NCBI GenBank assembly: GCA_963825545.1 | Contig: CAWGTR010000006.1 | Coordinates: forward strand, 223,475-287,474 | Length of the DNA stretch: 64,000 nt | Source: an uncultured Chloroflexia bacterium | Lineage (GTDB): Bacteria; Chloroflexota; Limnocylindria; Limnocylindrales; CSP1-4 | Direction of reading: 5' to 3' | The notes under the pieces: model-generated | Database searches by the model: none | Seen by the model: only the letters and a program-made list of their open reading frames with translations | What the model was told of the DNA's origin: nothing | Program-made: the position numbers and the translations under genes | Shown: positions 1 to 64,000 of the stretch, piece by piece | How positions within the stretch are numbered: position 1 is the stretch's first letter | Layout: each line of letters opens with the position of its first letter

Positions 1-225
1 CGGACCGAGGACCTGGCCTCGGGCGAGAACCTGGTCTTCGCGGCGACCGGGGTCACGAGCGGCGACCTGCTGCACGGCGTCCGCTTCTTCGGCGGCGGGG
101 CGCGGACGCACTCGCTCGTGATGGCCTACCAGTCGAAGCAGGTCCGCTTCGTCGACACCGTCCGCGATGTTCGACCGGGATCGGCCGCCGGCGGTTCGGC
201 TCTAGGAGGCGCGATCGATGGCTGA
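1..225 (+). CDS. glpX: fructose-1,6-bisphosphatase class II (GlpX), C-terminal fragment; 5' end lies outside the window
   Basis: Frame open from nt 1; translation ...[51 protein letters not shown] matches the conserved GlpX C-terminus; TGA at 223-225. Confidence 0.7.
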
Positions 226-418
226 ACGACCGCAGCGCGGGTGGCGTGACCGCCTCCGACGGTGGCTCGACGGCGTGCTTCCGACACCACCGGACATCGA
301 CGAAGCCCGCGCGGAGCAGGCACTCGAGGACGAAGGCCTGACACCGGCCGAAGCCGAGGAACGTCGAGCGCTCCGCATCAAGGCCCAGGAGAAGGAAGGG
401 AAGGGGTCCTACCGCTAG
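218..418 (+). CDS. small hypothetical protein (66 aa), possibly translationally coupled to glpX
   Basis: ATG overlaps the glpX stop (ATGGCTGA). Glu/Lys-rich C-terminus. GC3 (~74%) is lower than in neighbouring genes, so coding status is uncertain. Confidence 0.3.
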
Positions 419-457
419 GTTGCCGTGAGCCCGGCGGCCTCGGCTGCAGAACCGGCA

Positions 458-1081
458 TCAGTCGAGAGGCTGCCAGGTCCGAAGCGACCGGCCCCAGCGC
501 GCGATCGGGACGGCCGCGTCGGGGCCCTCGGCGATCGAGCGGCGGGCACGGGCAGTGGCGACGCTCTCGCCCCAGCCGGGCGGGACGAGACCCGACGCAA
601 GGTCGGCGAGCGGGGCCAGGACGAACAGCCGCTCGCGCGCCTCGGGGTGCGGCACGACGAGCAGCCGGGCGGCCTTCGCCGGGTCAGTTCGGGCTTCGAC
701 CGAGCGACCCTCGGGCGGCCGCTCGACGGCGAGGCGGGCGCGGCCGAACACGAGCAGGTCCAGGTCGAGCTCGCGCGGTCCCCAGCGCCGCCGCGGGCGC
801 CGCCCGAACGCCCGCTCGAGGCCCTTGAGCGCGATGAGCAGCGCGAGGGCGCCCGTCGAGGGGTGCGGACCGGCCGGTACGTCGAGCGCCACGGCGGCGT
901 TGCGGAACGGAGGCTGGTCGGTCACGCCGACGGGCGTCGTCGTGTACAGCCGGGATACGCCGACAAGACGCACGCCCGGCAACGCCGCGAGCGCACGGAT
1001 CGCCGCCGCCATGGTGGCCGGCGCGTCGCCGACGTTCGCGCCCAGACCGACGTAGGCGCGTGTCCGTCTCGGCCTGGCCAT
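458..1081 (-). CDS. folK: 2-amino-4-hydroxy-6-hydroxymethyldihydropteridine pyrophosphokinase (HPPK)
   Basis: Translation MARPRRTRAYVGLGANVGD...RLYTTTPVG...PPFRNAAVALD...LDLDLL carries the HPPK signature motifs. Confidence 0.8.
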   Translation of the reverse strand: MARPRRTRAYVGLGANVGDAPATMAAAIRALAALPGVRLVGVSRLYTTTPVGVTDQPPFRNAAVALDVPAGPHPSTGALALLIALKGLERAFGRRPRRRWGPRELDLDLLVFGRARLAVERPPEGRSVEARTDPAKAARLLVVPHPEARERLFVLAPLADLASGLVPPGWGESVATARARRSIAEGPDAAVPIARWGRSLRTWQPLD

Positions 1082-1128
1082 CCGCCGCTGCCCTCCGTCG
1101 GCGCCCGCACCGTCGCTAGACTCGCCCG

Positions 1129-2231
1129 ATGGGTGCCGTCGAGGTCATCATCCTCCACCCGCTGCCGGGCCCGGCGAGCGGACCGCTCGAACGCGCCCTG
1201 GCTGAGACACGCGCCGAGGTAGCCGAGCGGAACCGGGCCGGGTTCGAGCCGCCGGGGCCGCCCGGGTCACGATCGTCGGCGGCGCTCCCGACGGCCGCCC
1301 GTTCGGATCCCGCCTGCCCGAGCTGCTCGCCACGGTCCGCCGCGGCCACGGGCTCGTCCTCCTGGGGTCGGGGGCGCTGCCGCTGGCGACGACCACCGAT
1401 CGCCGGGCGTTCGTCGCCGCGGCGGCCGCGGCCGCGCCTCGGGCGCTCGCGAACAACCGCTACTCCGCCGACGTCGTTGCAGTCTCCGCGTCGACGCTTC
1501 CCATCCTCGCCCGTCTGCCGCGCGAGTTCCCGGCCGACAACGCGCTGCCGCGCTGGCTGGTGGAGATCGGCGCAGTGCCGGTCGAAGACCTGCGGCGGCG
1601 CTGGCGGCTGGCGGTCGACCTCGACTCGCCACTCGATGCGATCCTCGTCGCCGCCGCCCGACGCCCGGGTCGGTCGGACCCGTACGTGCCGGCTGAGCTG
1701 GGGGACCGCGGCGAGGCCGTCGTCGCGCGGATCGAACGGCTCCGGTCGATCCTCGCGGACGCGCGCGCCGAGCTCGTCGTGGCCGGCCGGACCTCCGCGG
1801 CCACGCTCGTCTGGCTGGAGCGCTCCGCGCGCTGCCGGATCCGGGCGGTCGTCGAGGAGCGTGGCCTCCGGGCGTCGAGCCGCCTGGCGCTCGGGCCGGC
1901 CAGCCGGGCGCCGGCCCGCCGCCCACGGTCGCTCCTGGCGATGGCGCTCGAGCACGACGGCCCGGCGGCGCTCGGAGCGCGGCTCGCCGAACTCGGTGAC
2001 GGCGCACTCGTCGACACCCGGGTCCTGCTGGCCGACCGGCTTGGTGCGGACGAGGCGGCCTGGCCGCGACCGGAAGCGCGCTACGCGTCGGACCTGCTCG
2101 ATGCGACGGCCGTCGGCGAGCCGTGGCTCGCGGCCCTGACCGCAGCGGCGGCCGGCGCGACGATCCCGATCCTCCTGGGCGGCCACTCGCTTGTCGGACC
2201 GGGCATCCGGTTGATCGGTTCGCGGCGCTGA
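1129..2231 (+). CDS. hypothetical protein with an apparent -1 frameshift near nt 1245-1262
   Basis: N-terminus MGAVEVIILHPLPGPASGPLERALAETRAEVAERNRAGFEPPGPPG is in frame 1. The protein-like sequence then continues in frame 0 (RVTIVGGAPDGRPFGSRLPELLATVRRGHGLVLLGS...IPILLGGHSLVGPGIRLIGSRR*). A frame-0 stop at 1203-1205 and no ATG/GTG/TTG before 1263 mean frame 0 cannot initiate by itself. No confident family assignment. Confidence 0.4.
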
Positions 2232-2233
2232 GG

Positions 2234-3451
2234 ATGGACGGGTTCGAGGCCGGCCTGCGGCGCGTCCCCGGGCCGGAGCCGCTGCCCGTCAAGGGCGAGC
2301 CACGGCTTGTCGAGCGGATCCGCGCCGAGATCGCTTCGACCGGGCCACTGACGTTCGACCGATTCATGGAGCTCGCGCTCTACGAGCCGGATCTCGGCTA
2401 CTACCGCTCGCCGGCCGAGCGACCCGGTCGGGGTGGCGACTTCCTCACCGCGCCCGAGACGCACCCGATCTTCGGGGCGACGCTCGCCCGTCAGCTCGAC
2501 GAGGTTTACCGGCGGCTCGGCTCGCCGGGCCGGTTCGTCGTCCGCGAGTACGGCGCCGGGTCGGGGACGCTCGGACTGACGATCCTCCAGGCGATCGCCG
2601 GCGAGGGCCGTCTCGGCGAGGTCGCCGCGTCCCCGGCGCTTGCCCGGGCGATCCGCTACGCCCCGGTCGAGATCAACCCCTACCGTCGGGCAGAGCTCAT
2701 CGATCGGCTCACGGGCGCCGGGTTCGGCGGCGCCCTCGAGCTCGACCTCACGCCCGGCGTCGCCGTGCCCGGGGCGGTCGTCGCCAACGAGTTCCTCGAC
2801 GCGCTGCCGGTCCATCGCGTCGTCGGCCGGGCGGGCGGTGTGCGCGAGCTCCGGGTCGACTGGGCGGGTGACGGGTTCGCCGAGGTCGAGGCGGACCCAT
2901 CGACCCCGGCGATCGAGGCGCGGCTCGCGGCGGAGGGGATCGTGCTCGAGGACGGCATCCGGGCGGAGGTCTGTCTCGCGATCGACGGCTGGGTGGACGA
3001 AGTCGCGGCCGGCCTGGAGGGCGGGATCGTCGTCGTAATCGACTACGGCCGGGTGGCGATCGAGCTGTACGGCAGGCAGCGCCCGGCGGGCACGCTGATG
3101 GCCTACGCCGGCCATCGCGCGCACGACGATTGGGCCGTCGCCGTGGGTCGCCAGGACCTGACCGCCCACGTCGACTTCAGCGCCGTCGAGCGGGCCGCCG
3201 GCGCGGTCGGGCTCGACCAGCTGGGGCTGACCACCCAGGCCGAGTTCCTCGTCGGGGCCGGGATCGAGGAGCTGCTCGAATCGATCCGCTCCGATCCGTC
3301 GACCACGATCGAGTCCTGGCTGGCCGTCCGCTCGGCCGTCCGGCGACTGCTCGATCCGCGCGCGACCGGTGGCTTCCGCGTGGCGTTGCTCGGTCGTGGG
3401 ATCCCGATCGAGCCAGCGCTGCACGGCCTCGCCTACCGCCTCGGGCGCTGA
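2234..3451 (+). CDS. class I SAM-dependent methyltransferase, MidA/NDUFAF7 (DUF185) family
   Basis: MDGFEAGLRRVPG...LTFDRFMELALYEPDLGYYRS...GDFLTAPETHPIFGATLARQL...VVREYGAGSGTLGL... matches the MidA family. An in-frame upstream ATG at 2123 overlaps the preceding gene, so 2234 is preferred. The gene ends ~330 bp upstream of nuoA. Confidence 0.7.
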   Translation: MDGFEAGLRRVPGPEPLPVKGEPRLVERIRAEIASTGPLTFDRFMELALYEPDLGYYRSPAERPGRGGDFLTAPETHPIFGATLARQLDEVYRRLGSPGRFVVREYGAGSGTLGLTILQAIAGEGRLGEVAASPALARAIRYAPVEINPYRRAELIDRLTGAGFGGALELDLTPGVAVPGAVVANEFLDALPVHRVVGRAGGVRELRVDWAGDGFAEVEADPSTPAIEARLAAEGIVLEDGIRAEVCLAIDGWVDEVAAGLEGGIVVVIDYGRVAIELYGRQRPAGTLMAYAGHRAHDDWAVAVGRQDLTAHVDFSAVERAAGAVGLDQLGLTTQAEFLVGAGIEELLESIRSDPSTTIESWLAVRSAVRRLLDPRATGGFRVALLGRGIPIEPALHGLAYRLGR

Positions 3452-3779
3452 TTCGGGGGCCCCGAAGTACGGCATTCGCCCTATTGTCGGCGGACCCGCG
3501 AGGGGCGCAGGCTGGACTCGCCGGGGGGCGGCTCGCATCCCTGCTACGCGCGCTCGGCGCGAGTCGTCCCCCGGTATCCCATACCCCCTCCGGACCGTTC
3601 GGCGAGTACGCCCGGCGGTGCCTCGCCCGGGCGCCCGCGAGGGCGACCGCTGCTAGAATTGAGCGGCGTGGACCGCCCGGTCCCGTATGTCGTCCCGTGC
3701 CCGCACGGTTCCACATTCGCCGCGTCATGGAAACGCCGCCCAGCCGCCACAGCAAGCGGGGCGTGTCCGCGAGGTTGGA

Positions 3780-4136
3780 TTGACCGCCATCTGGTACGTC
3801 GTCGGGTTCGCCTTCGCCGGCGTCTCGTTCGTCCTGCTGACGATCGGCGCGGCCTGGCTGATCTCGCATCGGAACCGCGGGGACGAGCACAAGGGCCTCC
3901 CCTACGAGTCGGGGATCGACACCTTCGGCGACACCCACGGGCGGTTCGGGCTGTCGTTCTACATCTACGCCTTGCTGTTCGTGGCGTTCGACATCGAGGT
4001 GGTCTTCATCTACCTCTGGGCGATCGTCTTCCGGGATCTCCTCATCGGCGGCTTCGTGAGCATGCTCGTGTTCGTGGCGGTCCTGCTGCTCGGGCTGGCC
4101 TACGCCTGGCGGAAGGGCGTCCTCACGTGGCGCTGA
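3780..4136 (+). CDS. nuoA: NADH-quinone oxidoreductase subunit A
   Basis: Three-TM protein ...TAIWYVVGFAFAGVSFVLLTIGAAWLISHRNRGDEHKGLPYESGIDTFGD...FYIYALLFVAFDIEVVFIYLWAIVF... Preferred start is TTG 3780 (118 aa, typical NuoA length). An upstream in-frame ATG at 3687 would add a non-conserved Arg/Pro-rich leader. Confidence 0.75.
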   Translation: MTAIWYVVGFAFAGVSFVLLTIGAAWLISHRNRGDEHKGLPYESGIDTFGDTHGRFGLSFYIYALLFVAFDIEVVFIYLWAIVFRDLLIGGFVSMLVFVAVLLLGLAYAWRKGVLTWR

Positions 4137-4858
4137 AGGGCAACCCCCCGGCGGCGGACCTTCCCGCGCCGGCAGCGCCCGACGCAGCGACGAACGCGGT
4201 CGTGGTCGCCGGCGGGCGCGACCTGATCGTGCCGATCGTGGTCCCGAACACGCTCTGGGAATCGCCCACCACGGCGGCGTACGGCGGCCAGCCCGTCGGC
4301 GACACCCACCTGCGCGAGTTCGGGGCGACCGAGCTGGGGCGCCACGACGACGCCCGCTGGGGCGCCCTCGAGGTGATCCCGACGAAGGCGGACATCGTCC
4401 TCGACCTGATCCGGGCCAACAGCCTCTGGCCGCTGCTGTCGGGGCTGGCCTGCTGCGCGATCGAGATGATGTCGGCGGCGACCTCGAAGAACGACATGGA
4501 CCGCTGGGGCATGTTCCCGTTCCGGGCCAGCCCGCGCCAGGCCGACGTGCTGATCGTCGCCGGCACGCTGACGACGAAGATGGCCGGTCCGCTCATCCGC
4601 CTGTGGGAGCAGATGCCCGAGCCGAAGTGGTGTGTCGCGATGGGCGACTGCACCTGCTCGGGCGGCCGCTACAAGCGCAGCTACTCGACGATCCAGGGGA
4701 TCGACCGGGTCCTCCCGGTCGACGTCTACGTGCCCGGCTGCCCGCCCCGCCCGGAAGGGCTGATCTACGGGATGATGCGGCTCCAGCAGCTCGTCCTGGA
4801 GCGGCGCGGCCACTGGCCGGAGCGAGCGATCGGCCCGACGGTCCCGGACGGGGTCTGA
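4127..4858 (+). CDS. nuoB: NADH-quinone oxidoreductase subunit B (N2 cluster subunit)
   Basis: GTG start overlaps the nuoA stop. ...ANSLWPLLSGLACCAIEMM...DMDRWGMFPFRASPRQADVLIVAGTLTTKMAGP...KWCVAMGDCTCSGGRY...VYVPGCPPRPEGL matches NuoB, including the CC/C/C ligands. Confidence 0.85.
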   Translation: MALKGNPPAADLPAPAAPDAATNAVVVAGGRDLIVPIVVPNTLWESPTTAAYGGQPVGDTHLREFGATELGRHDDARWGALEVIPTKADIVLDLIRANSLWPLLSGLACCAIEMMSAATSKNDMDRWGMFPFRASPRQADVLIVAGTLTTKMAGPLIRLWEQMPEPKWCVAMGDCTCSGGRYKRSYSTIQGIDRVLPVDVYVPGCPPRPEGLIYGMMRLQQLVLERRGHWPERAIGPTVPDGV

Positions 4859-4863
4859 GCGCG

Positions 4864-5416
4864 ATGGATCGAGCCCTCAAGCGCCGCCTCGAGGCCCGCT
4901 TCGGAGAGCGGCTGCTCGGACCCGTCCGGCAGCGCCACGACGAGACCGAGATCCGGGTCGCGCCGGGCGACCTGCCCGAGGTGATGCGCGCCCTCCACGA
5001 CGAGCCCGACCTGCGCTTCGAGTCGCTGATGGACCTGTGCGGCGTCGACACCGGGACCGCGATGCAGACGGTCTACCACCTGTGGAGCGCGCACCACCTC
5101 GGACTGGCTCCGGGTGATCGCCGACGGCCTGTCCCGCGACGAGCCTCGGGTCCCGTCGGTCACCTTCCTGTGGAAGGGCGCCGAGTGGCAGGAGCGCGAG
5201 GCGTACGACATGTTCGGGATCGCGTTCGAGGGGAACCGCGACCTGCGCCGGATCTATATGCCGCCGGACTACACGAGCTTCCCGCTGCGCAAGGACTTCT
5301 ACCTGCCCGATGACGCCGCCCGCTCGCCCGGCGGCGGTGTCCGCCAGATGGAGCAGACCCACGCCCCGACGAACGCCACGGCCGAGGCGGCCGTGCGCCG
5401 CGCCAAGGTGAGCTGA
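4864..5416 (+). CDS. nuoC: NADH-quinone oxidoreductase subunit C, with an apparent +1 frameshift near nt 5098
   Basis: N-part (frame 1): [79 protein letters not shown]-part (frame 2): [70 protein letters not shown]. Both halves are NuoC-like; the frame changes between 5097 and 5099. Confidence 0.75.
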
Positions 5417-5426
5417 GGTCGATCGG

Positions 5427-6644
5427 ATGACCGTCGTTCGCCATCCGTCCGCCGACGACCCGCGGGTCATGCTCGACGAGGAGGTCGGGGTCTTCGAGCC
5501 CGTCCCGCCGTATCCCCCGCGGACCGAGCGTGAGGCCGAGTTCTACTCGCTCGGCGCGGGCGAGATGTTCATCAACATGGGGCCCCAGCACCCATCGACC
5601 CACGGCGTCCTGCGGGTCGTCCTCAAGATCGAGGGCGAGCGGGTCGTGGACCTCGACCCGGTCCTCGGCTACCTCCACCGCGGGGTCGAGAAGCTGTGCG
5701 AGAACGCCGACTACCACCACACGATCGCCTACACCGACCCGCTCGAGTACGTCAGCGCGCTGTTCAACGAATGGGCGCCGGTGATGGCCTTCGAGAAGCT
5801 GCTCGACGTCGAGGTGCCCCGCCGGGCCGAATACATCCGGGTCCTGTCCGGGGAGCTCAACCGGGTCGCCAGCCACGCCCTGTTCATGGGCTGGATGGCG
5901 CTCGACCTGGGCGGCCTCACCCCGATCCTGTGGAGCTTCATCGAGCGCGACGACATCGTCGACATGCTCGCCTCGCTGACCGGCCAGCGGATGCTCTTCA
6001 ACTACTTCCGGATCGGCGGCGTCAACGGCGACCTGAACCACGAGTTCATGAGCCGGCTCGGGACGTGGATGAGCAAGGCGACCGAGCAGATCGAGGCGAA
6101 CATCACGCTGCTCAACGAGAACGAGATCTTCGTCCGGCGGATGCGCGGCCTGGGAATCCTCGACCGTGAGACGGCCTTCCGGATGTGCATGACCGGCCCG
6201 AACATCCGCGCCTCGGGCGTGCCGCTCGACATGCGCCGCTCGCACCCGTACAGCGTTTACCCGGAGCTCGAGTTCGACATCCCGACCCGCCAGGAGGGCG
6301 ACTGCCTGGCGCGCTACCTCCTCCGCCTCGAGGAGATCAAGCAGAGCCTCCGGATCATCGACCAGTGCCTGAACCAGATGCCCGACGGGCCGATCATGGC
6401 CAAGCTGCCGCGGCTCATGCGACCCCGACCCGGGCGGGCCTACGCGGCCGTCGAGGGTCCGCGCGGCCAGTACGCGACCTATGCGATCAGTGACGGGACG
6501 GACCAGCCGTACCGGATGCGGATCCACGACCCGAGCTTCGTCCACCTCCAGGCCGTCGGGCTGCTGACGCCCGGCAACCTGATCGCCGACACGATGGCGA
6601 TCATGGCCTCGCTCGATCCGATCATGGGCGGCGTCGACAAGTAG
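5427..6644 (+). CDS. nuoD: NADH-quinone oxidoreductase subunit D
   Basis: 405 aa; ...FINMGPQHPSTHGVLRVVLKIEGERVVDLDPVLGYLHRGVEKLCE... is canonical 49-kDa subunit sequence. Confidence 0.9.
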   Translation: MTVVRHPSADDPRVMLDEEVGVFEPVPPYPPRTEREAEFYSLGAGEMFINMGPQHPSTHGVLRVVLKIEGERVVDLDPVLGYLHRGVEKLCENADYHHTIAYTDPLEYVSALFNEWAPVMAFEKLLDVEVPRRAEYIRVLSGELNRVASHALFMGWMALDLGGLTPILWSFIERDDIVDMLASLTGQRMLFNYFRIGGVNGDLNHEFMSRLGTWMSKATEQIEANITLLNENEIFVRRMRGLGILDRETAFRMCMTGPNIRASGVPLDMRRSHPYSVYPELEFDIPTRQEGDCLARYLLRLEEIKQSLRIIDQCLNQMPDGPIMAKLPRLMRPRPGRAYAAVEGPRGQYATYAISDGTDQPYRMRIHDPSFVHLQAVGLLTPGNLIADTMAIMASLDPIMGGVDK

Positions 6645-7991
6645 ATGACGATGCTCAGCCGCTCGTTCGGCCGCCTGACCCTGCCGGGCAAGATCATCTT
6701 CACGGTCGTCCCCCTCGTCCTCATCGTCGGCGGGGTGGCCACGGCGGCCGCGATCATCGCCGCGCCGCTCGTCATCGACTTCGTCGGGGCGAACCTGCCG
6801 CTCTTCCGGTTCGTGCTGGCGGCGACGGTCGTGCTGCTGATGACCGTCCCGACGGCGTTCCTGATCATCTACATGGAGATGAAGGTCATCGCCCTGATGA
6901 ACCTTCGCTACGGGCCGGACCGGGTGGGCCCGTTCGGCTCGCTCCTGTCGGTCGTGCACGGGCTCAAGGTCCTGATGAAGGAGGACTTCACCCCGACCGG
7001 TGCCGACTCGGTGGTCTTCACCTGGGCGCCGGTGGTCGTCTACATGGCCAGCGTGATGACCCTGCTGGTGCTGCCGTTCGCCCCGGGCCTGTTCGGGCAG
7101 GACCTCAACATCGGGCTGCTGTACTTCTTCGCGATGGGCGGGCTGGGCGTCGTCGGGCTGCTCATGGCCGGCTGGTCGAGCTTCAACAAGTACTCGCTGC
7201 TCGGCGGGCTGCGCTCGGCGGCGCAGGTCGTCAGCTACGAGATTCCGCTGACCCTGTCGGTCGTCGGGATCATCCTCCTTGCCGGGACCCTGAGCCTCAA
7301 CAAGATCACGCTCGACCAGTCCGGCAGCCTGTTCGACTGGTTCGTGTTCAAGCAGCCGCTGGCGTTCCTCATCTTCTTCATCGCCGCTACGGCCGAGGCC
7401 AACCGGACGCCGTTCGACCTGACCGAGGCCGACTCGGAGATCGTGGCCGGGTTCGCCACCGAGTACTCGGGGATGCGCTTCGGGTTCTTCTTCTTCGCCG
7501 AGTACGTGAACGTGTTCATCATCTCGGGGCTCACCGTCGCGCTCTTCTTCGGCGGCTGGAACGCCCCGTTCGACTGGCCCTGGCCGATCACGCCGCACCC
7601 GGATCCGGGCGGCATGGGGGTCGGCCTGCTCGTCGCCATCGGGCTCGTGCCGCCGATCCTGATCCTCGTCCTCGGGCTGCCGTTCTATCTCGTCAACAGC
7701 CGGACGAAGCTGTGGCAGGCCCTGGTGATCGGGTTCGTCCTGTTCAACGTCCTCGCGGTCGCCGCGCTCATCGGGCTTGCCTTCCTCAGCTTCGACTGGG
7801 TCGTCGGCCTGTTCTGGTTCCTGATGAAGACGTACGCCTTCGTGTTCATGTTCGTCTGGATGCGCGGCACGCTGCCGCGGGTCCGGATCGACCAGCTCAT
7901 GGGCTTCGCCTGGAAGTGGCTGCTGCCCGCCTCGCTGCTCAACCTGTTCGTGACCGCCCTGGCGATCGTGCTCGTCGAGGGCGTTCGATGA
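6645..7991 (+). CDS. nuoH: NADH-quinone oxidoreductase subunit H
   Basis: 448 aa polytopic membrane protein; ATG immediately follows the nuoD TAG. NuoH/ND1 motifs ...MNLRYGPDRVGPFGSLLSVVHGLKVLMKEDF...GWSSFNKYSLLGGLRSAAQVVSYEIP... Confidence 0.9.
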   Translation: MTMLSRSFGRLTLPGKIIFTVVPLVLIVGGVATAAAIIAAPLVIDFVGANLPLFRFVLAATVVLLMTVPTAFLIIYMEMKVIALMNLRYGPDRVGPFGSLLSVVHGLKVLMKEDFTPTGADSVVFTWAPVVVYMASVMTLLVLPFAPGLFGQDLNIGLLYFFAMGGLGVVGLLMAGWSSFNKYSLLGGLRSAAQVVSYEIPLTLSVVGIILLAGTLSLNKITLDQSGSLFDWFVFKQPLAFLIFFIAATAEANRTPFDLTEADSEIVAGFATEYSGMRFGFFFFAEYVNVFIISGLTVALFFGGWNAPFDWPWPITPHPDPGGMGVGLLVAIGLVPPILILVLGLPFYLVNSRTKLWQALVIGFVLFNVLAVAALIGLAFLSFDWVVGLFWFLMKTYAFVFMFVWMRGTLPRVRIDQLMGFAWKWLLPASLLNLFVTALAIVLVEGVR

Positions 7992-8001
7992 GCGCCGGGC
8001 G

Positions 8002-8664
8002 ATGACGTTCGTCCCGGGCCTTGGCCTCGTCAAGGGGATGGCGCTGACCCTGCGCCGCTTCTTCGAGCCGAAGGTGACGAACCTGTACCCGGAGGTCCCC
8101 GCCCAGATCCCGCCCAAGTTCCGCGGCCGGCTGCAGCTCCTGTACGACGAGTGGGGCACGCTCAAGTGCGAGACCTGCTTCCAGTGCGCCCAGGCCTGCC
8201 CGATCGAGTGCATCGACATGGGCGGTACCGACACCAAGGGCCGTTACGCCGTCCACTGGGGGGCGCCCGAGACGTACGGCGAACGGCGCGAGGAGTCGGC
8301 CCTCCGGCGGTCGGGCCGGACCGTGCCCGACCCCGCTTACGAGCACTTCCACGGGATCGATCTGGCGGCCGTGGATGCCGTTCTCGACGAGGTCGACCAC
8401 GATCCGCGCGAGATGCTCCGGATCCTGGCCGCGATCCAGGACGCGTACGGCTACGTACCCGTGGCCGCGCTCAAGCGGGTCAGCGAGGCGACCGGCGCGT
8501 GGTACGCGATGCTGTATGGCACGGCGACCTACTACGACCACCTCGCGGTCGGGGCACGGGAGACGGCGCCGAGCGCCGACGACGCCTACGTCGGAGCGCT
8601 CGAGGGGGCCCTCCACGGTGGCATCGACGACGGGGCGGCGAGCCGGGACGCGGGCGCCCGATGA
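8002..8664 (+). CDS. fusion protein: NuoI N-terminal half (single CxxCxxCxxxCP motif) joined to a NuoE-like N-terminal helical domain lacking the [2Fe-2S] cysteines
   Basis: Residues 1-75: LYPEVPAQIPPKFRGRLQLLYDEWGTLKCETCFQCAQACPIECIDM is the NuoI N-terminus plus first ferredoxin motif; no second CxxCxxCxxxCP follows in any frame. Residues ~120-175: REMLRILAAIQDAYGYVPVAALKRVSEATGAWYAMLYGTATYYDHL resemble the NuoE N-domain. The protein ends 40 aa later with no Cys. The stop overlaps the next ATG (ATGA). Confidence 0.65.
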   Translation: MTFVPGLGLVKGMALTLRRFFEPKVTNLYPEVPAQIPPKFRGRLQLLYDEWGTLKCETCFQCAQACPIECIDMGGTDTKGRYAVHWGAPETYGERREESALRRSGRTVPDPAYEHFHGIDLAAVDAVLDEVDHDPREMLRILAAIQDAYGYVPVAALKRVSEATGAWYAMLYGTATYYDHLAVGARETAPSADDAYVGALEGALHGGIDDGAASRDAGAR

Positions 8665-10004
8665 CCGGCCTCCTGAAGACTCCGACCGGCTGGCCGAAGG
8701 TCCTCATCGAGTCGCCCCAGGCCGTCGACCCGACCGACCTCGATCGAGCCGTCCGCGATGGCGCCTTCGAGGCGCTCCGGACCGCGGTCCGGGCGATGAC
8801 CCCGAGCCAGGTCATCGGGGCGGTGGTCGGCTCCGGCCTGCGCGGTCGCGGCGGCAGCGGCTTCCCGACCGGGGCGAAGTGGCGGGTCGCGGCGAGCGCC
8901 CCCGGACCCACCCGCTACGTCGTCGCCAACGGCTACGGCGCCGACCCGGCGGTCCAGACCGACCGGACGCTCATGGAGCTGGCCCCGTATGCCGTGGTCG
9001 AGGGGGTCGCCCTGGCGGCCTATGCGATCGGGGCCGGCGAGGCGATCATTGCCGTCCGGGCCGATGCCGCCGAGGCGATCCGCCGGCTTGACGCGGCGAT
9101 CGGCGCCGCCGAGGAGGCCGGCTTCGCGGGGCCCGACGTCCTGGAGTCCGGCTGGGACCTGTCGATCCAGGTCCGCCCCGTCCAGGGTGCCTACATGCTC
9201 GGCGAGGAGACCGTCCTGCTCAAGGCGCTCGAGGGCAAGCGGGGCCAGCCCGAGCAGCGGCCGCCGCACCCGGCGGAGCGCGGGCTGTTCGGCCGCCCGA
9301 CGGTCGTCGACAACGTCCAGACCCTGGCGAGCGTGCCCTGGATCGTCCGCAACGGACCCGAGGCATACGCCGCGATCGGCTCGACGGCGAGCCCAGGGAC
9401 GATCCTCGTCCAGCTCCGCGCGCCGGCCGGCGGTGGGATCGCCGAGGTGCCGCTCGGGACCCCGCTCCGGGAGCTCATCGCGCTCGCCGGCCCGCGGGCC
9501 GGCCGATCGGACGGCGGCCGGCCGGTCAAGGCGGTCCTCGTCGGCGGACCCGCGGGTGGGTTCCTGCCGGCGGACCTGCTCGACACGCCGTTCGACTTCG
9601 AGTCGCTCCGCGACGTCGGGGCGCACGTCGGATCCGGCTCCATCGTCGTCGCCGACGACCGGGCCTGCGTCGTCGACCTGGCCCGGCTGCTCAGCCGCTT
9701 CTGCGCCGATCAGGCCTGTGGCAAGTCGATCCCCTGCCGGATCGGCACCCGTCGCCTGTCCGAGATCGCCGACCGGATCGCGGTCGGCACGCCGCGCCCG
9801 ACCGATGCCGGGCTGGCCGCCGACCTGGCCGCCGACATCCAGGGTTCCGGCCTGTGCGACCACGAGCGGCTGGCGACGCTGCCGATGACCAGCGCGATGC
9901 GATACTTCCGTGCCGAGCTCGACGACCATCTCCTCCGCAGCACCTGCCCCGCCGGCGTCTGCCACCCGATCAAGGTGGCCGTCGGGGCCGACCGAGGCGC
10001 TTGA
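8661..10004 (+). CDS. NuoF-like (51-kDa) subunit homolog with divergent FMN/NADH and N3-cluster motifs
   Basis: 447 aa. SGLRGRGGSGFPTGAKW and GAYMLGEETVLLKALEGKRGQPEQRPPHPAERGLFGRPTVVDNVQT align to NuoF. The YLVCNADEGEPGT motif is replaced by YVVANGYGADPAV. The Cys region reads FCADQACGKSIPCRIGT...GLCDH instead of ESCGKCTPCREG...C. Confidence 0.75.
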   Translation: MTGLLKTPTGWPKVLIESPQAVDPTDLDRAVRDGAFEALRTAVRAMTPSQVIGAVVGSGLRGRGGSGFPTGAKWRVAASAPGPTRYVVANGYGADPAVQTDRTLMELAPYAVVEGVALAAYAIGAGEAIIAVRADAAEAIRRLDAAIGAAEEAGFAGPDVLESGWDLSIQVRPVQGAYMLGEETVLLKALEGKRGQPEQRPPHPAERGLFGRPTVVDNVQTLASVPWIVRNGPEAYAAIGSTASPGTILVQLRAPAGGGIAEVPLGTPLRELIALAGPRAGRSDGGRPVKAVLVGGPAGGFLPADLLDTPFDFESLRDVGAHVGSGSIVVADDRACVVDLARLLSRFCADQACGKSIPCRIGTRRLSEIADRIAVGTPRPTDAGLAADLAADIQGSGLCDHERLATLPMTSAMRYFRAELDDHLLRSTCPAGVCHPIKVAVGADRGA

Positions 10005-12640
10005 TGACCGACCTGATCGTCCGACCCGAAGGCGCCCCGCCCGCCGAGCCGGGCGTCGCCGAGACCCTCGCGGAGCGACTGCTCGACGTGTCGGCGCCGC
10101 AGCGCCCGATGAGCGCCCCGGTGATCCGGATCGAGGTCGACGGGCGGGTCGTCGAGGGTCGCGACGGCCAGACGATCCTCGAGGTCTGCCGCGACAACGG
10201 GATCGAGGTCCCGACGCTGTGCTACGAGCCGAAGCTGCCCGGCTTCGGCGCCTGCCGGATGTGCGTCGTCGAGGTCGAGGGCGAAGAGCACCCGCCGATC
10301 AGCTGCTCGCGCGCGGCAGAGGCCGGCATGAAGGTCCAGACCCAGACCGACGAGGTGCGCCGCCTGCGGGCCACGAACCTCGAGCTGATCTTCAGCGACC
10401 ACAACGCCTACTGCCTGCCGCCCTGCCAGAACAAGTGCCCGAGCCACATCGACATTCCCGGCTTCCTCAAGCAGAACGCCGAGGGCGAGTGGCGCGAGTC
10501 GACCCGGATCTTCAAGCGGACGATCCCCTTCCCGAGCGTGCTCGGACGGGTCTGCCCGGCGCCGTGCGAGGAGCACTGCCGGCGCGACGAGGTCGATGAG
10601 GCGATCGCCATCCGTGACAGCCACCGCTACGCCGGGGACCAGGTCATCAAGGCGATGCTCGACGACGGGATCGACCCGCCGCTGCCATTCGAGCCCCAGC
10701 CGAAGACGGGTCGCCGGGCGGCCGTCATCGGGTCCGGCCCGGCCGGGATGAGCGCCGCCTACTACCTCCTCCTGGCCGGTCACGACGTGACCGTCTTCGA
10801 GCGCGACCCGGCGCCCGGCGGGATGCTCCGCTACGGGATCCCGCAGTACCGGCTCCCGAAGATCGAGGTCCTCGAGGCGGAGTACGAGTCGGTCAGCCGG
10901 CTGGGCGGGAAGATCGTATGCAACCAGGCCCTCGGGCGCGACTTCACCCTCGACGACCTCCAGGGCCAGGGCTACGACGCCGTCCTGGTGGCGATCGGCT
11001 GCTACGACACGAACAAGCTGGGCATCCCGAACGAGGACGCCGACGGCGTCATCGACGGCCTCGAATACCTCCAGACGGCCACCCTCGGCCTGCCCTACCC
11101 CGGGCACCGCGGGAAGCGCGTCGTCGTGATCGGCGGGGGGTTCACCTCGATGGACTGCTCGCGGACGTCGATCCGCCAGGGTGCCGCCGAGGTGACCCTC
11201 GTCTATCGCCGGGACATGAAGGACATGCCCGCCTCGAACGAGGTCCACGAGGCGATCGAGGAAGGCGTCCAGGCGATCTTCCAGGCCGCCCCGACGCGGG
11301 TCATCGTCGACGAGAAGACCGGCCGGGTGAGCGGCGTCGAGTTCATCCGCAACAAGCTCGGCGAGCCCGACGCGTCGGGCCGGCGGCGGCCCGAGCCGTC
11401 GCCCGGCACGGAGTTCACAATCGATTGCGACCGGGTCCTCCTGGCGATCGGCCAGGGCCCCGACCTGACCTGGATCGGGCCGGGCTCGGAGGGTCCCGAG
11501 GCGACGAAGCAGCGCCGGCTGAAGGCCGACCCGGTGACGTTCGAGACCGGACGGCCCGGCGTGTTCGGGACCGGCGACGTGCGGGTCGGCGCGGCCACCG
11601 TCGTCCAGGCGATCGCCGAGGGCCGCCGGGCGTCGTACGCCGCGGACGCCTACCTGCGTGGGATGGACCTCGGGACGATCCGGGCCCGCCAGACGCTCGC
11701 CGAGCCGCAGCCCGAGTTCCTGTCGATCGTGCCATTTACGAGCGAGGTCAAGGAACCCCGCTACCGGCTCAAGGCGATGGACGCCGAGGTCCGCAACAAG
11801 AGCTACCTCGAGTACGAGATCCCGTACACCCCCGCGGAGGCGGTCGCGGAGTCGACCCGCTGCCTGCAGTGCACCTGCGAGGCGATTGGGTTCTGCGACC
11901 TGCGCCGGCTCGGAATCGAGTACGGGACGACACTGCGCACGCTCGAGCCGCAGTTCCACCAGGGCGCGGGCTACCGGAGCGTCACCGAGAACCGCTTCAC
12001 CGGGATCAACCACGACTACGTGCGCGACGACAGCCACGCCTTCATCCTCCGCGAGCCGTCGCGCTGCATCGACTGCGGCCGCTGCGCCCAGGTCTGCTCC
12101 GAGGTCGTCGGGGCCGCCTGCTACGACTTCATGCGGATCGGCTTCGACACGCTCGTGACGACCCCGCTCGACATGAGCCTCAACGACACCCCGTGCGTGT
12201 CCTGTGGGCGCTGCGCCGAGACCTGCCCGACCGGGGCGCTGATGCCGAAGCCACGGGTGCTCGAGAAGTACGAGGTCGACGAGAGCCGCTGCATCCTGTG
12301 CGGGATCTGCGTCGATGCCTGTCCGTACGACGCCCTCCGCGACGGCGCCGACTTCGAGCTCAGCCACGTCGATCGCTCCGAGCCGATGGTCGACCTGATC
12401 GCCCTGGCGGCCATCGACCGGGAGACGGAGGCGACCTACATCCGCCGCGAGCGCGACTGGGTCGCCCGCGCCACCGCCGCCGGGCGTCCACCGGATCCGT
12501 CGCGCCTCCTGCCGGTCCTGCCGCCATCCGTCACCGGGGGCGGGGCGGGCCTGGCCGCCGCGCGCCACGGAGAGCGAACGGGCGGCAACGGCGCCTCCGG
12601 CAACGGCGCGGCCGGCGCCGGCCACGCCCATCACGAGTAG
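10004..12640 (+). CDS. multidomain Fe-S flavoprotein: NuoG-like N-terminal [2Fe-2S] domain, inserted GltD-like NAD(P)H:FAD oxidoreductase (glutamate synthase small-subunit fold), NuoG-like N5/N4 cluster region, and a C-terminal 2x[4Fe-4S] NuoI-like ferredoxin domain; no molybdopterin domain
   Basis: 878 aa. ATG overlaps the preceding stop (TGATG). 2Fe-2S pattern CYEPKLPGFGACRMCVVEVEGEEHPPISC (C-x10-C-x2-C-x13-C). The GltD block CLPPCQNKCPSHIDIPGF...GRVCPAPCEEHC...AAVIGSGPAGMSAAYYL...GIPNEDADGV...GKRVVVIGGGFTSMDCSRTSIRQGA...GEPDASGRRRPE...FGTGDVRVGAATVVQAIAEGRRAS aligns closely to E. coli GltD. Then LRRLGIEYG...SRCIDCGRCAQVCSEVVG...TCPTGAL (NuoG N4-like), then CVSCGRCAETCP and CILCGICVDACPYDAL...DFE (NuoI-like). 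Confidence 0.8.
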   Translation: MTDLIVRPEGAPPAEPGVAETLAERLLDVSAPQRPMSAPVIRIEVDGRVVEGRDGQTILEVCRDNGIEVPTLCYEPKLPGFGACRMCVVEVEGEEHPPISCSRAAEAGMKVQTQTDEVRRLRATNLELIFSDHNAYCLPPCQNKCPSHIDIPGFLKQNAEGEWRESTRIFKRTIPFPSVLGRVCPAPCEEHCRRDEVDEAIAIRDSHRYAGDQVIKAMLDDGIDPPLPFEPQPKTGRRAAVIGSGPAGMSAAYYLLLAGHDVTVFERDPAPGGMLRYGIPQYRLPKIEVLEAEYESVSRLGGKIVCNQALGRDFTLDDLQGQGYDAVLVAIGCYDTNKLGIPNEDADGVIDGLEYLQTATLGLPYPGHRGKRVVVIGGGFTSMDCSRTSIRQGAAEVTLVYRRDMKDMPASNEVHEAIEEGVQAIFQAAPTRVIVDEKTGRVSGVEFIRNKLGEPDASGRRRPEPSPGTEFTIDCDRVLLAIGQGPDLTWIGPGSEGPEATKQRRLKADPVTFETGRPGVFGTGDVRVGAATVVQAIAEGRRASYAADAYLRGMDLGTIRARQTLAEPQPEFLSIVPFTSEVKEPRYRLKAMDAEVRNKSYLEYEIPYTPAEAVAESTRCLQCTCEAIGFCDLRRLGIEYGTTLRTLEPQFHQGAGYRSVTENRFTGINHDYVRDDSHAFILREPSRCIDCGRCAQVCSEVVGAACYDFMRIGFDTLVTTPLDMSLNDTPCVSCGRCAETCPTGALMPKPRVLEKYEVDESRCILCGICVDACPYDALRDGADFELSHVDRSEPMVDLIALAAIDRETEATYIRRERDWVARATAAGRPPDPSRLLPVLPPSVTGGGAGLAAARHGERTGGNGASGNGAAGAGHAHHE

Positions 12641-12652
12641 GGAGGAGCGCGG

Positions 12653-13204
12653 GTGCCGATCCCGGACACGATCCCGGTCATCGGGGCGACTTGGAACGAC
12701 GCCCTGTTCGTGATCTTCGCCGGGATCCTCCTCGGATCCGGGCTGCTCGTCGTCACCCTCCGCGACATCATCCGCTGCGGGCTGGCGATGATCGTCTGCT
12801 TCGGCGCCCTGGCCGGCATCTACGTCATCCTCGGCGCACCGCTCATCGCCGGGGCCCAGGTGCTCGTCTACATCGGCGCGATCAGCGTGCTCATCCTGTT
12901 CGCCATCATGCTCACCCAGACGAAGGCCGCCCCGGCCCGCCTCGTGTTCCAGACCCAGGCGGTCCCGGCGGCGATCGCCGCGCTCGTCCTGGCAGTGATC
13001 CTCGCGCTCGTGGTCGTGTCGACGGACTGGGGTGCCGCGGCGGCGGTCGCGCGGACGGCGACGGACGACATGGCCCGCCTCCTGTTCCACGACTATGTCC
13101 TGCCGTTCGAGGTCGTGAGCGTCCTGCTCCTCGCGGCGGTCGTCGGCGGGGTCTACCTTGCCAAGCGCGAGGTCGACGCGACCGAGGAGCGCGGCCCGCG
13201 ATGA
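12653..13204 (+). CDS. nuoJ: NADH-quinone oxidoreductase subunit J
   Basis: GTG start 9 nt after a GGAGG Shine-Dalgarno. 183-aa membrane protein ...FVIFAGILLGSGLLVVTLRDIIRCGLAMIVCFGALAGIYVILGAPLIAGAQVLVYIGAISVLILFAIM... Confidence 0.85.
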   Translation: MPIPDTIPVIGATWNDALFVIFAGILLGSGLLVVTLRDIIRCGLAMIVCFGALAGIYVILGAPLIAGAQVLVYIGAISVLILFAIMLTQTKAAPARLVFQTQAVPAAIAALVLAVILALVVVSTDWGAAAAVARTATDDMARLLFHDYVLPFEVVSVLLLAAVVGGVYLAKREVDATEERGPR

Positions 13205-13512
13205 CGAACTCCCTCGATGCCTACCTGATCCTGTCCGGCCTGCTGTTCTGCCTCGGGACCTTCGGCTTCCTTGCCCGCCGCAACGCGATCAGCATGCTCA
13301 TGTCGATCGAGCTGATGCTCAACGCCGTCAACCTCTCGATCGTCGCCTTCGGGGCGTTCGTGCCCAAGCTCCAGGGCCAGGGCTCGATCATCGCCCTGGT
13401 GGTGATGGCCGTGGCGGCGGGTGAGGCGACGGTCGGGCTGGCCATCGTCATGGCGATCTTCCGCAACCGGCGGACGCCGCTCGTCGACGAGTACGACTCG
13501 ATGCGGCAGTAA
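13201..13512 (+). CDS. nuoK: NADH-quinone oxidoreductase subunit K
   Basis: ATGA overlap with nuoJ. MTNSLDAYLILSGLLFCLGTFGFLARRNAISMLMSIELMLNAVNLSIVAFGAF...GEATVGLAIVMAIFRNRRT is canonical NuoK. Confidence 0.9.
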   Translation: MTNSLDAYLILSGLLFCLGTFGFLARRNAISMLMSIELMLNAVNLSIVAFGAFVPKLQGQGSIIALVVMAVAAGEATVGLAIVMAIFRNRRTPLVDEYDSMRQ

Positions 13513-13516
13513 GCCG

Positions 13517-15487
13517 ATGCCGTACGACGCGCTGATCGTCGCCATCCCGGCGCTGCCGATCGCCGGCTTCGCCTTCACCGCCCTGTTCGGCCGGCGCATC
13601 CAGGCGCGGCTCGGCCGGAACGCGGCCAGCGCCGTCCCGCTCGCCGTGGTGATCCTGAGCTGGCTGGCGGCGATGATCGTCGTGGTCCCCGCGCTCGGGC
13701 ATGCCGAGCCATTCGGCGAGCGCGGTCTCGACTTCACGCTGTACACCTGGATCCCGGCCGGGAACTTCGTCGTCGACGTCGGGTTCCACGTCGACGCCCT
13801 GACGGCCTGCCTCCTGATCGTGGTGACGACGATCGGGATGCTCGTCCACGTCTACTCGGTCGGGTACATGGCCCACGACCCCGGGACGTGGCGGTTCTTC
13901 GCCTACCTCAACCTGTTCATGTTCTCGATGCTGCTGCTCGTGCTGGCCGACAGCTTCCTCGTGATCTTCGTGGCCTGGGAGCTGGTCGGGCTGTCGAGCT
14001 ACCTGCTGATCGGGTTCTGGTACCGCAAGCCGACCGCGGCGCTCGCCGCGAAGAAGGCGTTCATCGTCAACCGTGTCGGGGACGTCGGCTTCGCGCTCGG
14101 GATCATGCTCATCTTCGTGAGCCTCGGGACGCTCAACGTCCAGGCGGTGCTCGGGTCGATCGGGACGCTCGACCAGTTCACGATCGTGGCCATCGCGCTG
14201 CTCGTGTTCTGTGGCGCAGTCGGCAAGAGCGCCCAGTTCCCGCTCCACGTCTGGCTGCCCGACGCGATGGAGGGCCCGACCCCCGTCTCGGCGCTGATCC
14301 ATGCCGCGACGATGGTCAACGCCGGGGTCTACCTGATCGCGCGGGTCAACCCGATCTTCGGCCACGCCCAGGGCGCGATGGTCGTGGTGGCGGCGATCGG
14401 GATCTTCACCGCGCTGCTCGCCGCGTCGATCGCGTTCACCCAGACCGACATCAAGCGCGTCCTCGCCTACTCGACGTTGTCCCAGCTCGGCTACATGTTC
14501 GCCGCGCTCGGCGTCGGCGCCTGGATCGGCGCCATCTTCCACCTCATGGCCCACGGTTTCTTCAAGGGCCTCCTGTTCCTCGATTCGGGGTCGGTGATCC
14601 ACGCCGTCCACGAGGAGCAGGACATGCGCCGGATGGGCGGGCTGTGGCGCAAGATCCCGATCACGTACTGGACGATGCTCATCGGCGCGCTGGCGATCTC
14701 GGGGATCCCGCCGCTGGCCGGCTTCTTCAGCAAGGACGAGATCCTCGGCGAGGCGTTCAAGAACGGCTTCCTCGTCGTCTGGGCGATCGGCTTCGCGGTC
14801 GCCGGGATGACCGCCTTCTACATGTTCCGGCTGATGGGGATGACCTTCTGGGGCCCGAGCCACGTCGACCCGAAGGTGGAGCCCACGATCCATGAGTCGC
14901 CCCGCTCGATGACCGTGCCGCTCATCCTGCTGGCGATCGCGTCGATCTTCCTCGGGCTCGTGATCGGCGTGCCGCTCGGTGCCGGCCTGATCAACACCTG
15001 GCTCGAGCCGGTGTTCGCCGAGACGATCGCGCTGACTGGCGGCGAGGCGGCTCCGTTCGGCCCGCTTGACGTAGCCCTGATCCTGGCCAGCGTGTCGATC
15101 GCGACGATCGGGATCATCGTCGCCTGGCGCTTCTTCGGGGTCGAGCTCGGCGCCCTCCGCCGCGCTCCGCGGCCGAAGGAGGTCACGGCGATCGCCACGG
15201 CCAGCCCCCTGACCCGGTTCCTCTACCGCGCTTCGCTCAACAAGTGGTGGTTCGACGACCTCAACGACCTGTTGTTCATCCGGATCGGCGGGCGGATCGC
15301 GGCCGCGGCCTGGTGGTTCGACCGGACGATCATCGACGGCACGGTCAACGAGATCGGCACAATCGCTGTCGGCGTCGGCCGGGAGCTGCGCCGGGTCCAG
15401 ACCGGTCGGGTCCAGAACTACGCCCTCGGGATCGCCATCGGGCTGATCGTGATGGCCGGCTCGTACCTCGTGATCGTGGGGCGCTGA
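13517..15487 (+). CDS. nuoL: NADH-quinone oxidoreductase subunit L
   Basis: 656-aa antiporter-like subunit, MPYDALIVAIPALPIAGF...WELVGLSSYLLIGFWYRKP...HAATMVNAGVYLIARV...; the long C-terminal region is typical of NuoL. Confidence 0.9.
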   Translation: MPYDALIVAIPALPIAGFAFTALFGRRIQARLGRNAASAVPLAVVILSWLAAMIVVVPALGHAEPFGERGLDFTLYTWIPAGNFVVDVGFHVDALTACLLIVVTTIGMLVHVYSVGYMAHDPGTWRFFAYLNLFMFSMLLLVLADSFLVIFVAWELVGLSSYLLIGFWYRKPTAALAAKKAFIVNRVGDVGFALGIMLIFVSLGTLNVQAVLGSIGTLDQFTIVAIALLVFCGAVGKSAQFPLHVWLPDAMEGPTPVSALIHAATMVNAGVYLIARVNPIFGHAQGAMVVVAAIGIFTALLAASIAFTQTDIKRVLAYSTLSQLGYMFAALGVGAWIGAIFHLMAHGFFKGLLFLDSGSVIHAVHEEQDMRRMGGLWRKIPITYWTMLIGALAISGIPPLAGFFSKDEILGEAFKNGFLVVWAIGFAVAGMTAFYMFRLMGMTFWGPSHVDPKVEPTIHESPRSMTVPLILLAIASIFLGLVIGVPLGAGLINTWLEPVFAETIALTGGEAAPFGPLDVALILASVSIATIGIIVAWRFFGVELGALRRAPRPKEVTAIATASPLTRFLYRASLNKWWFDDLNDLLFIRIGGRIAAAAWWFDRTIIDGTVNEIGTIAVGVGRELRRVQTGRVQNYALGIAIGLIVMAGSYLVIVGR

Positions 15488-15491
15488 GCCG

Positions 15492-17039
15492 ATGGGCGAC
15501 CTGACCATCCCGCTGCTCAGCGCGATCACCTTCACGCCGCTCGTCGGGGCGCTGGTCATCGCGGTCGTCCCGCGCACCGCCGAACGGGCGATCCGCTGGA
15601 TCGCGCTGGCGACGTCGCTGATCGCGTTCGGGCTGTCGCTCGTGCTGCTGGCGGCGTTCGACCCGCTCAAGCCGGGCTTCTCGTTCGTCGAGCAGGTGGA
15701 CTGGATCCCCGTCTTCGGGATCCAGTACAAGGTCGGGGTCGACGGCCTGTCGGCCGTGCTCGTGGTGCTCACGACGACGCTGTCGTGGATCAGCATCCTC
15801 GCCTCGTTCGGGCCGATCCACGAGCGGATCAAGGAGTACATGATCTCGTTCCTGATCCTCGAGGTCGGCCTGATCGGCGTGTTCGTGGCGCTCGACCTGT
15901 TCCTGTTCTACGTGTTCTGGGAGGTCGTCCTCGTCCCGATGTACCTGATCATCGGGATCTGGGGCGGCTCAAACCGGGTGTACGCGACGATCAAGTTCGT
16001 GCTGTACACGCTCGTCGGGTCGCTGCTGATGCTGGTCGCGATCCTGGCCACGGCCTTCACCTACCAGTCGGCGACCGGCAGCTGGGACCACGCCTTCGAC
16101 TTCGAGTACCTGCGCAGCTTCGCCGCGACAGTCGGGTTCGCGAATGGGCTCCAGGTGTTCGCGTTCCTGGCCTTCTTCCTCGCCTTCGCGATCAAGGTCC
16201 CCATGTTCCCGTTCCACACCTGGCTGCCGGATGCCCACGTCGAGGCCCCGACGGCCGGGTCGGTGATCCTCGCGGCGATCATGCTCAAGCTCGGCGCCTA
16301 CGGGTTCATCCGCTTCGCGGTGCCGCTGTTCCCCGATGCGGCCCACACGTTCGCGGTACCGATCATCGTGCTCAGCCTCATCGCGATCATCTATGGCGCG
16401 GTCGTCGCCCTCGTCCAGCCCGACCTCAAGAAGCTCATCGCCTACTCGTCGGTCAGCCACATGGGCTTCGTGACCCTCGGGATCTTCGTGTTCCAGCAGC
16501 AGGGCCTGCAGGGGGCGATCCTGCAGATGGTCAACCACGGGCTGATCACCGGGGCCCTGTTCCTCCTGGTCGGGGTGATCTACGAGCGGACCCACGACCG
16601 GACGATCGCCAGGATGGGCGGGCTGTCGGGCCGAACTCCGGTGTACGCCGCCGCATTCGGCTTCTTTGTCTTCGCCAGCGCCGGGCTGCCCGGGCTGTCC
16701 GGGTTCGTCGGCGAGTTCCTGGTGCTGGTCGGGACCTTCGCGGCCAGCCCGTACGCCGCGGCCATCGCCACGTTCTGCATGATCCTGGCGGCCGGCTACC
16801 TGCTCTGGATGTTCCAGCGCGTCTTCACGGGCGAGCTGTCCGACTTCCTGGCCGGCCTCGGCCAGCACCTGACCGACATCCGTCCGATCGAGATCGCGAC
16901 GCTCGCCCCGCTCGGGGCGATGATCGTCGTGTTCGGGCTCTTCCCCGGCCTCCTCCTGACGATCATCCAGGGCACCGTGGCGACCTTCACCGCGAGCGTC
17001 GGCGCCCACGACGTCGCCGTCCACCTGATGGTCCGGTAG
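15492..17039 (+). CDS. nuoM: NADH-quinone oxidoreductase subunit M
   Basis: 515 aa; ...FLFYVFWEVVLVPMYLIIGIWGG...FPFHTWLPDAHVEAPTAGSVILAAIMLKLGAYGFIRF... Confidence 0.9.
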   Translation: MGDLTIPLLSAITFTPLVGALVIAVVPRTAERAIRWIALATSLIAFGLSLVLLAAFDPLKPGFSFVEQVDWIPVFGIQYKVGVDGLSAVLVVLTTTLSWISILASFGPIHERIKEYMISFLILEVGLIGVFVALDLFLFYVFWEVVLVPMYLIIGIWGGSNRVYATIKFVLYTLVGSLLMLVAILATAFTYQSATGSWDHAFDFEYLRSFAATVGFANGLQVFAFLAFFLAFAIKVPMFPFHTWLPDAHVEAPTAGSVILAAIMLKLGAYGFIRFAVPLFPDAAHTFAVPIIVLSLIAIIYGAVVALVQPDLKKLIAYSSVSHMGFVTLGIFVFQQQGLQGAILQMVNHGLITGALFLLVGVIYERTHDRTIARMGGLSGRTPVYAAAFGFFVFASAGLPGLSGFVGEFLVLVGTFAASPYAAAIATFCMILAAGYLLWMFQRVFTGELSDFLAGLGQHLTDIRPIEIATLAPLGAMIVVFGLFPGLLLTIIQGTVATFTASVGAHDVAVHLMVR

Positions 17040-17046
17040 GCGGGCG

Positions 17047-18519
17047 ATGAGCTCGCAGGAACTCCTCACGATCGCCCCGCTCGTGACGGCCATCCTGGTA
17101 GCCGCGGCGGTCATCGTCGTCGACCTCGTACGGCCCGGCGCGCGCACCGAGCCACTCGTCGTCGCGCTGGTCGGGCTGGCGATCGTCGCCGCGGTCACGG
17201 TCGTGTCCGGGGCGAACCCGGGCGACGCCTTCGGCGGCGCCTACCGGGTGGACGCGCTGACGACGCTGCTCGACCTGCTGTTCGTCGCGATCATCGCCTT
17301 CACGCTGCTCTTCGCGCCCGACTACCTGGCGGCCCGGAACCTGCCGCTGGCCGAGTTCGCGGCCGTGCTCGTGTTCGCGATGACCGGGGCGATGCTCATC
17401 TCCGCGTCGATGGACCTGCTCGTGCTCTTCCTCGGGCTCGAGTTGATGGTCCTGCCAGGCTACCTGCTGGCCGGGTTCGCCAAGCGCGACTCGCTGTCGA
17501 CGGAAGGCGCGATCAAGTACTTCCTCCTCGGCTCGTTCAGCTCGGCGATCTTCCTGTTCGGGCTGTCGTTCGTCTGGGGCCTCACCGGGTCGACCCGGAT
17601 CGCCGCGGTCGCGTCGAGCCTCGGCGCGGTGGTCGCGGGCACCGCGCCGCTGTCCCCGGGGCTGGCAATGGGGCTCGCGTTCCTGACGACCGGCGTGGCG
17701 TTCAAGATCGCCGCGGTGCCGTTCCACTACTGGACGCCGGACGCCTACCAGGGCTCGCCCACGCCGGTCACCGGCTACCTGTCGGTCGGCCCCAAGATCG
17801 GCGCCTTCGCGCTGATCCTGCGCCTGTTCGTGGGCGCCCTCGGTCCGCTCCACGCCGACTGGCTGGTGGTGATCGTGATCCTGTCGACGATCACGATGAC
17901 GCTCGGCAACTTCGTGGCCATCACCCAGGACAACGTCAAGCGGATGCTCGCCTACTCGTCGATCGCGCACACGGGCTACATGCTCGTCGGGCTGGCCGCC
18001 TGGGCGAGCCCGAACTCGCGCATCGAGGGCATCGAGGGCCTGCTCTTCTACGCGGTCGCCTACAGCTTCATGAACCTCGGCGCGTTCGCCGTCGTGGCCG
18101 CGCTCCAGCGCCGGCGCGGGGTCACCAGCAGCATCGACACGTTCGCCGGCCTCGGCGCCCGCGAGCCCGCGCTGGCGATCCTGATGACCCTGTTCCTGCT
18201 GTCCCTGACCGGGATCCCGCCGACGGCCGGCTTCTTCGCCAAGGCGTTTGTGATCCTGGCCGGCGTCGAAGCCGGTGGGGCGGCGGCCGTGCTGGCGGTC
18301 ATCGCAGTGCTCAACGCCGCGGTCGCCGCGTTCTACTACCTGCGCGTCGTCGTCTACATGTTCATGCGCGACGCCAAGGGCGAGCCGGTGCCCCTCGAGA
18401 AGAGCGGCATCCTGCGGGTGGGCCTCGCCGGCACGGCGTTCCTGACGATCGTCCTCGGGCTGTTCCCCGGAGCGCTCGTCCAGGTCGTCGAGAACGCCGC
18501 GCGCGCCCTCGTCTCCTAG
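17047..18519 (+). CDS. nuoN: NADH-quinone oxidoreductase subunit N
   Basis: 490 aa; ...VPFHYWTPDAYQGSPTPVTGYLSVGPKIGAFALILRLF... matches the NuoN/ND2 family. It is the last gene of the operon; a convergent gene ends 34 bp downstream. Confidence 0.9.
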   Translation: MSSQELLTIAPLVTAILVAAAVIVVDLVRPGARTEPLVVALVGLAIVAAVTVVSGANPGDAFGGAYRVDALTTLLDLLFVAIIAFTLLFAPDYLAARNLPLAEFAAVLVFAMTGAMLISASMDLLVLFLGLELMVLPGYLLAGFAKRDSLSTEGAIKYFLLGSFSSAIFLFGLSFVWGLTGSTRIAAVASSLGAVVAGTAPLSPGLAMGLAFLTTGVAFKIAAVPFHYWTPDAYQGSPTPVTGYLSVGPKIGAFALILRLFVGALGPLHADWLVVIVILSTITMTLGNFVAITQDNVKRMLAYSSIAHTGYMLVGLAAWASPNSRIEGIEGLLFYAVAYSFMNLGAFAVVAALQRRRGVTSSIDTFAGLGAREPALAILMTLFLLSLTGIPPTAGFFAKAFVILAGVEAGGAAAVLAVIAVLNAAVAAFYYLRVVVYMFMRDAKGEPVPLEKSGILRVGLAGTAFLTIVLGLFPGALVQVVENAARALVS

Positions 18520-18552
18520 CCCGCGGTCTCCCCGCCCCGCGGCGGCGCGCCG

Positions 18553-19805
18553 TCAACCGGCCTCGGCTTCGATCGTACTGGCGACCAGCGACAGGACGCG
18601 TGCCGCGTCGTGCGGCGTGGCCAGGAAGCCGTCGGCGCGCTCCACGACCTCCGGCGGCGTCTCGTAGGCGCCGTGCACGGCGAGCGCGAGGCCCTGGGGC
18701 AGCCGGCCGGCGGCCCGCGCCTCGGCGATCGCGGCGAAGGCCTCGGCGTCGCTCCGGTCGTCGCCGAGGACGATCGCGGCACCGAACGGCCGGCTCGCCA
18801 GGAGCCGGGCGACCGCCGCTCCCTTCCCCCCGGCACCGGCCGGACGGAGCTCGACGATCCGGCGGCCGCGGAAGCGGGTGAGACGGTCGTGCCCGGTCTC
18901 GGGACCGAGCACCCGGTCCAGGGCGGCCTCGACCGACCGACCGGCGACGTCGGGATCCGGCGCGGCGCGGAAGTGGAACGCGACGGATGGGCCCTTGTCC
19001 TCGACGTACAGCCAGGCCGGCGAGCCAAGCTCACGGGCGACGGCCGTCCCGACCTCACGGGCGACGGCCGTCCCGACCTCGCGGGCGAGAGCCGTCGTCG
19101 CGTCGAGCGCCGGGTCCACGGCCAGCGACAGGCCGGCGATCCGGCCGCCCCTGGCCAGCCGCCCCTCCTGGAGCCCGTGGTCGCCGAGGTAGCCGACGCC
19201 ACCGACCCGGACCCGGGCGACGAGATCGGCCACCGTCCGTCCGCTCAGGACGACGACGCCCAGGCGCGCCGGTCGCGCGTCCGCGAGCCGGGCCAGCCGG
19301 CGCAGGGCGGTCCGCCCGAGCGGATCGATGGCCGCCGCCATCGGGTCGGGTGAGACCCGGGCGAGGGTCCCGTCGAAATCGGTCACGACCAGGAGCGGAC
19401 CGGGCGCCGCGGCGACGGCCCGGACAAGTCCGCGGATGTTCGGCCAGGGCTCTACCGGTGGGCCGGCCGCCGCGGCCGGGTTCAGGGCGACGCCGACGCT
19501 CCGCCGCTCGGGGCGGCCGAGCCGGACGGGGCGACGGACGGGAGCAGCGGGCTCGGGGAGGTCGACCCGGGGATCGCCGACGCGCCGCCCGACGGCAGCG
19601 CGGACGGGGAGGGCAGCGCCGATCCCGAGGCCGAGGGCATGGCCGACGGGCTCGGGGATGCCGAGCTGGACGGCGCGACGGTCGGCGTCGGGGTCGGGGT
19701 CGGGTGGACGGGCCCCGGAACGAAGGCCACGGCCGCCGCGATCAGCAGCGCCGCCGCCGCGGCGCCGGCGAGCAGCGCGAGGACAAGGGCAAGGCGCGGC
19801 GGCAT
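18553..19805 (-). CDS. HAD-superfamily trehalose-6-phosphate phosphatase-like protein (OtsB-like), apparently frameshifted and joined to an N-terminal signal-anchor plus Pro/Thr/Ser-rich linker
   Basis: HAD motifs LLVVTDFDGTLA, VVLSGRTV, GAGGKGAAV, AIVLGDDRSDAEAF lie in the frame ending at 18553. That frame has no ATG/GTG/TTG within ~110 codons upstream of motif I except a far ATG at 19827 with an Arg-rich, non-protein-like N-terminus. A different frame (19805->19482) encodes MPPRLALVLALLAGAAAAALLIAAAVAFVPGP... followed by a PT/S-rich tract. A frame switch near 19485-19500 would join them. Confidence 0.5.
19031..19078. repeat. perfect 24-bp tandem duplication (2 copies plus a degenerate third) inside the otsB-like gene
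   Basis: tcacgggcgacggccgtcccgacc occurs twice back to back, followed by the diverged copy tcgcgggcgagagccgtcg. It encodes the duplicated peptide REVGTAVA-REVGTAVA. Confidence 0.8.
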
Positions 19806-19872
19806 GGCGGGAGGGTACCAGTACCATGCGGCCGCGGCGCCCTCATCGGGGAACGGCTAGGATGACGGCCCC

Positions 19873-20583
19873 ATGCGCACCGTCTTCGACCGGGTCCAGC
19901 GCCGCCTGGTGCCCGCCCTCCTGGCAGCACTCGGCGTCTCGCTCATCGCGGCCGGTCTGCTCAGCTACACCGCCCCGGTCGACGCCACCCCGGCGCCGTC
20001 GGGGAGTCAGTCCGTCGCCGGCGCGAGCCCGACGGCGAGCGCGCTGTTGACGTTCCCGCCGCTCGTCAGCCCGAGCCCGTCGGCCAGCGCCGGCGCCTCG
20101 CCGGGCAAGGTCGCGGTGGCCTCCCGGGTGGTCGTCCCGGCGCTGGACATCGACCTGCCGATCATCCGCCAGCCCGGCGGCGCGAACGCGTTCCCGCCGT
20201 GCAACGTGGCGATGTACCTCCAGCAGCTCCACCAGCCGGGGCAGCCGGGTCCGACGTACATCTACGCTCACGCGCGGACGGGCATGTTCCTGCCGATCCT
20301 GACCGCGTCGAAGATCGACAACGGCCGGCGGATGATCGGGATGCTCGTCGAGGTCTACACGACCGACGACCAGCTCTACCTGTACGAGGTGATCCAGGTC
20401 CGGCGCCACGTCACGACGCTCGACGGCGCGATGGCGGAGAAGCGCGAGACGCTCTGGCTGCAGACCTCGGAGGGACCGGTCGGGACGATCGAGAAGACCC
20501 AGCTCGTGGCCCTCCCGCTCGGTCATGCCCCGGCCGACCACAAGGAGGCGAACCCGAAGCCGAACCCGGTCTTCTGCCACTGA
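19873..20583 (+). CDS. membrane-anchored sortase-like protein with Ser in place of the catalytic Cys
   Basis: N-terminal TM helix plus Pro/Ser-rich linker. The core VVVPALDIDLPIIRQPGG...TYIYAHARTGMF...VEVYTTDDQLYLYEV...ETLWLQTSEGP parallels class E/F sortases (IPSIDLDLPV..., AGHR, TLTLITC), but reads TLWLQTS where TLxTC is expected. Confidence 0.45.
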   Translation: MRTVFDRVQRRLVPALLAALGVSLIAAGLLSYTAPVDATPAPSGSQSVAGASPTASALLTFPPLVSPSPSASAGASPGKVAVASRVVVPALDIDLPIIRQPGGANAFPPCNVAMYLQQLHQPGQPGPTYIYAHARTGMFLPILTASKIDNGRRMIGMLVEVYTTDDQLYLYEVIQVRRHVTTLDGAMAEKRETLWLQTSEGPVGTIEKTQLVALPLGHAPADHKEANPKPNPVFCH

Positions 20584-20626
20584 GCCGTGCTGGGTGCGGG
20601 GTCGCCCGCGGGCCGCGATCGGGTCG

Positions 20627-21688
20627 CTAGATCCAGTTGATCCGGCGGAGGAGGTAGGCCATCAGGAACGCCAGCCCGATGATCGCGGCGGTCACCAGCC
20701 AGAAGCCGGCCGCCTCGGTGCCGGCGAATGCCGCGCCAGCCTCACTCATCCCGAAGATCCCGCCGAGCGCGCCAATCCCCGCCAGCACGACCGTCACCCC
20801 GGTCAGCCGCTTCATGATCAGCGACAGGTTGTTGTTGACCGTCGAGAGGTAGACGTCGAGGGTCCCGCTGACGAGTTCGCGGTAGGTGTCGAGCTCGTCG
20901 GTGAGGCGGATCAGGTGGTCATAGACGTCGCGGAAGTAGACGATCTCCGCGCTGTCGACGAGCGCGAGGTCGCGGTTCGTGAGCTGGTTGAAGATCTCGC
21001 GGACGGGCCCCGCCGCGCGACGGATCGCGACGAGCTCCCGCTTGAGCTCGAACAGCCGCTCGAGGGTCTGCGGGTCGCCCTTCTCGATCACGGCATCCTG
21101 GATCAGGTCGATCTCGTCGCCGAGCTTGTCCATGAGCGGGAAGTAGCCGTCGACGAGGTCGTCGCAGATCGCCCACAGCAGGTGGTCGGGGCCATGCGCC
21201 AGGACGAGCTCGAAGCCACCGGCCTTGAGGTGGTGGATCGCCCGGGGGTCCCAGTCTGAATCGTGGACCGTGAGCAGGAATCCTTCGCCGAGCACGACGT
21301 CGATCTCGCTCGGCACGATCGGGTCGCCGTACTCGAGCGCGAACAGCACGATGTGGATCAGGTCGTCGGTGACCTCGATCTTCGCCCGCTGGTTACCCTC
21401 GAGGATGTCCTCCGCGATGAGCTCGTGCAGCCCGAGCGCCTGGGTGATCGCAGCGACCTGGTCGGGCGACGGCCCGCTCGCGTCGATCCAGACGGAGCCG
21501 TCGGCCGGGATGGATGTCGGGATCGACGCGAGCCCTTCGGCCTCGCGGACCGCGGACCCGGCCCGCTCGAAGACGCGGATCCGCCCGTCGCCCGCGCCGA
21601 CGGCGTCGTGGTGGACACGATGAGCGAACCCGTCGAGCGGATCCGAGCGCGGCTCAGAGCGCGAGGGTCGGCTCCGTTTCCTCGCCAT
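20627..21688 (-). CDS. corA: magnesium/cobalt transporter CorA
   Basis: 353 aa from the internal Met (MARKRSRPS...). Cytoplasmic domain plus two C-terminal TM helices with the YGMNF-equivalent region (GIFGMSEAG); C-terminus LLRRINWI. The far-upstream ATG (21928) adds only an Arg-rich extension. Confidence 0.8.
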   Translation of the reverse strand: MARKRSRPSRSEPRSDPLDGFAHRVHHDAVGAGDGRIRVFERAGSAVREAEGLASIPTSIPADGSVWIDASGPSPDQVAAITQALGLHELIAEDILEGNQRAKIEVTDDLIHIVLFALEYGDPIVPSEIDVVLGEGFLLTVHDSDWDPRAIHHLKAGGFELVLAHGPDHLLWAICDDLVDGYFPLMDKLGDEIDLIQDAVIEKGDPQTLERLFELKRELVAIRRAAGPVREIFNQLTNRDLALVDSAEIVYFRDVYDHLIRLTDELDTYRELVSGTLDVYLSTVNNNLSLIMKRLTGVTVVLAGIGALGGIFGMSEAGAAFAGTEAAGFWLVTAAIIGLAFLMAYLLRRINWI

Positions 21689-23366
21689 CGATCGTCCGCG
21701 AGCCTCCCTCGTGGCGAGTGCCCTCGCCGACGTCGCCGGACCCGACCGCCGGCGAGTCGTCCGCCAGCATACGCGTCCGGCGGGTCCCGAGCGCGAGCGC
21801 CGGGAGGACCGCGGCGGCGACCACGATCGCCGCAGCGAGGAACAGCCCGACCATGATCCGGGACGCCTCGCCCGACGCCCAGCGCTCGAGGGCGGCCACC
21901 ACCAGCCCGTCGTCGAACGGCCGGCCAACGAGGTTGGGCGGGAGGAACTGCTGGTACGCGTCGGGCGTGGCGCTGATCGCCTGGCTCAGCCGATCGATCG
22001 TCGTCGAGCCATACGCCGTGAGCACGGCGAGCCCGACCGCCATCCCCATCATCCGGGCGACGGTCACGGTCGCCGAAGCCATCCCGAATGCCGCCCGGCC
22101 GGCGGCCTCGACCGCGGCCGTGGAGCGCGGCGTCACGGTCAGCCCGAACCCGGCCCCGAACAACGCCACCGCCAGGGCCGCGCTGGGGATCGTGGTCGCC
22201 GGCGTCCAGCCGGCCATGGCGACCAGACCGACCCCGCAGGCCAGCAGGCCGGCGAGGGTCACCAGCCGGAGCGACAGCCGGCGCACGGCGAAGCCGGCCA
22301 CGAGGGCCCCGATCGCGGTCGTGGCGGCCAGCGAGCCGAGCACGACCTGCTGCTCGGCCGGGCCGCCGTAGAGCACCCGATCGACGAACACAGCGGCCCC
22401 CACGATCGCCGTCGCGAACGCGTACCCGGTGAGGAGCGAGATCAGCGCGGCCGACGAGAACTCCACCGAGCGGAACAGCCGGACGTCGATGAACGGATCC
22501 CGCCGGACCAGTCCACCGGCGATCGCCAGCCCGAGGCCGGCGACCGCGACGACGAACAAGCCGGCGATCAGGACTGGCGTGGGCACGCCCAGCGTCGTGC
22601 CGTCCGCCGGACTGCCGAGCAGGGTCAGCCCGAGCAGCCCCGCTCCGAGCCCGAGCGTGAACGCGACGGCCCCGCCGATGTCGACCCGGCCGGCCCGGCG
22701 CGGCGTCTCCCAGCCGGTGTCGGCGGCCCAGGCGATCGCCAGGGCGACGATCCCGATCGGGACGTTGATGTAGAAGACCCAGCGCCACGCCGGCACGAGC
22801 AGCGAGCCGAGCGGCCCGCCGGCGACGCCGGCCGCCGCCAGGGCCGATTCGGCGTGGATCGTCCGGAGCAGGGCGGCGCCGAGGAATGGGCCGGCGGCCA
22901 TGCCCAGGAAGGTCAGGGCACCGATCGCGCCGAGCGCCCGCGGTCGCGCCGAGCCGCCGTACAGGTGCGCCGCGGCGGCGGTGGCCACGGGTACGAGCGC
23001 CCCGCCACCGACCGCCTGGATGAGCCGCGCCGCAATCAGCCAGTCGAGGCTCTGGGCCGCGCCGGCGAGGAGCGATCCGAAGGTGAACGCCACGAGGGCC
23101 CCGAGGAACAGCCGCCGGGTCCCCCAGATGTCGGCGAGCCGGCCGGCCAACGGCATCGTCGCGACGTACACGAGGAGGTAGCCGTTGACGATCCAGGATG
23201 CCCGGCGTAGCTGGGTCCAGGCATCGATCTCGGCGATCCCCTCCTTGTGCGCCATGTCGACGATGATCGACGGCAGGGCGACGGCGGTGATCATCAGCTC
23301 GAGGCCGGCGAGGAAGACCCCGACGCCGAGCACGCCGAGCAGCAGGAGATTCTCGCGGCGTCGCAT
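21654..23366 (-). CDS. MFS transporter, DHA2-like (14-TM drug:H+ antiporter family)
   Basis: Start MRRRENLLLLGVLGVGVFLAGLELMITAVALPSI...; motif A-like GRLADIWGTRR; ~570 aa with ~14 hydrophobic segments. Divergent from the arsR promoter. Confidence 0.8.
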   Translation of the reverse strand: MRRRENLLLLGVLGVGVFLAGLELMITAVALPSIIVDMAHKEGIAEIDAWTQLRRASWIVNGYLLVYVATMPLAGRLADIWGTRRLFLGALVAFTFGSLLAGAAQSLDWLIAARLIQAVGGGALVPVATAAAAHLYGGSARPRALGAIGALTFLGMAAGPFLGAALLRTIHAESALAAAGVAGGPLGSLLVPAWRWVFYINVPIGIVALAIAWAADTGWETPRRAGRVDIGGAVAFTLGLGAGLLGLTLLGSPADGTTLGVPTPVLIAGLFVVAVAGLGLAIAGGLVRRDPFIDVRLFRSVEFSSAALISLLTGYAFATAIVGAAVFVDRVLYGGPAEQQVVLGSLAATTAIGALVAGFAVRRLSLRLVTLAGLLACGVGLVAMAGWTPATTIPSAALAVALFGAGFGLTVTPRSTAAVEAAGRAAFGMASATVTVARMMGMAVGLAVLTAYGSTTIDRLSQAISATPDAYQQFLPPNLVGRPFDDGLVVAALERWASGEASRIMVGLFLAAAIVVAAAVLPALALGTRRTRMLADDSPAVGSGDVGEGTRHEGGSRTIDGEETEPTLAL

Positions 23367-23421
23367 CGGCCGAGTGTAGCCGGGCGACCCCGAAGCACCG
23401 TCCGCGGGGCGCCGGCGATGG

Positions 23422-23471
23422 TTGACACACGCGGTTCCCGGTCGTAGCATCAACAGCGATTTATATAAATC
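23422..23471 (+). promoter_or_regulatory. sigma70-like promoter (TTGACA-17 nt-TAGCAT) followed by a perfect AT-only palindrome GATTTATATAAATC (candidate ArsR-family operator), in the MFS/arsR divergent intergenic region
   Basis: TTGACA at 23422-27, TAGCAT at 23445-50 with a 17-nt spacer. The 14-bp palindrome at 23458-71 sits at the predicted +1, in a ~72% GC background. Confidence 0.5.
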
Positions 23472-23472
23472 C

Positions 23473-23898
23473 GTGTTGAGCCATCCGTCGCTCGACGCCC
23501 CTCGGAGCCGTCTCCTGAGCCCCTCCCCGGTCCGCATCCGCTCGACCATCGCGTCCGTCGTCGACCAGCCCGACGAGCTGCGCCAGGTGCGCCAGTTCCA
23601 CCGGGCGCTGGCCGACGTCAACCGGCTGCGGATCGTCCAGCGGCTGGCAGACGGCGCGGCGACCGTGACCGAGCTCATCGAGCACGTCGGACTGTCCCAG
23701 CCGCTCGTCAGCTGGCACCTCGGCAAGCTCCGCGCATCGGGCATCGTCACCACCCGCCGGAGCGGCCGCGAGACGCTGTGCAGCCTCCGCCGGGACGCCT
23801 TCGACGAGGCGCTCGCCCGGGAACGAGCCCTGCTCGGTCTCGGCCTCCCCGTGCTGCCCGGCCGAACCGCCGGCACGACGGACGAGCCGGCGTCATGA
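23473..23898 (+). CDS. ArsR/SmtB-family transcriptional regulator
   Basis: HTH region FHRALADVNRLRIVQRLADGAATVTELIEHVGLSQPLVSWHLGKLRASGIV. GTG 23473 is chosen because the track's TTG 23422 coincides with the -35 box. The stop overlaps the pgsA-like ATG (ATGA). Confidence 0.6.
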   Translation: MLSHPSLDAPRSRLLSPSPVRIRSTIASVVDQPDELRQVRQFHRALADVNRLRIVQRLADGAATVTELIEHVGLSQPLVSWHLGKLRASGIVTTRRSGRETLCSLRRDAFDEALARERALLGLGLPVLPGRTAGTTDEPAS

Positions 23899-24608
23899 CC
23901 GCCACGAAGCCGACGGGCGGCGGCTCGCTCGTCCGGCCCGAGACCCGGACGAGGGTCAAGAAGCTGGGCGAGCCCGTCGCTCTGTTCTTCGGCCGTCTCG
24001 GGCTCACCCCGAACGGGCTCACCCTGATCGGATTCGGCATCACCGTCCTTGGCGCGGTGCTGGTGGGCTTCCAGTACTGGCTGATCGGCGGGATCGTCGT
24101 CTTCCTCGGCGGGGTGTTCGACATGTTCGACGGGACACTGGCCCGGGCGACCGGCAAGGTCAGCCCGCTCGGCGCGTTCATGGACTCGGTCTTCGATCGC
24201 TGGGGCGAGGCCTTCGTCTATGTCGGCGTCATCGCCGGCCTGGCCGGGGCCGGCTGGGACGTCGGCGGACCGGTCCTGGCCGCCGCTGCCATGGGCTCGG
24301 CGTTCATGGTCAGCTACACCCGCGCCAAGTCCGAAGGGCTTGGGTTCACCGAGGGGACCGGGATGGCCGCGGTCGGATTGATGCCCCGCGAGGTGCGGCT
24401 CATTGTCCTGTCGGCTGGGCTCATCCTCGGTGGGATCGTTGGGACCGAGGTGATTGACCGCGGCTTCTCGATCGGCGGGACCACGGTTCCGGCGGGCATC
24501 GTCCTCATCGAGGTCGCGCTGGGCATCATCACCCTGGGCGCGACCATCACCGTCATCCAGCGCATCCTCCATGTCAGGCAGCAGGCCGTCGCGCGCGACG
24601 GGAAGTAG
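23895..24608 (+). CDS. pgsA: CDP-alcohol phosphatidyltransferase, phosphatidylinositol-phosphate synthase-like (PgsA1/PIPS)
   Basis: Membrane protein with the CDP-OH transferase motif FDMFDGTLARATGKVSPLGAFMDSVFDRWGE (D-x2-DG-x2-AR...G-x3-D-x3-D). Confidence 0.8.
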   Translation: MTATKPTGGGSLVRPETRTRVKKLGEPVALFFGRLGLTPNGLTLIGFGITVLGAVLVGFQYWLIGGIVVFLGGVFDMFDGTLARATGKVSPLGAFMDSVFDRWGEAFVYVGVIAGLAGAGWDVGGPVLAAAAMGSAFMVSYTRAKSEGLGFTEGTGMAAVGLMPREVRLIVLSAGLILGGIVGTEVIDRGFSIGGTTVPAGIVLIEVALGIITLGATITVIQRILHVRQQAVARDGK

Positions 24609-24620
24609 GGAGACAGTCAG

Positions 24621-25859
24621 GTGGCCAAGACCGGGAAGAACGGAACCAACGGCACGAACGGCGCGAAGCCGGCTGCCGGCGCGGCGCGCCGGACCGACGG
24701 CAAGATCCGGGTCGCGATCGTCGGGGTGGGGAACTGCGCCAGCAGCCTCGTCCAGGGTCGTTACTACTACGAGAACGCGAAGAAGGAGGACTTCGTCCCC
24801 GGCCTAATGCACGTCGAGCTCGGCGGGTACCACGTTCGCGACATCGAGTTCGTCGCCGCGTTCGACATCGACAAGAACAAGGTCGGCAAGGACCTCTCCG
24901 AGGCGATCTACCAGAAGCCGAACAACACCTACGTCTTCCAGCAGGTCCCGCACATCGGGGTGACCGTCGACCGCGGAATGACCCACGACGGGCTCGGCAA
25001 GTACCTCAGCCAGATCATCGAAAAGGCGCCCGGCCCGACGGCCGACGTCGTCGGGATCCTCCGCGAGCGCGAGGTCGACGTGATGGTCTCCTACCTGCCG
25101 GTCGGCAGCGAGGAGGCCACGAAGTGGTACGTCGAGCAGGCGCTCAAGGCGGGCGTCGGGTTCGTGAACGCCATCCCGGTGTTCATCGGCCGCGAGCCGT
25201 ACTGGCAGCGGCGCTTCGCCGAGGAGGGCCTGCCGGTCATCGGTGACGACATCAAGAGCCAGGTCGGGGCCACGATCAGCCACCGCGTCCTGACCCGCCT
25301 GTTCATGGACCGCGGCGTCCGCCTCGACCGGACCTACCAGCTCAACTTCGGCGGCAACACCGACTTCCTCAACATGCTCGAGCGCGAGCGTCTCGAGTCG
25401 AAGAAGATCTCGAAGACGAACGCGGTCACGAGCATGCTCGACTACGAGGTCGACCCCGATGACGTCCACGTCGGCCCGAGCGACCACGTTCCGTGGCTGC
25501 TCGACCGGAAGTGGTGCTACATCCGGATGGAGGGCACGACCTACGGCGACGTGCCGCTCAACGCCGAGCTCAAGCTCGAGGTCTGGGACAGCCCGAACAG
25601 CGCCGGCGTGATCACCGACGCGATCCGCTGCCTCAAGCTCGGCCTCGACCGCGGGCTCACCGGAACCCTGGTCGCGCCGTCGAGCTACTTCATGAAGAGC
25701 CCGCCAATCCAGATCCACGACGACATCGCGTTCAACCGGGTCGAGGCGTTCATCCGGGGCGAGGACAACGAGACCCTCGTCGGCACGGAGGCTCCGCAGA
25801 AGCGGACGCTCAGGCGGCTGGCCGGGCCGAAGGCGAAGGTGGCGGCCGGAGCCCGGTGA
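24621..25859 (+). CDS. ino1: myo-inositol-1-phosphate synthase
   Basis: 412 aa; ...[18 protein letters not shown]...[33 protein letters not shown]...[26 protein letters not shown]... are bacterial/archaeal MIPS signatures. Confidence 0.9.
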
Positions 25860-26872
25860 CCTCGGTCCCGGATCGGCCCGTGGCCGGCGGGCCGATCGAC
25901 CCTGGACCGCGACCCGCACTCGAGAGGCCCAACCGGCGCGTCGCGAGCGCGCCACGGGTCGTCGAGAAGACGGCGGTGCTCGCCTACCGGCTGGCCGAAT
26001 GGCTCGTCGCCCGGCTGCCGACCGGGCCGACGGCGCGTGTCGTCGGCTGGTTCGTCCAGGGGTCCTACCTGCTCTGGCCGACGAAGCGGCGCTGGTCCAA
26101 CCGCAACTTCGGCCATGTCCTCGGGCTGCCGCCCGACGACCCGGCGGTGCGGCGGATGGCGCTCCGGGCGTACCGGAGCTACGCCCGCTACCTCGTCGAG
26201 CTCCTTCAGCTCCCGTCGCTGAGCCAGGAGCGGGCGATCGGCCTGATCGACCAGGCCGCCGTCGACGACGTCGAGCGGCTGTGGCGGGGCTCGAACGGGC
26301 TGATCTTCGCGGCCTGCCACGTCGGGAACAACGAGATCATCGCCGCGGCCATCGGGTGGCGCGGCTGGCCGTTGGCGGGGCTGGCCGACGACTCGACGTT
26401 CCCCGAGCTGTTCGAGCATCTCCGCGCGGAGCGAGCCCGCTGGAACGCCCGGGTGATCCCGTGGCGCAACCTGCGCGAGGTCTACGCGGTCCTCCGACGG
26501 CGCGAGATGCTCGCCCTGCTGGTCGACTGGGGCTATCGGGCGGATGACGTCCCGGTCCGCCTGTTCGGCGCCTGGACGACCCTGCCGGCCGGACCGGCGA
26601 CGCTCGCCGGAAAGACCGGAGCGCTCATCGTGCCGGTCGCCATCCGGCGGCTGCCCGACGGCCGGTTCCACGCCTCGACCGAGCCACCGATCCAGGTGGC
26701 GTCGACCGAGCCGGCCGAGGTCCTGCGCGCTACGCAGGCCATCGCCGACGCGATCGAAGGGGTGATCGCGGCCGCTCCCGAGCAGTGGTACAGCTTCAAG
26801 CCGATATGGCCCGAGACCGCGGCCGAGGCCGCCGAGCTGGAGCGGCGTGCCGCCCGGATGGCCGCCGGATGA
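25856..26872 (+). CDS. LpxL/HtrB-family lysophospholipid acyltransferase (PIM acyltransferase PatA-like), copy 1
   Basis: GTG start overlapping the ino1 stop. ...WLVARLP...[30 protein letters not shown]...[13 protein letters not shown]... is the lipid-A-acyltransferase fold with the HxxxxN region. Confidence 0.7.
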
Positions 26873-27870
26873 GCCGCGCAACGGCCGCCCCGGCCGCCGG
26901 GATCCCGGCGAGCGAGCGATCCACCGCCCGGCAGCGGATCGTCGCCGACGCCGTGACCGCCGCGTCGTGGCTCGCCTGCCATCTGCCCGAGCGACCGCTC
27001 GTCGGGCTGGCCGAGCTCGTCGGCGAGCTGTGGTACCTGGTCGACCGGCGGCGTGCCGAGCAGGCTCGCCGCAACCTGCGCCGGGTGACCGGCTGGATGG
27101 TGGCCGAGGGTCTTGCCGACGCACGGATCCGCGCGGCGTCCCGCGGCGGGCGGGCGCTCGACCGGTTGGTCCGGGCGGCGTTCCGCCACTACGCCACCTA
27201 TTACCTCGACGTTGCCCGGGCACCCGCGCTGACGCCCGCCTATCTCGCCGAGCGGCTGACGATCGAGACGCCGGAAGCGTTCGACGACGCCTTTGGCGAG
27301 CCCGGGCCGCGGATCTTCCTCGGGCTCCACTTCGGAGCGATCGAGCTGCAGGCGTACGTCGCCGCCGTCCACGCCGCGCGGCCGCTGACCACGCCGATGG
27401 AGACGGTCGACGATCCGGCTCTCCAGCGCTACTTCGTCCGGACGCGCGGCGCGCTCGGGATCCGGATCGTCGGGCTGCGCGAGGCGCGCCGCGAGGTCCT
27501 CGCCGCCCTCGGCCGTGGCGAGCCCGTCGGGATCGTCGGGGACCGCGACCTGACCGGCGGCGGAATGCCGGTCACGCTGTTCGGATCGCGCGCGTCGCTG
27601 CCCCTCGGCCCGGCGCTCGTGGCCATCGAGAGCGGCGCGCCGACGTTCGCGGTGACGGCGCGCCGGCTGCCGGGCGGGCGCTACGTCGGCCGGCTCGACC
27701 GGCTGGCCATCCCGGCCGCCGGCTCGCGGCGCGAGCGCGTGTCGGCCTTCCTCGACGAGGAGGCGCGCTGGTTCGAGCGCCAGGTCAGCGCCGCCCCGGA
27801 GCAGTGGTGGGCGGTCTTCTTCCCGATCTGGCCCGATCTCGAGGCCGCTCCGGCCGGGATCCGGCGATGA
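26869..27870 (+). CDS. LpxL/HtrB-family acyltransferase, copy 2 (tandem paralog)
   Basis: ATGA overlap with copy 1. ...LVDRRRAEQARRNLRRVTGW...IFLGLHFGAIEL...VGIVGDRDLTGGGMPVTLFGSRASLPLGPALVA... shares the same family. Confidence 0.7.
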   Translation: MSRATAAPAAGIPASERSTARQRIVADAVTAASWLACHLPERPLVGLAELVGELWYLVDRRRAEQARRNLRRVTGWMVAEGLADARIRAASRGGRALDRLVRAAFRHYATYYLDVARAPALTPAYLAERLTIETPEAFDDAFGEPGPRIFLGLHFGAIELQAYVAAVHAARPLTTPMETVDDPALQRYFVRTRGALGIRIVGLREARREVLAALGRGEPVGIVGDRDLTGGGMPVTLFGSRASLPLGPALVAIESGAPTFAVTARRLPGGRYVGRLDRLAIPAAGSRRERVSAFLDEEARWFERQVSAAPEQWWAVFFPIWPDLEAAPAGIRR

Positions 27871-28688
27871 CCGATCGGCTGGGTCGCGCCGACCTGCACA
27901 TCCACACGCTGGCATCGGACGGGATCTCCGGGATCGACGAGATCCTCGACCGGGTCGAGACGGTCGGCGAGCTCGACGTGATCGCCATTACCGACCACGA
28001 GCGGATCGACGCGGCGCTGGCCGCCCGGACGATCGCCCGCGATCGCGGCGCCCCGTTCGAGGTCGTCATCGGCGAGGAGGTCACCACCCGCGGCGGCCAT
28101 CTCCTCGCCCTGTTCATCGAGTCCCCGGTCCGCTCGCTGCGCTCGCTGCGCTCGACGATCGCCGAGATCCACGACCAGGGCGGCCTGGCCATCCCGGCGC
28201 ACCCGCTCGTTCCGTACCCGCTGTGCGCCCAGGGGTTCGTGCTGCGGCGGCTGCTCGGCGAGTCGGACCCGCGCTACCACCCGGACGGGCTCGAGACATT
28301 CAACCCGACGACCCTCGGTCGGCCGCTCCACGCCCGGGTCGTGCGCTTCGCCGTCGACCACGACCTGGCCCAGATCGGCGACAGCGATGCCCATGCGGCG
28401 GTGTCGATCGGTACGGGCTGGACGACCTTCCCGGGCCGTGGCGCCGACGATCTCCGGGCCGCGATCCTCGCGCGCGAGACGCACGCGCACGGGAGCTTCC
28501 ACGGCACCGGCAACCAGGTGTCGACGTTCGGGCGGCAGCTCCGCAAGTACGGCCGCGACGTGCGCGACGAGGTGCGCGGCCGGGTCCGTCGGGACGGCAC
28601 CGGGCGGGACCACGGCTACCCGGGCGGCCGGGCCCGACCGCCACGCTACGAGCCGGGAGCCGTGGCCGGTCCGGAGCACGGACGATGA
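27867..28688 (+). CDS. PHP-domain metal-dependent phosphoesterase (histidinol-phosphatase family)
   Basis: MTDRLGRADLHIHTLASDGISGIDEILD...DVIAITDHERID...EVTTRGGHLLALF...IPAHPL...IGDSDAH; the HxH...H/D PHP ligand pattern is present. ATGA overlaps on both sides. Confidence 0.7.
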   Translation: MTDRLGRADLHIHTLASDGISGIDEILDRVETVGELDVIAITDHERIDAALAARTIARDRGAPFEVVIGEEVTTRGGHLLALFIESPVRSLRSLRSTIAEIHDQGGLAIPAHPLVPYPLCAQGFVLRRLLGESDPRYHPDGLETFNPTTLGRPLHARVVRFAVDHDLAQIGDSDAHAAVSIGTGWTTFPGRGADDLRAAILARETHAHGSFHGTGNQVSTFGRQLRKYGRDVRDEVRGRVRRDGTGRDHGYPGGRARPPRYEPGAVAGPEHGR

Positions 28689-29917
28689 AGATCGGGCTGG
28701 TGACGCCGTACGTGTACCCGGTTCCGGGCGGCGTCAACGAACACGTCCGCTACCTCTACGAGAACCTGCGCCTGCACGGACACGACGTCCGGATCATCAG
28801 CAGCAGTCACGGCCTCCAGCGCGCCTCCGAGGGCGACATCATCCGGCTCGGGAAGGGCTTCAGCGTCCCGATGAACGGCTCCGTCGGAACGGTTACCCTC
28901 TCGCCGCGCTACGTGGGCCTGGTCGACGAGATGCTCGACCGCGAGCGGTTCGACGTCCTGCACTTCCACGAGCCGTTCGTGCCGTTCCTGTCGCTCATCC
29001 TGCTGCGCCGGTCGCGGAGCGTGAACGTCGCGACGTTCCACGCCTACGCCGGGTTCTCGCTGTCCTACGAGTTCGGGGCGCGCGTCATGCAGGGCCACGC
29101 CCGGCTGCTCCATGGCCGAATCGCCGTCAGCGCAGCGGCGCGGCACTTCATCGACCGCTACTTCCCGGGCGACTACAAGATCATCCCCAACGGCGTCGAC
29201 GTCGACCGCTACCGGAAGGCGGTCCCGATCGCGCGCTGGCAGGACGGCACGCGCAACCTCCTGTTCGTCAGCCGCCTCGAGCCGCGCAAGGGAGTGCTCG
29301 TCCTGCTCAAGGCGTACCGGATCCTGCGCAAGACCGGTTGCCCATGCCGGCTCCTCGTCGTCGGTTCCGGACCGCAGGAGCGCGAGGCTCGGCGCTACGT
29401 GATGACCCGCCGGCTGGCCGGGGTGGAGTTCCTCGGCCGGGTGAGCGACGCGGAGAAGGCCCAGCTGTTCCGCACGGCCGACGTGTTCGTGGCCCCGGCG
29501 ACCGGTCGCGAGTCGTTCGGGATCGTGCTCCTCGAGGCGATGGCCGCCGGCGCGCCGATCGTGGCCTCGGACATCCACGGCTACAAGGGCGTCGTCCGGC
29601 GCGGCGAGCAGGGCCTGCTCGTGCCACCGGGCGAGCCGCGCGAGCTCGCCGCGGCGATCGGGCGGCTCGTCGTCGACGACAGCCTGCGCGCTGACATGAG
29701 CGCGAGCGGGATGGCCCGGGCCGAGACGTTCAGCTGGGAGCGGATCACCGAGCGTGTCGAGAGCTACTACGGCTTCGTGATCCGCCGGCTCGCGGCCCAG
29801 GGCGCCTTGCCGGCGGACTTCCGGGCCGAGATCCCGCCCTCGCCGCGCGTCCAGCCCGCGATCGCAGACTCCGACGGAACGGTCGAGGAACCCTCGGTCA
29901 TCGCCCGCCGCGGCTAA
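28685..29917 (+). CDS. pimA: GT4 glycosyltransferase, phosphatidylinositol alpha-mannosyltransferase PimA-like
   Basis: MKIGLVTPYVYPVPGGVNEHVRYLYENLRLHGHDVRII...FHEPFVPF...LLFVSRLEPRKG...ESFGIVLLEAMAAGAPIVASDIHGY; the GT-B EX7E region is present. It is the last gene of the pgsA-ino1 operon. Confidence 0.8.
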   Translation: MKIGLVTPYVYPVPGGVNEHVRYLYENLRLHGHDVRIISSSHGLQRASEGDIIRLGKGFSVPMNGSVGTVTLSPRYVGLVDEMLDRERFDVLHFHEPFVPFLSLILLRRSRSVNVATFHAYAGFSLSYEFGARVMQGHARLLHGRIAVSAAARHFIDRYFPGDYKIIPNGVDVDRYRKAVPIARWQDGTRNLLFVSRLEPRKGVLVLLKAYRILRKTGCPCRLLVVGSGPQEREARRYVMTRRLAGVEFLGRVSDAEKAQLFRTADVFVAPATGRESFGIVLLEAMAAGAPIVASDIHGYKGVVRRGEQGLLVPPGEPRELAAAIGRLVVDDSLRADMSASGMARAETFSWERITERVESYYGFVIRRLAAQGALPADFRAEIPPSPRVQPAIADSDGTVEEPSVIARRG

Positions 29918-29951
29918 CGCTCGCGGCCCGACCCGGACCGGGCAAGGAGCC

Positions 29952-32900
29952 TCAGCCGGCCTGGCCGGTTGTCACGATCGAGCCAGGGTCGCGGCGCGCC
30001 GCCTCGCGCTCGGCCGCGGCGATCCGCCAGGCCCACGCGGCGTAGCCCACGATCACGCTCGTAACGAGCAGCGCGGCCAGGAGCAGGAGCACGTCGGCGA
30101 GGTGAGCCGTGATCGAGAACGGAACGACCTTGTCGGTGTTGACGGGGAACTGGAACGCGTACAGGTAGGTCGGCAGGAGGCCCTGGTACGCGTTCACGAT
30201 CGCGGCCGGCAGCGGGAGCCCCGAGATGTTCGGATACCACGTGACGAACCAGACGACGCAGGCGAGCATGATCCCTGCCGCGAACCGGCGGCTGTCGCGC
30301 GCGGTAGCCACGACCCAGGCGATCGGCGACAGGGCGATGAGGACGACGAGGGCGATCGGCTCGATTCGGAAGCCGTCCTGGCTCAGGATCGCGGTGTCCG
30401 GCAGGAACCCGCCAACGAGGATGAGCCCGATCGCCCCGCCGACGGCGGTCGCGGCGATCTGGAGGAACCGCCGATTCGCCTCCTCGGCCGATCGGTTGCC
30501 CGAACCGAGCCGGAGGATCTGGACGACAAGCAGCGCGCCGGCGACGAGCAGGATCGCGGCCAGCCCGGCGGTCCGCCAGGTCAGGACGATCTGCCCCGGG
30601 GCCGTCGCGACGCAGGCCTCCGAGCCCGGGTTGACCGCCGTGACCCGCACGAACGTGCACAGCGGGCCCTTGAACAGCCACATGAGAGCCGGGCCGAGGA
30701 CCGCGATCGCCGCGCTCACCCGGGCCAGCGCCCAGGTCCGTGCCGACGGCCCGTTCCGGAGCTCCGCGACGAAGTAGGCGAGGGCGATCAGCAGGAACGG
30801 CACCGCCGCGTAGTAGTGGTACTGGAAGGTGGCCCGGTCGATCCGCGCCCAGGGCAGCCACTGGAAGGCAAACGCGACGAAGACGAGCCCGAGGGCCAGG
30901 CTCCGGCGCTTGAACGCCTGCCAGGCCACGAACAACATCGCCGGGATCGACAGCCACCAGGCGACGAGGTTCCCCGCGTCGTAGATCGCCGCGGACGTGT
31001 TGGCCGCGAACGAGTCCTGGTAGAACCAGACCGGCTTGAGGTCGAGCGGCCAGGCCCAGTACGGCGACGACGCCGCATGGGTCGCCCGGAGCCCGTTGTG
31101 GTAGTCGTACATCTGGCGGGTCAGCGCGAGCAGCGTCTGGCCCGTGTTGCCGGGCGGCCACGTATCGGTGAGCCGGTTGCCCAGCGCCACCCAGGGCAGG
31201 TATGAGATCACGTAGACGACGATCGGGACCACCGCCAGGCAGATCACGCCCCATACGATCGGGAGGCCGAGGAGCGTCCCTGGTCGGAGCCAGCCCTCGG
31301 GCGGCGGGGACCCGGGCTCGGTGAGCCGGACCGGGTCGTCCGGGTCGGGCGGCAGCGCCAGCGGCCCGAGCCCCCAGATGCCGGCGAATCGCAGGATCGC
31401 CCAGACCACGCCCGAGCCGAGGATGAGCAGGAGCGAGATCACCGTCGGCGTCAGGGCCGCCGGGCCCGCGCCGATCGGCTTCACGGCGATGCCGAGCGGG
31501 ACCGCGATGAGGAACACCAGGATCCCGATCGCAGCCGGACCCACGATCGCGAGACGGGTCTCCTCGGCCGACCAGGCGATCGGACGGAAGACGGTCACGA
31601 GGACGGCCCCGAGCGTCAGGGCGATCATCAGCGCGACGAAGAGGAAGTTGCCGGCGCTCGTCGAGGCGTCCGGGGCGATGTCGATCGCCATGTAGCCTAG
31701 CACGGCCGTCCCGAGCGCCAGCCCGAGGATGAGCAGGATCCGGCCGAGCGCGGAGCGGCCCAGGATGAGCACGACGACGCCGGCCATGGCGTACAGCCCG
31801 ACCCATTTCGAGGCGAGCGCGAACCCAAGCAGCACGCCCACCGCGGGCAGCACGACCCAGAACGCCCACGGCCGTTTCCAGCGTCCGAGCCAGAGCGGTG
31901 CGAACAGGGTGTAGGCGGCCACGATGAAGAGGCCGACGTAGACGTCGTTCATCGCGATCCGGCTCTGCACGAAGAGCATTCCGTCGACCAGGACGAGAAT
32001 GGCGGCGATGACCGCGATCTCGCGACGCCGGAACAGGATCCGCACGAGCAGGAAGATGAGCCCGGCCGTGAGCGCCCCGGCGAGCATTCCCGGCAGGCGC
32101 CAGGCGAACGCGTGGTTGCCTGAGTCGACCGTGGCGAGCATCCCGTCGGCGGACGTGGCCAGGATCGCCTGGCGGTCGCCGCTCGGGTTCTCCGGGTTGG
32201 CGTCGAGCGCCCAGGCCTGCGCGTCGAACGGCAACCGGGCATCCGCATAGACCGCATTGCCGTGCGGCTCGACGACGTAGATCGTGTCGCTCGTCCCGTC
32301 CGGGGTCCGACCCAACACGTGGACCATCTGGGTCGGCTGGTCGTACACGAGGTCCCGGACGTCACCCGGCATCGGGAACGTCGTCGTCAGGTGCGGCCCC
32401 TCCTTGCCGTCGCCCTGCCCGAGCTGGATGACGGCCACGTTCTTGCCTTCGAGGGCCGCGTACAGGGTGGGCTGGTCGATCCCCGTCACGACGGTCAGGC
32501 CGCGGGCGGCGCCGTCGAGCGTCACGGTGTCCACGATCTGGCCCGTGGCCGGCGAGATGAACGTCACGCCGCCCTCGTCCGCGACCGCGATCCGCGGCAG
32601 CGGCGCGACCGTCAGCCCGGTCAGGCGGCCGTCCGAGATCGCGGTCGAGATGTCCTTCTGTTGCTGGTCGTCGGTGAACCCGCCGAGCAGGACCACCGCG
32701 GCCTCCCCCGCCGACGTGGCGGCCGTCAGTCGAGCCTGGTAGTCGGCGGCGTTCCCGCCGGTGATCGTGGCCAGGGCCGCGGACACGGCGGCCGGGTCGG
32801 TGACGGCCGTCGGGTCTGCCGTCAGCCCGTCGCCCAGTCCGCCGTCGGCGAGATCCGAGACGCCGCCGAGCCGCTGCCGGCCCGTCTCGGCGCCCGTGCT

Positions 32901-35396
32901 CGGGTCGACGAGGACGACCTCGCCACCACTCGTGGCGACCGCCATCCCGGAGGCGTCGGTGGTCAGCCCGAGATGCGTCACCGGCGCCTTCACGTCGGCC
33001 AGCGGCGCCGGCCCGTCGACGCTGGTGATCGGCGTTTCGGCGCTGTACCCGCCTGACGCCCGGGCGTCGTCGAGCACCGTCGTGTCGAGCGCGAGCACCT
33101 GGCCGCTGTCCGTGCCGACGAGGACGCGGTGACCGACGGGATCGAGCGTGAGGGCCGACGCCCCCGGCACCGACCAGGTCGTGATCAGGCCGCGGGTCAC
33201 CAGGTCGTAGGCCCGCAGCTCGTCGCCGCCGGCGACGTAGAAGCGGTCCCCGGACGGCGGGGACGGCCGGCTCGAGTCGACCCACTGCGGCTCGACGAGC
33301 ACGTCGCGGACCGTCGTGCCCAGCGAGCGCTGCGCGGTCACCCGGTCGTCCCCGGCGACGATCAGCCCGGCGGCCATCGCGTACTTGGCGATGTGGGGGT
33401 GGGTCCACTCGTAGATGTCGTGTGGCATCCCGTAGCGCCAGTCCTGGAGGAACTCCGTGGCGGTCCGCGCGTGGTAGACCTCGTCGAAGTGCATGCGGTA
33501 CGGCTCCGACAGCCGGAACGTCCGCGATACCAGGGCGACGAGCACGATCACCACGAGCAGCCACAGGTCGAGCCGGTCGAGCCGCCCGCCGCCCTCGCCG
33601 TGGAGTCGACGCGACCGATCGGGCAGGAGGGTCCGGATCCGGGCCAGCCCGAACGGCAGCGGCAGCCAGCCCGGGTCACGCTCGGCCGCGAACGAGGCTT
33701 CGTCCCACGCGATCGCCGGGCCGGCGCTTGGAGGGGCCGCCACCACCCGTCCGGCGACGGCACCGCCGGCCGCGGTCGTGGCCGCCACCGCCTCGCCGGC
33801 GGTCCCGGGGCCGCCCGAAGGGGCGCTCGTGTCGCCGCCGATCCACCCTCCGTCGGTCGCGTCGGCAGCGACGGCGTCCTCGTCCGCCTCCCAGAGCGCG
33901 GCGTCGATCGCCTCGCGATCCAGCCGTCGGAGCGCGGCGGGACGCAGCTCGGTGACCGCGAACACGAAGGCCGCGAAATGGATCGCCGCGACGGTCGCCA
34001 CCCCGACCGGGGATCGGATCGCGTCGGCCATGCCCAGCCAGTCCTTGATCCCGGGGTTCTGGAAGTACGGGATCAGGAGGACCGCGTACAGGTTCGCGAA
34101 GTTGGCCAGCGAGAGCAGGACGTAGGCCACGCGCCAGCGAACCGACGTGGCGGCGAGGATGGCGCCGAGGATGGCGAACGGGAAGAGGTACCGCTCGTGG
34201 ACCCGGGTGGGCACGACGAAGAACGCGATCGCCATCACCGTCAGCGCGACGAGGAGCAGCCGCCGGTCGTCGACGATGGCCCGGATCCGCTCGCCGCCCG
34301 AGCCTTCGTCGATGGTCACGATCGACGGCCGGTCCAGCCAGCCGACGACGAGGCAGACCGCCGCGATGACGATCAGCAGCAGCGCGGTCCCGACGTACAG
34401 CGCAGGGACGCCGGCGATGAGCGTCGCGACCTCGGCGGCGGTCGCCCCGGCGACGTCGCGCAGCCATTGGCCGTTCTCCGCCAACCCGTTGCCGCCGCGG
34501 CTGATCAGCGCCCACGGGTTATAGGCGTTGACGGTGATGTACGGGTAGCCGCCGGCCGTCTTGCCGACCTGCTCGACGAGCCCCACGATCGACAGGCCGA
34601 ACGGGAGGCACAGGAGGACCGCCGTCGCGAGCCCGACGCCGGCGCTCGTGACCAGCCGCAGCGGACCTTCGCCGAAGCGGTCGAGCCACGGCTCGCCGCG
34701 CGGTCCCGGCTGGGCGTCGGCCAGCGGGACGTCCCCTCCGGCTCCCGCCGGCGCAGGCGGCGCGGGCGGTCGCAGGCGATCCCACACGTGGCGCCGCAGC
34801 AGGACGATCGCCAGGATCGGCAGGAGGATCCCGAGCTGCGGCTTGATGACCGCGGCGAGCACGGCGAAGAACGTCGCCCGCTCGGGCCGGCGCCGCCACA
34901 GGTCGCGCAGGCCGAGCAGCAGGAAGATCACCCCGAAGGCGTCGACCTGGCCCCAGATCGCACTGTCGAACCAGGTGACCGGGTTGACGAGCACGAACGC
35001 GGCGCCGAGCAGGGCGGCCCGGCGCGATCCACCGAGCTCGCGGACCAGGGAGTGGACCAGCCATGCGAGGACGACGTCGGCGAGGATCGGGGGCAGCTTG
35101 ATCAGGTCGCCGATGCCCCCGATCGCGTTCCCGACGATCCCCACGAGCCACAGCACGTAGAGGTAGCCGGGCGTGTAGTCGACGAAGAAGCCCCGGTTGT
35201 AGAAGCCCCCCGGACCGTGCGTCGCGAGCTCGTTCGCCCAGGCCTGGAAGGAGCCGCGGTCCGCTCCGAACCCGGAGCCGGGGAGCAGGACGTATGCGAT
35301 GATGAGGCGGAGGGCGAGGCCGACGATCAGGATCGCGATGAGCGCCAGGGCGGCCTCGAACGACCGCCTCGGCGCCGCGGTGCCTCGGTCGGGCAC
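29952..35396 (-). CDS. giant (1814 aa) polytopic membrane glycosyltransferase: N-terminal GT-C module, then a Pmt-like (GT39) module with a ~500-aa beta-propeller-like insertion and a C-terminal 4-TM domain
   Basis: Single uninterrupted frame with a GTG start. Module 1 (aa 1-470): ...YYNRGFFVDYTPGYLYVLWLVGIVG... with ~10 TM helices. Module 2 opens with a TM helix and the loop-1 motif HFDEVYHARTATEFL (PMT DE motif). A long soluble repeat-rich insert follows (YDLVTRGLITTWSVPGASALTLDPVGHRVLVGTDSGQVLALD...), then many TM helices and a PMT_4TMC-like tail. Confidence 0.65.
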   Translation of the reverse strand: MPDRGTAAPRRSFEAALALIAILIVGLALRLIIAYVLLPGSGFGADRGSFQAWANELATHGPGGFYNRGFFVDYTPGYLYVLWLVGIVGNAIGGIGDLIKLPPILADVVLAWLVHSLVRELGGSRRAALLGAAFVLVNPVTWFDSAIWGQVDAFGVIFLLLGLRDLWRRRPERATFFAVLAAVIKPQLGILLPILAIVLLRRHVWDRLRPPAPPAPAGAGGDVPLADAQPGPRGEPWLDRFGEGPLRLVTSAGVGLATAVLLCLPFGLSIVGLVEQVGKTAGGYPYITVNAYNPWALISRGGNGLAENGQWLRDVAGATAAEVATLIAGVPALYVGTALLLIVIAAVCLVVGWLDRPSIVTIDEGSGGERIRAIVDDRRLLLVALTVMAIAFFVVPTRVHERYLFPFAILGAILAATSVRWRVAYVLLSLANFANLYAVLLIPYFQNPGIKDWLGMADAIRSPVGVATVAAIHFAAFVFAVTELRPAALRRLDREAIDAALWEADEDAVAADATDGGWIGGDTSAPSGGPGTAGEAVAATTAAGGAVAGRVVAAPPSAGPAIAWDEASFAAERDPGWLPLPFGLARIRTLLPDRSRRLHGEGGGRLDRLDLWLLVVIVLVALVSRTFRLSEPYRMHFDEVYHARTATEFLQDWRYGMPHDIYEWTHPHIAKYAMAAGLIVAGDDRVTAQRSLGTTVRDVLVEPQWVDSSRPSPPSGDRFYVAGGDELRAYDLVTRGLITTWSVPGASALTLDPVGHRVLVGTDSGQVLALDTTVLDDARASGGYSAETPITSVDGPAPLADVKAPVTHLGLTTDASGMAVATSGGEVVLVDPSTGAETGRQRLGGVSDLADGGLGDGLTADPTAVTDPAAVSAALATITGGNAADYQARLTAATSAGEAAVVLLGGFTDDQQQKDISTAISDGRLTGLTVAPLPRIAVADEGGVTFISPATGQIVDTVTLDGAARGLTVVTGIDQPTLYAALEGKNVAVIQLGQGDGKEGPHLTTTFPMPGDVRDLVYDQPTQMVHVLGRTPDGTSDTIYVVEPHGNAVYADARLPFDAQAWALDANPENPSGDRQAILATSADGMLATVDSGNHAFAWRLPGMLAGALTAGLIFLLVRILFRRREIAVIAAILVLVDGMLFVQSRIAMNDVYVGLFIVAAYTLFAPLWLGRWKRPWAFWVVLPAVGVLLGFALASKWVGLYAMAGVVVLILGRSALGRILLILGLALGTAVLGYMAIDIAPDASTSAGNFLFVALMIALTLGAVLVTVFRPIAWSAEETRLAIVGPAAIGILVFLIAVPLGIAVKPIGAGPAALTPTVISLLLILGSGVVWAILRFAGIWGLGPLALPPDPDDPVRLTEPGSPPPEGWLRPGTLLGLPIVWGVICLAVVPIVVYVISYLPWVALGNRLTDTWPPGNTGQTLLALTRQMYDYHNGLRATHAASSPYWAWPLDLKPVWFYQDSFAANTSAAIYDAGNLVAWWLSIPAMLFVAWQAFKRRSLALGLVFVAFAFQWLPWARIDRATFQYHYYAAVPFLLIALAYFVAELRNGPSARTWALARVSAAIAVLGPALMWLFKGPLCTFVRVTAVNPGSEACVATAPGQIVLTWRTAGLAAILLVAGALLVVQILRLGSGNRSAEEANRRFLQIAATAVGGAIGLILVGGFLPDTAILSQDGFRIEPIALVVLIALSPIAWVVATARDSRRFAAGIMLACVVWFVTWYPNISGLPLPAAIVNAYQGLLPTYLYAFQFPVNTDKVVPFSITAHLADVLLLLAALLVTSVIVGYAAWAWRIAAAEREAARRDPGSIVTTGQAG

Positions 35397-35398
35397 GG

Positions 35399-36847
35399 AT
35401 GTGGGGGAAGCCAGGGAGGTCCGCCTCCTGCACGGGCGCTGAGGTGGAGCGGAGTATAGCGCAGGGTCCCGCGACGGACGCCCGAGCGAGCCGCCTCCCC
35501 GACCTCCGATCCGGGACCGCCAGGACGGTCGCGGTCGGCCTCGCGATCACCGCGTTGATGCTCGCGGTGTATGTCGTCAGCAACCCCACCCGGGACAGCT
35601 ACTACAACCATTTCGTGTGGCAGGCCGAGGCGTTCCTCGACGGCCGCGCCACCATCCGCTACCCGGTCGCGGACCAGCCCGGGATCCACGGCGACAACCT
35701 GTTCCAGGACGTCCTCCTTGCGCCGGGGCCGCACGGCGAGCCAACCGGCTACGCGCTGCTGCCGTTCCCGCCCCTGCCGGCTGTGATCCTCATGCCGTTC
35801 GTCGCGATCTGGGGCCTGGCCACGGACGCCCAGCTGATCGCAGCGATCCTCGGCGCGCTGGTCGTTGGCATCGCCTTCTGGGTCCTCGGACGCCTGCCGA
35901 TCGCTCCGCGGGTCCGGGTCGCCAGCACGCTCTTCCTCGGCCTGGGCACCGTCTTCTGGTACACGTCCGAGCTGGGGACGACGTGGTACCTCGCGCACGT
36001 CGTCGCCGTCGGGTTCACCCTTCTCGCGATCGGGGTCGCGTTGCGCGGCGATCCGCTCGCGGCGGCAGGAGAACCCGATCCCGAGCCCGATTCGACCCGC
36101 CGCCGGCTCGTGCTCGACCCGGGTCAGGTGTTCGCCGGGTTCCTGTTCGGGCTCGCCTGCACCGCCCGGCTGACCGTGGTCTTCGGCCTGCCGTTCTTCG
36201 TGTTCGTCGGCGGGGGCGGCGACCGCCTTCGGCGTGGCGTGTCGGCCGTCGTCGGCATGGCTGTCCCGATCGGTGCCCTGATCGCCTACACCTACGCCAC
36301 GACCGGGCAGCTGATGAACCCGGGCTACGACGTGCTGTACCACCTCGAGACGGTCTTCTATCCCCAGCTCGGCTACCACAGCGGCTGGGGAATCGAGGAT
36401 CCACGTTACCTCGCCCAGAACGTGCCGCTCATGCTCGCCGGGCTTCCGTCGATCCTGCCTGCCTGCCCGCCGGATGCCGTGCGCGGCTGGTTCGATCCGG
36501 CCTGCCCCGTGATCGCGCCGCGCGACGTGGGGATGGGGCTGTTCCTGACCAGCCCGGCCTGGCTGGTGTCGTTCGCGTCGCTGCGCTGGTTCGGCCGGGA
36601 TCGCCTGGTCACCGGGGCGGTCATCGCCGTCGCGCTGATCGCCCTCGTCGACGTGATGCACTTCAGCCAGGGCTGGGTCCAGTTCGGCTACCGGTTCAGC
36701 AACGACTACGCGCCGTTCGCCCTCCTCCTTTTCGCCTTGGCGCTCGAGGCTGGACGCCGGACCCGGCGGCTCGGCTACGTGCTCATCGCGATCTCGATCG
36801 CGATCGTCACCTGGGGCGTGGCCTGGGGCCACCTCTTGGGATGGTGA
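35399..36847 (+). CDS. GT-C fold membrane glycosyltransferase (ArnT/PMT_2-like), start uncertain
   Basis: 482 aa at most. ...YYNHFVWQAEAFLDGRATIRYPVAD... opens a ~12-TM GT-C-like protein. The ATG at 35399 abuts the divergent giant gene start (35396), so the real start is probably downstream (e.g. GTG 35444). The stop overlaps the next gene (ATGGTGA). Confidence 0.55.
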   Translation: MWGKPGRSASCTGAEVERSIAQGPATDARASRLPDLRSGTARTVAVGLAITALMLAVYVVSNPTRDSYYNHFVWQAEAFLDGRATIRYPVADQPGIHGDNLFQDVLLAPGPHGEPTGYALLPFPPLPAVILMPFVAIWGLATDAQLIAAILGALVVGIAFWVLGRLPIAPRVRVASTLFLGLGTVFWYTSELGTTWYLAHVVAVGFTLLAIGVALRGDPLAAAGEPDPEPDSTRRRLVLDPGQVFAGFLFGLACTARLTVVFGLPFFVFVGGGGDRLRRGVSAVVGMAVPIGALIAYTYATTGQLMNPGYDVLYHLETVFYPQLGYHSGWGIEDPRYLAQNVPLMLAGLPSILPACPPDAVRGWFDPACPVIAPRDVGMGLFLTSPAWLVSFASLRWFGRDRLVTGAVIAVALIALVDVMHFSQGWVQFGYRFSNDYAPFALLLFALALEAGRRTRRLGYVLIAISIAIVTWGVAWGHLLGW

Positions 36848-38403
36848 TCGCCGCGCGCCCCGCAGGGCCGACGACCGGGCTCGTCCTCGCCGCGCTGGGG
36901 TCGGCCGTCTTCGCCCTGGCGATCGCCGTCCCGACGCTCCTGCCCGGCGTGTCGTTCTGGGACACGGCCGAGCTGCAGACGGTCGGGCCGCTGCTCGGGA
37001 CGGCGCACCCGACCGGCTTCCCGACCTGGGTGATCCTCGGCTGGCTCGCATCGATCGTGTTCCAGCCGCTCGGCGACCCGGCGTTCCGGATGAACCTGCT
37101 CAACGCCGTCTGCCTGGCCGTGGCCGCCGCCCTGATGGCCGTGCTCGTCCATCGGCTGACCGCGCGCGCCTGGCTCGCCTTCGCCTTCGGCGTGGTCCTG
37201 GCGGCGACACCGATCGCCTGGTCGATCGGGACCCATGCCGACGTTCACGGGCTTCATCTCGTCCTGTGCGCCCTCCTGCTCATCCTGCTCGTCGACTGGG
37301 AACGGCTCGAGCGGTCGGGGGCTGCCGGCGCGGACCGCCGCCTGGTGGCCGCGACGATCGTCTTCGCCCTCGCGCTCGGGAACCACAGCCTCGTGCTCCT
37401 GTTCGTGCCCGGGATCGTCCTGTTCGTGTTCGCGGTCGCGCCGTCGATCCTCGGCCGTCGCCGGCTGGTCGGGGCCTGCGTGGCGGCCCTTGCCGGGACG
37501 CTCGTCGTCGTGTACCTCGAGCTGCCGGTCCGCGCCGGGCTCATGCCGGCGCCGCTGGTGTACGGCCATCCCGACACCTGGGCGGGGTTCTGGTACATCG
37601 TCCTGGCAGAGCAGTTCCAGGGCAGCCTCATCGACCCGCTGGGCGAGCTCCCCCAGAAGGCGGCGACGCTCGTTCGCTTCAGCGGCGACCAGCTCGGACC
37701 ACTCGCCTTGCTGGTCCCGCTCGGGTTCGCGGCGACGATCGTCCGCCGGCCGCGCTACGCGGTGCTGACCGGCCTGACTCTGGCGATCACCTGCTTCTTC
37801 GCGGTGTCCTACGACAACGCCCAGATCGACCGCTACTACCTCGTACCGGCGCTCATCGCGCTGAGCTGGGTGGCGGTCCTCTTGGCGACGGTCGTCGACT
37901 GGCTCGAGCGGCGGATCGTGCCGGGCGGGCTCGATCGCCATGGGGACCGGGCGCCGCGGCCGGTCGTCGGGCTCCTCCTCGCCGCGCTCGTCGTCGTTCC
38001 GACAGCGGTGCTCCTGCCGGCGCGCTGGCAGGCAGTCGACCAGAGCGCGAACCGATCGGGCGACGCATGGCTCGACGCGCTGCTCGACGAGCGGGTCGCC
38101 GGCCCCGGGGCGGTGATCGTCTCGTGGTGGAGCTACTCGACCCCGCTATGGTACGCGCAGCACATCGACGACCGGCGACCGGACATCCGGGTCGTCGACG
38201 ACCGGACCCGCCTCGACGAGAACCTCGGAGCCATCAGCGACGTGATCGACAGCAACCTCGGACGCCACCCCGTCCTCGTCATCCAGGTCGACCCGGCTAT
38301 CGTCGGCTCGCTCATGGAGCGCTACCGGCTGACGCCCCTGCCCGTTCCGGGCTCGCAGGTCGTGTACCGGGTCGACGGGGTCCTCGCCGCGGCCAATCGA
38401 TGA
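36841..38403 (+). CDS. DUF2723/TMEM260-like GT-C membrane glycosyltransferase
   Basis: 520 aa. N-terminal signature VSFWDTAELQTVGPLLGTAHPTGFPTWVILGW is DUF2723-like, followed by ~10 TM helices and a soluble C-terminal domain. Confidence 0.6.
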   Translation: MVIAARPAGPTTGLVLAALGSAVFALAIAVPTLLPGVSFWDTAELQTVGPLLGTAHPTGFPTWVILGWLASIVFQPLGDPAFRMNLLNAVCLAVAAALMAVLVHRLTARAWLAFAFGVVLAATPIAWSIGTHADVHGLHLVLCALLLILLVDWERLERSGAAGADRRLVAATIVFALALGNHSLVLLFVPGIVLFVFAVAPSILGRRRLVGACVAALAGTLVVVYLELPVRAGLMPAPLVYGHPDTWAGFWYIVLAEQFQGSLIDPLGELPQKAATLVRFSGDQLGPLALLVPLGFAATIVRRPRYAVLTGLTLAITCFFAVSYDNAQIDRYYLVPALIALSWVAVLLATVVDWLERRIVPGGLDRHGDRAPRPVVGLLLAALVVVPTAVLLPARWQAVDQSANRSGDAWLDALLDERVAGPGAVIVSWWSYSTPLWYAQHIDDRRPDIRVVDDRTRLDENLGAISDVIDSNLGRHPVLVIQVDPAIVGSLMERYRLTPLPVPGSQVVYRVDGVLAAANR

Positions 38404-39176
38404 CCGACCCGGCGGCGAACCCGGATCGCCTCGCGGAGCTGTCGTACTTCTTCCCGGCCCACAACGAGGAGGCCAACCTCGAGCCGCTCGTGACGGAGGC
38501 GCTGGCGACCCTGCCCGAGCTCGCCGGCCGTTTCGAGGTCGTGATCGTCGACGACGGCTCGCGCGATGCCACTGCCGAGATCGCCGATCGACTTGCCGCC
38601 GCCCATCCTGACCTCGTCCGTGTGGTCCACCACGAGACGAACCGCGGCTACGGAGCCGCGTTGCGGTCCGGCTTTCGGGCCGCGAGATTCGGCTACGTCG
38701 CCTTCACCGACGGCGACCGGCAGTTCAAGATCGCCGACCTGGCCCGGCTGACGGCCCGGATGGGCGCCCCCGACCGACCCGACGTCGTGATCGGTTTCCG
38801 CATCCGACGGGCGGACCCGATCATCCGGACGATCTACGCCCGGTCCTACCGGCTGGCGAACCGGGTCTTCTTCGGGCTGCGGGCGACCGACGTCGACTGC
38901 GCCTGCAAGCTCTACCGGCGCGAGGCGCTCGACGGGATCCGGGTCGAGTCCGGCGGCGCCTTCCTGTCCGCCGAGCTGCTGATCAAGCTCCGGGCACGCG
39001 GCCGATCCGTCGTCGAGGTCGGCGTCCCGCACTACCCACGCACGGCCGGCTCACCGACCGGGGCCCGGCCGCAGGTGATCGTCCGGGCCGTTCGCGACTT
39101 CTGGATGCTCCGGCTGCGGATGTGGGCGTCGCGGGACCGGGCGCTGTCGCGCGGGGCATCGATCCTGGGCGACTGA
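38400..39176 (+). CDS. GT2 polyprenol-monophosphomannose synthase-like (Ppm1/Dpm1 catalytic domain)
   Basis: ATGA overlap with the DUF2723 gene. LSYFFPAHNEEANLEPLV...EVVIVDDGSRDATAEIADRL...VRVVHHETNRGYGAALRSGF...YVAFTDGDRQF... is the GT2 DxD/Dpm1 pattern. Confidence 0.8.
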   Translation: MTDPAANPDRLAELSYFFPAHNEEANLEPLVTEALATLPELAGRFEVVIVDDGSRDATAEIADRLAAAHPDLVRVVHHETNRGYGAALRSGFRAARFGYVAFTDGDRQFKIADLARLTARMGAPDRPDVVIGFRIRRADPIIRTIYARSYRLANRVFFGLRATDVDCACKLYRREALDGIRVESGGAFLSAELLIKLRARGRSVVEVGVPHYPRTAGSPTGARPQVIVRAVRDFWMLRLRMWASRDRALSRGASILGD

Positions 39177-39231
39177 CCGGTGGCCGGAGGGCCGTGGTCC
39201 CTTCGAGGAGCGATCCGGGCCGGCTCGCCGG

Positions 39232-39789
39232 TCAGTCCGGCCGCGGGCCCTCGCGGGTCCCGGCGTCGCCGCCGAGGTCGAGCGAGTTGATGAAGTCGCG
39301 GAAGACATCGAGCCGCGGGTCGGCCGGCGAGGCCGCCTCACTCGTCGACTCGAGGTCCTCGATCGAGCTGGCCTCGCCGTCGTCCGGCCGCACCCCGGCC
39401 CGGTCCAGGACCTCGTCGGCGGCGAAGATCTGCACCCCGGCCCGGACCGCCAGCGCGAGCGCGTCCGAGGGGCGCGAGTCGACCTCGAGCTCGCGCTCAC
39501 CCGACTGGAGGAAGAGCCGGGCGTGGAACGTCTCCTCGGCCAGCGAGGAGATGACGACGCGCCGGATCGAGACCCCCAGCTCGTCGAGCGTCGAGGAGAA
39601 CAGGTCGTGGGTCAGCGGTCGCTCGGACGACACACCCTGCAGCTTCATGGCGATCGCGTTCGCCTCCCACGGCCCGATCCAGATCGGGAGGTAGCGCTCG
39701 CGGTCGAGCTCCTTGAGGATCACCACGTGCTGGCTCGACGGCATGTGGACCCGCACGCTCTCGACGACCATCTCCACGAGCTGCGCCAT
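39232..39789 (-). CDS. bifunctional nuclease family protein (BFN/DUF151)
   Basis: MAQLVEMVVESVRVHMPSSQHVVILKELDRERYLPIWIGPWEANAIAMKLQG... is the DUF151 signature. Confidence 0.7.
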   Translation of the reverse strand: MAQLVEMVVESVRVHMPSSQHVVILKELDRERYLPIWIGPWEANAIAMKLQGVSSERPLTHDLFSSTLDELGVSIRRVVISSLAEETFHARLFLQSGERELEVDSRPSDALALAVRAGVQIFAADEVLDRAGVRPDDGEASSIEDLESTSEAASPADPRLDVFRDFINSLDLGGDAGTREGPRPD

Positions 39790-39850
39790 GGGCGGATTAT
39801 CCCACGCTCACCGGACGACCGGCCTTCGGGTCGGGCCGCGCCGGCGCTGC

Positions 39851-40555
39851 TCAACCCGAGCCGACCGGGCGCGGCCGGGCGCGACGGACGAGCAGGCCGA
39901 CGAGCATCCCCGTCACGAACCCGCCGATGTGGGCGAAGATCGCGACGCCGCCGACCACGTCCTCGACGCCGAGCGATGCCAGCCCGTCGATGACCTGCAG
40001 GACGAACCACAGGCCGAGCACCAGGATCGACGGGACCTCGGTGAGCTGGAAGAACACGACGAGAAACACGATCGCCAGGACACGTGCCCGCGGGAACAGC
40101 ACGGCGTACGCGCCGAGGACGGCGGCGATCGCCCCCGAGGCACCCACGAGCGGCGTGTCGGAGCGCGGGTCGATCGCAACCTGGGCGAGGCCGGCCACGA
40201 CCCCGCCGGCGAGGAAGAAGGCCAGGTAGGCCGGCCGGCCGAGACGGTCCTCGACGTTGTTGCCGAAGATCCACAGGTAGAGCAGGTTCGCCCCGATGTG
40301 CAGCCAGCCGCCGTGCAGGAACTGGTACGTGATCAGGGTGACGAGCGACCAGTCGAGCAGGTGTCCGGACTGGAGCGCATCGACCAGGTTGCTCGGGACG
40401 AGCCCGAACGTCTCGAAAAGCTTCGTGAGGGCATCCTCGCCACCGGTCGCCTGGACGGCCAGCTCGACCGCGAAGACCACGAAGCAGGCGATGATGATCG
40501 CGGCCGTCACCACCGGGGTCCGGCGGGTCGGGTTCGCGTCCCGGAGGGGGATCAC
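39851..40555 (-). CDS. rhomboid-family intramembrane serine protease
   Basis: 6-TM protein with the catalytic Ser in GASGAIAAVLGAY and His in FAHIGGFVTG; also the LHGGWLHIGANL motif. Confidence 0.8.
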   Translation of the reverse strand: MIPLRDANPTRRTPVVTAAIIIACFVVFAVELAVQATGGEDALTKLFETFGLVPSNLVDALQSGHLLDWSLVTLITYQFLHGGWLHIGANLLYLWIFGNNVEDRLGRPAYLAFFLAGGVVAGLAQVAIDPRSDTPLVGASGAIAAVLGAYAVLFPRARVLAIVFLVVFFQLTEVPSILVLGLWFVLQVIDGLASLGVEDVVGGVAIFAHIGGFVTGMLVGLLVRRARPRPVGSG

Positions 40556-40559
40556 GCGA

Positions 40560-42842
40560 TCACGGCTTTGGCGTCCTCTTCGGCTTCTTCGTCGCCTTGG
40601 GCGTCGGCTTCGGCGTCGCCGCCGGGCTCGCCCCGGCGCTCGGGCTGGGGGACGCGGTGGGCGCCTTGACCGCCTCGAGGAGCGAGCTCATGAGCCGGTT
40701 CTTGTCGATCCAGACGACCGAGTCGGGGATGTCGCCCGTCCCCGGCAGGACGTAGAACCCGCGCAGGTCGGACCAGCCGGCGTCGTCGCTCGCGAGACGG
40801 TACTGGGCCTGGACCGCACCGCTGTCCTTCGACAGGGCGATGATCCGGCGGTTCGCCTTGTCGTAGCCGTAGATCGACCCGGTGTCCTTGATCGAGCCGG
40901 TCGCGATGTCGCTGTAGGCGGGCGGCGTGCGCAGGAGACCGTCGCCGGGATCGGCCGGCTTCCAGCCGGTCGTGCCGCCGCGGACGAAGCGGGCGATCGT
41001 GCCCGACCGCGACAGGTAGATGTCGCCGTCGATGACCATCGCGTCGACCGCCGAGACGTCCTGCGGCGCGGCCAGCCAGTTCGTCGGGTCGGCCGGGAAG
41101 CCGGAGCCGTCGAAGGCGGGCGAATAGGCCAGGATCTGCTTGGACGACGGGTCGACGACGTACAGGTTGTAGAGGCCCTGCTCGACGTTCCGGATGAACG
41201 CCCCGATCGCCCGGACGTCGTCGCCCCAGCTCGACGACTGGGTGACGTTGACCCGCCCGAGAGTGCCCCGGCCGGAGGTCTTGTCGGCCGGCCGCCAGCG
41301 CCACAGCACGTTCTTGGCGTCGAGGATCAGGAGATCCGGGCCGGCGAGGGTGATGAACTTCGGGTTGCCGACCTTGGCCGTTGTTCCACGCACGACCTGG
41401 CCGGCGCGCGCGACCGGGACGGCCTTGCCGCCCTTCACGTCGACGCGGTAGACGGAGTTCGTCGCGGCGTCGAGGACGTACGGCGCGCCGTCCGGACCCA
41501 GCGACACCGCCTGGAGGTCGACCGGCGGCTTGGCGTCGGCGAACGAGAACAGCGCCGTCTCGCCGACCGACTGCATCCCGTACAGCTGGTCGAGCCCGTC
41601 GCGGGTCTTGGCCCGCAACGGATCGATCGCGCTGGCCGGGATCCCGGCCTGGGCCGCGGCGTCGAGCTGCTGCCAGGCCGTGGTCAGCAGGTCGGTCGCC
41701 CGAGGCGGGTCGTCCTTGACCAGGTCGACTCCCGGTGCGTACACCTGGTCGATCGCCGTCTTCGCCGACATCAGCGCCTTCTGCCCGGCCGTGAGCGAGC
41801 CCAGGTTGGCGTTCGAGCCGCTGCGGCCGCCGACGTACCAGATCCCGAGCCCCAGGATGGCCACGAAGACGATCAGGGCGAGCGCGGCGACGGCCGCCCG
41901 GCGCTGCGTCTCGCGCCTGGACGACTGGGTTGTCACCCGCCGGTCGGACGGCCCGGATCGCCGCGGCAGGCGGTCCTGGACGCCGCCGAGCAACCGCCCG
42001 GCTGCGCCCCCGGCTGCCGTCCTGGCCTGGCGGGCCGACTGCTGGACCACCGCTGCACCCGCTGTGACGCTGTCGGCAAGCGGGATCGGCGACTTGTCCG
42101 GGGTGCCCGCCAGCGGCTCCGGCGGCTTGACCGGGACGAGCTTGCGCTGCTTCGTCGTCGCCGAGACCTCGGTCGCCTCGAAGGCGATCGCCCCGTCGCT
42201 GCCGGTCCCGTCGGCGGCGATGAAGCGATGGTGGAGGTGCTCCATCGCCGACTGCGGATGGAGCGTGACCATCGCGTCCTTGAGCTCGTCGGGTCCCAGC
42301 CGGCCGACGAGGTTCGGCGAGGCGAGCACGACCGAGTCGCCGACGGAGATCTCGCCGCGCCAGACGTCCGGCTCGATGTCCGTCGTGGGCAGGCCGCGCT
42401 CGCGGTGGGGGTCCGGCAGCGTCGACAGCCGTGCCTGCCGGATCAGGTAGGCCTCGGCCGGCCCGACCGTCACGACGTACAGCTCGTTGCCGCGGACCAC
42501 GGCGGCGGCCACCCCGATCGGGCCGTTCGTCTCGTCGCCGGCCAGCCGCTCGCGCTGGTGGCCGAGCTTCTTGTTTGCCGCCTTGATCGCCTTCTCGAGG
42601 CAGACGACGATCCCGGCCGACTCGTCGTAGTAGTACTCGCGCCGGACCGTCTCGGCGACCTGGCGGGTGACCTCGCGCAGCCGCCCGCCGGGCGTGCGGC
42701 CCGTGACGAGCAGGTAGAGGTTGCCCTTCGAGCGAACGATCGAGCCGATCGTGGGCTCCTCGGGGACGACCGTGTCCGGCGAGTCGGGGAGGCGGTCTTG
42801 CTCGGCCACGAAGCCGAGCTTCATCTGGAGCCGTGCGGCCAA
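40560..42842 (-). CDS. bitopic membrane protein: cytoplasmic PP2C-like (catalytically degenerate) domain, single TM, extracellular beta-rich domain, Pro/Lys-rich basic tail
   Basis: N-domain ...NLYLLVTGRTPGG...REYYYDES...GPIGVAAAVVRGNELYVVTVGPAEAYLIRQ...GDSVVLASPNL parallels PP2C blocks but lacks the metal-binding Asp residues. TM helix AAVAALALIVFVAILGLGIWYV. C-terminal tail PTASPSPSAGASPAATPKPTPKATKKPKRTPKP. Confidence 0.5.
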   Translation of the reverse strand: MAARLQMKLGFVAEQDRLPDSPDTVVPEEPTIGSIVRSKGNLYLLVTGRTPGGRLREVTRQVAETVRREYYYDESAGIVVCLEKAIKAANKKLGHQRERLAGDETNGPIGVAAAVVRGNELYVVTVGPAEAYLIRQARLSTLPDPHRERGLPTTDIEPDVWRGEISVGDSVVLASPNLVGRLGPDELKDAMVTLHPQSAMEHLHHRFIAADGTGSDGAIAFEATEVSATTKQRKLVPVKPPEPLAGTPDKSPIPLADSVTAGAAVVQQSARQARTAAGGAAGRLLGGVQDRLPRRSGPSDRRVTTQSSRRETQRRAAVAALALIVFVAILGLGIWYVGGRSGSNANLGSLTAGQKALMSAKTAIDQVYAPGVDLVKDDPPRATDLLTTAWQQLDAAAQAGIPASAIDPLRAKTRDGLDQLYGMQSVGETALFSFADAKPPVDLQAVSLGPDGAPYVLDAATNSVYRVDVKGGKAVPVARAGQVVRGTTAKVGNPKFITLAGPDLLILDAKNVLWRWRPADKTSGRGTLGRVNVTQSSSWGDDVRAIGAFIRNVEQGLYNLYVVDPSSKQILAYSPAFDGSGFPADPTNWLAAPQDVSAVDAMVIDGDIYLSRSGTIARFVRGGTTGWKPADPGDGLLRTPPAYSDIATGSIKDTGSIYGYDKANRRIIALSKDSGAVQAQYRLASDDAGWSDLRGFYVLPGTGDIPDSVVWIDKNRLMSSLLEAVKAPTASPSPSAGASPAATPKPTPKATKKPKRTPKP

Positions 42843-42953
42843 TGGGGGCCTCGTCTCGGATCTGGCGGGCTGGGCGGGTCCGGGCGCCCGGCTGGCTGGT
42901 CGAGGTCTCGAGGACGGGCTCCCGACCCCCGAGCGGCTGGCAGGCCTGCCGGA

Positions 42954-43271
42954 TTATACCCGCCGCACCCGGACGCGAAGCCCGCTCGCCCCGAACCCGC
43001 CAGGGGCGTTCCGGAAGGCCCCGAGGAGCTCGGGGCCTCGCATCCGCAGCTCCTGGGCCACGATCGGCGCGTCGGTCTCCACGAGCAGCGCATCGCCCTC
43101 CAGGCCGACCAGGCGGCAGGCACCCGTGGCGGCCGGGACGCGCTCCGCCACGAGGGCGTCCCAGGTCGTCGTCGCGCGTGCCAGGCGGAGTTCGGCCTCG
43201 AGCCCGAGCGCTCGGGCGGCGGCCGGGAGGAGGTCGCCGATCCGCTCCATCGGCCGTCGGCGGGAGGTCAT
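42954..43271 (-). CDS. DUF721 (DciA-like) protein
   Basis: 105 aa; LGLEAELRLARATTTWDALVAERVPAATGACRLVGLEGDALLVETDAPIVAQELRMR is the DUF721 pattern, in the position immediately after recF that is conserved in Actinobacteria. Confidence 0.6.
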   Translation of the reverse strand: MTSRRRPMERIGDLLPAAARALGLEAELRLARATTTWDALVAERVPAATGACRLVGLEGDALLVETDAPIVAQELRMRGPELLGAFRNAPGGFGASGLRVRVRRV

Positions 43272-44452
43272 CGCACGCCCGCGATCGTGCCCGGGCCACC
43301 GAGCGTCGCGCCATCCGGCCCGGCCTCGACGGCCCAGCTGGAGCCGGCGGCGCGGAGGGCCGGATCGAGGTCGTCGAGCGTTGTCGTCGTCACGAACGCC
43401 TGGGGCAGGTCCGCGATCCGACGGACCAGATGGGCCCGTCGCTCCGGATCGAGCTCACTGAAGACGTCGTCGAGCAGGAGCAGTGGCGGGCGTCCGTCGA
43501 CCGTGGTCAGCACGTCGAGCTCGGCGAGCTTGAAGGCGAGGATCGCCGTTCGCTGCTGGCCGCGCGAGGCGAAGCCGGCCAGGTCCCGACCCTCCAGCTC
43601 GAACACGAGGTCGTCGCGGTGGGGCCCGACCAGCGTCGTCCCGTTCCAGACCTCCTTCTCGGCCGTCTCCGTCAGGCGCCGGGTCAGCGCCGCCCGCACC
43701 GACTCACCCGGCCGCGCAGGAGCGTTCGTCTCGTAGCGCACGGCAAGCCGCCCCTCGTCCGGCGCGATCTCCGCATGGGCGCGGGCAAGCGGCTCGGCGA
43801 CCGCGGCGAGCGTCTCGAGACGGCCCTCGACGACCGCGCTGCCGGACTCGAGGAGGGCACCGTCCCAGAAGCGGAGCTCGCCCGGGTCGGCGGTCCCCTC
43901 GCGGATCGCCCGCAACAGGCCGTTGCGCTGCTGGAGCGCTCGCCCATACGTCGCGAGATCCGCCCCGAACCGGGCTGCCCGGCTGGCGGCCAGCGCGTCG
44001 ATCGTGGTGCGGCGGAGACCCGGCGAGCCCGCCACGAGGAGCATGTCCTCGGGCGCGAAGATCACGACCCGCAGCGAGGCCGAGAGCGCCGTCACGCGGC
44101 GGGCCACGCCGTTGACCCGGATCCGCTTGCGCTGGCCGCCGGCGCCTTCCCGCGCGAGCGCGACCTCGACAACCGTCGGATCGGCTGCCGTCGCGCCCGT
44201 CGCCGGCTCGGCTACGAACCGACCCTCAACCCGTGCCAGGTCGCTCCCCCAGCGGATCAGCTCGACGTCGGTGCTGGTTCGGTGGGAGCGGCCCCAGGCC
44301 AGCAGGACGATCGCCTCCAGCAGGCTCGTCTTGCCCGCCGCGTTCGGGCCCCAGACGAGCTGAGGACCAGGGCCGAACTCGGCCTCGAGCGCTCCGTAGC
44401 CGCGCAGGTCGCGCAGGCTGATCGACGCGAGCAGGACGCTCCGGGTGCGGAC
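43268..44452 (-). CDS. recF: DNA replication/repair protein RecF (start codon non-canonical or unresolved)
   Basis: N-terminus ...VRTRSVLLASISLRDLRGYGALEAEFGPGPQLVWGPNAAGKTSLLEAIVLLAWGRSHRT (Walker A) continues into the tracked 43268..44107 ORF. There is no in-frame ATG/GTG/TTG upstream of Met-44107. A perfect AGGAGG overlapping the dnaN stop is followed 4 nt later by GTC (44452-44450). Confidence 0.75.
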   Translation of the reverse strand, partial: VRTRSVLLASISLRDLRGYGALEAEFGPGPQLVWGPNAAGKTSLLEAIVLLAWGRSHRTSTDVELIRWGSDLARVEGRFVAEPATGATAADPTVVEVALAREGAGGQRKRIRVNGVARRVTALSASLRVVIFAPEDMLLVAGSPGLRRTTIDALAASRAARFGADLATYGRALQQRNGLLRAIREGTADPGELRFWDGALLESGSAVVEGRLETLAAVAEPLARAHAEIAPDEGRLAVRYETNAPARPGESVRAALTRRLTETAEKEVWNGTTLVGPHRDDLVFELEGRDLAGFASRGQQRTAILAFKLAELDVLTTVDGRPPLLLLDDVFSELDPERRAHLVRRIADLPQAFVTTTTLDDLDPALRAAGSSWAVEAGPDGATLGGPGTIAGVR

Positions 44453-44460
44453 CCGGCCTC

Positions 44461-45579
44461 CTAGGACGTCGTCCGGACGGGCATGACGACGTGGGTGTAG
44501 GTGTCGTCGCCGACCGGCCGGAACACCCCGGGCGACAGCGGCCCGTTGAGCTCGAGTGCGAACTGGTCGACGGTCACGTTCTGGAGCACGTCGACGAGAT
44601 AGCGCGCGTTGAACGCGATCGTGGTCCCGTCGCCCTCGACGGTCGCTTCGACCCGACCCTCGTTGTCGCCCACCTCGGCCGCGGCGGTCACGATCACGCC
44701 GGCCTCGCCGTCAACCCCGACCCCGAGCTTGACGATGTTCGCCGCCGCGCTGGCGATCAGGGCGGCCAGGCGGACGGCCTTCAGCAGCTCCTCACGATCG
44801 AGCACCGACCGGGTGGTATGGCTCTTCGGCAGGACCTGCTCGTAGTTCGGGAACTGGCCGTCGATGAGCCGGCTGACGAGGTCGATGCCCTCGAGATGGA
44901 ACAGGATCTGGTTCTTGCTCGGCGCGAGGACGATGTCGACCGGGTCGTCGACGTCCGCGAGCACCCGGCTCAGCTCGTTGAGCGACCGGGCCGGAACGAC
45001 GATGCTCGTCTCCTCGACCGGATCGAGCGTCTGGACCGTCTTGACCGCGATCCGGTAGTTGTCCGCCGCGGCAAGAGTCAGCACGTCGCCCTCGAACCGG
45101 CAGAGGACCCCGGTCAGGATCGGCCGCGCCTCGTCGCTCGCGGCGGCGAATGTCGTCTCGTTGAGGGCGTCGCGGAGCAGCTTCTGGGGGATCCGCGTCG
45201 TCGGCCGCTCACCGGCGGTCGGGATCGCCGGGAACTCCTCCGCATCGATCCCCTTGACGTGAGTCTCGAACCGGCCCGAGCGGATCCGGAGCGTGTCGCC
45301 GGCCTGGAGCTCGAGATCGACCTTCTCCCCCGCCGGCAGCCCGGCGACGATGTCGGCGAGGAGCTTGGCCGGGACGGTGATCGCGCCGTCGACGTCAATC
45401 TTGCCGGGCACCCAGTAGGTGATCCCGATCTCGAGGTTCGTCGCGGTCAGCTTGAGACCTCCGTCCTCGGTCCGGATGAGGACATTTCCGAGGACCGGCA
45501 GGGTGCTGCGGGATGAGACGGCCCGGCTGACGATCGACAGGCCGCGGGCCAGGTTCTCCTGCATGACCGAGACGTTCAC
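44461..45579 (-). CDS. dnaN: DNA polymerase III beta sliding clamp
   Basis: 372 aa, GTG start; MNVSVMQENLARGLSIVSRAVSSRSTLPVLGNVLI... shows the three-domain DnaN pattern. Confidence 0.9.
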   Translation of the reverse strand: MNVSVMQENLARGLSIVSRAVSSRSTLPVLGNVLIRTEDGGLKLTATNLEIGITYWVPGKIDVDGAITVPAKLLADIVAGLPAGEKVDLELQAGDTLRIRSGRFETHVKGIDAEEFPAIPTAGERPTTRIPQKLLRDALNETTFAAASDEARPILTGVLCRFEGDVLTLAAADNYRIAVKTVQTLDPVEETSIVVPARSLNELSRVLADVDDPVDIVLAPSKNQILFHLEGIDLVSRLIDGQFPNYEQVLPKSHTTRSVLDREELLKAVRLAALIASAAANIVKLGVGVDGEAGVIVTAAAEVGDNEGRVEATVEGDGTTIAFNARYLVDVLQNVTVDQFALELNGPLSPGVFRPVGDDTYTHVVMPVRTTS

Positions 45580-46086
45580 GGGCGGTTCACTCCAGGGAGG
45601 CGAAGCTGGTCTCCGGCGGTACGGGCCGCGTCCCGGCGACCCGGCCGGTTCGGCCCTCGGGCCCGATCGATCGGTCCGTGGATCCTCGTTGGGAGATCCT
45701 TCCGTATCTTAGAACGTCATCATCACCATCATGCGGTGGACCGTGTGGATCGTCGTGCATGGCCGAGCGCGACGGAACGGTGCACACGCCCGCCCGATCG
45801 GTGGACGGCAGACTGTCCCGCGGTGGACGGGTCCGGGACGGCCGGTGGGCAAATCGGCGGGACGGCCGGTGGGCAAATCGGGGGCCGGCCGATCCGTCCA
45901 CCGCGACCGGCCGGACGTGCCCAACAACCGACGGGATTCGGCGGCGGCTTGTCCACAACGGCCGGTGCTTTTCCACCGAATCGCAGCCGTTATCCACAGG
46001 ATCGGGCCGAATGGTGCCTCGCCGCACCGGACCGCACCGCTCCCCACCAGCCCGAGACCGGCGTCCGCGATGCCCCGGCTGGGCCG
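45580..46086. other. probable chromosomal replication origin (oriC) in the dnaA-dnaN intergenic region
   Basis: 507-bp non-coding gap. Perfect DnaA boxes TTGTCCACA (~45949-57) and TTATCCACA (~45990-98), plus several degenerate boxes (CGGTGGACG x2, GTGGACC, TGTGGATCG, CCGTCCACC, TTTTCCACC). A relatively AT-rich stretch lies at ~45700-45740 (tatcttagaacgtcatcatcaccatcat). The dnaA-dnaN position is typical of actinobacterial oriC. Confidence 0.7.
45835..45881. repeat. tandem 23/24-bp direct repeat inside oriC
   Basis: GGGACGGCCGGTGGGCAAATCGG occurs twice with a 24-bp period. It is not a canonical DnaA box. Confidence 0.8.
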
Positions 46087-47448
46087 TCAGTCGGCGTAGA
46101 TCAGCTCGCGCACGGCGGCGATCTCGCGGCGCAGCTCGTCGTTGACGGCCGACTCGCGGTTGATCTTGTCGCAGGCGTGGAGCACGGTCGAATGGTCGCG
46201 CCCGCCGAGCTCGGCGCCGATCCGCAGGAGCGAGACGTCGGTCTCCTCTCGCATCAGGAACATCGCGATCTGGCGGGGCATGACGATCGCCTTGTCGCGC
46301 TTCTGGCCCTGCAGCGCGTCCATCGGCACCCCGTAGTAGTCGGCCACGACGCGGGCGATCCGCTCCGGCGTCACCTGGCGCTTCTTTGGGTTGTAGATCA
46401 CGTTCGCGAGCACCGCCTGGGCGAGCTCGATGCTGATCGGCACCGCGCTCATGCTCGCGTAGGCCACGATCCGGTTGAGCGCACCCTCGAGCTCGCGGAT
46501 GTTGCTGACCACTTTGCGGGCGATGAACTCGATCACGTCGGACGTGATCGGGACGGCTCCCTCCTCGGCCTTGGCCCGGAGGATCGCGATCCGCGTCTCG
46601 AGATCCGGTGCCGTCAGGTCCGCGATGAGGCCCCACTCGAACCGGCTGCGCAGCCGCTCCTCGAGGGTGACGATCTGCTTCGGCGGCCGGTCGCTCGACA
46701 GGACGATCTGCTTGCCGTCCTCGTGGATCGCATTGAAGGTGTGGAAGAACTCTTCCTGCGTCCGCTCCTTGTCGGCGATGAACTGGATGTCGTCGATGAG
46801 GAGCAGGTCGATCCGCCGGTAGCGCGATCGGAACTCGTCGATCTTGCCCTGCTGGATCGAGGTGATGAACTCGTTGGTGAACTTCTCCGACGTCGCGTAC
46901 ACGACCTTCTTGCGCGGGAACTTGGCGATCACCTGGTTGCCGATCGCATGCATCAGGTGGGTCTTGCCGAGACCGACCCCGCCGTACAGGAAGAGCGGGT
47001 TGTAGGCGTGCCCCGGACGCTCCGCGACCGACAGGCTCGCGGCGTGGGCGAGCCGGTTGGCCGACCCGACGATGAAGTTCGCGAACGTGTACCGGGGATT
47101 GAGGTTCGATGCGCCGCCCTCGCCGCCGACGCGGGTCGGCTCGAGGCGAACCTGCTGGCCGGCCGCGGCGCCGGGATCGACCGCCTTGACGGCCTCCGGC
47201 GGGCTCGAGCGGACGACGAACTCGACCTGGACGCTGTAGCCCACGATCCGGGCGAGCGTCTGCGAGATCAGGGAGCGGTAGCGAGTGTCAAGCCAGTCCT
47301 TGGCGAACCCGTTGGGGACCGAGATCCGAAAGCGATTGTCATCGACGTCGACCAGCTGGGTCTCGCGAAGCCAGGTCTCGAAGTTCGCCGGCGAGAGGGC
47401 GACCTGCAACTCGCCGAGGGCGGCACGCCAGACTTGCTTCGCGTCCAT
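46087..47448 (-). CDS. dnaA: chromosomal replication initiator DnaA
   Basis: 453 aa from MDAKQVWRAALGELQ...; AAA+ motifs LFLYGGVGLGKTHLMHAIGN, IDLLLIDDIQF; the C-terminal DNA-binding helix-turn-helix is present. The track's upstream ATG (47847) adds an Arg/Pro-rich non-coding extension. Confidence 0.9.
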   Translation of the reverse strand: MDAKQVWRAALGELQVALSPANFETWLRETQLVDVDDNRFRISVPNGFAKDWLDTRYRSLISQTLARIVGYSVQVEFVVRSSPPEAVKAVDPGAAAGQQVRLEPTRVGGEGGASNLNPRYTFANFIVGSANRLAHAASLSVAERPGHAYNPLFLYGGVGLGKTHLMHAIGNQVIAKFPRKKVVYATSEKFTNEFITSIQQGKIDEFRSRYRRIDLLLIDDIQFIADKERTQEEFFHTFNAIHEDGKQIVLSSDRPPKQIVTLEERLRSRFEWGLIADLTAPDLETRIAILRAKAEEGAVPITSDVIEFIARKVVSNIRELEGALNRIVAYASMSAVPISIELAQAVLANVIYNPKKRQVTPERIARVVADYYGVPMDALQGQKRDKAIVMPRQIAMFLMREETDVSLLRIGAELGGRDHSTVLHACDKINRESAVNDELRREIAAVRELIYAD

Positions 47449-47820
47449 CGATCGGGTCTGACCTGTTGGCTGTCGGGGTGGCGATGGGTAATGGTCGGCC
47501 AGGGGCGCGGGCTCGGGGGAACCGTGGCGTGGGCTCGTTCGGCGCGCTCTGCAGGCCGGCGGCGGTCCGCTCCAGGGGCTCCTCGGAGGGTCTTCCAGAG
47601 GCTGCCACCGACCTTCCCGGCGCCGGGGGCCCGCGAAGGATAGCACCGGCCGGAGGAGGCTCGCAAGGCGTTCCGGCGCGATTCGCCAGATACTCCCCAG
47701 GGGTATCCGTGCGTGGCCGCCCCGACGGCCCCGACGGGTCCGACCGGGGTCGCCTCGCCGGTCGACGCCAGTCTCGCCGAAACGCGGCACGCAGGCCGGC
47801 GCCGGCGCATCCGACCTCGT

Positions 47821-47850
47821 TTGACACCCCCTTCGCGACCGCCCCATAAT
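47821..47850 (+). promoter_or_regulatory. sigma70-like promoter upstream of rpmH (TTGACA-18 nt-CATAAT)
   Basis: TTGACA at 47821-26; CATAAT at 47845-50; about 110 nt upstream of the rpmH ATG. Confidence 0.45.
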
Positions 47851-47964
47851 CGCGGGAACGTCGACGCGCCCTGCGCTCTCGAGCGCCAGGCGCGTTTACG
47901 TGCCTTTCGGGGGTCGAGAACGGTCGCCCCAGAGGCCGGATGGAGAGGATCGCGCACAGCCCCG

Positions 47965-48099
47965 ATGAAGCAGACCTACCAGCCCAAGAAGCGCCATCGC
48001 GCCAAGGAGCACGGCTTTCGCGCCCGGATGAAGACCACCGGGGGCCGGCGCATCCTGGCCGCTCGCCGCGCGCGCGGTCGCAAACGGCTGACGGTCTGA
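47965..48099 (+). CDS. rpmH: 50S ribosomal protein L34
   Basis: [44 protein letters not shown] is a near-consensus L34. Confidence 0.9.
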
Positions 48100-48131
48100 C
48101 GAGCGAACGCGGGGCCCCGGCGCCGCGGCTC

Positions 48132-48470
48132 GTGATGCTCTCTCGCCCGAAGGATTTCCGAGCCGTCCAGGGGGACGGGACCCCACGGTCCCATCCGCTC
48201 CTCGCAGCCCGGTTCCTGAGGACCGACCTCGAGACGACCAGGATCGGCCTGTCGACCGGTCGGAAGCTCGGCGGCGCCGTCGTGCGCAACCGGGTCCGCC
48301 GCCGACTCCGGGAGGTGCTCAGGGCGATGGCGCCCTCGTTCCGGCCCGGCTGGGACGTCCTGATCATCGCCCGCCCGGCGGTCGTGGAGGCGAGCCACGA
48401 CGAGATGGCCGAGGCGGTTCGGCGGCTCCTCCTCCGCGGGGGAGTGCTGGGAGGACCGACGACCGCGTGA
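48132..48470 (+). CDS. rnpA: ribonuclease P protein component
   Basis: (V)[28 protein letters not shown]...[26 protein letters not shown] is the RnpA RNR motif region. Start is GTG 48132 or ATG 48135. Confidence 0.75.
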
Positions 48471-48673
48471 AGACGCTCGGGATCGGCTTGATCAAGCTCT
48501 ATCGGATCGTCTTCTTCTGGCTGCCCTCGAGCTGTCGCTTCGAGCCCACCTGCTCGCGCTACACCGAGCAGGCGATCGCGAAGTACGGCCTGTTCCGTGG
48601 GAGCTGGATGGGCGCCCGCCGGATCGCCCGGTGTCATCCATGGAACCCGGGCGGCTATGACCCGGTCCGCTAG
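48467..48673 (+). CDS. yidD: membrane protein insertion efficiency factor YidD
   Basis: [60 protein letters not shown] is canonical YidD. The GTG overlaps the rnpA stop. Confidence 0.8.
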
Positions 48674-49910
48674 CGCGGAGACCGCGCCACGGCACCGCGG
48701 GCGGGTCCGGCCGTGGGTCGTCCCGCTGTTCCTGCTCGGCCTGCTCCTGGCCGCCCTGTCGGCCTGTGCCCCGATCACGGTCACGCCGCCGGCGGCGACC
48801 GCGCCAGCGGCGTCGGCAGCGGCCTCCGGCGCGGCGGCTCCGAGCGCCTCCCCGTCGGTCAAGGCGAGCCCGACGCTCAACCCGGCGGCGGTCCCGTTGG
48901 AGCCGGCGAAGCCCGGCACGGACCCGTTCTCGACGATCGCCTGGCTGTTCACCCCGGTCTTCCAGACCCTCTTCATCACCCTCGTGTTCTTCGAGCAGGC
49001 AACCGGCAGCATCATCCTTGGGATCGTCATCACGACCCTGCTGGTCCGGATCCTGCTGATCCCGCTCTACCGCCGCCAGATCGTGTCCCAGAAGCGGATG
49101 CAGCTGCTGGCGCCCGAGCTCAAGGAGATCCAGCGCCGCTACAAGGGCGACCGGGTCAAGGTCCAGCAGGCCACCGCGGACTTCTACAAGGAGCGGGGAG
49201 TCAACCCGGCGTCCGGCTGTCTGCCGCTGATCCTCCAGTTCGTCCTGCTCATCCCGATGTACACGGTCTTCCGGGACGGACTCCAGAACTTCAACCCGAA
49301 CGCGATGCTCAACGTGTTCGGGGTCCAGCTGATCACCCTGCCGTGCTCCCCCGTGCCGCTCTACACGGCCGCCGGCCAGGTGATCCCGTGCATCAACTCG
49401 ACGGTCTTCGGGATCGACCTCAGCCAGCCGAGCGTTCTGTTCACGACGCCGATCATCGGCATCGGGATCTCGGTCCTGGCGATCTTCTCGGCCCTCCTCC
49501 AGCTCGTCCAGTCGCGGATGACCCTGCCGCCGGCCGGGGCGGTCAGCGACGACCAGAACACCCGGATCCAGCGCCAGACGATGCTGTTCGTCCCGCTCAT
49601 CTCGATCTTCTACGGGGGCTTCCTGCCCGCCGGCCTGTTCGTCTACTGGATCACCTCGACGATCTTCTCGATCGTCCAGCAGTACTTGATCCTCGGCTGG
49701 GGCGGCATGTTCCCCATCTTCGGCTGGTACCCGTCGTTTGCCCGGGACCACACCCCGCGCTTCCCGGTCGCCGTCCCGGCGCCCGATCCAACGAAGCGAG
49801 CACCCACCTCGGTGCTCACCAATACCGACGAGCGAGCCGCCCGAGCGGCCTCGACCGTCCGACCCCGCGAGCGCAGCGGCCGCACGAGCCGCCGAGGGAG
49901 ACGACGCTGA
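48657..49910 (+). CDS. yidC: membrane protein insertase YidC/Oxa1 family
   Basis: Signal-anchor, then ...[66 protein letters not shown]... is the YidC core. Confidence 0.85.
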
Positions 49911-49911
49911 C

Positions 49912-50882
49912 ATGAGTGCCTATCAGGAATTCACCGGCAAGACCGTCGAGGAGGCTCTTCGCAACGCCCGCGAGGCGTTCTCGGTCGGGCTCGACGATCT
50001 CGACTTCGAGATCATGACCCCGGGCAGCCGGGGCGTCCTCGGCATGGGCGCGGAGCCTGCCCGCATCGTGGCCGCGCCGCGCAACGCGCTCGGCGGCGCC
50101 GCGCCGAAGCGCGAGGCGGCCGCCTCCGCACCGCTGCCACCGCCGACCCACGAGGACCGGCCACCGCGCCAGGACGACCGGCCGCCCCGGCGTGACGACC
50201 GGCCACCGCGTCGGGACGCCGAGCGGAGCCAGGCCCCGGCCGACCGGCCACCGCGGCCCGACGACCGGCCACCCCGGCGTGACGATCGGCCACCCCGGCG
50301 TGACGACCGACCGCGTCGTCCGAGCTCCGGCGACCTGACCGAGCGCGACCGGGCCGAGCTGGCCGCCGCCCGCGGCTCGGTCGCCTCCGAGCGCGCGGAG
50401 CTCGATGCGGCCGAGGCTTCCCCGAGGCGCTCGCGGCCGGGAAGGAGATCCTCGAGAAGCTGATGGAGCTGCTCGAGTTCGACGTCCGGGTCGAGGTCCA
50501 GACCGGCGAGACGAGCCGGCTGAACGTCGTCGGCGATGAGAGCGAGAAGGAGGCGCTCGGCGCCCTGATCGGTCGCAAGGGGGAGCGCCTGTCAGCGCTC
50601 CAGCACCTCGTCAACCTGATGCTGTCACGGCGGATGGGCGACTGGACCCGCGTCCTGGTCGACGTCGAGGACTACCGCGGCCGGCGGGAGCGCCAGCTGG
50701 TCGAGATCGCTCGGCGCGCCGCCGAGCGCGTCGTCGAGACCGGCAAGATGCTCCAGCTGGAGCCGATGTCGGCGCTCGAGCGCCGCTGGATCCACATCGC
50801 CCTGCGCGACCATCCCGATGTCGTGACCCAGTCGATCGGCGAGGAGCCAAACCGCCGCATCGTCGTCCTCCCGCGCGCCTGA
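49912..50882 (+). CDS. jag: Jag/KhpB (R3H RNA-binding protein) with an apparent -1 frameshift near nt 50425-50435
   Basis: Jag-N domain MSAYQEFTGKTVEEALRNAREAFSVGLDDLDFEIMTPGSRGVLGMGAEPARIV plus a DRPPRRDD repeat linker in frame 1. The KH/R3H part ...FPEALAAGKEILEKLMELLEFDVRVEV...ERRWIHIALRDHPDVVTQSIGEEPNRRIVV is in frame 0. The switch occurs at a C4 run (gcttccccgagg). Confidence 0.7.
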
Positions 50883-50982
50883 CACACCCGCCCATGCTCG
50901 CGCGTCTTGCCACCGTCCCAGCGACTGGGAGAACCGTACCGCTGGAATTGGCGAAACTTGCTGGTAGGATGACGCACGCATC

Positions 50983-52827
50983 ATGACCACGACGACCGAG
51001 ACCCAGCTCGTTGAAAGTGGAGTCAGCGTCGCATCGCGCCGCTGGCGGTTCGGCCGCGTCCTGATCGCGTTCGTGATCGGGTTCCTCCTGGTCGCGGTCG
51101 CGGCCGGCGGCTCCATCCTCGCGTACGAGCAGAACTACACGGGCAAGGTGGCCGCCGGGGTGTCGATCGGGGGGGTCGACGTCTCCGGGCTGACCCGCCA
51201 GGACGCGGCGGCCAAGCTCCAGGCGGCCTTCGCATCGGTCGGTACCGGCACCGTCACGCTCGACACGCCGATCGGAGCGAAGACCCTGACCTATGCCCAG
51301 CTCGGACGCCGCCCGGACATCGACGGGATGCTCGACGAGGCGTTCGCGGTCGGCCGGACGGGCAACCCGGTCGAGCGCGTGGTGGAGGAAGCGCGAACGG
51401 CCGTCAACCGGTCGACCGTCGCGCCGCGCGTCGCGATCGACACCGATGTGCTCCAGGCGGCCATCGCCGGGCTCGCGACCTCGATCGACCGCGCGCCAAC
51501 GTCCGCCATCGTGACCCCGAGCCCGACCGGCCTGGCCGACACGGCGGCGGTCTGGGGTCGGACGGTCGACGTGACGGCGATGACGAGCTCGATCTCGGCG
51601 GCGCTCGCCGCCCCGGATGCGCCGAGCACGCTGTCGATCCCGCTGGCCGTCGAACCCGTGGCACCGGCCGTCACCGACGTCGACGCGATGATCGCCCAGT
51701 CGCGGGCCAACCGGATGGTCGCCCCGATCGTCCTCAACCACGGCAAGGACAAGTGGACCATCGCCGACAAGACCGTCCGCACATGGCTGACCTTCGGGAG
51801 CTGGCCCGACGGGAGCTACGGGCCGCTCGTCGATCCGACCAAGGTCCAGGCCGCGGTCGCCGCACTGTCGACGAAGATCGACCAAAAGGCCGTCTCGGCG
51901 ACGTTCTACACGAGCAAGGGCGGATCGGTGGTCGGGGTGAAGCCCGCCAAGACCGGCCGCAAGCTCGACGTCCCCGGCACGGTGACTGCGATCCAGGCAC
52001 TGCTGAACGATCGCGCTGGAGCCGGCAAGGAACCGTCCGCGCCGATCGTTCCCGCGCTGGCCGTACTCCAGCCGCAGCTGACCACCGACCAGGCGGCCAA
52101 GGCCGCACCGCTCATGAGGGCGATCTCCTCGTGGACCACGTACTACGCGGTCGGCGCCCACAACGGCTTCGCCGCGAACATCACGATCCCGTCGATGGCC
52201 ATCAACGGCACGGTCGTCGCCCCCGGCCAGTGGTTCAGCTACTGGAAGACCGTCGGTGAGGTCAGCCTTGCCAAGGGCTACAAGCTCGGCGGCGCGATCA
52301 TCGACGGCCACTCGGTGGAGGGCAAGTCGATCGGCGGCGGGATCTGCTCCTCGTCGACCACGCTGTTCAACGCGGCCCTGCGGGCCGGCCTCCAGATGGG
52401 CGCCCGGAAGAACCACTACTACTACATCTCGCGCTATCCGAAGGGCCTCGACGCCACGGTCTTCAAGAGCGACGGCGGCGGCGCCCAGGACATGACGTTC
52501 CGCAACGACACGAAGTACCCGATCCTCATCCGGACCTACGCCCGGCCGGGCATCGTCCGGTTCACGGTCTTCAGCGTTCCGACGGGCCGGCGGGTCACGT
52601 TCAGCCGGCCGATCGTGAAGAACTACAAGCCGGGCTACACGGTCACGAAGTACGTCACCTCGCTCAGGCCGGGCGTGCACGAGCAGGTCGAGTACCAGGC
52701 GGACGGCCAGGATGTGTGGGTGACCCGCTTCGTCAAGGACAGGACGGGCAAGCTCATCCACAAGGAGACGTTCTACAGCCACTACGCCCAGATGATCGGC
52801 GTCGTCCTGATCGGGCGGAGGAACTGA
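50983..52827 (+). CDS. VanW-family protein (membrane-anchored, with N-terminal PG-binding-like repeats)
   Basis: N-terminal TM. C-terminal VanW core ...GQWFSYWKTVGEVSLAKGYKLGGAIIDGHSVEGKSIGGGICSSSTTLFNAALRAGL... Confidence 0.65.
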   Translation: MTTTTETQLVESGVSVASRRWRFGRVLIAFVIGFLLVAVAAGGSILAYEQNYTGKVAAGVSIGGVDVSGLTRQDAAAKLQAAFASVGTGTVTLDTPIGAKTLTYAQLGRRPDIDGMLDEAFAVGRTGNPVERVVEEARTAVNRSTVAPRVAIDTDVLQAAIAGLATSIDRAPTSAIVTPSPTGLADTAAVWGRTVDVTAMTSSISAALAAPDAPSTLSIPLAVEPVAPAVTDVDAMIAQSRANRMVAPIVLNHGKDKWTIADKTVRTWLTFGSWPDGSYGPLVDPTKVQAAVAALSTKIDQKAVSATFYTSKGGSVVGVKPAKTGRKLDVPGTVTAIQALLNDRAGAGKEPSAPIVPALAVLQPQLTTDQAAKAAPLMRAISSWTTYYAVGAHNGFAANITIPSMAINGTVVAPGQWFSYWKTVGEVSLAKGYKLGGAIIDGHSVEGKSIGGGICSSSTTLFNAALRAGLQMGARKNHYYYISRYPKGLDATVFKSDGGGAQDMTFRNDTKYPILIRTYARPGIVRFTVFSVPTGRRVTFSRPIVKNYKPGYTVTKYVTSLRPGVHEQVEYQADGQDVWVTRFVKDRTGKLIHKETFYSHYAQMIGVVLIGRRN

Positions 52828-53047
52828 GCCCCGGCCGGCCACCCGCCGGCCCGCCTGTCGTCGACGCCCTCCCATCCGCGCCCGCATTCGGATGCCTGCG
52901 ACCCGCATCGCCTGCGCGGTCGGTCCCTGCCGGGACGGTCCGATCGGCTCTGGTGGGCCCAGGTCGGTCCGGGCATCGTGACCTCGTCGACGCCAGCGGC
53001 GGATTCGAGCCGGGTCGATCGGCTGCTCGCGGGAAGGAAGGTCGCAG

Positions 53048-53545
53048 ATGAAGGTGCTGGTCAGCGCCGCCTCGAAGCACGGTGCCACCCTCGGGATCGC
53101 CGACGCGATCAGCCGCGGTCTCGCCAGGGGGGACATCGAGGCCGAGATCGTGGCACCCGACGACGTACGCAGCCTCAAGGGCTACGACGCCGTGGTCATC
53201 GGGAGTGCCGTGTACGCGGGTCGCTGGATGGATGACGCCAAGCGGCTGGTCGACCGCGAGGCCGCGGCGCTGAAGGAGCTCCCGGTCTGGATCTTCTCGA
53301 GCGGGCCGATCGGGGATCCGCCCAAGCCCGAGGAGGAGCCGGTCGACGTCGAAGCGATCCGGGTGGCGATCCGTCCGCGTGACCACCGCATGTTCGCGGG
53401 GCTGCTCGACAAGAGCCGGCTCGGCTTCGGCGAGCGCGCGATCGTGAAGGTCGTGCGGGCCGAGGAGGGCGACTACCGCCCCTGGGCGGACGTCGAGGCG
53501 TGGGTCGCCGGGATCGCCGAGGCGCTCAAGGCGCCGGTCGCCTAG
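53048..53545 (+). CDS. flavodoxin-like fold protein
   Basis: MKVLVSAASKHGATLGIADAISRGL...YDAVVIGSAVYAGRW...LPVWIFSSGPIG is the flavodoxin/NQR-type FMN-binding pattern. Confidence 0.6.
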   Translation: MKVLVSAASKHGATLGIADAISRGLARGDIEAEIVAPDDVRSLKGYDAVVIGSAVYAGRWMDDAKRLVDREAAALKELPVWIFSSGPIGDPPKPEEEPVDVEAIRVAIRPRDHRMFAGLLDKSRLGFGERAIVKVVRAEEGDYRPWADVEAWVAGIAEALKAPVA

Positions 53546-53606
53546 CCCGCGCCCGGTCTGAGCCGGCAACCCGGGGCGGCGCTACGCGAGCGCACGCCGG
53601 ATCGGT

Positions 53607-53980
53607 TGGTGGAGATGGGGGAGAGTCGAACTCCCCGTCCAGAACCCGTCGCCCGGGACCACTACGAGCGTGTCCGATGGTTTGTCGTCGACCGCCCGAG
53701 CGCCCATCGGCAGGCTACCGGACGGTCCAGTCACGTGTCCCTAGATCGGGCTTGGTCCGACGTTACGCGACGCTTGCGCCGGCTGCATCCTCGCTGAATG
53801 ACGCTTCCACAGCCCGCGAGGAGGAGGCTGCTTCCACGCTCACCTTACCGCCTAAGCGGCGAGGGCGAGAGTCGACTGGCGGTTGCCAGGTACTTCGTTT
53901 TGCCGCCTGTTTAACGAGGCCTGACGGCACCTCGGCTCGCACTCCCGGGTAGCTGGACCCTGTCGAATCCACGCATCCCC
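53607..53980 (-). ncRNA. ssrA: tmRNA (SsrA)
   Basis: RNA 5' end GGGGATGCGTGGATTCGACAGGG... and 3' end ...GGACGGGGAGTTCGACTCTCCCCCATCTCCACCA (T-arm plus CCA; acceptor stem GGGGATG/CATCTCC pairs). Internal tag ORF ...CAA AAC GAA GTA CCT GGC AAC CGC CAG TCG ACT CTC GCC CTC GCC GCT TAG encodes ...NEVPGNRQSTLALAA*. smpB lies immediately upstream on the same strand. End coordinates +/-2 nt. Confidence 0.85.
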
Positions 53981-53988
53981 GTTCCCCC

Positions 53989-54017
53989 AGTGTAGCGTGG
54001 CCGCCTCGTTCGGCCAA
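53989..54017 (-). promoter_or_regulatory. sigma70-like promoter for ssrA (TTGGCC-17 nt-TACACT, +1 ~7 nt downstream at the tmRNA 5' G)
   Basis: Reverse complement of 53981-54020 reads ...aTTGGCCgaacgaggcggccacgcTACACTgggggaac|GGGG. Confidence 0.45.
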
Positions 54018-54048
54018 TCTGCCCGCCCGTGGACGCCGCCGCGGTGCG

Positions 54049-54516
54049 TCAGGATCGGCCGCGCTGGACGTCGGCGAGCTCGCGGGCGACGTCGCGTCGC
54101 GAGTCGCGATCGGCGATATCGCGCCGGCGATCGTGGAGCTGCTTGCCACGGGCGAGCCCGATCTCGAGCTTGGCCCGGCCGCGCTCGGTCAGGTAGAGCT
54201 TGAGCGGGACCATGGTCTGGCCCTTCTGCTTCGTCCGGGACAGCAGCTGGGTGATCTGCGCCCGGTGGAGGAGCAGCTTGCGCTGGCGCTTGGCCTCGTG
54301 GTTGTAGCGGTTGCCCGTCTCCCACGGCGCGATGTGCATGCCGAAGACCCAGGCCTCGCCGCGGTCGATCCGGACGTAGGCGTCGGCCAGGTTCACCTTC
54401 CGCGCACGGATCGACTTGATCTCGGTGCCGGTCAGGACGAGACCGGCCTCGAACGTGTCGTCGATCGTGAACTCGTGGCGTGCTCTTCGGTTGTGGGCGA
54501 TCGTCTCCTCGCCCAT
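54049..54516 (-). CDS. smpB: SsrA-binding protein SmpB
   Basis: 155 aa from MGEETIAHNRRARHEFTIDDTFEAGLVLTGTEIKSIRA...; AAGGAG lies 6 nt upstream of the ATG. The track's longer ORF (to 54738) adds a non-conserved extension. Confidence 0.85.
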   Translation of the reverse strand: MGEETIAHNRRARHEFTIDDTFEAGLVLTGTEIKSIRARKVNLADAYVRIDRGEAWVFGMHIAPWETGNRYNHEAKRQRKLLLHRAQITQLLSRTKQKGQTMVPLKLYLTERGRAKLEIGLARGKQLHDRRRDIADRDSRRDVARELADVQRGRS

Positions 54517-54787
54517 GCGGGACTCCTTGATGTGAGGCGCCGTGCCGGGCCGCGGCCCGACCGGATCGCGCCGGCCGATCGCGAGAACGGACAGTGTGCG
54601 CCGGATGCCGGCCGCCGGGGCCGCGATCCGGACCGCGAACTGCCCGGCGCCGATGGGAGCCGGATCGGGCTGGACCCGACTCCCGGCGGACGCACGAACG
54701 CCGGCCCTCTCGGACCGGCGTTCGAAAGCTTCATCCACCCGCAGGGGTGTCCGCTTAGACGGCCATCTCCTGCGAGGTGGTGCAGCT

Positions 54788-54831
54788 ACGTGGTTCGATC
54801 ACTGCACATCACCTCCTTTCGTTCGCGGCAA
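54788..54831 (-). terminator. GC-rich hairpin ~45 nt downstream of the ctpA stop (candidate factor-independent terminator or regulatory stem sequestering an SD-like GGAGGTG)
   Basis: Minus-strand sequence GGAGGTGATGTGCAG-tgatcgaaccacgtag-CTGCACCACCTC: inverted arms GTGCAG/CTGCAC and GGAGGTG/CACCTC; no U-tract. Confidence 0.3.
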
Positions 54832-54872
54832 CCCTACTGGAACCGGCCGCGGAGCGCAACCGGTAGCCGAGC

Positions 54873-56255
54873 TCAGGCCGCGGGGTCCAGGGCCATCACT
54901 CCCGTCGGTGGCTCGCCGAGCACGCTGAGGGCGCGGTCAAGCACCGGATCGGTGCCCGGCGCGGCCCCGCTGCCGTCGACCGGAACGTCGGGGGTGAGCC
55001 CGACGTGGTGGATCCAGCGACCCTTGGGCGTCAGCCACTTCGCGATCGTCAGCCGATAGCCGCCGTTGTCGTCGGCCAGCTGCTGCCAGACCTGGATCGT
55101 GCCCTTGCCGTACGACTTCGCCCCGACGAGCGTGGCCCGTCCGAGGTCCTGCAGGGCACCCGCCACGATCTCGCTCGCCGAGGCGCTGCCGCCGTCGATC
55201 AGGACCGCGACCCTGATGGCCGGGTCGGTTGCGGCGCCGCCCGCCTGGGCCAGGGTCGGCGTGCGCGTCCCGGCGGCGTCCTCCTCCGAGAAGATCGTGG
55301 TCCCCGCCGGGACGAACTGGCTGATGACCTGCTGCGCGTCGGTGACGAAGCCGCCGGGGTTGCCGCGCAGGTCGACGACGATCCGCTTCTGGCCGGCCGC
55401 CACGTCCGCCGCGACGTCGGCCGCGAAGTCCCTGGCCGCCTGGTCGCTGAACCCGGCGAGCTTGATGTAGCCAACGGCGCCCCCGGCCAGCGAGCGCGTG
55501 GACACCTCGGGCTGGACGACGACGTCGCGCACGATCGCGAGGTCGAACGGCGCCGCCGAGCCGCGCACGATCGCCAGGGTGACGGTGGTCCCCTTGGGGC
55601 CGCGAACCTTCGCCAGGGCGGCGTCGGCGGTCAGACCGTCGACGGTGACCCCGTCGATCGCCGTGATCTGGTCGCCGGCCCGCAGGCCCGCCTTCTCGGC
55701 CGGGGCCCCGGGAATCGGCTGCGTGACGACGAGGGCGCAGCCACGGCCGAGCGTCGGGCAGTCGCCCGCGCCGCTGACCCGGCGCGTCTCGACCTGGGCG
55801 CCGATCCCTTCGAATTGACCCGACAGTCCCTGCAGTGACTGGCGGTACTCGTCCGGGCTCAGGTAGGCGCTGAACGGGTCGCCCAGGGCGGCGATCATGC
55901 CCCGGATCGCGCCGTCAATCAGCGTCTTCCGATCGACCGGCCCGCCCGCATAGTCCTCGGTCACGGACCGGTAGGCGTCCCAGAACGGCTGGAACGCCGC
56001 TTCCTCGCCGGCCGGCGTGCCCGGGGTCGTCGCCTTGAGCGAGCCGAGCGCAAAGCCGGACAGGAACAGCGTGGATCCGGCGACGATCGCGACAAGCCCG
56101 ATGGCGATCCAGCGCGGGGCCGATCGCGACCGCGGGATCGGCGGTGCAGCACGGGCCGCGGAGTCTGGTGGAGCGCCGGCCTCGGCGGCAGGCGGCCGGT
56201 CGGTCTCGACGATGCCGGCAGCCCCCGCGGGCTGGTCGGCGTCGGGTTCGGTCAT
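54873..56255 (-). CDS. ctpA: S41-family carboxyl-terminal processing peptidase
   Basis: 461 aa from MTEPDADQ...; N-terminal TM; PDZ (GLRAGDQITAIDGV) and S41 catalytic region (...GNPGG..., ...ASASEI...). The long upstream extension in the track is Arg-rich and non-coding. Confidence 0.75.
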   Translation of the reverse strand: MTEPDADQPAGAAGIVETDRPPAAEAGAPPDSAARAAPPIPRSRSAPRWIAIGLVAIVAGSTLFLSGFALGSLKATTPGTPAGEEAAFQPFWDAYRSVTEDYAGGPVDRKTLIDGAIRGMIAALGDPFSAYLSPDEYRQSLQGLSGQFEGIGAQVETRRVSGAGDCPTLGRGCALVVTQPIPGAPAEKAGLRAGDQITAIDGVTVDGLTADAALAKVRGPKGTTVTLAIVRGSAAPFDLAIVRDVVVQPEVSTRSLAGGAVGYIKLAGFSDQAARDFAADVAADVAAGQKRIVVDLRGNPGGFVTDAQQVISQFVPAGTTIFSEEDAAGTRTPTLAQAGGAATDPAIRVAVLIDGGSASASEIVAGALQDLGRATLVGAKSYGKGTIQVWQQLADDNGGYRLTIAKWLTPKGRWIHHVGLTPDVPVDGSGAAPGTDPVLDRALSVLGEPPTGVMALDPAA

Positions 56256-56407
56256 GGTGGTCGTCCTGGTGTGGAGATTCGGGAATGGGGGCGCCAGCGT
56301 ACGACGAGCCCGCGAAACCGTCCGGCGTTGGGTCGGATGGGGGCTCGACGCTCCGAAGGGGGTCGACGGGTCCGGCGGGGCCGACCCGCGCCCGGATCGG
56401 CCGGCGG

Positions 56408-57292
56408 CTACTTGAGCAGGTAGCTCCGGACCGACACCCACGAGCCGAGGACCCCGAGCCCGACCCCGGTCACGAGGACGATGAGCGTCAGGTCGCGACC
56501 GAGCGACCCGAGCTGGAGCGGCAGGACCTGGAAGAAGCCGGTCATGAACCGCCCGAGCGGCTCGGCGCCGAGCGCCAGCAGCGCCAGCGTCGCCACCGCC
56601 CCGATGAGGCCCACGAGCGCCCCTTCGAAGATGAACGGCCAGCGGATGAACGCGTCCGACGCCCCGACGAGACGCATGATCTCGATCTCCTCGGCGCGGG
56701 CCACGACCGCCAGGCGGATCGTGTTCACGATGATGAACAGCACGACGACCCCGACCAGGATGAGCACGATCAGGCCGCCCGTCCGCAGGAGGTTGGTCAC
56801 GGTCAGGACCCGGTCGATCAGGCTCTGGACCTCGATCACCCGGTCGACCGACGGATCCGCGCGCAGGAACTCGACGACGTTGCCGAAGACCTTGGGGTCC
56901 TTGAGCTTGACCTCGATCGACCCGGGCAGCGGGTTCGCGTCGAGGTACTGGGTAAGGTCGCTGCGACCCTGCTCGCGGAGTCGTTCCTGGAAGCGTCGCA
57001 GCGCCTCGCCGGAGGTGACGTACTCGACGCTGGCGACCTCGGGCAGGGCGGCGGTCCGCCGGGTGAGGTCGTCGATCGCCGGGGTCGTGGCCTCGGTCTT
57101 GACGTCGGCCACGATCTGGACCTTCTGCTCGACGAACTCGAGCCCCGCATTCAGCCCGGTGAGGACGACGAAGAACCCGGACAGCAGCAGGAGCATGAAG
57201 ATCATCGTCGCGGTCGCCGCCAGGCTCATCACCGCGTTCCGCCAGAAGCCCTGCCACGCCCGCCGGAGGCTGAAGCCGACGAACGAGATCAT
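56408..57292 (-). CDS. ftsX: cell division ABC transporter permease FtsX
   Basis: 294 aa, 4 TM with a large periplasmic loop; the FtsX signature ...IMRLVGASDAFIRWPFIFEG... is present. Confidence 0.9.
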   Translation of the reverse strand: MISFVGFSLRRAWQGFWRNAVMSLAATATMIFMLLLLSGFFVVLTGLNAGLEFVEQKVQIVADVKTEATTPAIDDLTRRTAALPEVASVEYVTSGEALRRFQERLREQGRSDLTQYLDANPLPGSIEVKLKDPKVFGNVVEFLRADPSVDRVIEVQSLIDRVLTVTNLLRTGGLIVLILVGVVVLFIIVNTIRLAVVARAEEIEIMRLVGASDAFIRWPFIFEGALVGLIGAVATLALLALGAEPLGRFMTGFFQVLPLQLGSLGRDLTLIVLVTGVGLGVLGSWVSVRSYLLK

Positions 57293-57298
57293 CGTTCG

Positions 57299-58138
57299 CT
57301 AGTCCTCACGGTGGTAGGCCGCGGCCTCCTCGTCGCGGATCACGCGGCCCTCCTCGAGGGCCACGACCCGCTTTCGGAGGGCGGTGACGATCTCGGCGTT
57401 GTGGGTGGCCATGAGGACCGTCACGCCGAGCTCGTTGATCCGCAGCAGCAGCTGGAGGATCTCCCAGCTGATGAGCGGGTCGAGGTTGCCGGTCGGTTCG
57501 TCGGCGATGATCAGCCGGGGATCGTGAACGAGCGCGCGGGCGATCGCCGTCCGCTGCTGCTCGCCACCCGACAGCGTGCTCGGCAGCTGGCGGGCCTGGG
57601 CGGTCAGCCCGACGAGAGCAAGGACCCGGTCGACGGCGGGCCCAATCTCCCGGCTTGGCGTGCCGGTCACCTCGAGCGCGAACGCGACGTTCTCCCAGAC
57701 CGTCTTCGTCGGGAGGAGCTTGAAGTCCTGGAAGATGATCCCGATCTTGCGCCGGATGCGCGGGACCTCGCGGCGGGCGAGCCGGGCAAGGTCCAGGCCG
57801 TCGAGGATGACCACGCCCTCGGTCGCGATCTCGTCGCGGATGAGCAGCTTGATCAGGGTCGACTTGCCGGCTCCGGACGGTCCGACGAGGAACACGAAGT
57901 CGCCCTCGGGGACGACGAGGTCGACGTCGCGCAGGGCGACGTTGCCGTTCGGGAAGGTCTTGGTGACGTCGTGCAGAACGACGACGGCCCCATCGACGGG
58001 GGCCTCGGTCGGGGCGAGACCGACGGGGCGTCCACGGTGGGAGCGAGCGGCGGCTCGGAGGGGGGCCAGGGTCACGATCAGCTCCGCGGCGGCGGTCCGG
58101 ACCGGCGCGGATCGCCGATCACCGGGTCCCGGCTCCAA
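57299..58138 (-). CDS. ftsE: cell division ATP-binding protein FtsE (N-terminal boundary uncertain)
   Basis: Walker A GPSGAGKST, ABC signature LSGGEQQRTAIARAL, Walker B LIIADEPTGNLD. The first ~48 residues from the ATG at 58138 are Arg/Ala/Pro-rich with no canonical alternative start near VVVLHDVTKTF. Confidence 0.8.
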   Translation of the reverse strand: MEPGPGDRRSAPVRTAAAELIVTLAPLRAAARSHRGRPVGLAPTEAPVDGAVVVLHDVTKTFPNGNVALRDVDLVVPEGDFVFLVGPSGAGKSTLIKLLIRDEIATEGVVILDGLDLARLARREVPRIRRKIGIIFQDFKLLPTKTVWENVAFALEVTGTPSREIGPAVDRVLALVGLTAQARQLPSTLSGGEQQRTAIARALVHDPRLIIADEPTGNLDPLISWEILQLLLRINELGVTVLMATHNAEIVTALRKRVVALEEGRVIRDEEAAAYHRED

Positions 58139-58204
58139 CCCTGGGCACGAACGAGGGAGCCACGTCCTGCGGAGGCTACCACGCTCGGCCGGGATCGGTG
58201 CTCG

Positions 58205-59209
58205 TCAGAGCAGCCCGGGCGAGATCGGGACGTACCGGGAGAAGTCGGCGAATGGGCGGTCCCAGCACAGCATGACGGGATGGCCGTCCACCCGGAGGCC
58301 GGCCGCCAGGAGCGTCGGGATCAGCTTCGGGGCGCCCCCGAGACCCCAGACGGCCTGCGCCCCGCGCGCCGGGACGGCGGCCGCGAGATGGCCGACCACC
58401 GCCTCGAGGAGCGCTCCGTCGCGGACCGCGATCGGGCCGATCCGGCCGATGGCGCCCGCGTAGCCGTAGCCGAGCGGGGTGCCGTCCGGGCCGCGGTACA
58501 GGAATCCCTGGCGGCTTTCCGCGCGCAGGAAGCCGTGATCGACCGGGTGTGCGACCCCGAGCAGCTCGCGATCGAGCGCGTCGACGGTGTCCGCGAGCTC
58601 GCGGTGGCCGGCGCCGCCGGGCGGGCCCGCAGCGATCGTCTCGAACGGGATCGACACGATCCCCGACGGAAGGGCCGGGAACGCCTCCGGCCGGCTGATC
58701 ACCCCGCGGAGGTCGAGGACGGGCATCCGCGGCGCGATCCCGTAGCTCGCGTACAGCGCCGTCGAGATCGGCTGAAGGGTGTCGACCGCGGTCGCCAGCG
58801 AGCCGACCCGCTCCGGCGGCGGGAGCAGGCGCTCGAGCAGCGCGCGGCCGAGCCCCTGGCCCTGCGCCTCGGGGCGGACGAACAGCATCGACAGGAACCA
58901 GAGCGACCCGCGCTCGACGGCCGAGCCGAAGCCGACGATCCGCTCCTTGCCGTCGCCGGGCACGGTCGCGACCACGAAACGGTCGGGGTCACTCGCCAGG
59001 GTGTGGGCGTGCAGCCGGCCGATTGGGCCGAGCTCGTCGGGCACCTCCTCGAGGTGGAGCGGACGCAGGTAGTCGTTGATCGACTCGCGCCAGATGACCG
59101 CGCAGGCGGGAAGGTCGTCCGTGCGGGCGGAACGGAACGCCGTCCCGATCAGCGCCGCCGGCAGCCCCGCGCGACGCCCGATCCGCCGATCCGGTGCGGG
59201 CTCAGCCAC
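58205..59209 (-). CDS. GNAT-family N-acetyltransferase
   Basis: Acetyl-CoA binding motif RPEAQGQGLGRALLERLL within a ~330-aa two-domain protein. Confidence 0.55.
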   Translation of the reverse strand: MAEPAPDRRIGRRAGLPAALIGTAFRSARTDDLPACAVIWRESINDYLRPLHLEEVPDELGPIGRLHAHTLASDPDRFVVATVPGDGKERIVGFGSAVERGSLWFLSMLFVRPEAQGQGLGRALLERLLPPPERVGSLATAVDTLQPISTALYASYGIAPRMPVLDLRGVISRPEAFPALPSGIVSIPFETIAAGPPGGAGHRELADTVDALDRELLGVAHPVDHGFLRAESRQGFLYRGPDGTPLGYGYAGAIGRIGPIAVRDGALLEAVVGHLAAAVPARGAQAVWGLGGAPKLIPTLLAAGLRVDGHPVMLCWDRPFADFSRYVPISPGLL

Positions 59210-60342
59210 CGGCGCCCGCCGCCGGCCCGTCCGACGGCTCGTCCCCGACGTCCTCGGTCGCGACCCGCTCGAGCTCGGCCAGCATGAACGTGTCGAGGTC
59301 GCCGTCGAGCACCGCCGTGGTGTTGCTCGTCTCGACGTCCGTCCGGAGGTCCTTGACCATCTGGTAGGGGTGGAGCACGTAGCTCCGGATCTGGTTGCCC
59401 CAGCCGGCCTCGACGTGCTCGCCCTTGAGCGCCCGTAGCTCGGCCTCCTTCTCCTCGAGCGCGCGCTCGAGGAGGCGGGCCTTGAGGACCTTGATCGCCG
59501 TCTCCTTGTTCTGGGTCTGCGACCGCTCGTTCTGGCTCTGGGCGACGATGCCGGTCGGGAGATGGGTCAGCCGGACCGCCGAGTCGGTCTTGTTGACGTG
59601 CTGGCCGCCGGCGCCCTGGCTCCGGTACGTGTCGACCCGGATCTCGTCCCAGTCGAGCTCGATCTCGACGTCGTCGTCGACCTCCGGCAGGACCTCGACG
59701 AGGGCGAACGTCGTCTGGCGCCGGTTCTGGGCGTCGAACGGGCTGATCCGGACGAGGCGATGGACGCCTCGCTCGGCGCGCAGGAAGCCGTACGCGCGAC
59801 GGCCGTTGATCTCGATCGTGGCGCTCTTGATCCCGGCCTGCTCGCCCTCCTGGCGGTCGACGATCTCGGTCTTGAAGCGATGCCGGTCCGCCCAGCGGAG
59901 GTACATCCGCAGCAGCATGTCGGCCCAGTCGGTGGCCTCGGTCCCGCCAGCGCCGGCGCTGATCGACAGGATCGCCGACCGGTCGTCGTAGGCGCCCGAG
60001 AAGAGGAGCTGCGCCCGGGCCGTGACCAGATCGCGGTCGAGCTGGCGCGACTTCGACTCGAGCTCGGCCTCGAGCTCCGGATCGGCGGACTCCTCGATGA
60101 GCTCGATGAGGGTGGGCAGCTCGTCGGCGCGCGACTCGAGGTCGCGCCAAAGGCCGATCTCCTCGCGCAGCCCGTCGGCTTCGCGGAGGACGGCCTGCGC
60201 CGTCTGCGGGTCGTCCCAGAACCCCGGTTCCTGGGTCAGCGCCTCGAGCTGAGCGACCCGCGACGCCTTGGCGTCGAGGTCAAAGACGCCCCGAGGTCGA
60301 CCGGATCCGCTCGGCCAGGTCCCGAACGGCTGAGGCGTCCAC
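59202..60342 (-). CDS. prfB: peptide chain release factor 2, with the canonical programmed +1 ribosomal frameshift
   Basis: Frame 0: GTG-DASAVRDLAERIRSTSGRL then TGA (codon 21, 60282-60280) within ...GGGGCGT CTT TGA C... The +1 frame continues DLDAKASRVAQLEALTQEPGFWDDPQ...SPFDAQNRRQTTFALVEV...GAGGQHVNKTDSAVRLTHLPTGIVAQSQNERSQ (GGQ and SPF motifs). Confidence 0.9.
60277..60292 (-). other. programmed +1 frameshift site of prfB (SD-like GGGG, 3 nt, CTT TGA C)
   Basis: Minus-strand sequence cctcGGGGcgtCTTTGACctc; the spacing and CUU-UGA-C context are identical in principle to the E. coli RF2 autoregulatory site. Confidence 0.85.
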
Positions 60343-60570
60343 CTAGGACCGGCTCGCCTGGGCTTCCTGGAGCAGGATCGGGCGGAGCTCGATGAGCCGC
60401 AGGGCGGTCTTGCTCCGGGCGACGACGGGGTTCACGCAGGGGCAGTAGCTGTTGTGGGGGCAGATGCCGCAGTTGCCATCACAGTCCAGGGCGGCGGCGT
60501 AGCTGCAGTTCCGACAATCGCGCTCGCAGGCGATGAGATCGATGAAGGACGCTTCCTCGGCCTGCTTCAC
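60343..60570 (-). CDS. small cysteine-rich protein (8 Cys: C-x3-C-x2-C-x7-C-x3-C-x2-C-x5-C-x-C), putative metal/Fe-S binding
   Basis: (V/M)KQAEEASFIDLIACERDCRNCSYAAALDCDGNCGICPHNSYCPCVNPVVARSKTALRLIELRPILLQEAQASRS. The TAG stop abuts the prfB GTG. Codons upstream of GTG 60570 are AT-rich in third positions (AAA, TTT, TTG, ATA, AGA), so the track's longer ORF (to 60711) is probably not translated. Confidence 0.4.
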   Translation of the reverse strand: MKQAEEASFIDLIACERDCRNCSYAAALDCDGNCGICPHNSYCPCVNPVVARSKTALRLIELRPILLQEAQASRS

Positions 60571-60719
60571 GAGTCCCTCTCTAAGTGGGCGGGGAACATC
60601 GGCGCGGTGTCTCGGGGAGTGATCGGAACCGGCCCCCTCCGGGCGGTCCGACGCAACTTGGCCCAGTATACCGGCGCAATCCCGCCACGCCAAGAGGGGA
60701 AACGATTTCACGCGCCGAT

Positions 60720-61340
60720 TCAGCGCGGTTCGTTGAGCTCTCCTGCGGGTGACCCGCCGACGGTGAAATAGAGCGCGAGTGCGCCGAGCTCGTGGACGTA
60801 GGCGGCCGCCAGGCGCCCCGGGTTCGCGGCGACCGGGCTCGTCGGAGTCGCTGAGCCCCAGCCCTGGATGCCGAGGTCCGCGGCCATCCGCAGGACGCGC
60901 AGCATGTGCGGCGGGTCGGACACGAAGACCGCGTCGTCGACCGACTTCTGGCGCAGGATCGCGGCCACCGACTGGAGCGACTCGAGCGTGCTCCGTCCGT
61001 GGTCCTCGACGAGGATTCGATCCTCGGGCACGCCCCGCTCGAGGGCGTACTTGCGGGCGACCGCGGCCTCGGTCGTCCGGTCGCCGTCGGCCTTGCCGCC
61101 GGTGACCACGAACCAGCGGTAGTTGCCGGTCAGGAACAGGGCGACGGCATGGTCGAGCCGGGCCGCAAGGACCGGCGACGGGCGCCCGTCGTACTGCGCC
61201 GCGCCCAGGACGACGATCGCGTCGGCCGGACGGCGCTCGTCGATCTGCCCCTGGTCCCAGATCCGGTATGCCCCGAACGCGCCCGCGGCGGCGACAATCG
61301 CGAGGCCGACGAAGCAGATGCGGCCGAGATCGCGGATCAC
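60720..61340 (-). CDS. DUF218/YdcF-like (ElyC/SanA family) membrane-anchored protein
   Basis: N-terminal TM, then ADAIVVLGAAQYDGRPSPVLAARLDHAVALFLTGNYRWFVVTGGK... is the DUF218 pattern. Confidence 0.65.
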   Translation of the reverse strand: MIRDLGRICFVGLAIVAAAGAFGAYRIWDQGQIDERRPADAIVVLGAAQYDGRPSPVLAARLDHAVALFLTGNYRWFVVTGGKADGDRTTEAAVARKYALERGVPEDRILVEDHGRSTLESLQSVAAILRQKSVDDAVFVSDPPHMLRVLRMAADLGIQGWGSATPTSPVAANPGRLAAAYVHELGALALYFTVGGSPAGELNEPR

Positions 61341-61368
61341 GCGATCGGTCGGTGCGGCGAGCCCTCGC

Positions 61369-64000
<2,632 letters not shown>

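What the first reader, a model, noticed from the sequence alone, without database searches (positions are those of the whole stretch)
8002..12640. Complex I operon with a rebuilt N-module: nuoI split in two, NuoE/NuoF/NuoG-like genes inserted inside it, and a GltD NAD(P)H:flavin oxidoreductase fused into NuoG
Three genes sit between nuoH and nuoJ, where a single nuoI is expected. The first (8002-8664) encodes the N-terminal half of NuoI (LYPEVP..KFRGR.., one CETCFQCAQACP motif) fused in-frame to a NuoE-like N-domain. The second (8661-10004) is a NuoF homolog. The third (10004-12640) encodes a NuoG-type [2Fe-2S] domain (C-x10-C-x2-C-x13-C), then a complete GltD-like module that aligns closely to E. 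coli GltD, including its N-terminal Fe-S region and both dinucleotide sites. It continues with the remaining NuoG N-terminal cluster region (CIDCGRCAQVCSEVVG...TCPTGAL), a complete 2x[4Fe-4S] pair and a NuoI-like C-terminal tail (CILCGICVDACPYDAL..DFE). No molybdopterin domain is present. Canonical nuoE, nuoF, nuoG and intact nuoI are therefore absent from the operon, replaced by an E/F/G-GltD module wired into NuoI. The NuoE-like/NuoF-like/[NuoG-Nterm+GltD] arrangement matches what I recall of soluble flavin-based electron-bifurcating enzymes (Sporomusa StnABC, NfnAB/HydABC relatives), which would be unusual for a respiratory complex I. Inference: this complex I may take electrons from NADPH via the GltD FAD site, or couple NADH and NADPH, rather than using only the NuoF NADH/FMN site.
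Basis: partly seen in the sequence, partly recalled or inferred. Interest (0 to 1): 0.9.

Follow-up and report, generated by a model that had tools for sequence, protein, structure and literature searches.

The report
Complex I rebuilt with Nfn/Stn-type module
In this soil and freshwater Chloroflexota lineage, the gene for complex I subunit NuoI is split in two and a trimmed NADPH/NADH dehydrogenase module sits between the halves, so the cell's main proton pump probably accepts electrons from NADPH as well as NADH, an arrangement I found described in no paper.

Summary
Three translationally coupled genes lie between nuoH and nuoJ.

- **Gene 1** is the N-terminal half of NuoI fused to only the helical N-domain of a NuoE/HydC-type protein. 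It has no [2Fe-2S] cysteines.
- **Gene 2** is a trimmed Bfu-type B subunit (NuoF-like).
- **Gene 3** is an NfnA/StnC-type protein: a [2Fe-2S] domain, then a GltD FAD/NADPH domain, then a ferredoxin-like domain. Its molybdopterin-like domain is replaced by the C-terminal half of NuoI.

The two NuoI pieces cover complementary parts of the NuoI profile. This is not a misassembly. The same synteny occurs in all 80 fetched loci, out of at least 598 matching stretches in species-representative genomes (Chloroflexota, Limnocylindria), and all ligand cysteines are invariant.

A sister version in Thermoleophilia (Actinomycetota) keeps the complete bifurcation-type B and C subunits. The window's version lacks every part that published Bfu structures require for bifurcation to ferredoxin.

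The most likely function is a proton-pumping, non-bifurcating NAD(P)H:quinone oxidoreductase with two flavin entry sites. That function is inferred, not shown.

Ten literature searches found no description. I rate it a new variant of a known kind, of high interest.

The parts
2123..3451 (+). Methyltransf_28 (NDUFAF7/MidA-like) gene directly upstream of nuoA. It may be an assembly or modification factor; its belonging to the system is inferred from conserved synteny only.
   Evidence: PF02636, E 7.9e-47. A homologue lies upstream of nuoA in 64 related loci.
3687..4136 (+). nuoA
   Evidence: PF00507 Oxidored_q4, E 1.2e-31.
4127..4858 (+). nuoB, with the cluster N2 cysteine motifs (CCAIEMM, MGDC, GCPP) and an N-terminal extension of about 100 residues.
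   Evidence: PF01058, residues 109-218; sequence read directly.
4864..5416 (+). nuoC, broken in this assembly by a 1-nt insertion near position 5092.
   Evidence: PF00329 positions 1-50 lie in one frame and 62-121 in another. L001, L004 and L008 lack the extra base.
5427..6644 (+). nuoD
   Evidence: PF00346, E 2.8e-86.
6645..7991 (+). nuoH
   Evidence: PF00146, E 2.4e-104.
8002..8664 (+). Gene 1, a fusion of the NuoI N-half and the NuoE-like N-domain (220 aa).
   Evidence: Conserved in more than 120 clusters at 90% identity and in 80 loci.
8026..8244 (+). NuoI N-terminal half (aa 9-81), including the first CxxCxxCxxxCP motif (C56, C59, C62, C66).
   Evidence: TIGR01971 positions 1-65 of 121; E. 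coli NuoI 23-86. The cysteines are invariant in both clades.
8353..8544 (+). NuoE/HydC/NfnC-type helical N-domain (aa 118-181). No [2Fe-2S] domain follows.
   Evidence: PF01257 positions 2-58 of 145. AlphaFold pLDDT is 85-95 here; Foldseek matches the N-domain of FdsG, NfnC, HydC and NuoE at rmsd 0.7-2.8 Å.
8661..10004 (+). Gene 2, a trimmed Bfu-type B subunit (NuoF-like, 447 aa) with an FMN/NADH site and one [4Fe-4S] cluster.
   Evidence: PF01512 and PF10589. Best matches are 9bov_B, 9n5u_B and 8oh5_B, covering only their core (106-525 of 584). It is 47% identical to the 636-aa Thermoleophilia counterpart.
10004..12640 (+). Gene 3, an NfnA/StnC-type subunit lacking the Mo-like domain, fused to the NuoI C-half (878 aa).
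10121..10348 (+). NuoG/HydA-type [2Fe-2S] domain (C73, C84, C87, C101).
   Evidence: PF13510, E 2.7e-20. The cysteines are invariant.
10400..11668 (+). GltD/NfnB-like module: two [4Fe-4S] sites, an FAD site (GSGPAG) and an NADPH site (GGGFTSMD...VYRRDMKDMPA).
   Evidence: PF14691 and PF07992; TIGR01318, E 1e-91. The sites are invariant in 62 orthologues.
11861..11896 (+). CxxCxCx5C cluster motif (C620, C623, C625, C631).
   Evidence: Aligned with the same motif of 9bov_A and 9n5u_A. Invariant.
12044..12241 (+). HydA/NuoG-type ferredoxin-like domain with two motifs (A: C688-C698; B: C731-C741).
   Evidence: PF22117 Fer4_Nqo3, residues 681-746. Aligned with 9bov_A. About 100% invariant.
12254..12439 (+). 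NuoI C-terminal half (aa 751-812) with the second CxxCxxCxxxCP motif (C763-C773) and the NuoI C-terminal helices.
   Evidence: TIGR01971 positions 71-116 of 121; P. denitrificans NuoI 93-152 of 163. The junction is conserved in Thermoleophilia.
12653..13204 (+). nuoJ
   Evidence: PF00499.
13201..13512 (+). nuoK
   Evidence: PF00420.
13517..15487 (+). nuoL
   Evidence: PF00662, PF00361 and PF01010.
15492..17039 (+). nuoM
   Evidence: PF00361.
17047..18519 (+). nuoN. The assignment rests on position and on homology to related operons; the window's copy was not scanned against Pfam.
   Evidence: Syntenic and 58-99% identical in the related loci. The equivalent gene in L081 carries PF00361.

Best explanation
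This is a respiratory complex I whose NADH-input module (NuoE, NuoF, NuoG) has been replaced by a module descended from a cytoplasmic Nfn-Bfu/StnABC-type transhydrogenase.

**How the module is attached**

- The replacement is wired covalently into the connecting subunit NuoI, which is split at the loop between its two cluster motifs.
- Gene 1 supplies the first NuoI motif, plus a helical domain that should hold the NuoF-like gene 2 product.
- Gene 3 supplies the second NuoI motif at the point where its cytoplasmic relatives carry a catalytically dead molybdopterin-like domain.
- When the two orphan motifs pair, they should rebuild the two [4Fe-4S] clusters N6a and N6b next to cluster N2 of NuoB.

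**Proposed electron flow (inferred)**

- NADPH gives a hydride to FAD in the GltD-like domain of gene 3.
- NADH gives a hydride to FMN in gene 2.
- Both iron-sulfur chains meet in the ferredoxin-like domain of gene 3 and continue through the rebuilt NuoI and N2 to quinone, driving the usual proton pumping.

**Why it should not bifurcate**

The low-potential branch of the ancestral enzyme is missing. That branch is the C-subunit [2Fe-2S] cluster plus the extra clusters of the B subunit. The enzyme should therefore not bifurcate electrons to ferredoxin.

**Shown versus inferred**

- Shown: gene anatomy, homology, conservation and distribution.
- Inferred: assembly of the split NuoI, use of NADPH and NADH, and direction of electron flow.
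For: 1. **Complementary NuoI halves.** Gene 1 covers TIGR01971 positions 1-65 and gene 3 covers 71-116 of 121, scoring 49.7 + 57.4 bits against a whole-protein cut-off of 113.
2. **Cysteine bookkeeping.** Motifs A and B of gene 3 align with the two-motif domain of NfnA (9bov_A). This leaves motif C and the gene 1 motif as the only unpaired half-sites.
3. **No intact nuoI in the operon.** The Q-module and membrane subunits are otherwise normal, including the N2 cysteines in NuoB.
4. **Descent from Nfn-Bfu/Stn.** Best structural relatives are 9bov, 9n5u and 8oh5 for both gene 2 and gene 3.
5. **Attachment point.** The NuoI half begins where those proteins start their Mo-like domain. The Stn paper calls that branch a non-functional remnant.
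6. **Purifying selection.** All 80 loci are syntenic. In 62 orthologues, all 28 ligand cysteines of gene 3 and the FAD and NADPH motifs are invariant, and residues 662-780 are almost unchanged. Gene 2 keeps RGRGGxG, GAYMLGEET and GGPAGG.
7. **A sister form in Thermoleophilia.** It has the same two fusion junctions and the same operon position. The two clades group together in a crude tree.
8. **Loss of bifurcation parts.** There are no cysteines in the NuoE-like part. Gene 2 aligns only to the core of B subunits. AFM is replaced by VQT (the middle residue varies between orthologues) and GAF by GAY. The published work states that C1, B3 and B4 form the low-potential path, and that deleting B3/B4 abolished bifurcation.
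Against: - No direct evidence of assembly was obtained. AlphaFold was uninformative for the split region: pLDDT was below 50 for gene 3 residues 624-816 and gene 1 residues 63-102.
- The FMN loop of gene 2 differs from the canonical one in a conserved way (NGYGADP instead of NADEGDP, NVQT instead of NVET). The second cysteine of its cluster motif is always Thr or Ser, with an invariant extra cysteine upstream. FMN and NADH binding are therefore not assured.
- An unregulated iron-sulfur wire between an NADH site and an NADPH site would act as an uncoupled transhydrogenase. This may or may not be tolerated.
- Some Thermoleophilia members (P0148) have a degenerate NADPH site. That weakens a universal role for NADPH across the family.
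- A second, canonical nuoEFG or nuoI elsewhere in these genomes could not be excluded.
Confidence: 0.55

Rival explanations
1. NADPH-only complex I. The GltD-like FAD site is the sole physiological entry point. The NuoF-like gene 2 product has lost FMN or NADH binding and persists as a structural or electron-storage subunit.
For: - Gene 3 is far more conserved than gene 2 (82-98% versus 63-96% identity across loci).
- The FMN loop is changed to NGYGADP in all 73 orthologues.
- The canonical second cysteine of the B1/N3 cluster is never present.
- The cluster-bearing half of NuoE is gone.
Against: - The glycine-rich loop RGRGGxG, GAYMLGEET (with the two glutamates) and GGPAGG are invariant. Such conservation would be unexpected for a site that binds nothing.
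- The changes are conserved, not random decay.
- An invariant upstream cysteine can replace the lost ligand.
Confidence: 0.15
2. NADH-only complex I. Electrons enter at FMN as usual. The GltD-like domain is an inherited scaffold or a regulatory sensor of NADPH, not a catalytic entry point.
For: - Canonical complex I needs only one flavin.
- Some Thermoleophilia relatives (P0148 and close kin) have a degenerate NADPH motif, GDGFAAAE...WLSPCARAD.
- Complex I and StnC both carry dead remnants of older modules.
Against: In Limnocylindria the FAD site, the NADPH site with its YRR motif and all GltD-domain cluster cysteines are invariant in 62 orthologues. Most Thermoleophilia sequences keep them too.
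Confidence: 0.12
3. Energy-coupled three-way enzyme. The FMN, FAD and quinone arms are coupled, for example by driving NADP+ reduction by NADH with the exergonic reduction of quinone, or with the proton gradient in reverse. The complex would then act as an energy-converting transhydrogenase.
For: - It descends from a bifurcating transhydrogenase.
- It has a three-armed iron-sulfur layout (inferred).
- The Thermoleophilia sister form keeps the whole bifurcation set: C1 cysteines, the B N-terminal [2Fe-2S] domain, AFM, GAF, GGPSG and the C-terminal 2x[4Fe-4S] domain.
Against: The window's version lacks C1, B3 and B4 and the AFM signature, which the published structures and mutants tie to bifurcation. 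No feature seen here would gate electrons between the arms.
Confidence: 0.1
4. The three genes encode a separate soluble Nfn-like enzyme that merely sits inside the nuo operon. The NuoI-like pieces are generic ferredoxin motifs, and the membrane complex uses a NuoI encoded elsewhere.
For: - Ferredoxin motifs are common; motifs B and C also score as a generic dicluster domain (Fer4_7, polyferredoxins).
- The rest of the genome could not be searched.
Against: - Gene 1 carries the NuoI-specific N-terminal region (TxxYPE...RxRG), not just a cluster motif.
- Gene 3 carries NuoI's C-terminal region beyond the motif.
- The position between nuoH and nuoJ is exactly that of nuoI.
- The same fusions are kept in two phyla and in 83 of 83 loci examined.
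Confidence: 0.05
5. Assembly artefact or decaying pseudogene cluster.
For: nuoC in this window carries a frameshift. Several related long-read assemblies show broken hits.
Against: - The three genes are intact and translationally coupled.
- They are syntenic in 80 independent assemblies.
- They are under strong purifying selection.
Confidence: 0.01

Closest known systems
Bfu-type electron-bifurcating transhydrogenase NfnABC / StnABC (S. ovata 8OH5, C. saccharolyticus 9BOV, T. sibiricus 9N5U)
   Same: - The three-gene order is C-like, B-like, A-like.
- The A subunit has an N-terminal [2Fe-2S] domain, an inserted GltD-like FAD/NADPH domain and NuoG/HydA-like clusters.
- These proteins are the best sequence matches of genes 2 and 3.
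- The published electron path runs from FAD through iron-sulfur clusters to FMN.
   Different: - The molybdopterin/FdhF-like domain is replaced by half of NuoI.
- The C subunit is reduced to its N-domain and fused to the other half of NuoI.
- The B subunit lacks its N-terminal domain and its C-terminal ferredoxin domain, which carries B3 and B4.
- The AFM and GAF signatures are changed.
- The genes lie inside a nuo operon, so the enzyme is presumably membrane-bound and reduces quinone rather than ferredoxin.
Canonical complex I N-module and connecting subunit (NuoE, NuoF, NuoG, NuoI; e.g. T. thermophilus, E. coli)
   Same: - The Q-module and membrane arm are the same.
- The homologous folds are present for the FMN subunit, the [2Fe-2S] N-domain of NuoG and both halves of NuoI.
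- The logic of a single iron-sulfur wire to cluster N2 is the same.
   Different: - NuoI is split over two polypeptides.
- There is no N1a cluster.
- There is no Mo-like domain in the NuoG equivalent.
- A second flavin site (FAD, NADPH type) is added.
- The gene order is A-B-C-D-H-[I'E']-F'-[G'I'']-J-K-L-M-N instead of A to N.
Sister operon found here in Thermoleophilia metagenome-assembled genomes (L081-L083); I found no description of it in the literature searched
   Same: - The operon position is the same and both fusion junctions are the same.
- Identity is 45-47% in genes 2 and 3.
- It groups with the window's clade in a neighbour-joining tree.
   Different: It keeps a complete NuoE-like subunit with its [2Fe-2S] cysteines. 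It also keeps a full 636-aa Bfu B subunit with the N-terminal [2Fe-2S] domain, AFM, GAF, GGPSG, the canonical ESCGKCVPC motif and the C-terminal 2x[4Fe-4S] domain.
Mbx-like operons of Thermotoga and proteobacteria, in which a gltD-related flavoprotein takes the place of NuoI (Degli Esposti 2015, PMC4758237)
   Same: A GltD-type NAD(P)(H) flavoprotein is attached to a complex-I-family membrane module at the NuoI position.
   Different: In those operons NuoI is described as substituted and there is no NuoF-like or NuoE-like partner. Here NuoI is retained but split, and a whole three-subunit Bfu-derived module is inserted.
Complex-I-family enzymes with alternative input modules (11-subunit NDH-1 of cyanobacteria and chloroplasts, F420H2 dehydrogenase Fpo; Moparthi and Hägerhäll 2011, PMC3144371; details from my own knowledge)
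   Same: The shared principle is that the core of 11 subunits can be combined with different electron-input modules.
   Different: Those enzymes keep an intact NuoI/NdhI/FpoI and dock a separate input protein. Here the input module is fused into NuoI itself.

Membership tests
Respiratory complex I (Nuo/NDH-1) | Membrane subunits NuoA, H, J, K, L, M and N encoded together | tested here: met
   Pfam matches for A, H, J, K, L and M. nuoN is assigned by synteny and homology.
Respiratory complex I (Nuo/NDH-1) | Q-module: NuoB with the N2 cysteine motifs, plus NuoC and NuoD | tested here: met
   PF01058, PF00329 and PF00346. CCAIEMM, MGDC and GCPP were read in NuoB. nuoC is frameshifted in this assembly only.
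Respiratory complex I (Nuo/NDH-1) | One NuoI polypeptide carrying both CxxCxxCxxxCP motifs | tested here: not met
   The halves are on gene 1 (profile 1-65) and gene 3 (profile 71-116). Each alone scores below the TIGR01971 cut-off.
Respiratory complex I (Nuo/NDH-1) | Canonical N-module: NuoE with the N1a [2Fe-2S] cluster, NuoF, and NuoG with the Mo-like C-terminal domain | tested here: not met
   - The NuoE part lacks cysteines.
- Gene 2 scores 345 bits against the TIGR01959 cut-off of 559.
- Gene 3 scores 96 bits against the TIGR01973 cut-off of 470.
- There is no molybdopterin domain.
Bfu-type NfnABC/StnABC | A subunit made of a [2Fe-2S] N-domain, an inserted GltD-like FAD/NADPH domain and NuoG/HydA-like clusters | tested here: met
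   Aligned over residues 40-795 with 9bov_A, E 5e-165. Pfam domains.
Bfu-type NfnABC/StnABC | A subunit with a C-terminal FdhF/molybdopterin-like domain | tested here: not met
   The protein is 878 aa against 963-1178 aa. The alignment ends at the start of that domain. The nearest cytoplasmic relatives are 1000-1260 aa.
Bfu-type NfnABC/StnABC | B subunit extra domains: an N-terminal domain upstream of the core, and a C-terminal ferredoxin domain carrying B3/B4 | tested here: not met
   Gene 2 aligns to residues 106-525 of the 584-aa 9bov_B only. It aligns to residues 143-565 of the 636-aa Thermoleophilia protein.
Bfu-type NfnABC/StnABC | C subunit with the [2Fe-2S] cluster C1, part of the flavobicluster | tested here: not met
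   Only PF01257 positions 2-58 of 145 are present and there are no cysteines. The requirement is described.
Bfu-type NfnABC/StnABC | Signature motifs around FMN (AFM, Phe of GAF, GGPSG) | tested here: not met
   The window has VQT, GAY and GGPAG. The GAY and GGPAG changes are conserved in 73 orthologues; the middle residue of VQT varies.
Bfu-type NfnABC/StnABC | Ferredoxin-dependent bifurcating transhydrogenase activity | not testable with these tools
   This needs enzyme assays.
Glutamate synthase small subunit (GltD) / NfnB-type flavoprotein domain | Two N-terminal [4Fe-4S] sites, an FAD Rossmann fold and an NADPH Rossmann fold with YRR | tested here: met
   PF14691 and PF07992; TIGR01318, E 1e-91, as a domain. 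The motifs are invariant. The whole protein is below every equivalog cut-off, so it is a domain relative, not a GltD orthologue.

The most novel reading that the evidence does not exclude
This is one end of a previously unnoticed family of complex I enzymes that carry a flavin-based bifurcation module plugged into NuoI.

In the Thermoleophilia form the complete Bfu machinery is present. A single proton-pumping membrane enzyme could therefore couple ferredoxin, NAD(H), NADP(H) and menaquinone.

The trimmed Limnocylindria form in this window could still couple its three arms (NADH, NADPH, quinone and proton gradient). It would then act as an energy-converting transhydrogenase rather than a simple dual-donor dehydrogenase.
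Probability: 0.2. Interest if true: 0.95.

Novelty: new variant of a known kind. Interest (0 to 1): 0.85.

Why it matters
- **A new way to assemble complex I.** Complex I is among the best-studied energy-converting enzymes, and its electron-input end is regarded as highly conserved. Here the core subunit NuoI is cut in two and a module from a cytoplasmic bifurcating transhydrogenase is spliced in. This is a new way of docking an input module.
- **NADPH and proton pumping.** If the enzyme works as proposed, NADPH oxidation would be linked directly to proton pumping.
- **Metabolic models from metagenomes.** Limnocylindria and Thermoleophilia are common in soils and waters (my own knowledge). Each NuoI half scores below the annotation cut-offs and the sources label the proteins 'ferredoxin', 'NuoE' or 'formate dehydrogenase major subunit'. 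Metabolic reconstructions of these groups may therefore misreport complex I.
- **A natural experiment in evolution.** The full and the trimmed versions show how a bifurcating module can turn into a non-bifurcating one. They also give structural biologists concrete targets for asking which parts are needed for bifurcation.

Tried and rejected
1. **Chimeric NuoI model.** I submitted a chimera of gene 1 residues 1-93 plus gene 3 residues 748-830 to AlphaFold to test whether the halves rebuild NuoI.
2. **AlphaFold of gene 3.** With a 49-sequence alignment the mean pLDDT was 63.7. The [2Fe-2S] and GltD parts are good, but residues 624-816 are below 50. It says nothing about the split site.
3. **AlphaFold of gene 1.** Only the NuoE-like N-domain is confident; residues 63-102 are below 50. 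The fold search confirmed only the NuoE N-domain.
4. **Identifying the source record.** The exact look-up of the window's gene 1 protein found nothing. The cluster listing gave no names.
5. **Literature.** Ten full-text searches found no paper describing the arrangement. They combined Limnocylindria, Ellin6529, Thermoleophilia, complex I, Bfu, NfnABC, StnABC, nuoI, gltD and related terms. The library covers only open-access papers and bioRxiv.
6. **Misassembly or pseudogene.** Considered because nuoC is frameshifted. Rejected because relatives have an intact nuoC and the same three genes.
7. **Motifs B and C as a self-contained dicluster domain.** Considered because the spacing is clostridial-like and there are Fer4_7 and polyferredoxin hits. 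Rejected as the primary reading because motifs A and B align with the two-motif domain of NfnA, and because the NuoI homology extends beyond motif C. It is not formally excluded without a structure.
8. **Rest of the window.** It holds no other nuo genes.

Full report
**What is in the window.** The window is about 71% G+C. On the + strand it carries a nuo operon in this order:

| Gene | Coordinates |
|---|---|
| nuoA | 3687-4136 |
| nuoB | 4127-4858 |
| nuoC | 4864-5416 |
| nuoD | 5427-6644 |
| nuoH | 6645-7991 |
| gene 1 | 8002-8664 |
| gene 2 | 8661-10004 |
| gene 3 | 10004-12640 |
| nuoJ | 12653-13204 |
| nuoK | 13201-13512 |
| nuoL | 13517-15487 |
| nuoM | 15492-17039 |
| nuoN | 17047-18519 |

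Pfam confirms A, B, C, D, H, J, K, L and M. NuoB has the N2 cysteine motifs. The three genes of the finding are translationally coupled: an ATGA overlap at 8661-8664, a TGATG overlap at 10002-10006, and a GGAGGAG site before nuoJ.

**Gene 1 (220 aa).** Residues 9-81 match the N-terminal half of NuoI in many solved complex I structures (E. coli NuoI 23-86, M. smegmatis 7-78, P. denitrificans 17-82). This part contains one CxxCxxCxxxCP motif. Residues 118-181 match only the first 60 or so residues of NuoE/HydC/NfnC/FdsG proteins. The NuoI profile TIGR01971 is matched at positions 1-65 of 121. No cysteine follows residue 70, so the thioredoxin-like [2Fe-2S] domain (cluster N1a in complex I, C1 in Bfu enzymes) is absent. 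AlphaFold models the NuoE-like helical domain with confidence. Foldseek matches it to the N-domains of FdsG, NfnC, HydC and NuoE.

**Gene 2 (447 aa).**
- It has the Complex1_51K and NADH_4Fe-4S domains.
- Its best solved relatives are not complex I NuoF (273 bits or less). They are the B subunits of Bfu-type enzymes: NfnB of C. saccharolyticus (9bov_B, 378 bits), NfnB of T. sibiricus, StnB of S. ovata and HydB.
- It aligns only to their core (residues 106-525 of 584). It therefore lacks their N-terminal domain and their C-terminal 2x[4Fe-4S] ferredoxin domain.

**Gene 3 (878 aa).**
- It aligns over residues 40-795 with NfnA of C. saccharolyticus (9bov_A, E 5e-165), and likewise with T. sibiricus NfnA and S. 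ovata StnC.
- In order it contains:
  - a [2Fe-2S] domain (C73, C84, C87, C101);
  - a GltD/NfnB-like module with two cluster sites, an FAD site and an NADPH site;
  - a CxxCxCx5C motif;
  - a HydA/NuoG-type two-motif ferredoxin-like domain (motifs A and B);
  - a third motif C (C763-C773).
- Motif C and the roughly 40 residues after it match the C-terminal half of NuoI (P. denitrificans 93-152 of 163; TIGR01971 positions 71-116).
- In the alignment with 9bov_A, motif C falls where the molybdopterin-like domain of NfnA begins. No such domain is present here.

**Is NuoI really split?**
- The two pieces cover complementary, non-overlapping parts of the same NuoI profile and of the same solved chains. 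Their scores add up to about the whole-protein cut-off: 49.7 + 57.4 bits against 113.
- In a two-cluster ferredoxin fold, each cluster takes three cysteines from one motif and the fourth from the other. A lone motif therefore needs a partner.
- Motifs A and B of gene 3 pair by homology with NfnA. That leaves motif C and the gene 1 motif as the only unpaired sites. This step is inference.
- The alternative pairing, B with C, is not formally excluded. The spacing would allow it, and generic dicluster models do hit that stretch.
The two single-chain models have low confidence exactly in these regions. That is uninformative, although it is what one might expect of half-domains.

**Is it real and selected?**
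- The gene 1 fusion occurs in more than 120 clusters at 90% identity.
Nearly all are metagenome-assembled genomes labelled Chloroflexota, Limnocylindria or Limnocylindrales, and one is a complete 3.1-Mb chromosome.
- All 80 fetched loci show the same order, nuoA-B-C-D-H-g1-g2-g3-J-K-L-M-N.
- In 62 orthologues of gene 3, all 28 ligand cysteines and the FAD and NADPH motifs (GGGFTSMDC...VTLVYRRDMKDMPA) are invariant. Residues 662-780, which span motifs A, B and C and the junction, are almost unchanged.
- Gene 3 is the most conserved gene of the three.
- The linker of gene 1 is also conserved.

**A sister form in another phylum.**
- A search of 1.8 billion representatives shows the window's gene 3 family as a tight group at 63% identity or more. 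There is then a gap to cytoplasmic NfnA/StnC-type proteins of 1000-1260 aa at 36-45% identity. The one exception found in the list, among the shorter hits whose sequences I inspected, is P0148 (816 aa), which has the same NuoI C-half.
- Its relatives number more than 120 clusters of 808-880 aa. Where a source names them, they are Thermoleophilia or Actinobacteria metagenome-assembled genomes.
- In three loci they sit in the same operon position.
- There, gene 1' (253 aa) is the NuoI N-half fused to a complete NuoE-like protein with its CxxxxC...CxxxC cysteines.
- Gene 2' (636 aa) is a complete Bfu B subunit. It has an N-terminal [2Fe-2S] domain, AFM, GAF, GGPSG, ESCGKCVPC and a C-terminal 2x[4Fe-4S] domain.
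- The gene 1' family is also large.
- Genes 2 and 3 are 47% and 45% identical between the clades, and the NuoI junction is alike.
- All ligand cysteines of gene 3 are invariant across both clades.
- A crude neighbour-joining tree puts the two clades together, apart from the cytoplasmic proteins. This favours one origin, but there are no support values.

**What the window's version has lost.** The published Nfn-Bfu work describes a mid-potential path FAD-A7-A6-A3-A2-A1-B1-FMN, a bifurcating site B1-FMN-C1, and a low-potential path through C1, B3 and B4 to ferredoxin. It also lists AFM, a phenylalanine and GGPSG as signatures absent from non-bifurcating relatives. Non-bifurcating homologues lack B2-B5, and deleting B3/B4 abolished bifurcation in a hydrogenase. 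Against that background the window's enzyme shows the following:
- It lacks C1.
- It lacks the B N-terminal domain.
- It lacks the C-terminal ferredoxin domain with B3 and B4.
- It reads VQT, GAY and GGPAG at the three signature positions.

It therefore should not bifurcate in the Bfu manner.

Gene 2 is nevertheless under selection. RGRGGxG, GAYMLGEET and GGPAGG are invariant in 73 orthologues. It also has conserved departures from the canon: NGYGADP for NADEGDP, NVQT for NVET, and Thr or Ser in place of the second cluster cysteine, with an invariant cysteine five residues upstream of the first.

**Most likely mechanism.** This is a complex I with a Bfu-derived input module that has two flavin entry points.
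- NADPH enters at FAD in gene 3.
- NADH enters at FMN in gene 2.
- The two iron-sulfur chains join in gene 3.
- Electrons leave through the rebuilt NuoI clusters and N2 to quinone, with normal proton pumping.

In StnC the branch beyond the ferredoxin-like domain is called a non-functional remnant. Here that is the point where NuoI is attached, so it becomes the outlet. All of this paragraph is inference from homology and conservation.

The main uncertainties are these:
- whether gene 2 still binds FMN and NADH;
- whether the two nucleotide sites are kinetically insulated;
- whether a canonical input module exists elsewhere in the genome.

**Comparison with what is known.**
- The enzyme is a member of the complex I family by its membrane arm and Q-module. 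It fails two defining features of the canonical enzyme, an intact NuoI and NuoEFG.
- It is related by descent to NfnABC/StnABC. It fails the features that define those as bifurcating enzymes.
- A loose precedent is the Mbx-like operon in which a gltD-related flavoprotein takes the place of NuoI.
- Ten searches of the available library found no description of a split NuoI or of a Bfu module in a nuo operon. The library holds open-access papers and preprints only.

**Verdict.** The functional inference is plausible but untested. I rate it a new variant of a known kind, with high interest (0.85).

Noticed in passing
window 4864-5416 (near 5092): nuoC is split over two reading frames by a 1-nt insertion (GCGCGCACC here, GCGC-CACC in L001, L004 and L008). 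It is specific to this assembly. It is most likely a long-read indel error, less likely a real frameshift.
   Followed up: yes
window 2123-3451 (+): A Methyltransf_28 (NDUFAF7/MidA-like) gene lies directly upstream of nuoA. From my own knowledge, NDUFAF7 is the arginine methyltransferase that acts on the NuoD homologue during mitochondrial complex I assembly. A homologue sits in the same place in 64 related loci.
   Followed up: partly
L081 7311-12475; also L082 and L083: Thermoleophilia (Actinomycetota) metagenome-assembled genomes carry the same split-NuoI operon, but with a complete NuoE-like subunit and a complete 636-aa Bfu B subunit. All the parts linked to electron bifurcation are therefore present inside a complex I operon.
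   Followed up: partly
P0148 (L082 10001-12451): In this Thermoleophilia member the NADPH-binding motif of the GltD-like domain is degenerate (GDGFAAAE...WLSPCARAD instead of GGGFTAMD...LYRRSRKEMPA). The consensus of the clade alignment keeps the canonical motif.
   Followed up: no
window 3687-4136, 4127-4858, 6645-7991: NuoA, NuoB and NuoH have N-terminal extensions before their Pfam domains, of about 49, 108 and 60 residues. NuoH is 448 aa, against 375 aa in the Thermoleophilia locus. These extensions might contact the rebuilt module.
   Followed up: no
window 59202-60342 (-), shift site 60279-60285: prfB (release factor 2) shows the classical programmed +1 frameshift. A short upstream frame ends in CTT TGA C, and the main frame continues without a start codon.
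   Followed up: yes
window 44461-47847 (-) and 48597-49910 (+): dnaN, dnaA and yidC lie together, so the chromosomal replication origin is probably within this window, about 26 kb from the nuo operon. The GC-skew profile shows no sharp switch.
   Followed up: no
window 29952-35396 (-): A very large open reading frame (1814 aa) has only protein O-mannosyltransferase (PMT) domains in its second half. The first 1000 or so residues have no Pfam match.
   Followed up: no

What the first reader, a model, noticed from the sequence alone, without database searches (positions are those of the whole stretch)
8661..10004. NuoF-like subunit has degenerate FMN/NADH-binding and N3-cluster motifs
The glycine-rich loop (SGLRGRGGSGFPTGAKW) and the GAY-x-GEET block are conserved. 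The invariant acidic motif YLVCNADEGEPGT is replaced by YVVANGYGADPAV, losing the Asp/Glu side chains I recall contacting FMN/NADH. The N3 Cys triad ESCGKCTPCREG reads ADQACGKSIPCRIGT, with the middle Cys replaced by Ser and a possible compensating Cys four residues upstream. Together with the GltD flavoprotein fused into NuoG, this suggests the canonical NADH site may be impaired or altered and hydride input may have moved to the GltD FAD site.
Basis: partly seen in the sequence, partly recalled or inferred. Interest (0 to 1): 0.65.

Follow-up and report, generated by a model that had tools for sequence, protein, structure and literature searches.

The report
Remodelled flavoprotein in NADPH-fed complex I
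The odd "NuoF" is not a decaying gene but the conserved, trimmed flavoprotein of a transhydrogenase-type (NfnABC/StnABC) module that soil Chloroflexota have spliced into respiratory complex I, giving the enzyme an NADPH site plus an altered NADH site whose activity still has to be measured.

Summary
The 447-aa protein at 8661-10004 (F*) reads N-G-Y-G-A-D-P where relatives read N-A-D-E-G-D/E-P. Its N3/B1 cluster motif is C-G-K-S-I-P-C, so the middle Cys is missing.

"Degenerate" is the wrong word. Both variants are fixed in 197 distinct orthologues from a fully syntenic operon in 80 species-level Limnocylindrales genomes. The rest of the FMN/NAD(H) pocket is the most constrained part of the protein, and dN/dS is 0.14-0.28.

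F* is closer to bifurcating NfnB/StnB than to true NuoF. It lacks their extra cluster domains. The "NuoE" beside it is the N-half of NuoI fused to only the helical domain of NuoE, with no N1a cluster. The "NuoG" is colinear with NfnA/StnC, GltD included, and ends in the C-half of NuoI.

The remodelled loop is the one that normally lies between FMN and N1a. Glu95 is missing in every sampled lineage that lacks a full N1a ligand set. I therefore read the change as a consequence of N1a loss.

Most likely the enzyme is a two-entry NAD(P)H:quinone oxidoreductase. An inactive NADH site cannot be excluded in silico.

The parts
8661..10004 (+). F*: 447-aa NuoF/BfuB-like flavoprotein subunit, the subject of the finding
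   Evidence: Pfam Complex1_51K and NADH_4Fe-4S. Best solved relatives are Csac NfnB 9bov_B (7e-112) and T. sibiricus NfnB 9n5u_B, ahead of true NuoF 8e9g_F (5e-80). Below the NCBIfam NuoF cut-off, 345 vs 558.65 bits. AF2 model pLDDT 89.4, TM 0.92 to 9bov_B.
8835..8882 (+). Gly-rich FMN/NAD(H) loop G59-LRGRGGSGFPTGAKW-74, conserved
   Evidence: G62, G64, G65, G67 and K73 are 100%; L60, R61 and R63 are 99%; F68 is Phe/Tyr in 195 of 197 orthologues. Equivalent to Csac NfnB loop 1 with Phe159 and Lys164.
8928..8948 (+). Remodelled loop N90-G-Y-G-A-D-P96 (canonical N-A-D-E-x-D/E-P)
   Evidence: Alignment. Y92, G93, A94 and P96 are 100%, D95 196/197, N90 194/197. In Aquifex NuoF this loop lies between FMN and the N1a-binding loop of NuoE.
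9186..9212 (+). G176-AYMLGEET-184 block (Tyr180 and Glu184/185 equivalents), conserved
   Evidence: Y178, E182 and E183 are 100% in 197 orthologues.
9702..9737 (+). N3/B1 cluster motif C348-A-D-Q-A-C353-G-K-S356-I-P-C359, with the middle Cys replaced
   Evidence: Alignment. C353 and C359 are 100%; position 356 is Thr 158 / Ser 39; C348 is Cys 182 / Ser 15.
9855..9863 (+). Fourth cluster ligand C399, followed by invariant D400-H401
   Evidence: C399 and H401 are 100%. H401 sits at the position of E. coli NuoF His400, which touches an N3 iron and the flavin (PMC8357420).
9945..9962 (+). C429-P-A-G-V-C434: with C336 and H423, the 3-Cys/1-His set that binds Zn (site B2) in Bfu enzymes
   Evidence: C336, H423, C429 and C434 are invariant across 60 F* and Bfu-type sequences and absent from true NuoF rows. 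The Zn site is described.
8002..8664 (+). E*: the N-terminal half of NuoI (res 9-81, nt 8026-8244, one CxxCxxCxxxCP motif) fused to the N-terminal helical domain of NuoE/BfuC (res 118-181, nt 8353-8544). No thioredoxin-like [2Fe-2S] domain.
   Evidence: NCBIfam NuoI models match res 9-81 to profile positions 13-86 of 180. PDB hits: E. coli NuoI 23-86, Csac NfnC 9bov_C 20-82, StnA 18-80. There are no Cys after residue 70.
10004..12640 (+). G*: 878-aa NfnA/StnC-like subunit. Domains: [2Fe-2S] (nt 10121-10348); GltD with 2x[4Fe-4S], FAD and NADPH (10412-11662); CxxCxC..C (11861-11896); 2x[4Fe-4S] (12065-12226); C-terminal half of NuoI (12254-12391). No molybdopterin-like domain.
   Evidence: Pfam. 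Colinear with Csac NfnA 9bov_A 3-722 (5e-165), T. sibiricus NfnA and StnC. TIGR01971 NuoI positions 71-116 of 121 match res 751-796. All 32 Cys plus the GSGPAG, GGGFTSMD and VYRR motifs are invariant in about 70 genomes.
3687..8000 (+). nuoA (3687-4136), nuoB (start uncertain, ends 4858), nuoC (start uncertain, ends 5313), nuoD (5427-6644), nuoH (6645-7991)
   Evidence: Pfam. NuoB keeps the N2 ligands (CC, C, GCPP), and NuoD has the quinone-type HPSTHG / GYLHRG motifs.
12653..18519 (+). nuoJ (12653-13204), nuoK (about 13200-13424), nuoL (13421-15487), nuoM (15492-17039), nuoN (17047-18519)
   Evidence: Pfam. nuoK is assigned only from conserved tblastn matches and position.
2123..3451 (+). Methyltransf_28 (NDUFAF7-like) gene just upstream of the operon
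   Evidence: Pfam 8e-47. Present upstream wherever the locus reaches that far, in all but one case.

Best explanation
F* is the flavoprotein (BfuB/NfnB-type) subunit of a chimeric respiratory complex I found in Limnocylindrales and other Chloroflexota.

An NfnABC/StnABC-like three-subunit module has been inserted into nuoI of an 11-subunit-type complex I. [quoted passage not shown]

The loop N-G-Y-G-A-D-P is the segment that normally sits between FMN and the N1a/C1 cluster. It most likely changed because that cluster was lost, removing the need for the Glu95-centred gating loop (inferred).

F* most likely still holds FMN and exchanges hydride with NAD(H). It passes electrons through a three-Cys cluster to the invariant [2Fe-2S] of G* (inferred). 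That cluster is either [4Fe-4S] completed by His401 or Cys348, or [3Fe-4S].

NADPH enters at the inherited GltD-FAD site of G*. That site lies on the shorter route, via the 4Fe-4S clusters of G* and the reassembled NuoI clusters, to N2 and quinone (inferred).

The enzyme is therefore read as a proton-pumping NAD(P)H:quinone oxidoreductase with two hydride sites.
For: Ancestry of F*:
- Sequence and fold are nearest to NfnB/StnB.
- The Bfu Zn-site ligands are kept.
- On an NJ tree the chimeric F* proteins form one clade next to Bfu/Hox, apart from NuoF.

The module and its insertion:
- G* is colinear with NfnA/StnC.
- E* and G* carry the two halves of NuoI.
- The operon is syntenic in 80 species-level genomes and in six more distant lineages.

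Constraint on F*:
- Motifs are fixed in 197 orthologues.
- Pocket positions are 25/34 invariant vs 125/413 elsewhere, p = 1.3e-6.
- dN/dS is 0.14-0.28.
- Known NAD(H) contacts are retained: F68, K73, E183 and an aromatic at 203 match Csac NfnB Phe159, Lys164, Glu274 and Phe294.
- The [2Fe-2S] of G*, whose only known role is to link B1/N3 to the chain, keeps all its Cys.

Link between the loop and N1a:
- The Glu95-Ser96 peptide lies between FMN and the N1a loop.
- Glu95 is kept only in L082 and L086, whose E* keeps a thioredoxin-like domain with four Cys.
- It is Gly or Asp in L085 (second Cys motif lost), in L081/L084/L087 and in the window clade (no such domain).
- On the NJ tree this implies at least three separate losses.
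Against: - Glu95 is reported as strictly conserved in characterised NuoF. With Asp103 it positions the nicotinamide, so its loss could cripple hydride transfer.
- No characterised homologue carries Tyr-Gly at these positions.
- F* has the highest dN/dS in the operon, about 2-3 times that of NuoD and G*.
- By analogy with the NfnABC wiring, the F* branch is not needed for NADPH-to-quinone transfer.
- Cofactor content cannot be read from sequence, and no coordinates were available to inspect the modelled pocket.
- The Glu95/N1a association rests on seven sampled lineages and a distance tree.
Confidence: 0.55

Rival explanations
1. The F* nucleotide site no longer oxidises NADH, because flavin binding or hydride transfer is lost. 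NADPH at the GltD-FAD of G* is the only physiological input. F* and E* persist as a structural scaffold, perhaps also as an electron reservoir.
For: - Glu95, reported as strictly conserved in complex I, is lost, and Asp94 is replaced by a bulky Tyr.
- One N3 ligand is lost.
- Two of the three Phe said to handle NAD+ in StnB/HydB are not Phe here.
- G* is more conserved than F*: 80-91% vs 65-80% identity, with lower dN/dS.
- By analogy with the NfnABC wiring, the FAD-to-NuoI route bypasses F*.
Against: - A scaffold would not be expected to keep GLRGRGG, KW, GAYMLGEET, NVQT and GAH-GSGS invariant over about 35% sequence divergence. The pocket is the most constrained region.
- Position 203 stays aromatic (His/Tyr), and Aquifex itself has Tyr there.
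- Asp at the Glu97 position is normal for Bfu enzymes.
- The [2Fe-2S] of G* and three Cys plus a His of the F* cluster are invariant, which suggests electrons still pass.
Confidence: 0.3
2. F* binds FMN and NAD(H) but works mainly as an outlet or sensor. The complex would reduce NAD+ with NADPH-derived electrons (a built-in non-bifurcating transhydrogenase valve), or use NAD(H) occupancy to regulate NADPH:quinone turnover.
For: - In StnABC and NfnABC the physiological direction is NADPH to FAD to clusters to FMN to NAD+.
- The module here keeps exactly that path while losing the ferredoxin branch.
Against: - Nothing in the sequence indicates direction.
- An aerobic heterotroph needs an NADH outlet to quinone.
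- Whether the genomes hold another NADH dehydrogenase could not be checked.
Confidence: 0.12
3. The substitutions are decay of a pseudogene, or assembly or sequencing artefacts.
For: None beyond the unusual motifs themselves.
Against: - The ORF is intact and its start and stop overlap those of its neighbours.
- The same states occur in 197 orthologues from independent assemblies.
- dN/dS is well below 1.
- The AF2 model is confident.
Confidence: 0.01

Closest known systems
NfnABC of Caldicellulosiruptor saccharolyticus (9bov/9bp5) and Thermococcus sibiricus (9n5u/9n5v), and StnABC of Sporomusa ovata (8oh5): Bfu-family electron-bifurcating transhydrogenases
   Same: - Three-subunit module in the same gene order.
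- F* is 41-42% identical to NfnB/StnB, with TM 0.88-0.92.
- G* is colinear with about the first 700 residues of NfnA/StnC, including the GltD FAD/NADPH domain.
- E* matches the N-domain of NfnC/StnA.
- The Zn-site ligands are kept.
   Different: - No B3/B4 ferredoxin domain and no N-terminal thioredoxin-like domain in F*.
- No C1 [2Fe-2S] domain in E*.
- No molybdopterin-like C-terminal part in G*.
- The loop is N-G-Y-G-A-D-P instead of N-A-D-E-G-D-P.
- The B1 cluster has three Cys.
- The module is covalently joined to the two halves of NuoI and encoded inside a nuo operon, so it is membrane-bound and non-bifurcating.
Canonical NuoF/Nqo1/NDUFV1 of respiratory complex I
   Same: Same fold, size (about 440 aa) and position in a nuo operon. 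Same Gly-rich loop and GAY-x-GEET block. Same C-terminal four-helix bundle holding the cluster next to the flavin.
   Different: - Scores below every NCBIfam NuoF equivalog cut-off.
- Lacks Asp94 and Glu95 and the middle N3 Cys.
- Has the Bfu Zn-site residues.
- Its NuoE partner has no N1a, and its NuoG partner is an NfnA-type GltD protein.
Predicted 'Nuo-Bfu' complexes (Geobacter, Deferribacteres, Planctomycetes, Nitrospirae; Schut et al. 2022, PMC9304861)
   Same: A complex I whose NuoEFG input module is replaced by Bfu-type subunits encoded in the middle of the nuo cluster.
   Different: - Nuo-Bfu keeps the full bifurcating BfuBC core and is predicted to use NADH plus ferredoxin.
- It has no GltD domain and an intact nuoI.
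- That survey required the ferredoxin-type domain in BfuB, so F*-type proteins were outside it.
Mbx-like complexes in which a gltD-related flavoprotein takes the place of NuoI (Degli Esposti 2015, PMC4758237)
   Same: A GltD-type NAD(P)H flavoprotein attached to a complex-I-like membrane enzyme at the NuoI position.
   Different: - There the flavoprotein substitutes for NuoI and is proposed as the acceptor (NAD(P)+-reducing) site of a ferredoxin-oxidising enzyme.
- Here NuoI is split but retained, and a NuoF-like subunit is also present.
E. coli NuoF His400 next to cluster N3 (PMC8357420)
   Same: A His two residues after the fourth N3 Cys. In E. coli it contacts an N3 iron, a ligand Cys and the flavin. 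F* has an invariant His at the same position.
   Different: E. coli keeps all four Cys, so its His is a second-sphere residue. In F* it could be a true ligand, which is untested.

Membership tests
NuoF (complex I 51-kDa subunit, NCBIfam TIGR01959 equivalog) | Whole-protein score above the curated cut-off | tested here: not met
   345 bits vs cut-off 558.65; also below NF010120 and NF008436.
NuoF (complex I 51-kDa subunit, NCBIfam TIGR01959 equivalog) | Gly-rich loop GxRGRGGAGFxxxxKW and GAYxCGEET block | tested here: met
   Present and almost invariant in 197 orthologues.
NuoF (complex I 51-kDa subunit, NCBIfam TIGR01959 equivalog) | Acidic loop N-A-D-E-x-E/D-P, with Glu95 strictly conserved | tested here: not met
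   N-G-Y-G-A-D-P: Asp94 to Tyr, Glu95 to Gly. Conservation of Glu95 is stated in PMC6560083 and PMC9299107.
NuoF (complex I 51-kDa subunit, NCBIfam TIGR01959 equivalog) | Four-Cys ligation of cluster N3 (CxxCxxC...C) | tested here: not met
   C353, S356, C359, C399; position 356 is Thr or Ser in all 197 orthologues.
NuoF (complex I 51-kDa subunit, NCBIfam TIGR01959 equivalog) | Partner NuoE carrying the [2Fe-2S] cluster N1a | tested here: not met
   E* has only the helical N-domain and no Cys after residue 70.
NuoF (complex I 51-kDa subunit, NCBIfam TIGR01959 equivalog) | Binds FMN and oxidises NADH | not testable with these tools
   Needs flavin analysis and enzyme assays. Sequence constraint on the pocket is high.
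BfuB (HydB/NfnB/StnB) of bifurcating Bfu enzymes | Core (Rossmann, ubiquitin-like, four-helix bundle) closest to BfuB in sequence and fold | tested here: met
   Csac NfnB 7e-112, TM 0.92, rmsd 1.6 A. Sister to Bfu/Hox on the NJ tree.
BfuB (HydB/NfnB/StnB) of bifurcating Bfu enzymes | 3-Cys/1-His Zn (B2) site after the helical bundle | tested here: met
   C336, H423, C429 and C434 are invariant in F* and Bfu rows and absent in NuoF rows. Only the ligands were tested; metal identity was not.
BfuB (HydB/NfnB/StnB) of bifurcating Bfu enzymes | C-terminal 2x[4Fe-4S] ferredoxin domain (B3, B4) and N-terminal thioredoxin-like domain (B5) | tested here: not met
   F* aligns to residues 106-525 of the 584-aa Csac NfnB and ends there. 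Pfam finds no Fer4 or thioredoxin-like domain.
BfuB (HydB/NfnB/StnB) of bifurcating Bfu enzymes | BfuC partner with the gating [2Fe-2S] C1 (the flavobicluster B1-FMN-C1) | tested here: not met
   E* lacks the domain. Definition of the bifurcation site comes from PMC11829005.
NfnA/StnC-type BfuA (applies to G*) | N-terminal [2Fe-2S], GltD domain with two [4Fe-4S], FAD and NADPH site, then CxxCxC..C and 2x[4Fe-4S] | tested here: met
   Colinear alignment over about 720 residues (5e-165). All Cys and dinucleotide motifs are invariant.
Respiratory complex I (Nuo/Nqo) | Subunits A, B, C, D, H, I, J, K, L, M, N with N2 ligands in NuoB and quinone-site residues in NuoD | tested here: met
   All are found in one operon. 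N2 Cys and NuoD motifs are present. NuoI is present only as two halves fused to E* and G*.

The most novel reading that the evidence does not exclude
Abundant soil and freshwater Chloroflexota respire with a natural complex I variant that differs from all characterised ones in four ways:
- Its input module is a de-bifurcated NfnABC/StnABC transhydrogenase spliced into NuoI.
- It oxidises NADPH at a GltD-FAD site.
- It has no N1a cluster.
- Next to the flavin it carries a three-Cys (His-ligated or [3Fe-4S]) cluster.

Its remodelled FMN site would make it a proton-pumping NADPH (and NADH):quinone oxidoreductase with built-in NADPH/NADH exchange.
Probability: 0.4. Interest if true: 0.8.

Novelty: new variant of a known kind. 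Interest (0 to 1): 0.66.

Why it matters
The roles of cluster N1a and of the Glu95 loop in NADH turnover and in suppressing reactive oxygen species are still argued over. Here nature provides a widespread, strongly conserved enzyme family that lacks N1a and has rebuilt that loop. Sister lineages still carry intermediate states.

The family would also be, to my knowledge, the first natural complex I with an NADPH entry site. NADPH use has been obtained only by engineering E. coli NuoF (recalled from memory, not checked here).

It also shows a new way for a soluble redox module to be attached to complex I: insertion into nuoI, leaving a split TYKY subunit.

Limnocylindria are abundant in soils and lakes, so the energetics of this enzyme bear on how these uncultured organisms make a living.

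Tried and rejected
- **Decay or artefact.** Rejected.
- **Upstream Cys348 as the necessary replacement ligand.** Weakened. It is Ser in a 15-member subclade. P0125 lacks the middle Cys and has no upstream Cys. P0152 reads the same at the motif, but its C-terminus is unreliable.
- **Inspecting pocket geometry in the AF2 model** (Tyr92 relative to the flavin site; Cys348 and His401 distances to the cluster). Not possible, because the tools give no coordinates. The fold search only confirmed the NfnB-like fold.
- **Confirming what the Asp94 side chain contacts.** My recollection that it binds the FMN ribityl could not be verified. The T. thermophilus papers are not held, and the Aquifex paper and its supplements mention only its backbone carbonyl.
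- **Looking for prior descriptions of this enzyme type.** None found. Only the related predicted Nuo-Bfu and Mbx-like GltD cases turned up.
- **P0157 and P0152.** Their C-terminal parts look frameshifted, so they were not used for the cluster motif.
- **Whether the same genomes also encode a canonical NuoEF or NDH-2.** Could not be tested.
Full report
**1. What is at 8661-10004**

The ORF translates to a 447-aa protein with the two Pfam domains of the complex I 51-kDa subunit. Its start overlaps the stop of the upstream gene. Its stop overlaps the start of the downstream gene. I call it F*.

HMMER alignments to solved homologues place Y92-G93 on the Asp-Glu of N-A-D-E-G-D-P. They place S356 on the middle Cys of C-G-K-C-x-x-C. 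The extra Cys (C348) lies five positions before C353.

**2. Not decay**

A search of 5.8 billion proteins returned over 7,000 relatives. The top 120 are at least 69% identical to F*. A scan of one genome per species found 370 genomic stretches encoding a relative. The best 80 are Chloroflexota MAGs, many named Candidatus Limnocylindrales.

In all 80 the gene order is the same: methyltransferase, A, B, C, D, H, E*, F*, G*, J, K, L, M, N.

Across 197 distinct orthologues with mean pairwise identity of 74%:
- Y92, G93, A94 and P96 are 100% conserved; D95 is 196/197.
- Position 356 is Thr (158) or Ser (39).
- C353, C359, C399 and H401 are 100% conserved.
- C348 is Cys in 182 and Ser in 15, the latter forming one subclade.

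Residues equivalent to the known FMN/NAD(H) contacts are invariant at 25 of 34 positions. Elsewhere the figure is 125 of 413 (Fisher p = 1.3e-6).

dN/dS against three relatives is 0.14-0.28. That is clearly purifying selection, though it is the highest value in the operon (NuoD 0.04-0.13, G* 0.05-0.17).

**3. What F* is**

Its best solved relatives are the B subunits of bifurcating Bfu enzymes:
- Csac NfnB, 9bov_B (7e-112)
- T. sibiricus NfnB, 9n5u_B
- S. ovata StnB, 8oh5_B
- HydB

True NuoF scores lower (8e9g_F, 5e-80; entry names). F* falls below all NCBIfam NuoF cut-offs.

An AF2 model (pLDDT 89.4) superposes on Csac NfnB with TM 0.92 and rmsd 1.6 A.

F* aligns to residues 106-525 of the 584-aa NfnB. 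[quoted passage not shown] It does keep C336, H423, C429 and C434, the 3-Cys/1-His set that binds Zn in Bfu enzymes and is absent from NuoF.

**4. The neighbours change the picture**

*The "NuoE" gene (8002-8664, E*).* It is a fusion:
- Residues 9-81 are the N-terminal half of NuoI, with one CxxCxxCxxxCP motif.
- Residues 118-181 are the N-terminal helical domain of NuoE/NfnC.
- The thioredoxin-like [2Fe-2S] domain (N1a/C1) is missing and no Cys follows residue 70.

*The "NuoG" gene (10004-12640, G*).* It is colinear with the first 700-720 residues of NfnA/StnC. The order is [2Fe-2S], then the GltD domain, then a CxxCxC..C cluster, then a two-cluster ferredoxin fold. The GltD domain has two [4Fe-4S], FAD and an NADPH-type VYRR strand end.

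G* does not continue into the molybdopterin-like domain. It ends with the C-terminal half of NuoI (TIGR01971 positions 71-116). There is no separate nuoI gene.

All 32 Cys of G* and its dinucleotide motifs are invariant. NuoB keeps the N2 ligands and NuoD the quinone-site motifs.

*Conclusion.* A transhydrogenase-type module has been inserted into nuoI of an 11-subunit-type complex I. It has been stripped of the clusters that define bifurcation: B3, B4, B5 and C1 (definitions).

**5. Why the loop changed**

In Aquifex NuoEF the Glu95-Ser96 peptide lies between FMN and the N1a-binding loop and flips with redox state. Glu95 and Asp103 hold a water that contacts the nicotinamide amide. Glu97 contacts the ribose through water. 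Those authors describe Glu95 as strictly conserved in complex I.

In the best 150 of the 50%-identity representatives, Glu95 is nearly universal, while Asp94 varies (D/E/S/H/N/A).

More distant relatives of F* all sit in the same chimeric operon. They form one clade next to Bfu/Hox on an NJ tree. All have a hydrophobic or aromatic residue at position 94.

| Lineage | State of E* | Position 95 |
|---|---|---|
| L082 (P0121), L086 (P0157) | Thioredoxin-like domain with four Cys | Glu kept |
| L085 (P0125) | Domain kept, second Cys motif lost | Gly |
| L081, L084, L087 | No domain | Gly or Asp |
| Window clade | No domain | Gly |

On the tree this needs at least three losses of Glu95. Each coincides with an incomplete N1a site. 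I therefore read the loop remodelling as a consequence of losing N1a, not as evidence that the flavin was lost. This rests on seven lineages and a distance tree, so it is an inference.

**6. The cluster**

The middle Cys is lost in the window clade (Thr/Ser) and in P0125 (Ala). It also appears lost in P0152 (Thr). It is kept in P0121 and in the deep lineages.

Three Cys remain invariant. There are three candidate states:
- [4Fe-4S] completed by His401. This is the position of E. coli His400, which touches an N3 iron.
- [4Fe-4S] completed by Cys348.
- [3Fe-4S], the usual outcome when the middle Cys of such a motif is missing (general knowledge).

Sequence cannot decide between them.

**7. How it most likely works**

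By analogy with NfnABC, NADPH reduces the FAD of G*. Electrons then move through its [4Fe-4S] clusters (FAD-A7-A6-A3-A2-A1-B1-FMN).

In the chimera the second cluster of the ferredoxin fold leads, about 20 residues later, into the NuoI half. A plausible route is therefore FAD, then G* clusters, then N6a/N6b (rebuilt from E* and G*), then N2, then quinone.

F* sits on the branch A2-A1-B1-FMN. That branch keeps all its ligands and the F* pocket is under strong constraint. I therefore favour a working FMN/NAD(H) site as a second entry, or an exchange site (confidence 0.55). An inactive scaffold is less likely (0.3).

The GltD site was inherited together with F*.

**8. Comparison and novelty**

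The closest known systems are:
- NfnABC/StnABC (soluble, bifurcating).
- Canonical NuoEFG.
- The predicted Nuo-Bfu complexes, which keep the full BfuBC core and an intact NuoI.
- Mbx-like complexes with a GltD protein in place of NuoI.

I found no paper describing a complex I with a trimmed Nfn-type module, a split NuoI and no N1a. That is absence from the held library only.

I class it as a new variant of a known kind. The specific finding is real and informative, but its meaning comes from the larger architecture.

Noticed in passing
window 8002-8244 and 12254-12391: nuoI is split. Its N-terminal half (first Cys motif) is fused to the front of the NuoE-like gene. Its C-terminal half (second Cys motif) is fused to the end of the NuoG/GltD gene. 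There is no stand-alone nuoI. The same holds in distant relatives, e.g. L081 9397-10044.
   Followed up: yes
window 2123-3451: A Methyltransf_28 gene sits just upstream of nuoA. This is the family of NDUFAF7, which I recall as the arginine methyltransferase acting on mitochondrial NDUFS2. It is syntenic in nearly all 80 genomes, hinting at NuoD arginine methylation in bacteria.
   Followed up: partly
window 9666-9668, 9927-9929, 9945-9962: F* keeps the four residues (C336, H423, C429, C434) that bind Zn in bifurcating Bfu enzymes, although the ferredoxin domain that the Zn hinge normally connects is gone.
   Followed up: partly
L081 13726-21371; L084 13903-21296; L087 9792-10853: In the deeper Chloroflexota lineages the cluster ends after G*. 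nuoJ-N are not adjacent. Rubrerythrin, pyruvate:ferredoxin oxidoreductase or unrelated genes follow, so the membrane arm must be encoded elsewhere, or the module may serve another partner.
   Followed up: no
L082 9156-10001; L086 5153-5998: Sister lineages keep a thioredoxin-like domain in E* with an unusual Cys pattern: C-R-C-P-A-C plus a single Cys in the second motif. This could be a non-standard [2Fe-2S] site.
   Followed up: partly
window 44461-49910: dnaN, dnaA and a yidC-type insertase lie about 26 kb downstream of the operon, so the nuo cluster is close to the likely replication origin.
   Followed up: no
window 29952-35396 (-): A very long ORF (1814 aa) with protein O-mannosyltransferase (PMT) domains only in its C-terminal third. 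The N-terminal 1000 residues have no Pfam match.
   Followed up: no
window 18553-20583; L082 19796-21356: A trehalose-phosphatase gene (minus strand) and a sortase gene follow nuoN both in the window and in the sister lineage L082, so synteny extends beyond the operon.
   Followed up: no
L055 and L059: One MAG (MFD06298.bin.2.198) carries the whole operon on two different contigs at similar identity to the window. This could be a duplication, strain mixture or binning redundancy.
   Followed up: no

What the first reader, a model, noticed from the sequence alone, without database searches (positions are those of the whole stretch)
8002..8664. Half-NuoI fused to a cysteine-less NuoE N-domain
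The 220-aa product has only one CxxCxxCxxxCP motif, whereas a functional NuoI needs two because each cubane takes its fourth ligand from the partner motif. Its NuoE-like part stops before the thioredoxin-like [2Fe-2S] domain, so cluster N1a is missing. The second NuoI-type motif pair and tail sit at the C-terminus of the 878-aa protein two genes downstream. This implies either a trans-complemented NuoI or loss of one of the N6 clusters. I checked all three frames for a hidden second motif and found none.
Basis: seen in the sequence. Interest (0 to 1): 0.6.

Follow-up and report, generated by a model that had tools for sequence, protein, structure and literature searches.

The report
Split NuoI in variant complex I
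In this soil and freshwater Chloroflexota lineage, an NAD(P)H-oxidising gene module sits inside the complex I gene nuoI. The two halves of that iron-sulfur subunit are therefore made as parts of two different proteins, which must come together to bind its two clusters.

Summary
ORF 8002-8664 is an intact, conserved gene. Its product has the N-terminal half of NuoI, with one CxxCxxCxxxCP motif, then a conserved linker and the helical N-domain of NuoE. It has no thioredoxin-like [2Fe-2S] domain.

The missing NuoI half is residues about 746-800 of the 878-aa protein at 10004-12640. The two halves match complementary parts of the NuoI model TIGR01971 (positions 1-65 and 71-116). Joined in silico, they align to that model and to solved NuoI/TYKY chains as one ungapped stretch (E 1e-30 and 2e-23).

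The split is not an artefact:
- At least 401 matching stretches occur in species-representative genomes, nearly all named Chloroflexota or Limnocylindria.
- All 80 fetched loci keep the order nuoD-H-[I'E']-F-[G''I]-J-L wherever the contig reaches.
- All eight Cys are invariant, and dN/dS is about 0.2 on both halves.

The inserted genes resemble the soluble NfnABC/StnABC transhydrogenase (NuoE-like, NuoF-like, and a 2Fe-2S/GltD/ferredoxin protein). They lack the clusters that published structural work treats as required for bifurcation.

My best reading is a trans-assembled NuoI in a working NAD(P)H:quinone complex I. I found no description of it in the searchable literature. The trans-assembly itself is inferred, not shown.

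The parts
3780..4124 (+). nuoA (approximate limits)
   Evidence: tblastn with the L088 NuoA, 80% identity
4133..4858 (+). nuoB with an N-terminal extension of about 80-100 aa. The N2 ligands are present (ACCAIEM, GDCTCSGG, PGCPP).
   Evidence: Pfam and NCBIfam NuoB matches; translation; tblastn
4864..5407 (+). nuoC, read in two frames. A 1-nt insertion at about 5091 relative to the 97%-identical locus L001 shifts the frame.
   Evidence: tblastn gives aa 1-75 in frame 1 and aa 75-181 in frame 2; blastn against L001
5427..6644 (+). nuoD. It has the complex-I-type N-terminus (GPQHPSTHGVLR) and no NiFe cysteines.
   Evidence: Pfam PF00346; translation
6645..7991 (+). nuoH
   Evidence: Pfam PF00146, E 2e-104
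8002..8664 (+). The finding: the 'IE' gene, a fusion of the NuoI N-half, a linker and the NuoE N-domain (220 aa)
8002..8256 (+). NuoI N-terminal half (aa 1-85): N-terminal helix, the YPE..RGR region and the single CxxCxxCxxxCP motif (nt 8167-8202)
   Evidence: TIGR01971 positions 1-65; E. coli NuoI 7awt_I residues 23-86; Cys 56/59/62/66 invariant; dN/dS about 0.22
8257..8361 (+). Conserved linker (aa 86-120, HWGAPETYGERREESALRRSGR.VPD). It has no family match.
   Evidence: Lowest dN/dS in the gene, about 0.08; strongly conserved columns; AlphaFold2 pLDDT below 50
8362..8556 (+). NuoE/NfnC-type helical N-domain (aa 121-185) with no cysteines
   Evidence: PF01257 positions 2-58 of 145; AlphaFold2 pLDDT 85-97; Foldseek match to 9bp5_C (NfnC) at rmsd 1.0 A over 64 columns and 38% identity
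8557..8661 (+). Variable Ala/Gly/Asp-rich tail (aa 186-220). It occupies the place of the lost thioredoxin-like [2Fe-2S] domain.
   Evidence: dN/dS about 0.69; relatives P0355 and P0379 (about 70% identical) still carry a partly degenerate Trx-like domain here
8661..10004 (+). nuoF-like/NfnB-core flavoprotein (447 aa). It lacks the extra Bfu cluster domains. Its N3 motif is CGKSIPC plus a conserved upstream Cys348, and its FMN loop is NGYGADP.
   Evidence: TIGR01959 E 4e-103; 9bov_B E 7e-112, covering only residues 106-525 of 584; motif conservation
10004..12640 (+). NfnA/StnC-like 878-aa protein that ends in the NuoI C-half
   Evidence: 9bov_A E 5e-165, 9n5u_A E 4e-144, 8oh5_C E 2e-143; Pfam Fer2_4, Fer4_20, Pyr_redox_2, Fer4
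10118..10408 (+). [2Fe-2S] N-terminal domain (aa 39-135; Cys 73, 84, 87, 101)
   Evidence: PF13510; Cys 100% conserved
10409..11683 (+). GltD/NfnL-like FAD and NAD(P)H domain with its Fe-S cysteines (aa 136-560)
   Evidence: PF14691 + PF07992; NF009454 E 4e-162; dN/dS about 0.16
11984..12238 (+). HydA/NuoG/NfnA-type 2x[4Fe-4S] ferredoxin domain (aa 661-745; motifs at aa 688 and 731)
   Evidence: PF22117, and TIGR02512 positions 2-77; aligned with the 9bov_A motifs; almost invariant, dN/dS about 0.06
12239..12403 (+). NuoI C-terminal half (aa 746-800): [33 protein letters not shown], with the motif at nt 12290-12325
   Evidence: TIGR01971 positions 71-116, E 3e-12 for the isolated tail, and NuoI/NdhI models take the nine best ranks; Cys 763/766/769/773 invariant; dN/dS about 0.19
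12653..13204 (+). nuoJ
   Evidence: PF00499
13201..13509 (+). nuoK
   Evidence: tblastn with the L088 NuoK, 81% identity
13517..18519 (+). nuoL, nuoM and nuoN (to 15487; 15492-17039; 17047-18519)
   Evidence: PF00361, PF00662; tblastn

Best explanation
The window carries a variant respiratory complex I operon from a Chloroflexota (class Limnocylindria) genome. A three-gene cassette related to the NfnABC/StnABC transhydrogenase lies inside nuoI and is fused in frame at both ends. The cassette encodes a NuoE-like protein, a NuoF-like protein and a 2Fe-2S/GltD/ferredoxin protein. The gene order is A-B-C-D-H-[I(N)::E(N)]-F-[NfnA-like::I(C)]-J-K-L-M-N.

Inferred mechanism:
- The two NuoI halves associate in the assembled enzyme and rebuild the 2x[4Fe-4S] ferredoxin fold.
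- Each of clusters N6a and N6b takes three Cys from one polypeptide and the fourth from the other.
- The two fusions tie the electron-input module to the quinone module from both sides.
- Electrons enter at the GltD-type FAD site (probably from NADPH) and perhaps also at the modified NuoF flavin site (NADH).
- They pass along the Fe-S chain of the 878-aa protein into the split NuoI, then to N2 in NuoB, then to quinone, driving proton pumping.

The enzyme is probably not bifurcating. The NuoE [2Fe-2S] cluster and the extra NuoF-subunit clusters, which published structural work treats as required for bifurcation, are absent.

What is shown: the domain anatomy, the complementarity of the halves, conservation, synteny and purifying selection.
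What is inferred: physical trans-assembly, cluster occupancy, nucleotide specificity and the direction of electron flow.
For: Complementary halves:
- On TIGR01971, IE matches positions 1-65 and the 878-aa protein matches positions 71-116.
- The rejoined sequence gives one stretch over positions 1-116 at 105.5 bits, E 1.2e-30. It also gives single-stretch alignments to E. coli NuoI (E 1.9e-23) and plant TYKY (E 2.4e-23).
- For the isolated tail, NuoI/NdhI models take the nine best ranks, ahead of generic ferredoxin models.

Not an artefact:
- GC3 is continuous across the ORF.
- More than 120 protein clusters are 66-100% identical and 215-250 aa long.
- At least 401 relatives occur in species-representative genomes.
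- Synteny is identical in every locus that is long enough.
- IE always has exactly 1 motif and the G protein always has exactly 3. All cluster Cys are 100% conserved.
- dN/dS is about 0.22 for the NuoI N-half and about 0.19 for the C-half.

The split is older than this clade:
- IE proteins at 27-33% identity sit in nuoH-IE-F-G contexts.
- Their G proteins all end in ...CPTGAL..R.LE.Y.LD.S.CI.C..CV..CP..AL.

Module identity:
- The best solved relatives are Csac NfnABC (9bov), T. sibiricus NfnABC (9n5u) and S. ovata StnABC (8oh5).
- The NuoF-like protein covers only the core of NfnB and has no ferredoxin motifs.
- The bifurcation requirement for clusters B2-B5 and C1 is taken from PMC11829005 and PMC9304861.

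The Q-module looks functional. The NuoB N2 cysteines and the NuoD N-terminal motif are present.
Against: - No structural or biochemical evidence shows that the halves meet. Multimer or chimera modelling was not possible.
- The single-chain AlphaFold2 models of both halves had low confidence and say nothing either way.
- Neither half, nor the rejoined sequence (105.5 bits), reaches the TIGR01971 cut-off of 113.05.
- I could not check whether these genomes hold a second, intact nuoI or a second complex I.
- nuoC in this window carries a frameshift. This particular copy could be defective, or the assembly could contain indel errors.
- The NuoF flavin loop and N3 motif deviate from the canonical forms, so the NADH site may be altered or inactive.
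- NADPH use by the GltD domain rests only on homology to NfnA.
Confidence: 0.72

Rival explanations
1. Only one N6-type cluster, or none, survives. The IE half-motif is a structural relic that anchors the N-module to NuoH and NuoB. Electrons pass from the G-protein clusters to N2 through a shortened chain.
For: A single polypeptide cannot build either cubane. Other parts of the module are clearly decaying. The NuoE Trx domain is lost and the NuoF N3 and FMN motifs are altered. The rejoined NuoI stays just below the family cut-off.
Against: Loss of one cluster should free three Cys of one motif and one Cys of the other. All eight Cys and both Pro are invariant in 80 and 57 sequences, and in lineages about 30% identical. 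dN/dS is about 0.2 on both halves. Removing N6a or N6b would leave a gap in the canonical chain that is long for electron transfer; this last point is from established complex I structures and was not computed here.
Confidence: 0.1
2. The operon is an accessory or decaying copy. The organism respires through another, canonical complex I or NDH-2, so the split NuoI has little physiological importance.
For: nuoC is frameshifted in this window. Limnocylindria also carry a second, distant IE-type cluster (about 239 aa; locus L087), so paralogous systems exist. Whole genomes could not be scanned.
Against: The closest relative, L001, has an intact nuoC at the same site. The whole 13-gene order is kept in at least 80 species-level genomes with strong purifying selection. 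No intact nuoI occurs in 1.53 Mb of fetched flanks.
Confidence: 0.1
3. The enzyme is an electron-confurcating or bifurcating 'Nuo-Bfu'-type complex, or it runs in reverse to make NADPH from quinol at the expense of proton-motive force.
For: The module is homologous to bifurcating NfnABC/StnABC. Bfu modules inside nuo clusters have been proposed for Geobacter and others (PMC9304861). Two nucleotide-type sites are wired to one Fe-S chain.
Against: The NuoF-like subunit lacks the domains that hold clusters B2-B5, and IE lacks cluster C1. These clusters are treated as required for bifurcation in PMC11829005 and PMC9304861. No ferredoxin-binding C-terminal domain is present.
Confidence: 0.08

Closest known systems
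Canonical NuoI / Nqo9 / TYKY (NDUFS8) of complex I
   Same: The N-terminal helix, the YPE..RxRG region, both CxxCxxCxxxCP motifs and the post-motif ...FE.. stretch all align without gaps when the halves are joined. The gene position, between nuoH and nuoJ, is kept.
   Different: The fold is encoded on two polypeptides, broken in the loop between the motifs. The N-half is fused to a NuoE domain and the C-half to an NfnA-like protein. About 3.9 kb of other coding sequence separates the halves.
NfnABC / StnABC (Bfu-family NADH-dependent ferredoxin:NADP+ transhydrogenase; PDB 9bov, 9n5u, 8oh5)
   Same: The three-part organisation and gene order are the same: NuoE-like, NuoF-like, then a 2Fe-2S + GltD-like + ferredoxin protein. 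These are also the best sequence and structure matches.
   Different: The module is embedded in a nuo operon. The NfnC [2Fe-2S] domain is absent, as are the N- and C-terminal cluster domains of NfnB. The Fdh-like C-terminal domain of NfnA is replaced by the NuoI C-half.
'Nuo-Bfu' complexes proposed by Schut et al. 2022 (PMC9304861)
   Same: A Bfu-related E/F/G-type module sits in the middle of a complex I gene cluster in place of canonical NuoEFG.
   Different: Those clusters are described as 14 separate subunits with a full bifurcating BfuB, in Deferribacteres, Proteobacteria, Planctomycetes and Nitrospirae. The paper does not contain the words 'fused' or 'fusion', and it does not describe a split NuoI or a GltD-type BfuA in Nuo-Bfu.
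11-subunit complex I (nuoABCDHIJKLMN), reported in Chloroflexi among others (PMC3144371)
   Same: Removing the inserted cassette and rejoining nuoI gives exactly this gene order.
   Different: Here an electron-input module has been added by insertion within a gene, not as separate genes or a separate partner protein.
Mbx-like clusters in which a GltD-related flavoprotein replaces NuoI (Degli Esposti 2015, PMC4758237)
   Same: A GltD-type NAD(P)H flavoprotein is coupled to a complex-I-like module.
   Different: There the flavoprotein is said to substitute for NuoI. Here NuoI is kept, but split.

Membership tests
NuoI (TIGR01971 / PRK05888; Nqo9/TYKY) | Two CxxCxxCxxxCP motifs in one polypeptide, binding N6a and N6b | tested here: not met
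   IE has one motif in all 80 sequences. The second lies in another protein.
NuoI (TIGR01971 / PRK05888; Nqo9/TYKY) | Score above the curated family cut-off (113.05 bits) | tested here: not met
   N-half 51.7 bits, C-half 46.2 bits, rejoined sequence 105.5 bits.
NuoI (TIGR01971 / PRK05888; Nqo9/TYKY) | Full-length collinear homology, including the N-terminal region and the post-motif tail | tested here: met
   The rejoined halves cover model positions 1-116 of 121 in one stretch. They also align in one stretch to 7awt_I, 7ar7_I and 2fug_9.
NuoI (TIGR01971 / PRK05888; Nqo9/TYKY) | Two [4Fe-4S] clusters actually bound, lying between the NuoG chain and N2 | not testable with these tools
   This needs a multimer model with cofactors, EPR or cryo-EM.
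NuoE / PF01257 thioredoxin-like [2Fe-2S] ferredoxin | N-terminal helical domain that docks on NuoF | tested here: met
   PF01257 positions 2-58; AlphaFold2 pLDDT 85-97; rmsd 1.0 A to NfnC 9bp5_C.
NuoE / PF01257 thioredoxin-like [2Fe-2S] ferredoxin | Four Cys (Cx4C...Cx3C) in a thioredoxin-like domain that binds N1a | tested here: not met
   The protein ends at aa 220 with no Cys after residue 70. Distant relatives P0240 and P0243 keep all four Cys. P0355 and P0379 keep a partial set.
Bfu-type NfnABC/StnABC | BfuA with 2Fe-2S, a GltD/NfnL-like FAD-NADP(H) domain and a ferredoxin domain | tested here: met
   9bov_A E 5e-165 over residues 40-795; all cluster Cys conserved.
Bfu-type NfnABC/StnABC | BfuB with additional clusters B2-B5, and BfuC with cluster C1 (the bifurcating core) | tested here: not met
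   The NuoF-like protein is 447 aa and covers only residues 106-525 of NfnB. It has no ferredoxin motifs. IE lacks the C1 domain. The criteria come from PMC11829005 and PMC9304861.
Respiratory complex I (Nuo) | Q-module and P-module genes with N2 ligands and a NuoD quinone-site N-terminus | tested here: met
   nuoA, B, C, D, H, J, K, L, M and N are all present. The NuoB CC..C..CP ligands and the NuoD GPQHPSTHG motif are present. Caveat: nuoC is frameshifted in this copy.
Respiratory complex I (Nuo) | NADH:quinone oxidoreductase activity coupled to proton translocation | not testable with these tools
   No cultured representative or biochemical data were found.

The most novel reading that the evidence does not exclude
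This would be a natural heterodimeric 2x[4Fe-4S] ferredoxin fold. An NfnABC/StnABC-type operon was inserted into nuoI of an 11-subunit complex I, producing an enzyme in which both N6 clusters bridge two polypeptides. A GltD-type flavin site then lets NADPH, possibly together with NADH, feed a proton-pumping complex I. The arrangement would be ancestral to a large part of Chloroflexota. It later diversified into versions with a NuoF::GltD fusion, versions with a short NuoG::NuoI-C protein, and clusters with no membrane-arm genes in the 20.7 kb fetched.
Probability: 0.4. Interest if true: 0.8.

Novelty: new variant of a known kind. Interest (0 to 1): 0.66.

Why it matters
NuoI is one of the most conserved core subunits of complex I, from bacteria to mitochondria. 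I know of no other case where it is encoded in two pieces.

- If the halves assemble as inferred, this is a natural case of a bacterial-type diferredoxin fold built from two chains, with every cluster ligated across the interface. That bears on the old idea that this fold arose from a half-sized ancestor. It is also relevant to protein design.
- It shows a concrete route by which an 11-subunit complex I could gain an electron-input module: insertion of a soluble flavoprotein operon into a gene, with in-frame fusions acting as tethers.
- It suggests that members of an abundant, uncultured soil and freshwater class may respire NADPH directly through a proton pump. That would change how their energy budgets are modelled.
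- Current annotation labels the two proteins 'ferredoxin', 'NAD(P)H-dependent oxidoreductase subunit E' or 'formate dehydrogenase major subunit'. Pathway tools will therefore score nuoI, nuoE and nuoG as missing in these genomes.

Tried and rejected
- **Chimera modelling.** I tried to model a chimera of the IE N-half, a linker and the G-tail with AlphaFold2.
- **AlphaFold2 of IE with a 34-sequence alignment.** Only the N-terminal helix and the NuoE domain were confident. The NuoI half and the linker had pLDDT below 50. At first I read this as dependence on a partner.
- **AlphaFold2 of the G C-terminal 226 aa.** This was poor everywhere (mean pLDDT 43.5), including the complete HydA-type ferredoxin domain. 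Low confidence is therefore a general failure on these cluster domains with shallow alignments. I draw no conclusion from it, including from the IE result above.
- **Source contig.** An exact-sequence look-up of the window's IE protein found no contig.
- **Third homologue search.** I searched with the ferredoxin + NuoI-C region to widen the taxonomy. It returned mostly 130-270-aa fragments or internal-start gene calls, with few names.
- **Literature.** Searches on Limnocylindria + complex I, NuoI/NuoE/fusion/GltD, NuoI/split/Chloroflexi, Bfu/NuoI/NuoH, and NfnABC/StnABC + complex I found no description of a split NuoI. This library lacks most subscription journals, so absence is weak evidence.
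- **Alternative motif pairing.** I considered that motifs 731 and 763 of the G protein (32 residues apart) form one ferredoxin domain, leaving motif 688 as the orphan. I rejected this. Motifs 688 and 731 are 43 residues apart and align with the two motifs of NfnA. Motif 763 and its flanks score best against NuoI models.
- **Frameshift or pseudogene origin.** I rejected this for the IE ORF on GC3, synteny and conservation.
Full report
**1.

The ORF at 8002-8664 (+) translates to 220 aa. The window is 71% G+C. Third-position G+C stays at 0.87-1.00 in this frame from 7990 to 8620 and then switches to the next gene's frame, so there is no internal frameshift.

The product has one CxxCxxCxxxCP motif (aa 56-67). 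A six-frame scan of the whole 64-kb window finds only four CxxCxxCxxxC motifs. One is this one, and three are near the C-terminus of the protein encoded at 10004-12640.

NuoI models match only the first half of the protein (TIGR01971 positions 1-65 of 121; NF004536 positions 13-86 of 180). The NuoE model PF01257 matches only its positions 2-58 of 145. Solved NuoI chains align to residues 9-81, and NuoE-type chains to residues 118-181. No cysteine follows residue 70, so the ligands of cluster N1a are absent.

**2. The other half of NuoI**

The 878-aa protein has the following parts:
- an N-terminal [2Fe-2S] domain;
- a GltD/NfnL-type flavoprotein domain;
- a CxxCxCx5C site;
- a HydA/NuoG-type ferredoxin domain with two motifs 43 residues apart (aa 688 and 731);
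- a third motif in the context [33 protein letters not shown].

That last stretch (aa 751-796) matches TIGR01971 positions 71-116, which is the part missing from the 220-aa protein. When the tail is scanned alone, NuoI and NdhI models take the nine best ranks, ahead of generic ferredoxin models.

I joined residues 1-80 of the first protein to residues 748 onwards of the second. The result is one continuous match to TIGR01971 positions 1-116 (105.5 bits, E 1.2e-30). The halves alone score 51.7 and 46.2 bits, and the curated cut-off is 113.05. The joined sequence also gives single-stretch alignments to E. coli NuoI (E 1.9e-23), plant TYKY (E 2.4e-23) and T. thermophilus Nqo9, with no gap at the junction. 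The break falls in the loop between the two cluster motifs.

In fact only the last of the three motifs is NuoI-like.

**3. It is a conserved architecture, not a remnant**

- The 220-aa protein has more than 120 close clusters (66-100% identity, nearly all 215-250 aa). Sources name them 'ferredoxin' or 'NAD(P)H-dependent oxidoreductase subunit E', and the organisms named are Candidatus Limnocylindrales and Chloroflexota.
Of the 80 loci fetched, all but one are named Chloroflexota, Chloroflexia, Limnocylindria/Limnocylindrales or another Chloroflexota group. The exception, L021, is labelled Candidatus Polarisedimenticolia.
- Every locus that is long enough has the order nuoD, nuoH, IE, nuoF-like, G protein with a contiguous NuoI tail, nuoJ, nuoL.
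- All 80 IE sequences have exactly one motif, and all 57 complete G proteins have exactly three.
- Every cluster cysteine is 100% conserved, and residues 660-790 of the G protein are almost invariant.
- Nei-Gojobori dN/dS against 8-9 relatives is about 0.22 for the NuoI N-half and 0.19 for the C-half. It is 0.06 for the ferredoxin domain, 0.16 for the GltD domain, 0.35 for the NuoF-like protein and 0.69 for the IE tail. Synonymous rates are uncertain at this G+C bias, so I treat these ratios as rough.

**4. The split is older than this clade, and cluster N1a was lost later**

Relatives only 27-33% identical also fuse a one-motif NuoI half to NuoE and also sit after nuoH.
- Some keep a complete NuoE with all four cysteines (P0240, P0243).
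- Relatives about 70% identical to the window protein keep a partly degenerate thioredoxin-like domain (P0355, P0379).
- Others, like the window, have lost it.

In all of these lineages the G-type protein ends with the same ferredoxin-domain-plus-NuoI-C arrangement.

The module varies between lineages. In L082 the GltD domain is fused to the NuoF-like protein (1048 aa), and a short 265-aa NuoG-like protein carries the NuoI C-half.

The flavin loop and the N3 motif of the NuoF-like protein are canonical where NuoE keeps its cluster (L081, L082). They diverge where it has not. In the window's clade the loop reads NGYGADP and N3 reads CGKSIPC, with an invariant upstream Cys348.

**5. What the inserted module is**

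The best solved relatives of all three products are the electron-bifurcating transhydrogenases:
- Caldicellulosiruptor NfnABC (9bov/9bp5; E 7e-112 for the NuoF-like protein, 5e-165 for the G protein);
- Thermococcus NfnABC (9n5u);
- Sporomusa StnABC (8oh5).

The modelled NuoE domain superposes on NfnC at 1.0 A over 64 columns.

The NuoF-like protein covers only residues 106-525 of NfnB, so it lacks the domains that hold clusters B2-B5. IE lacks the domain that holds cluster C1. Published structural work treats these clusters as necessary for bifurcation (PMC11829005, PMC9304861).

In NfnA an Fdh-like domain follows the ferredoxin domain. Here the NuoI C-half takes its place.

If the cassette is removed and nuoI rejoined, the operon has the 11-subunit order nuoABCDHIJKLMN, a form reported for Chloroflexi (PMC3144371). 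The simplest history, which is an inference, is that an stnABC/nfn-type operon was inserted into nuoI with in-frame junctions.

**6. Mechanism**

Shown:
- The two proteins carry complementary, conserved halves of NuoI.
- The genes overlap or nearly abut (the ATGA overlap at 8661-8664 and the shared base at 10004).
- The Q- and P-module genes are present, with the N2 ligands and a complex-I-type NuoD.

Inferred:
- The halves rebuild the diferredoxin fold in trans, with each cluster ligated by three Cys from one chain and one from the other.
- Electrons from the GltD-type FAD site, and perhaps from the altered NuoF flavin site, flow through the G-protein clusters into N6a/N6b, then N2, then quinone.
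- The GltD-type site probably uses NADPH, by homology with NfnA. The aligned stretch ...YRR...MPA is shared.
- The two fusions act as tethers.

**7. Rivals and caveats**

- Loss of one N6 cluster is disfavoured by the invariance of all eight cysteines.
- An accessory or decaying operon is disfavoured by conservation, but I could not scan whole genomes for another nuoI.
- nuoC in this window has a 1-nt insertion relative to a 97%-identical relative. This may be an assembly indel.
- A bifurcating role is disfavoured by the missing clusters.
- No modelling of the interface was possible.
- The single-chain models of the two halves were uninformative.

**8. Novelty**

Bfu-type modules inside nuo clusters ('Nuo-Bfu') and GltD-type flavoproteins attached to complex-I-like modules have been described (PMC9304861, PMC4758237). 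I found no report of a split NuoI, of these two fusions, or of an Nfn-type module in complex I. The library I could search is incomplete.

I rate this a new variant of a known kind, with interest about 0.66.

Noticed in passing
window 4864-5407 (about 5088-5091): nuoC reads in two frames. A 1-nt insertion (GAGCGCGCACC against GAGCGC-CACC) relative to the 97%-identical locus L001 shifts the frame. It is either an assembly indel or a real inactivating mutation. A second 1-nt difference lies at about 4854, at the end of nuoB.
   Followed up: partly
window 2000-3451 (+); also L087 14338-15441: A Methyltransf_28 (PF02636) gene lies just upstream of the nuo operon. From memory, not tested here, this is the family of the complex I assembly factor NDUFAF7/MidA. 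The same family lies directly after the G-like gene in the distant cluster L087, which suggests a conserved link with these complexes.
   Followed up: partly
L087 8228-14341 (GCA_041643075.1): A second, distant IE family (about 239 aa, about 30% identical, also named Limnocylindria) sits in a cluster of only NuoB, NuoD, IE, a NuoF-like protein and a G-like protein. No nuoA, C, H or J-N genes lie in the 20.7 kb fetched. NuoD is complex-I-type with no NiFe cysteines. It could be a soluble enzyme, or it could use membrane subunits encoded elsewhere.
   Followed up: partly
L082 2076-6023 (Logan SRR22388304): This is another version of the split-NuoI operon. A 1048-aa protein fuses a Trx-like 2Fe-2S domain, NuoF and GltD. 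A 265-aa short NuoG-like protein ends in the NuoI C-half. The operon is flanked by nuoH-IE (with a full NuoE) and nuoJKLMN.
   Followed up: partly
L085 6481-17865 (GCA_016190715.1, Chloroflexi): Here nuoABCDH-IE-F-G is followed by a flavin reductase, a small ferredoxin and 2-oxoacid:ferredoxin oxidoreductase genes, not by nuoJ-N.
   Followed up: no
window 9702-9737 and 9855-9857 (NuoF-like aa 348-359 and 399): The N3 motif is C348-x4-C353-x2-S356-x2-C359 ... C399. The canonical second Cys is Ser, and an upstream Cys348 is 100% conserved in 71 sequences. This may be a re-wired ligand set. The FMN loop NGYGADP replaces the canonical NADEGDPG and is also conserved.
   Followed up: partly
window 8257-8361 (IE aa 86-120): The linker between the NuoI half and the NuoE domain (HWGAPETYGERREESALRRSGR.VPD) is the most constrained part of the gene (dN/dS about 0.08). 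It matches no family and was not modelled with confidence. Its role is unexplained.
   Followed up: partly
L045 (IE and nuoF region, from 10001): In this locus the IE reading frame continues without a stop into the NuoF-like protein (673 aa), which may be a natural IE-NuoF fusion. L006, L055 and L059 also show long ORFs here, but these look like indel artefacts.
   Followed up: no
window 4133-4370 (nuoB 5' part): NuoB carries an N-terminal extension of about 80-100 aa rich in Ala and Pro. The relative L088 has the same extension (its NuoB is 266 aa).
   Followed up: no
window 29952-35546 (-): A very long open frame (up to 1864 aa) has protein O-mannosyltransferase (PMT, PMT_4TMC) domains in its C-terminal third. 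It is unrelated to the finding.
   Followed up: no
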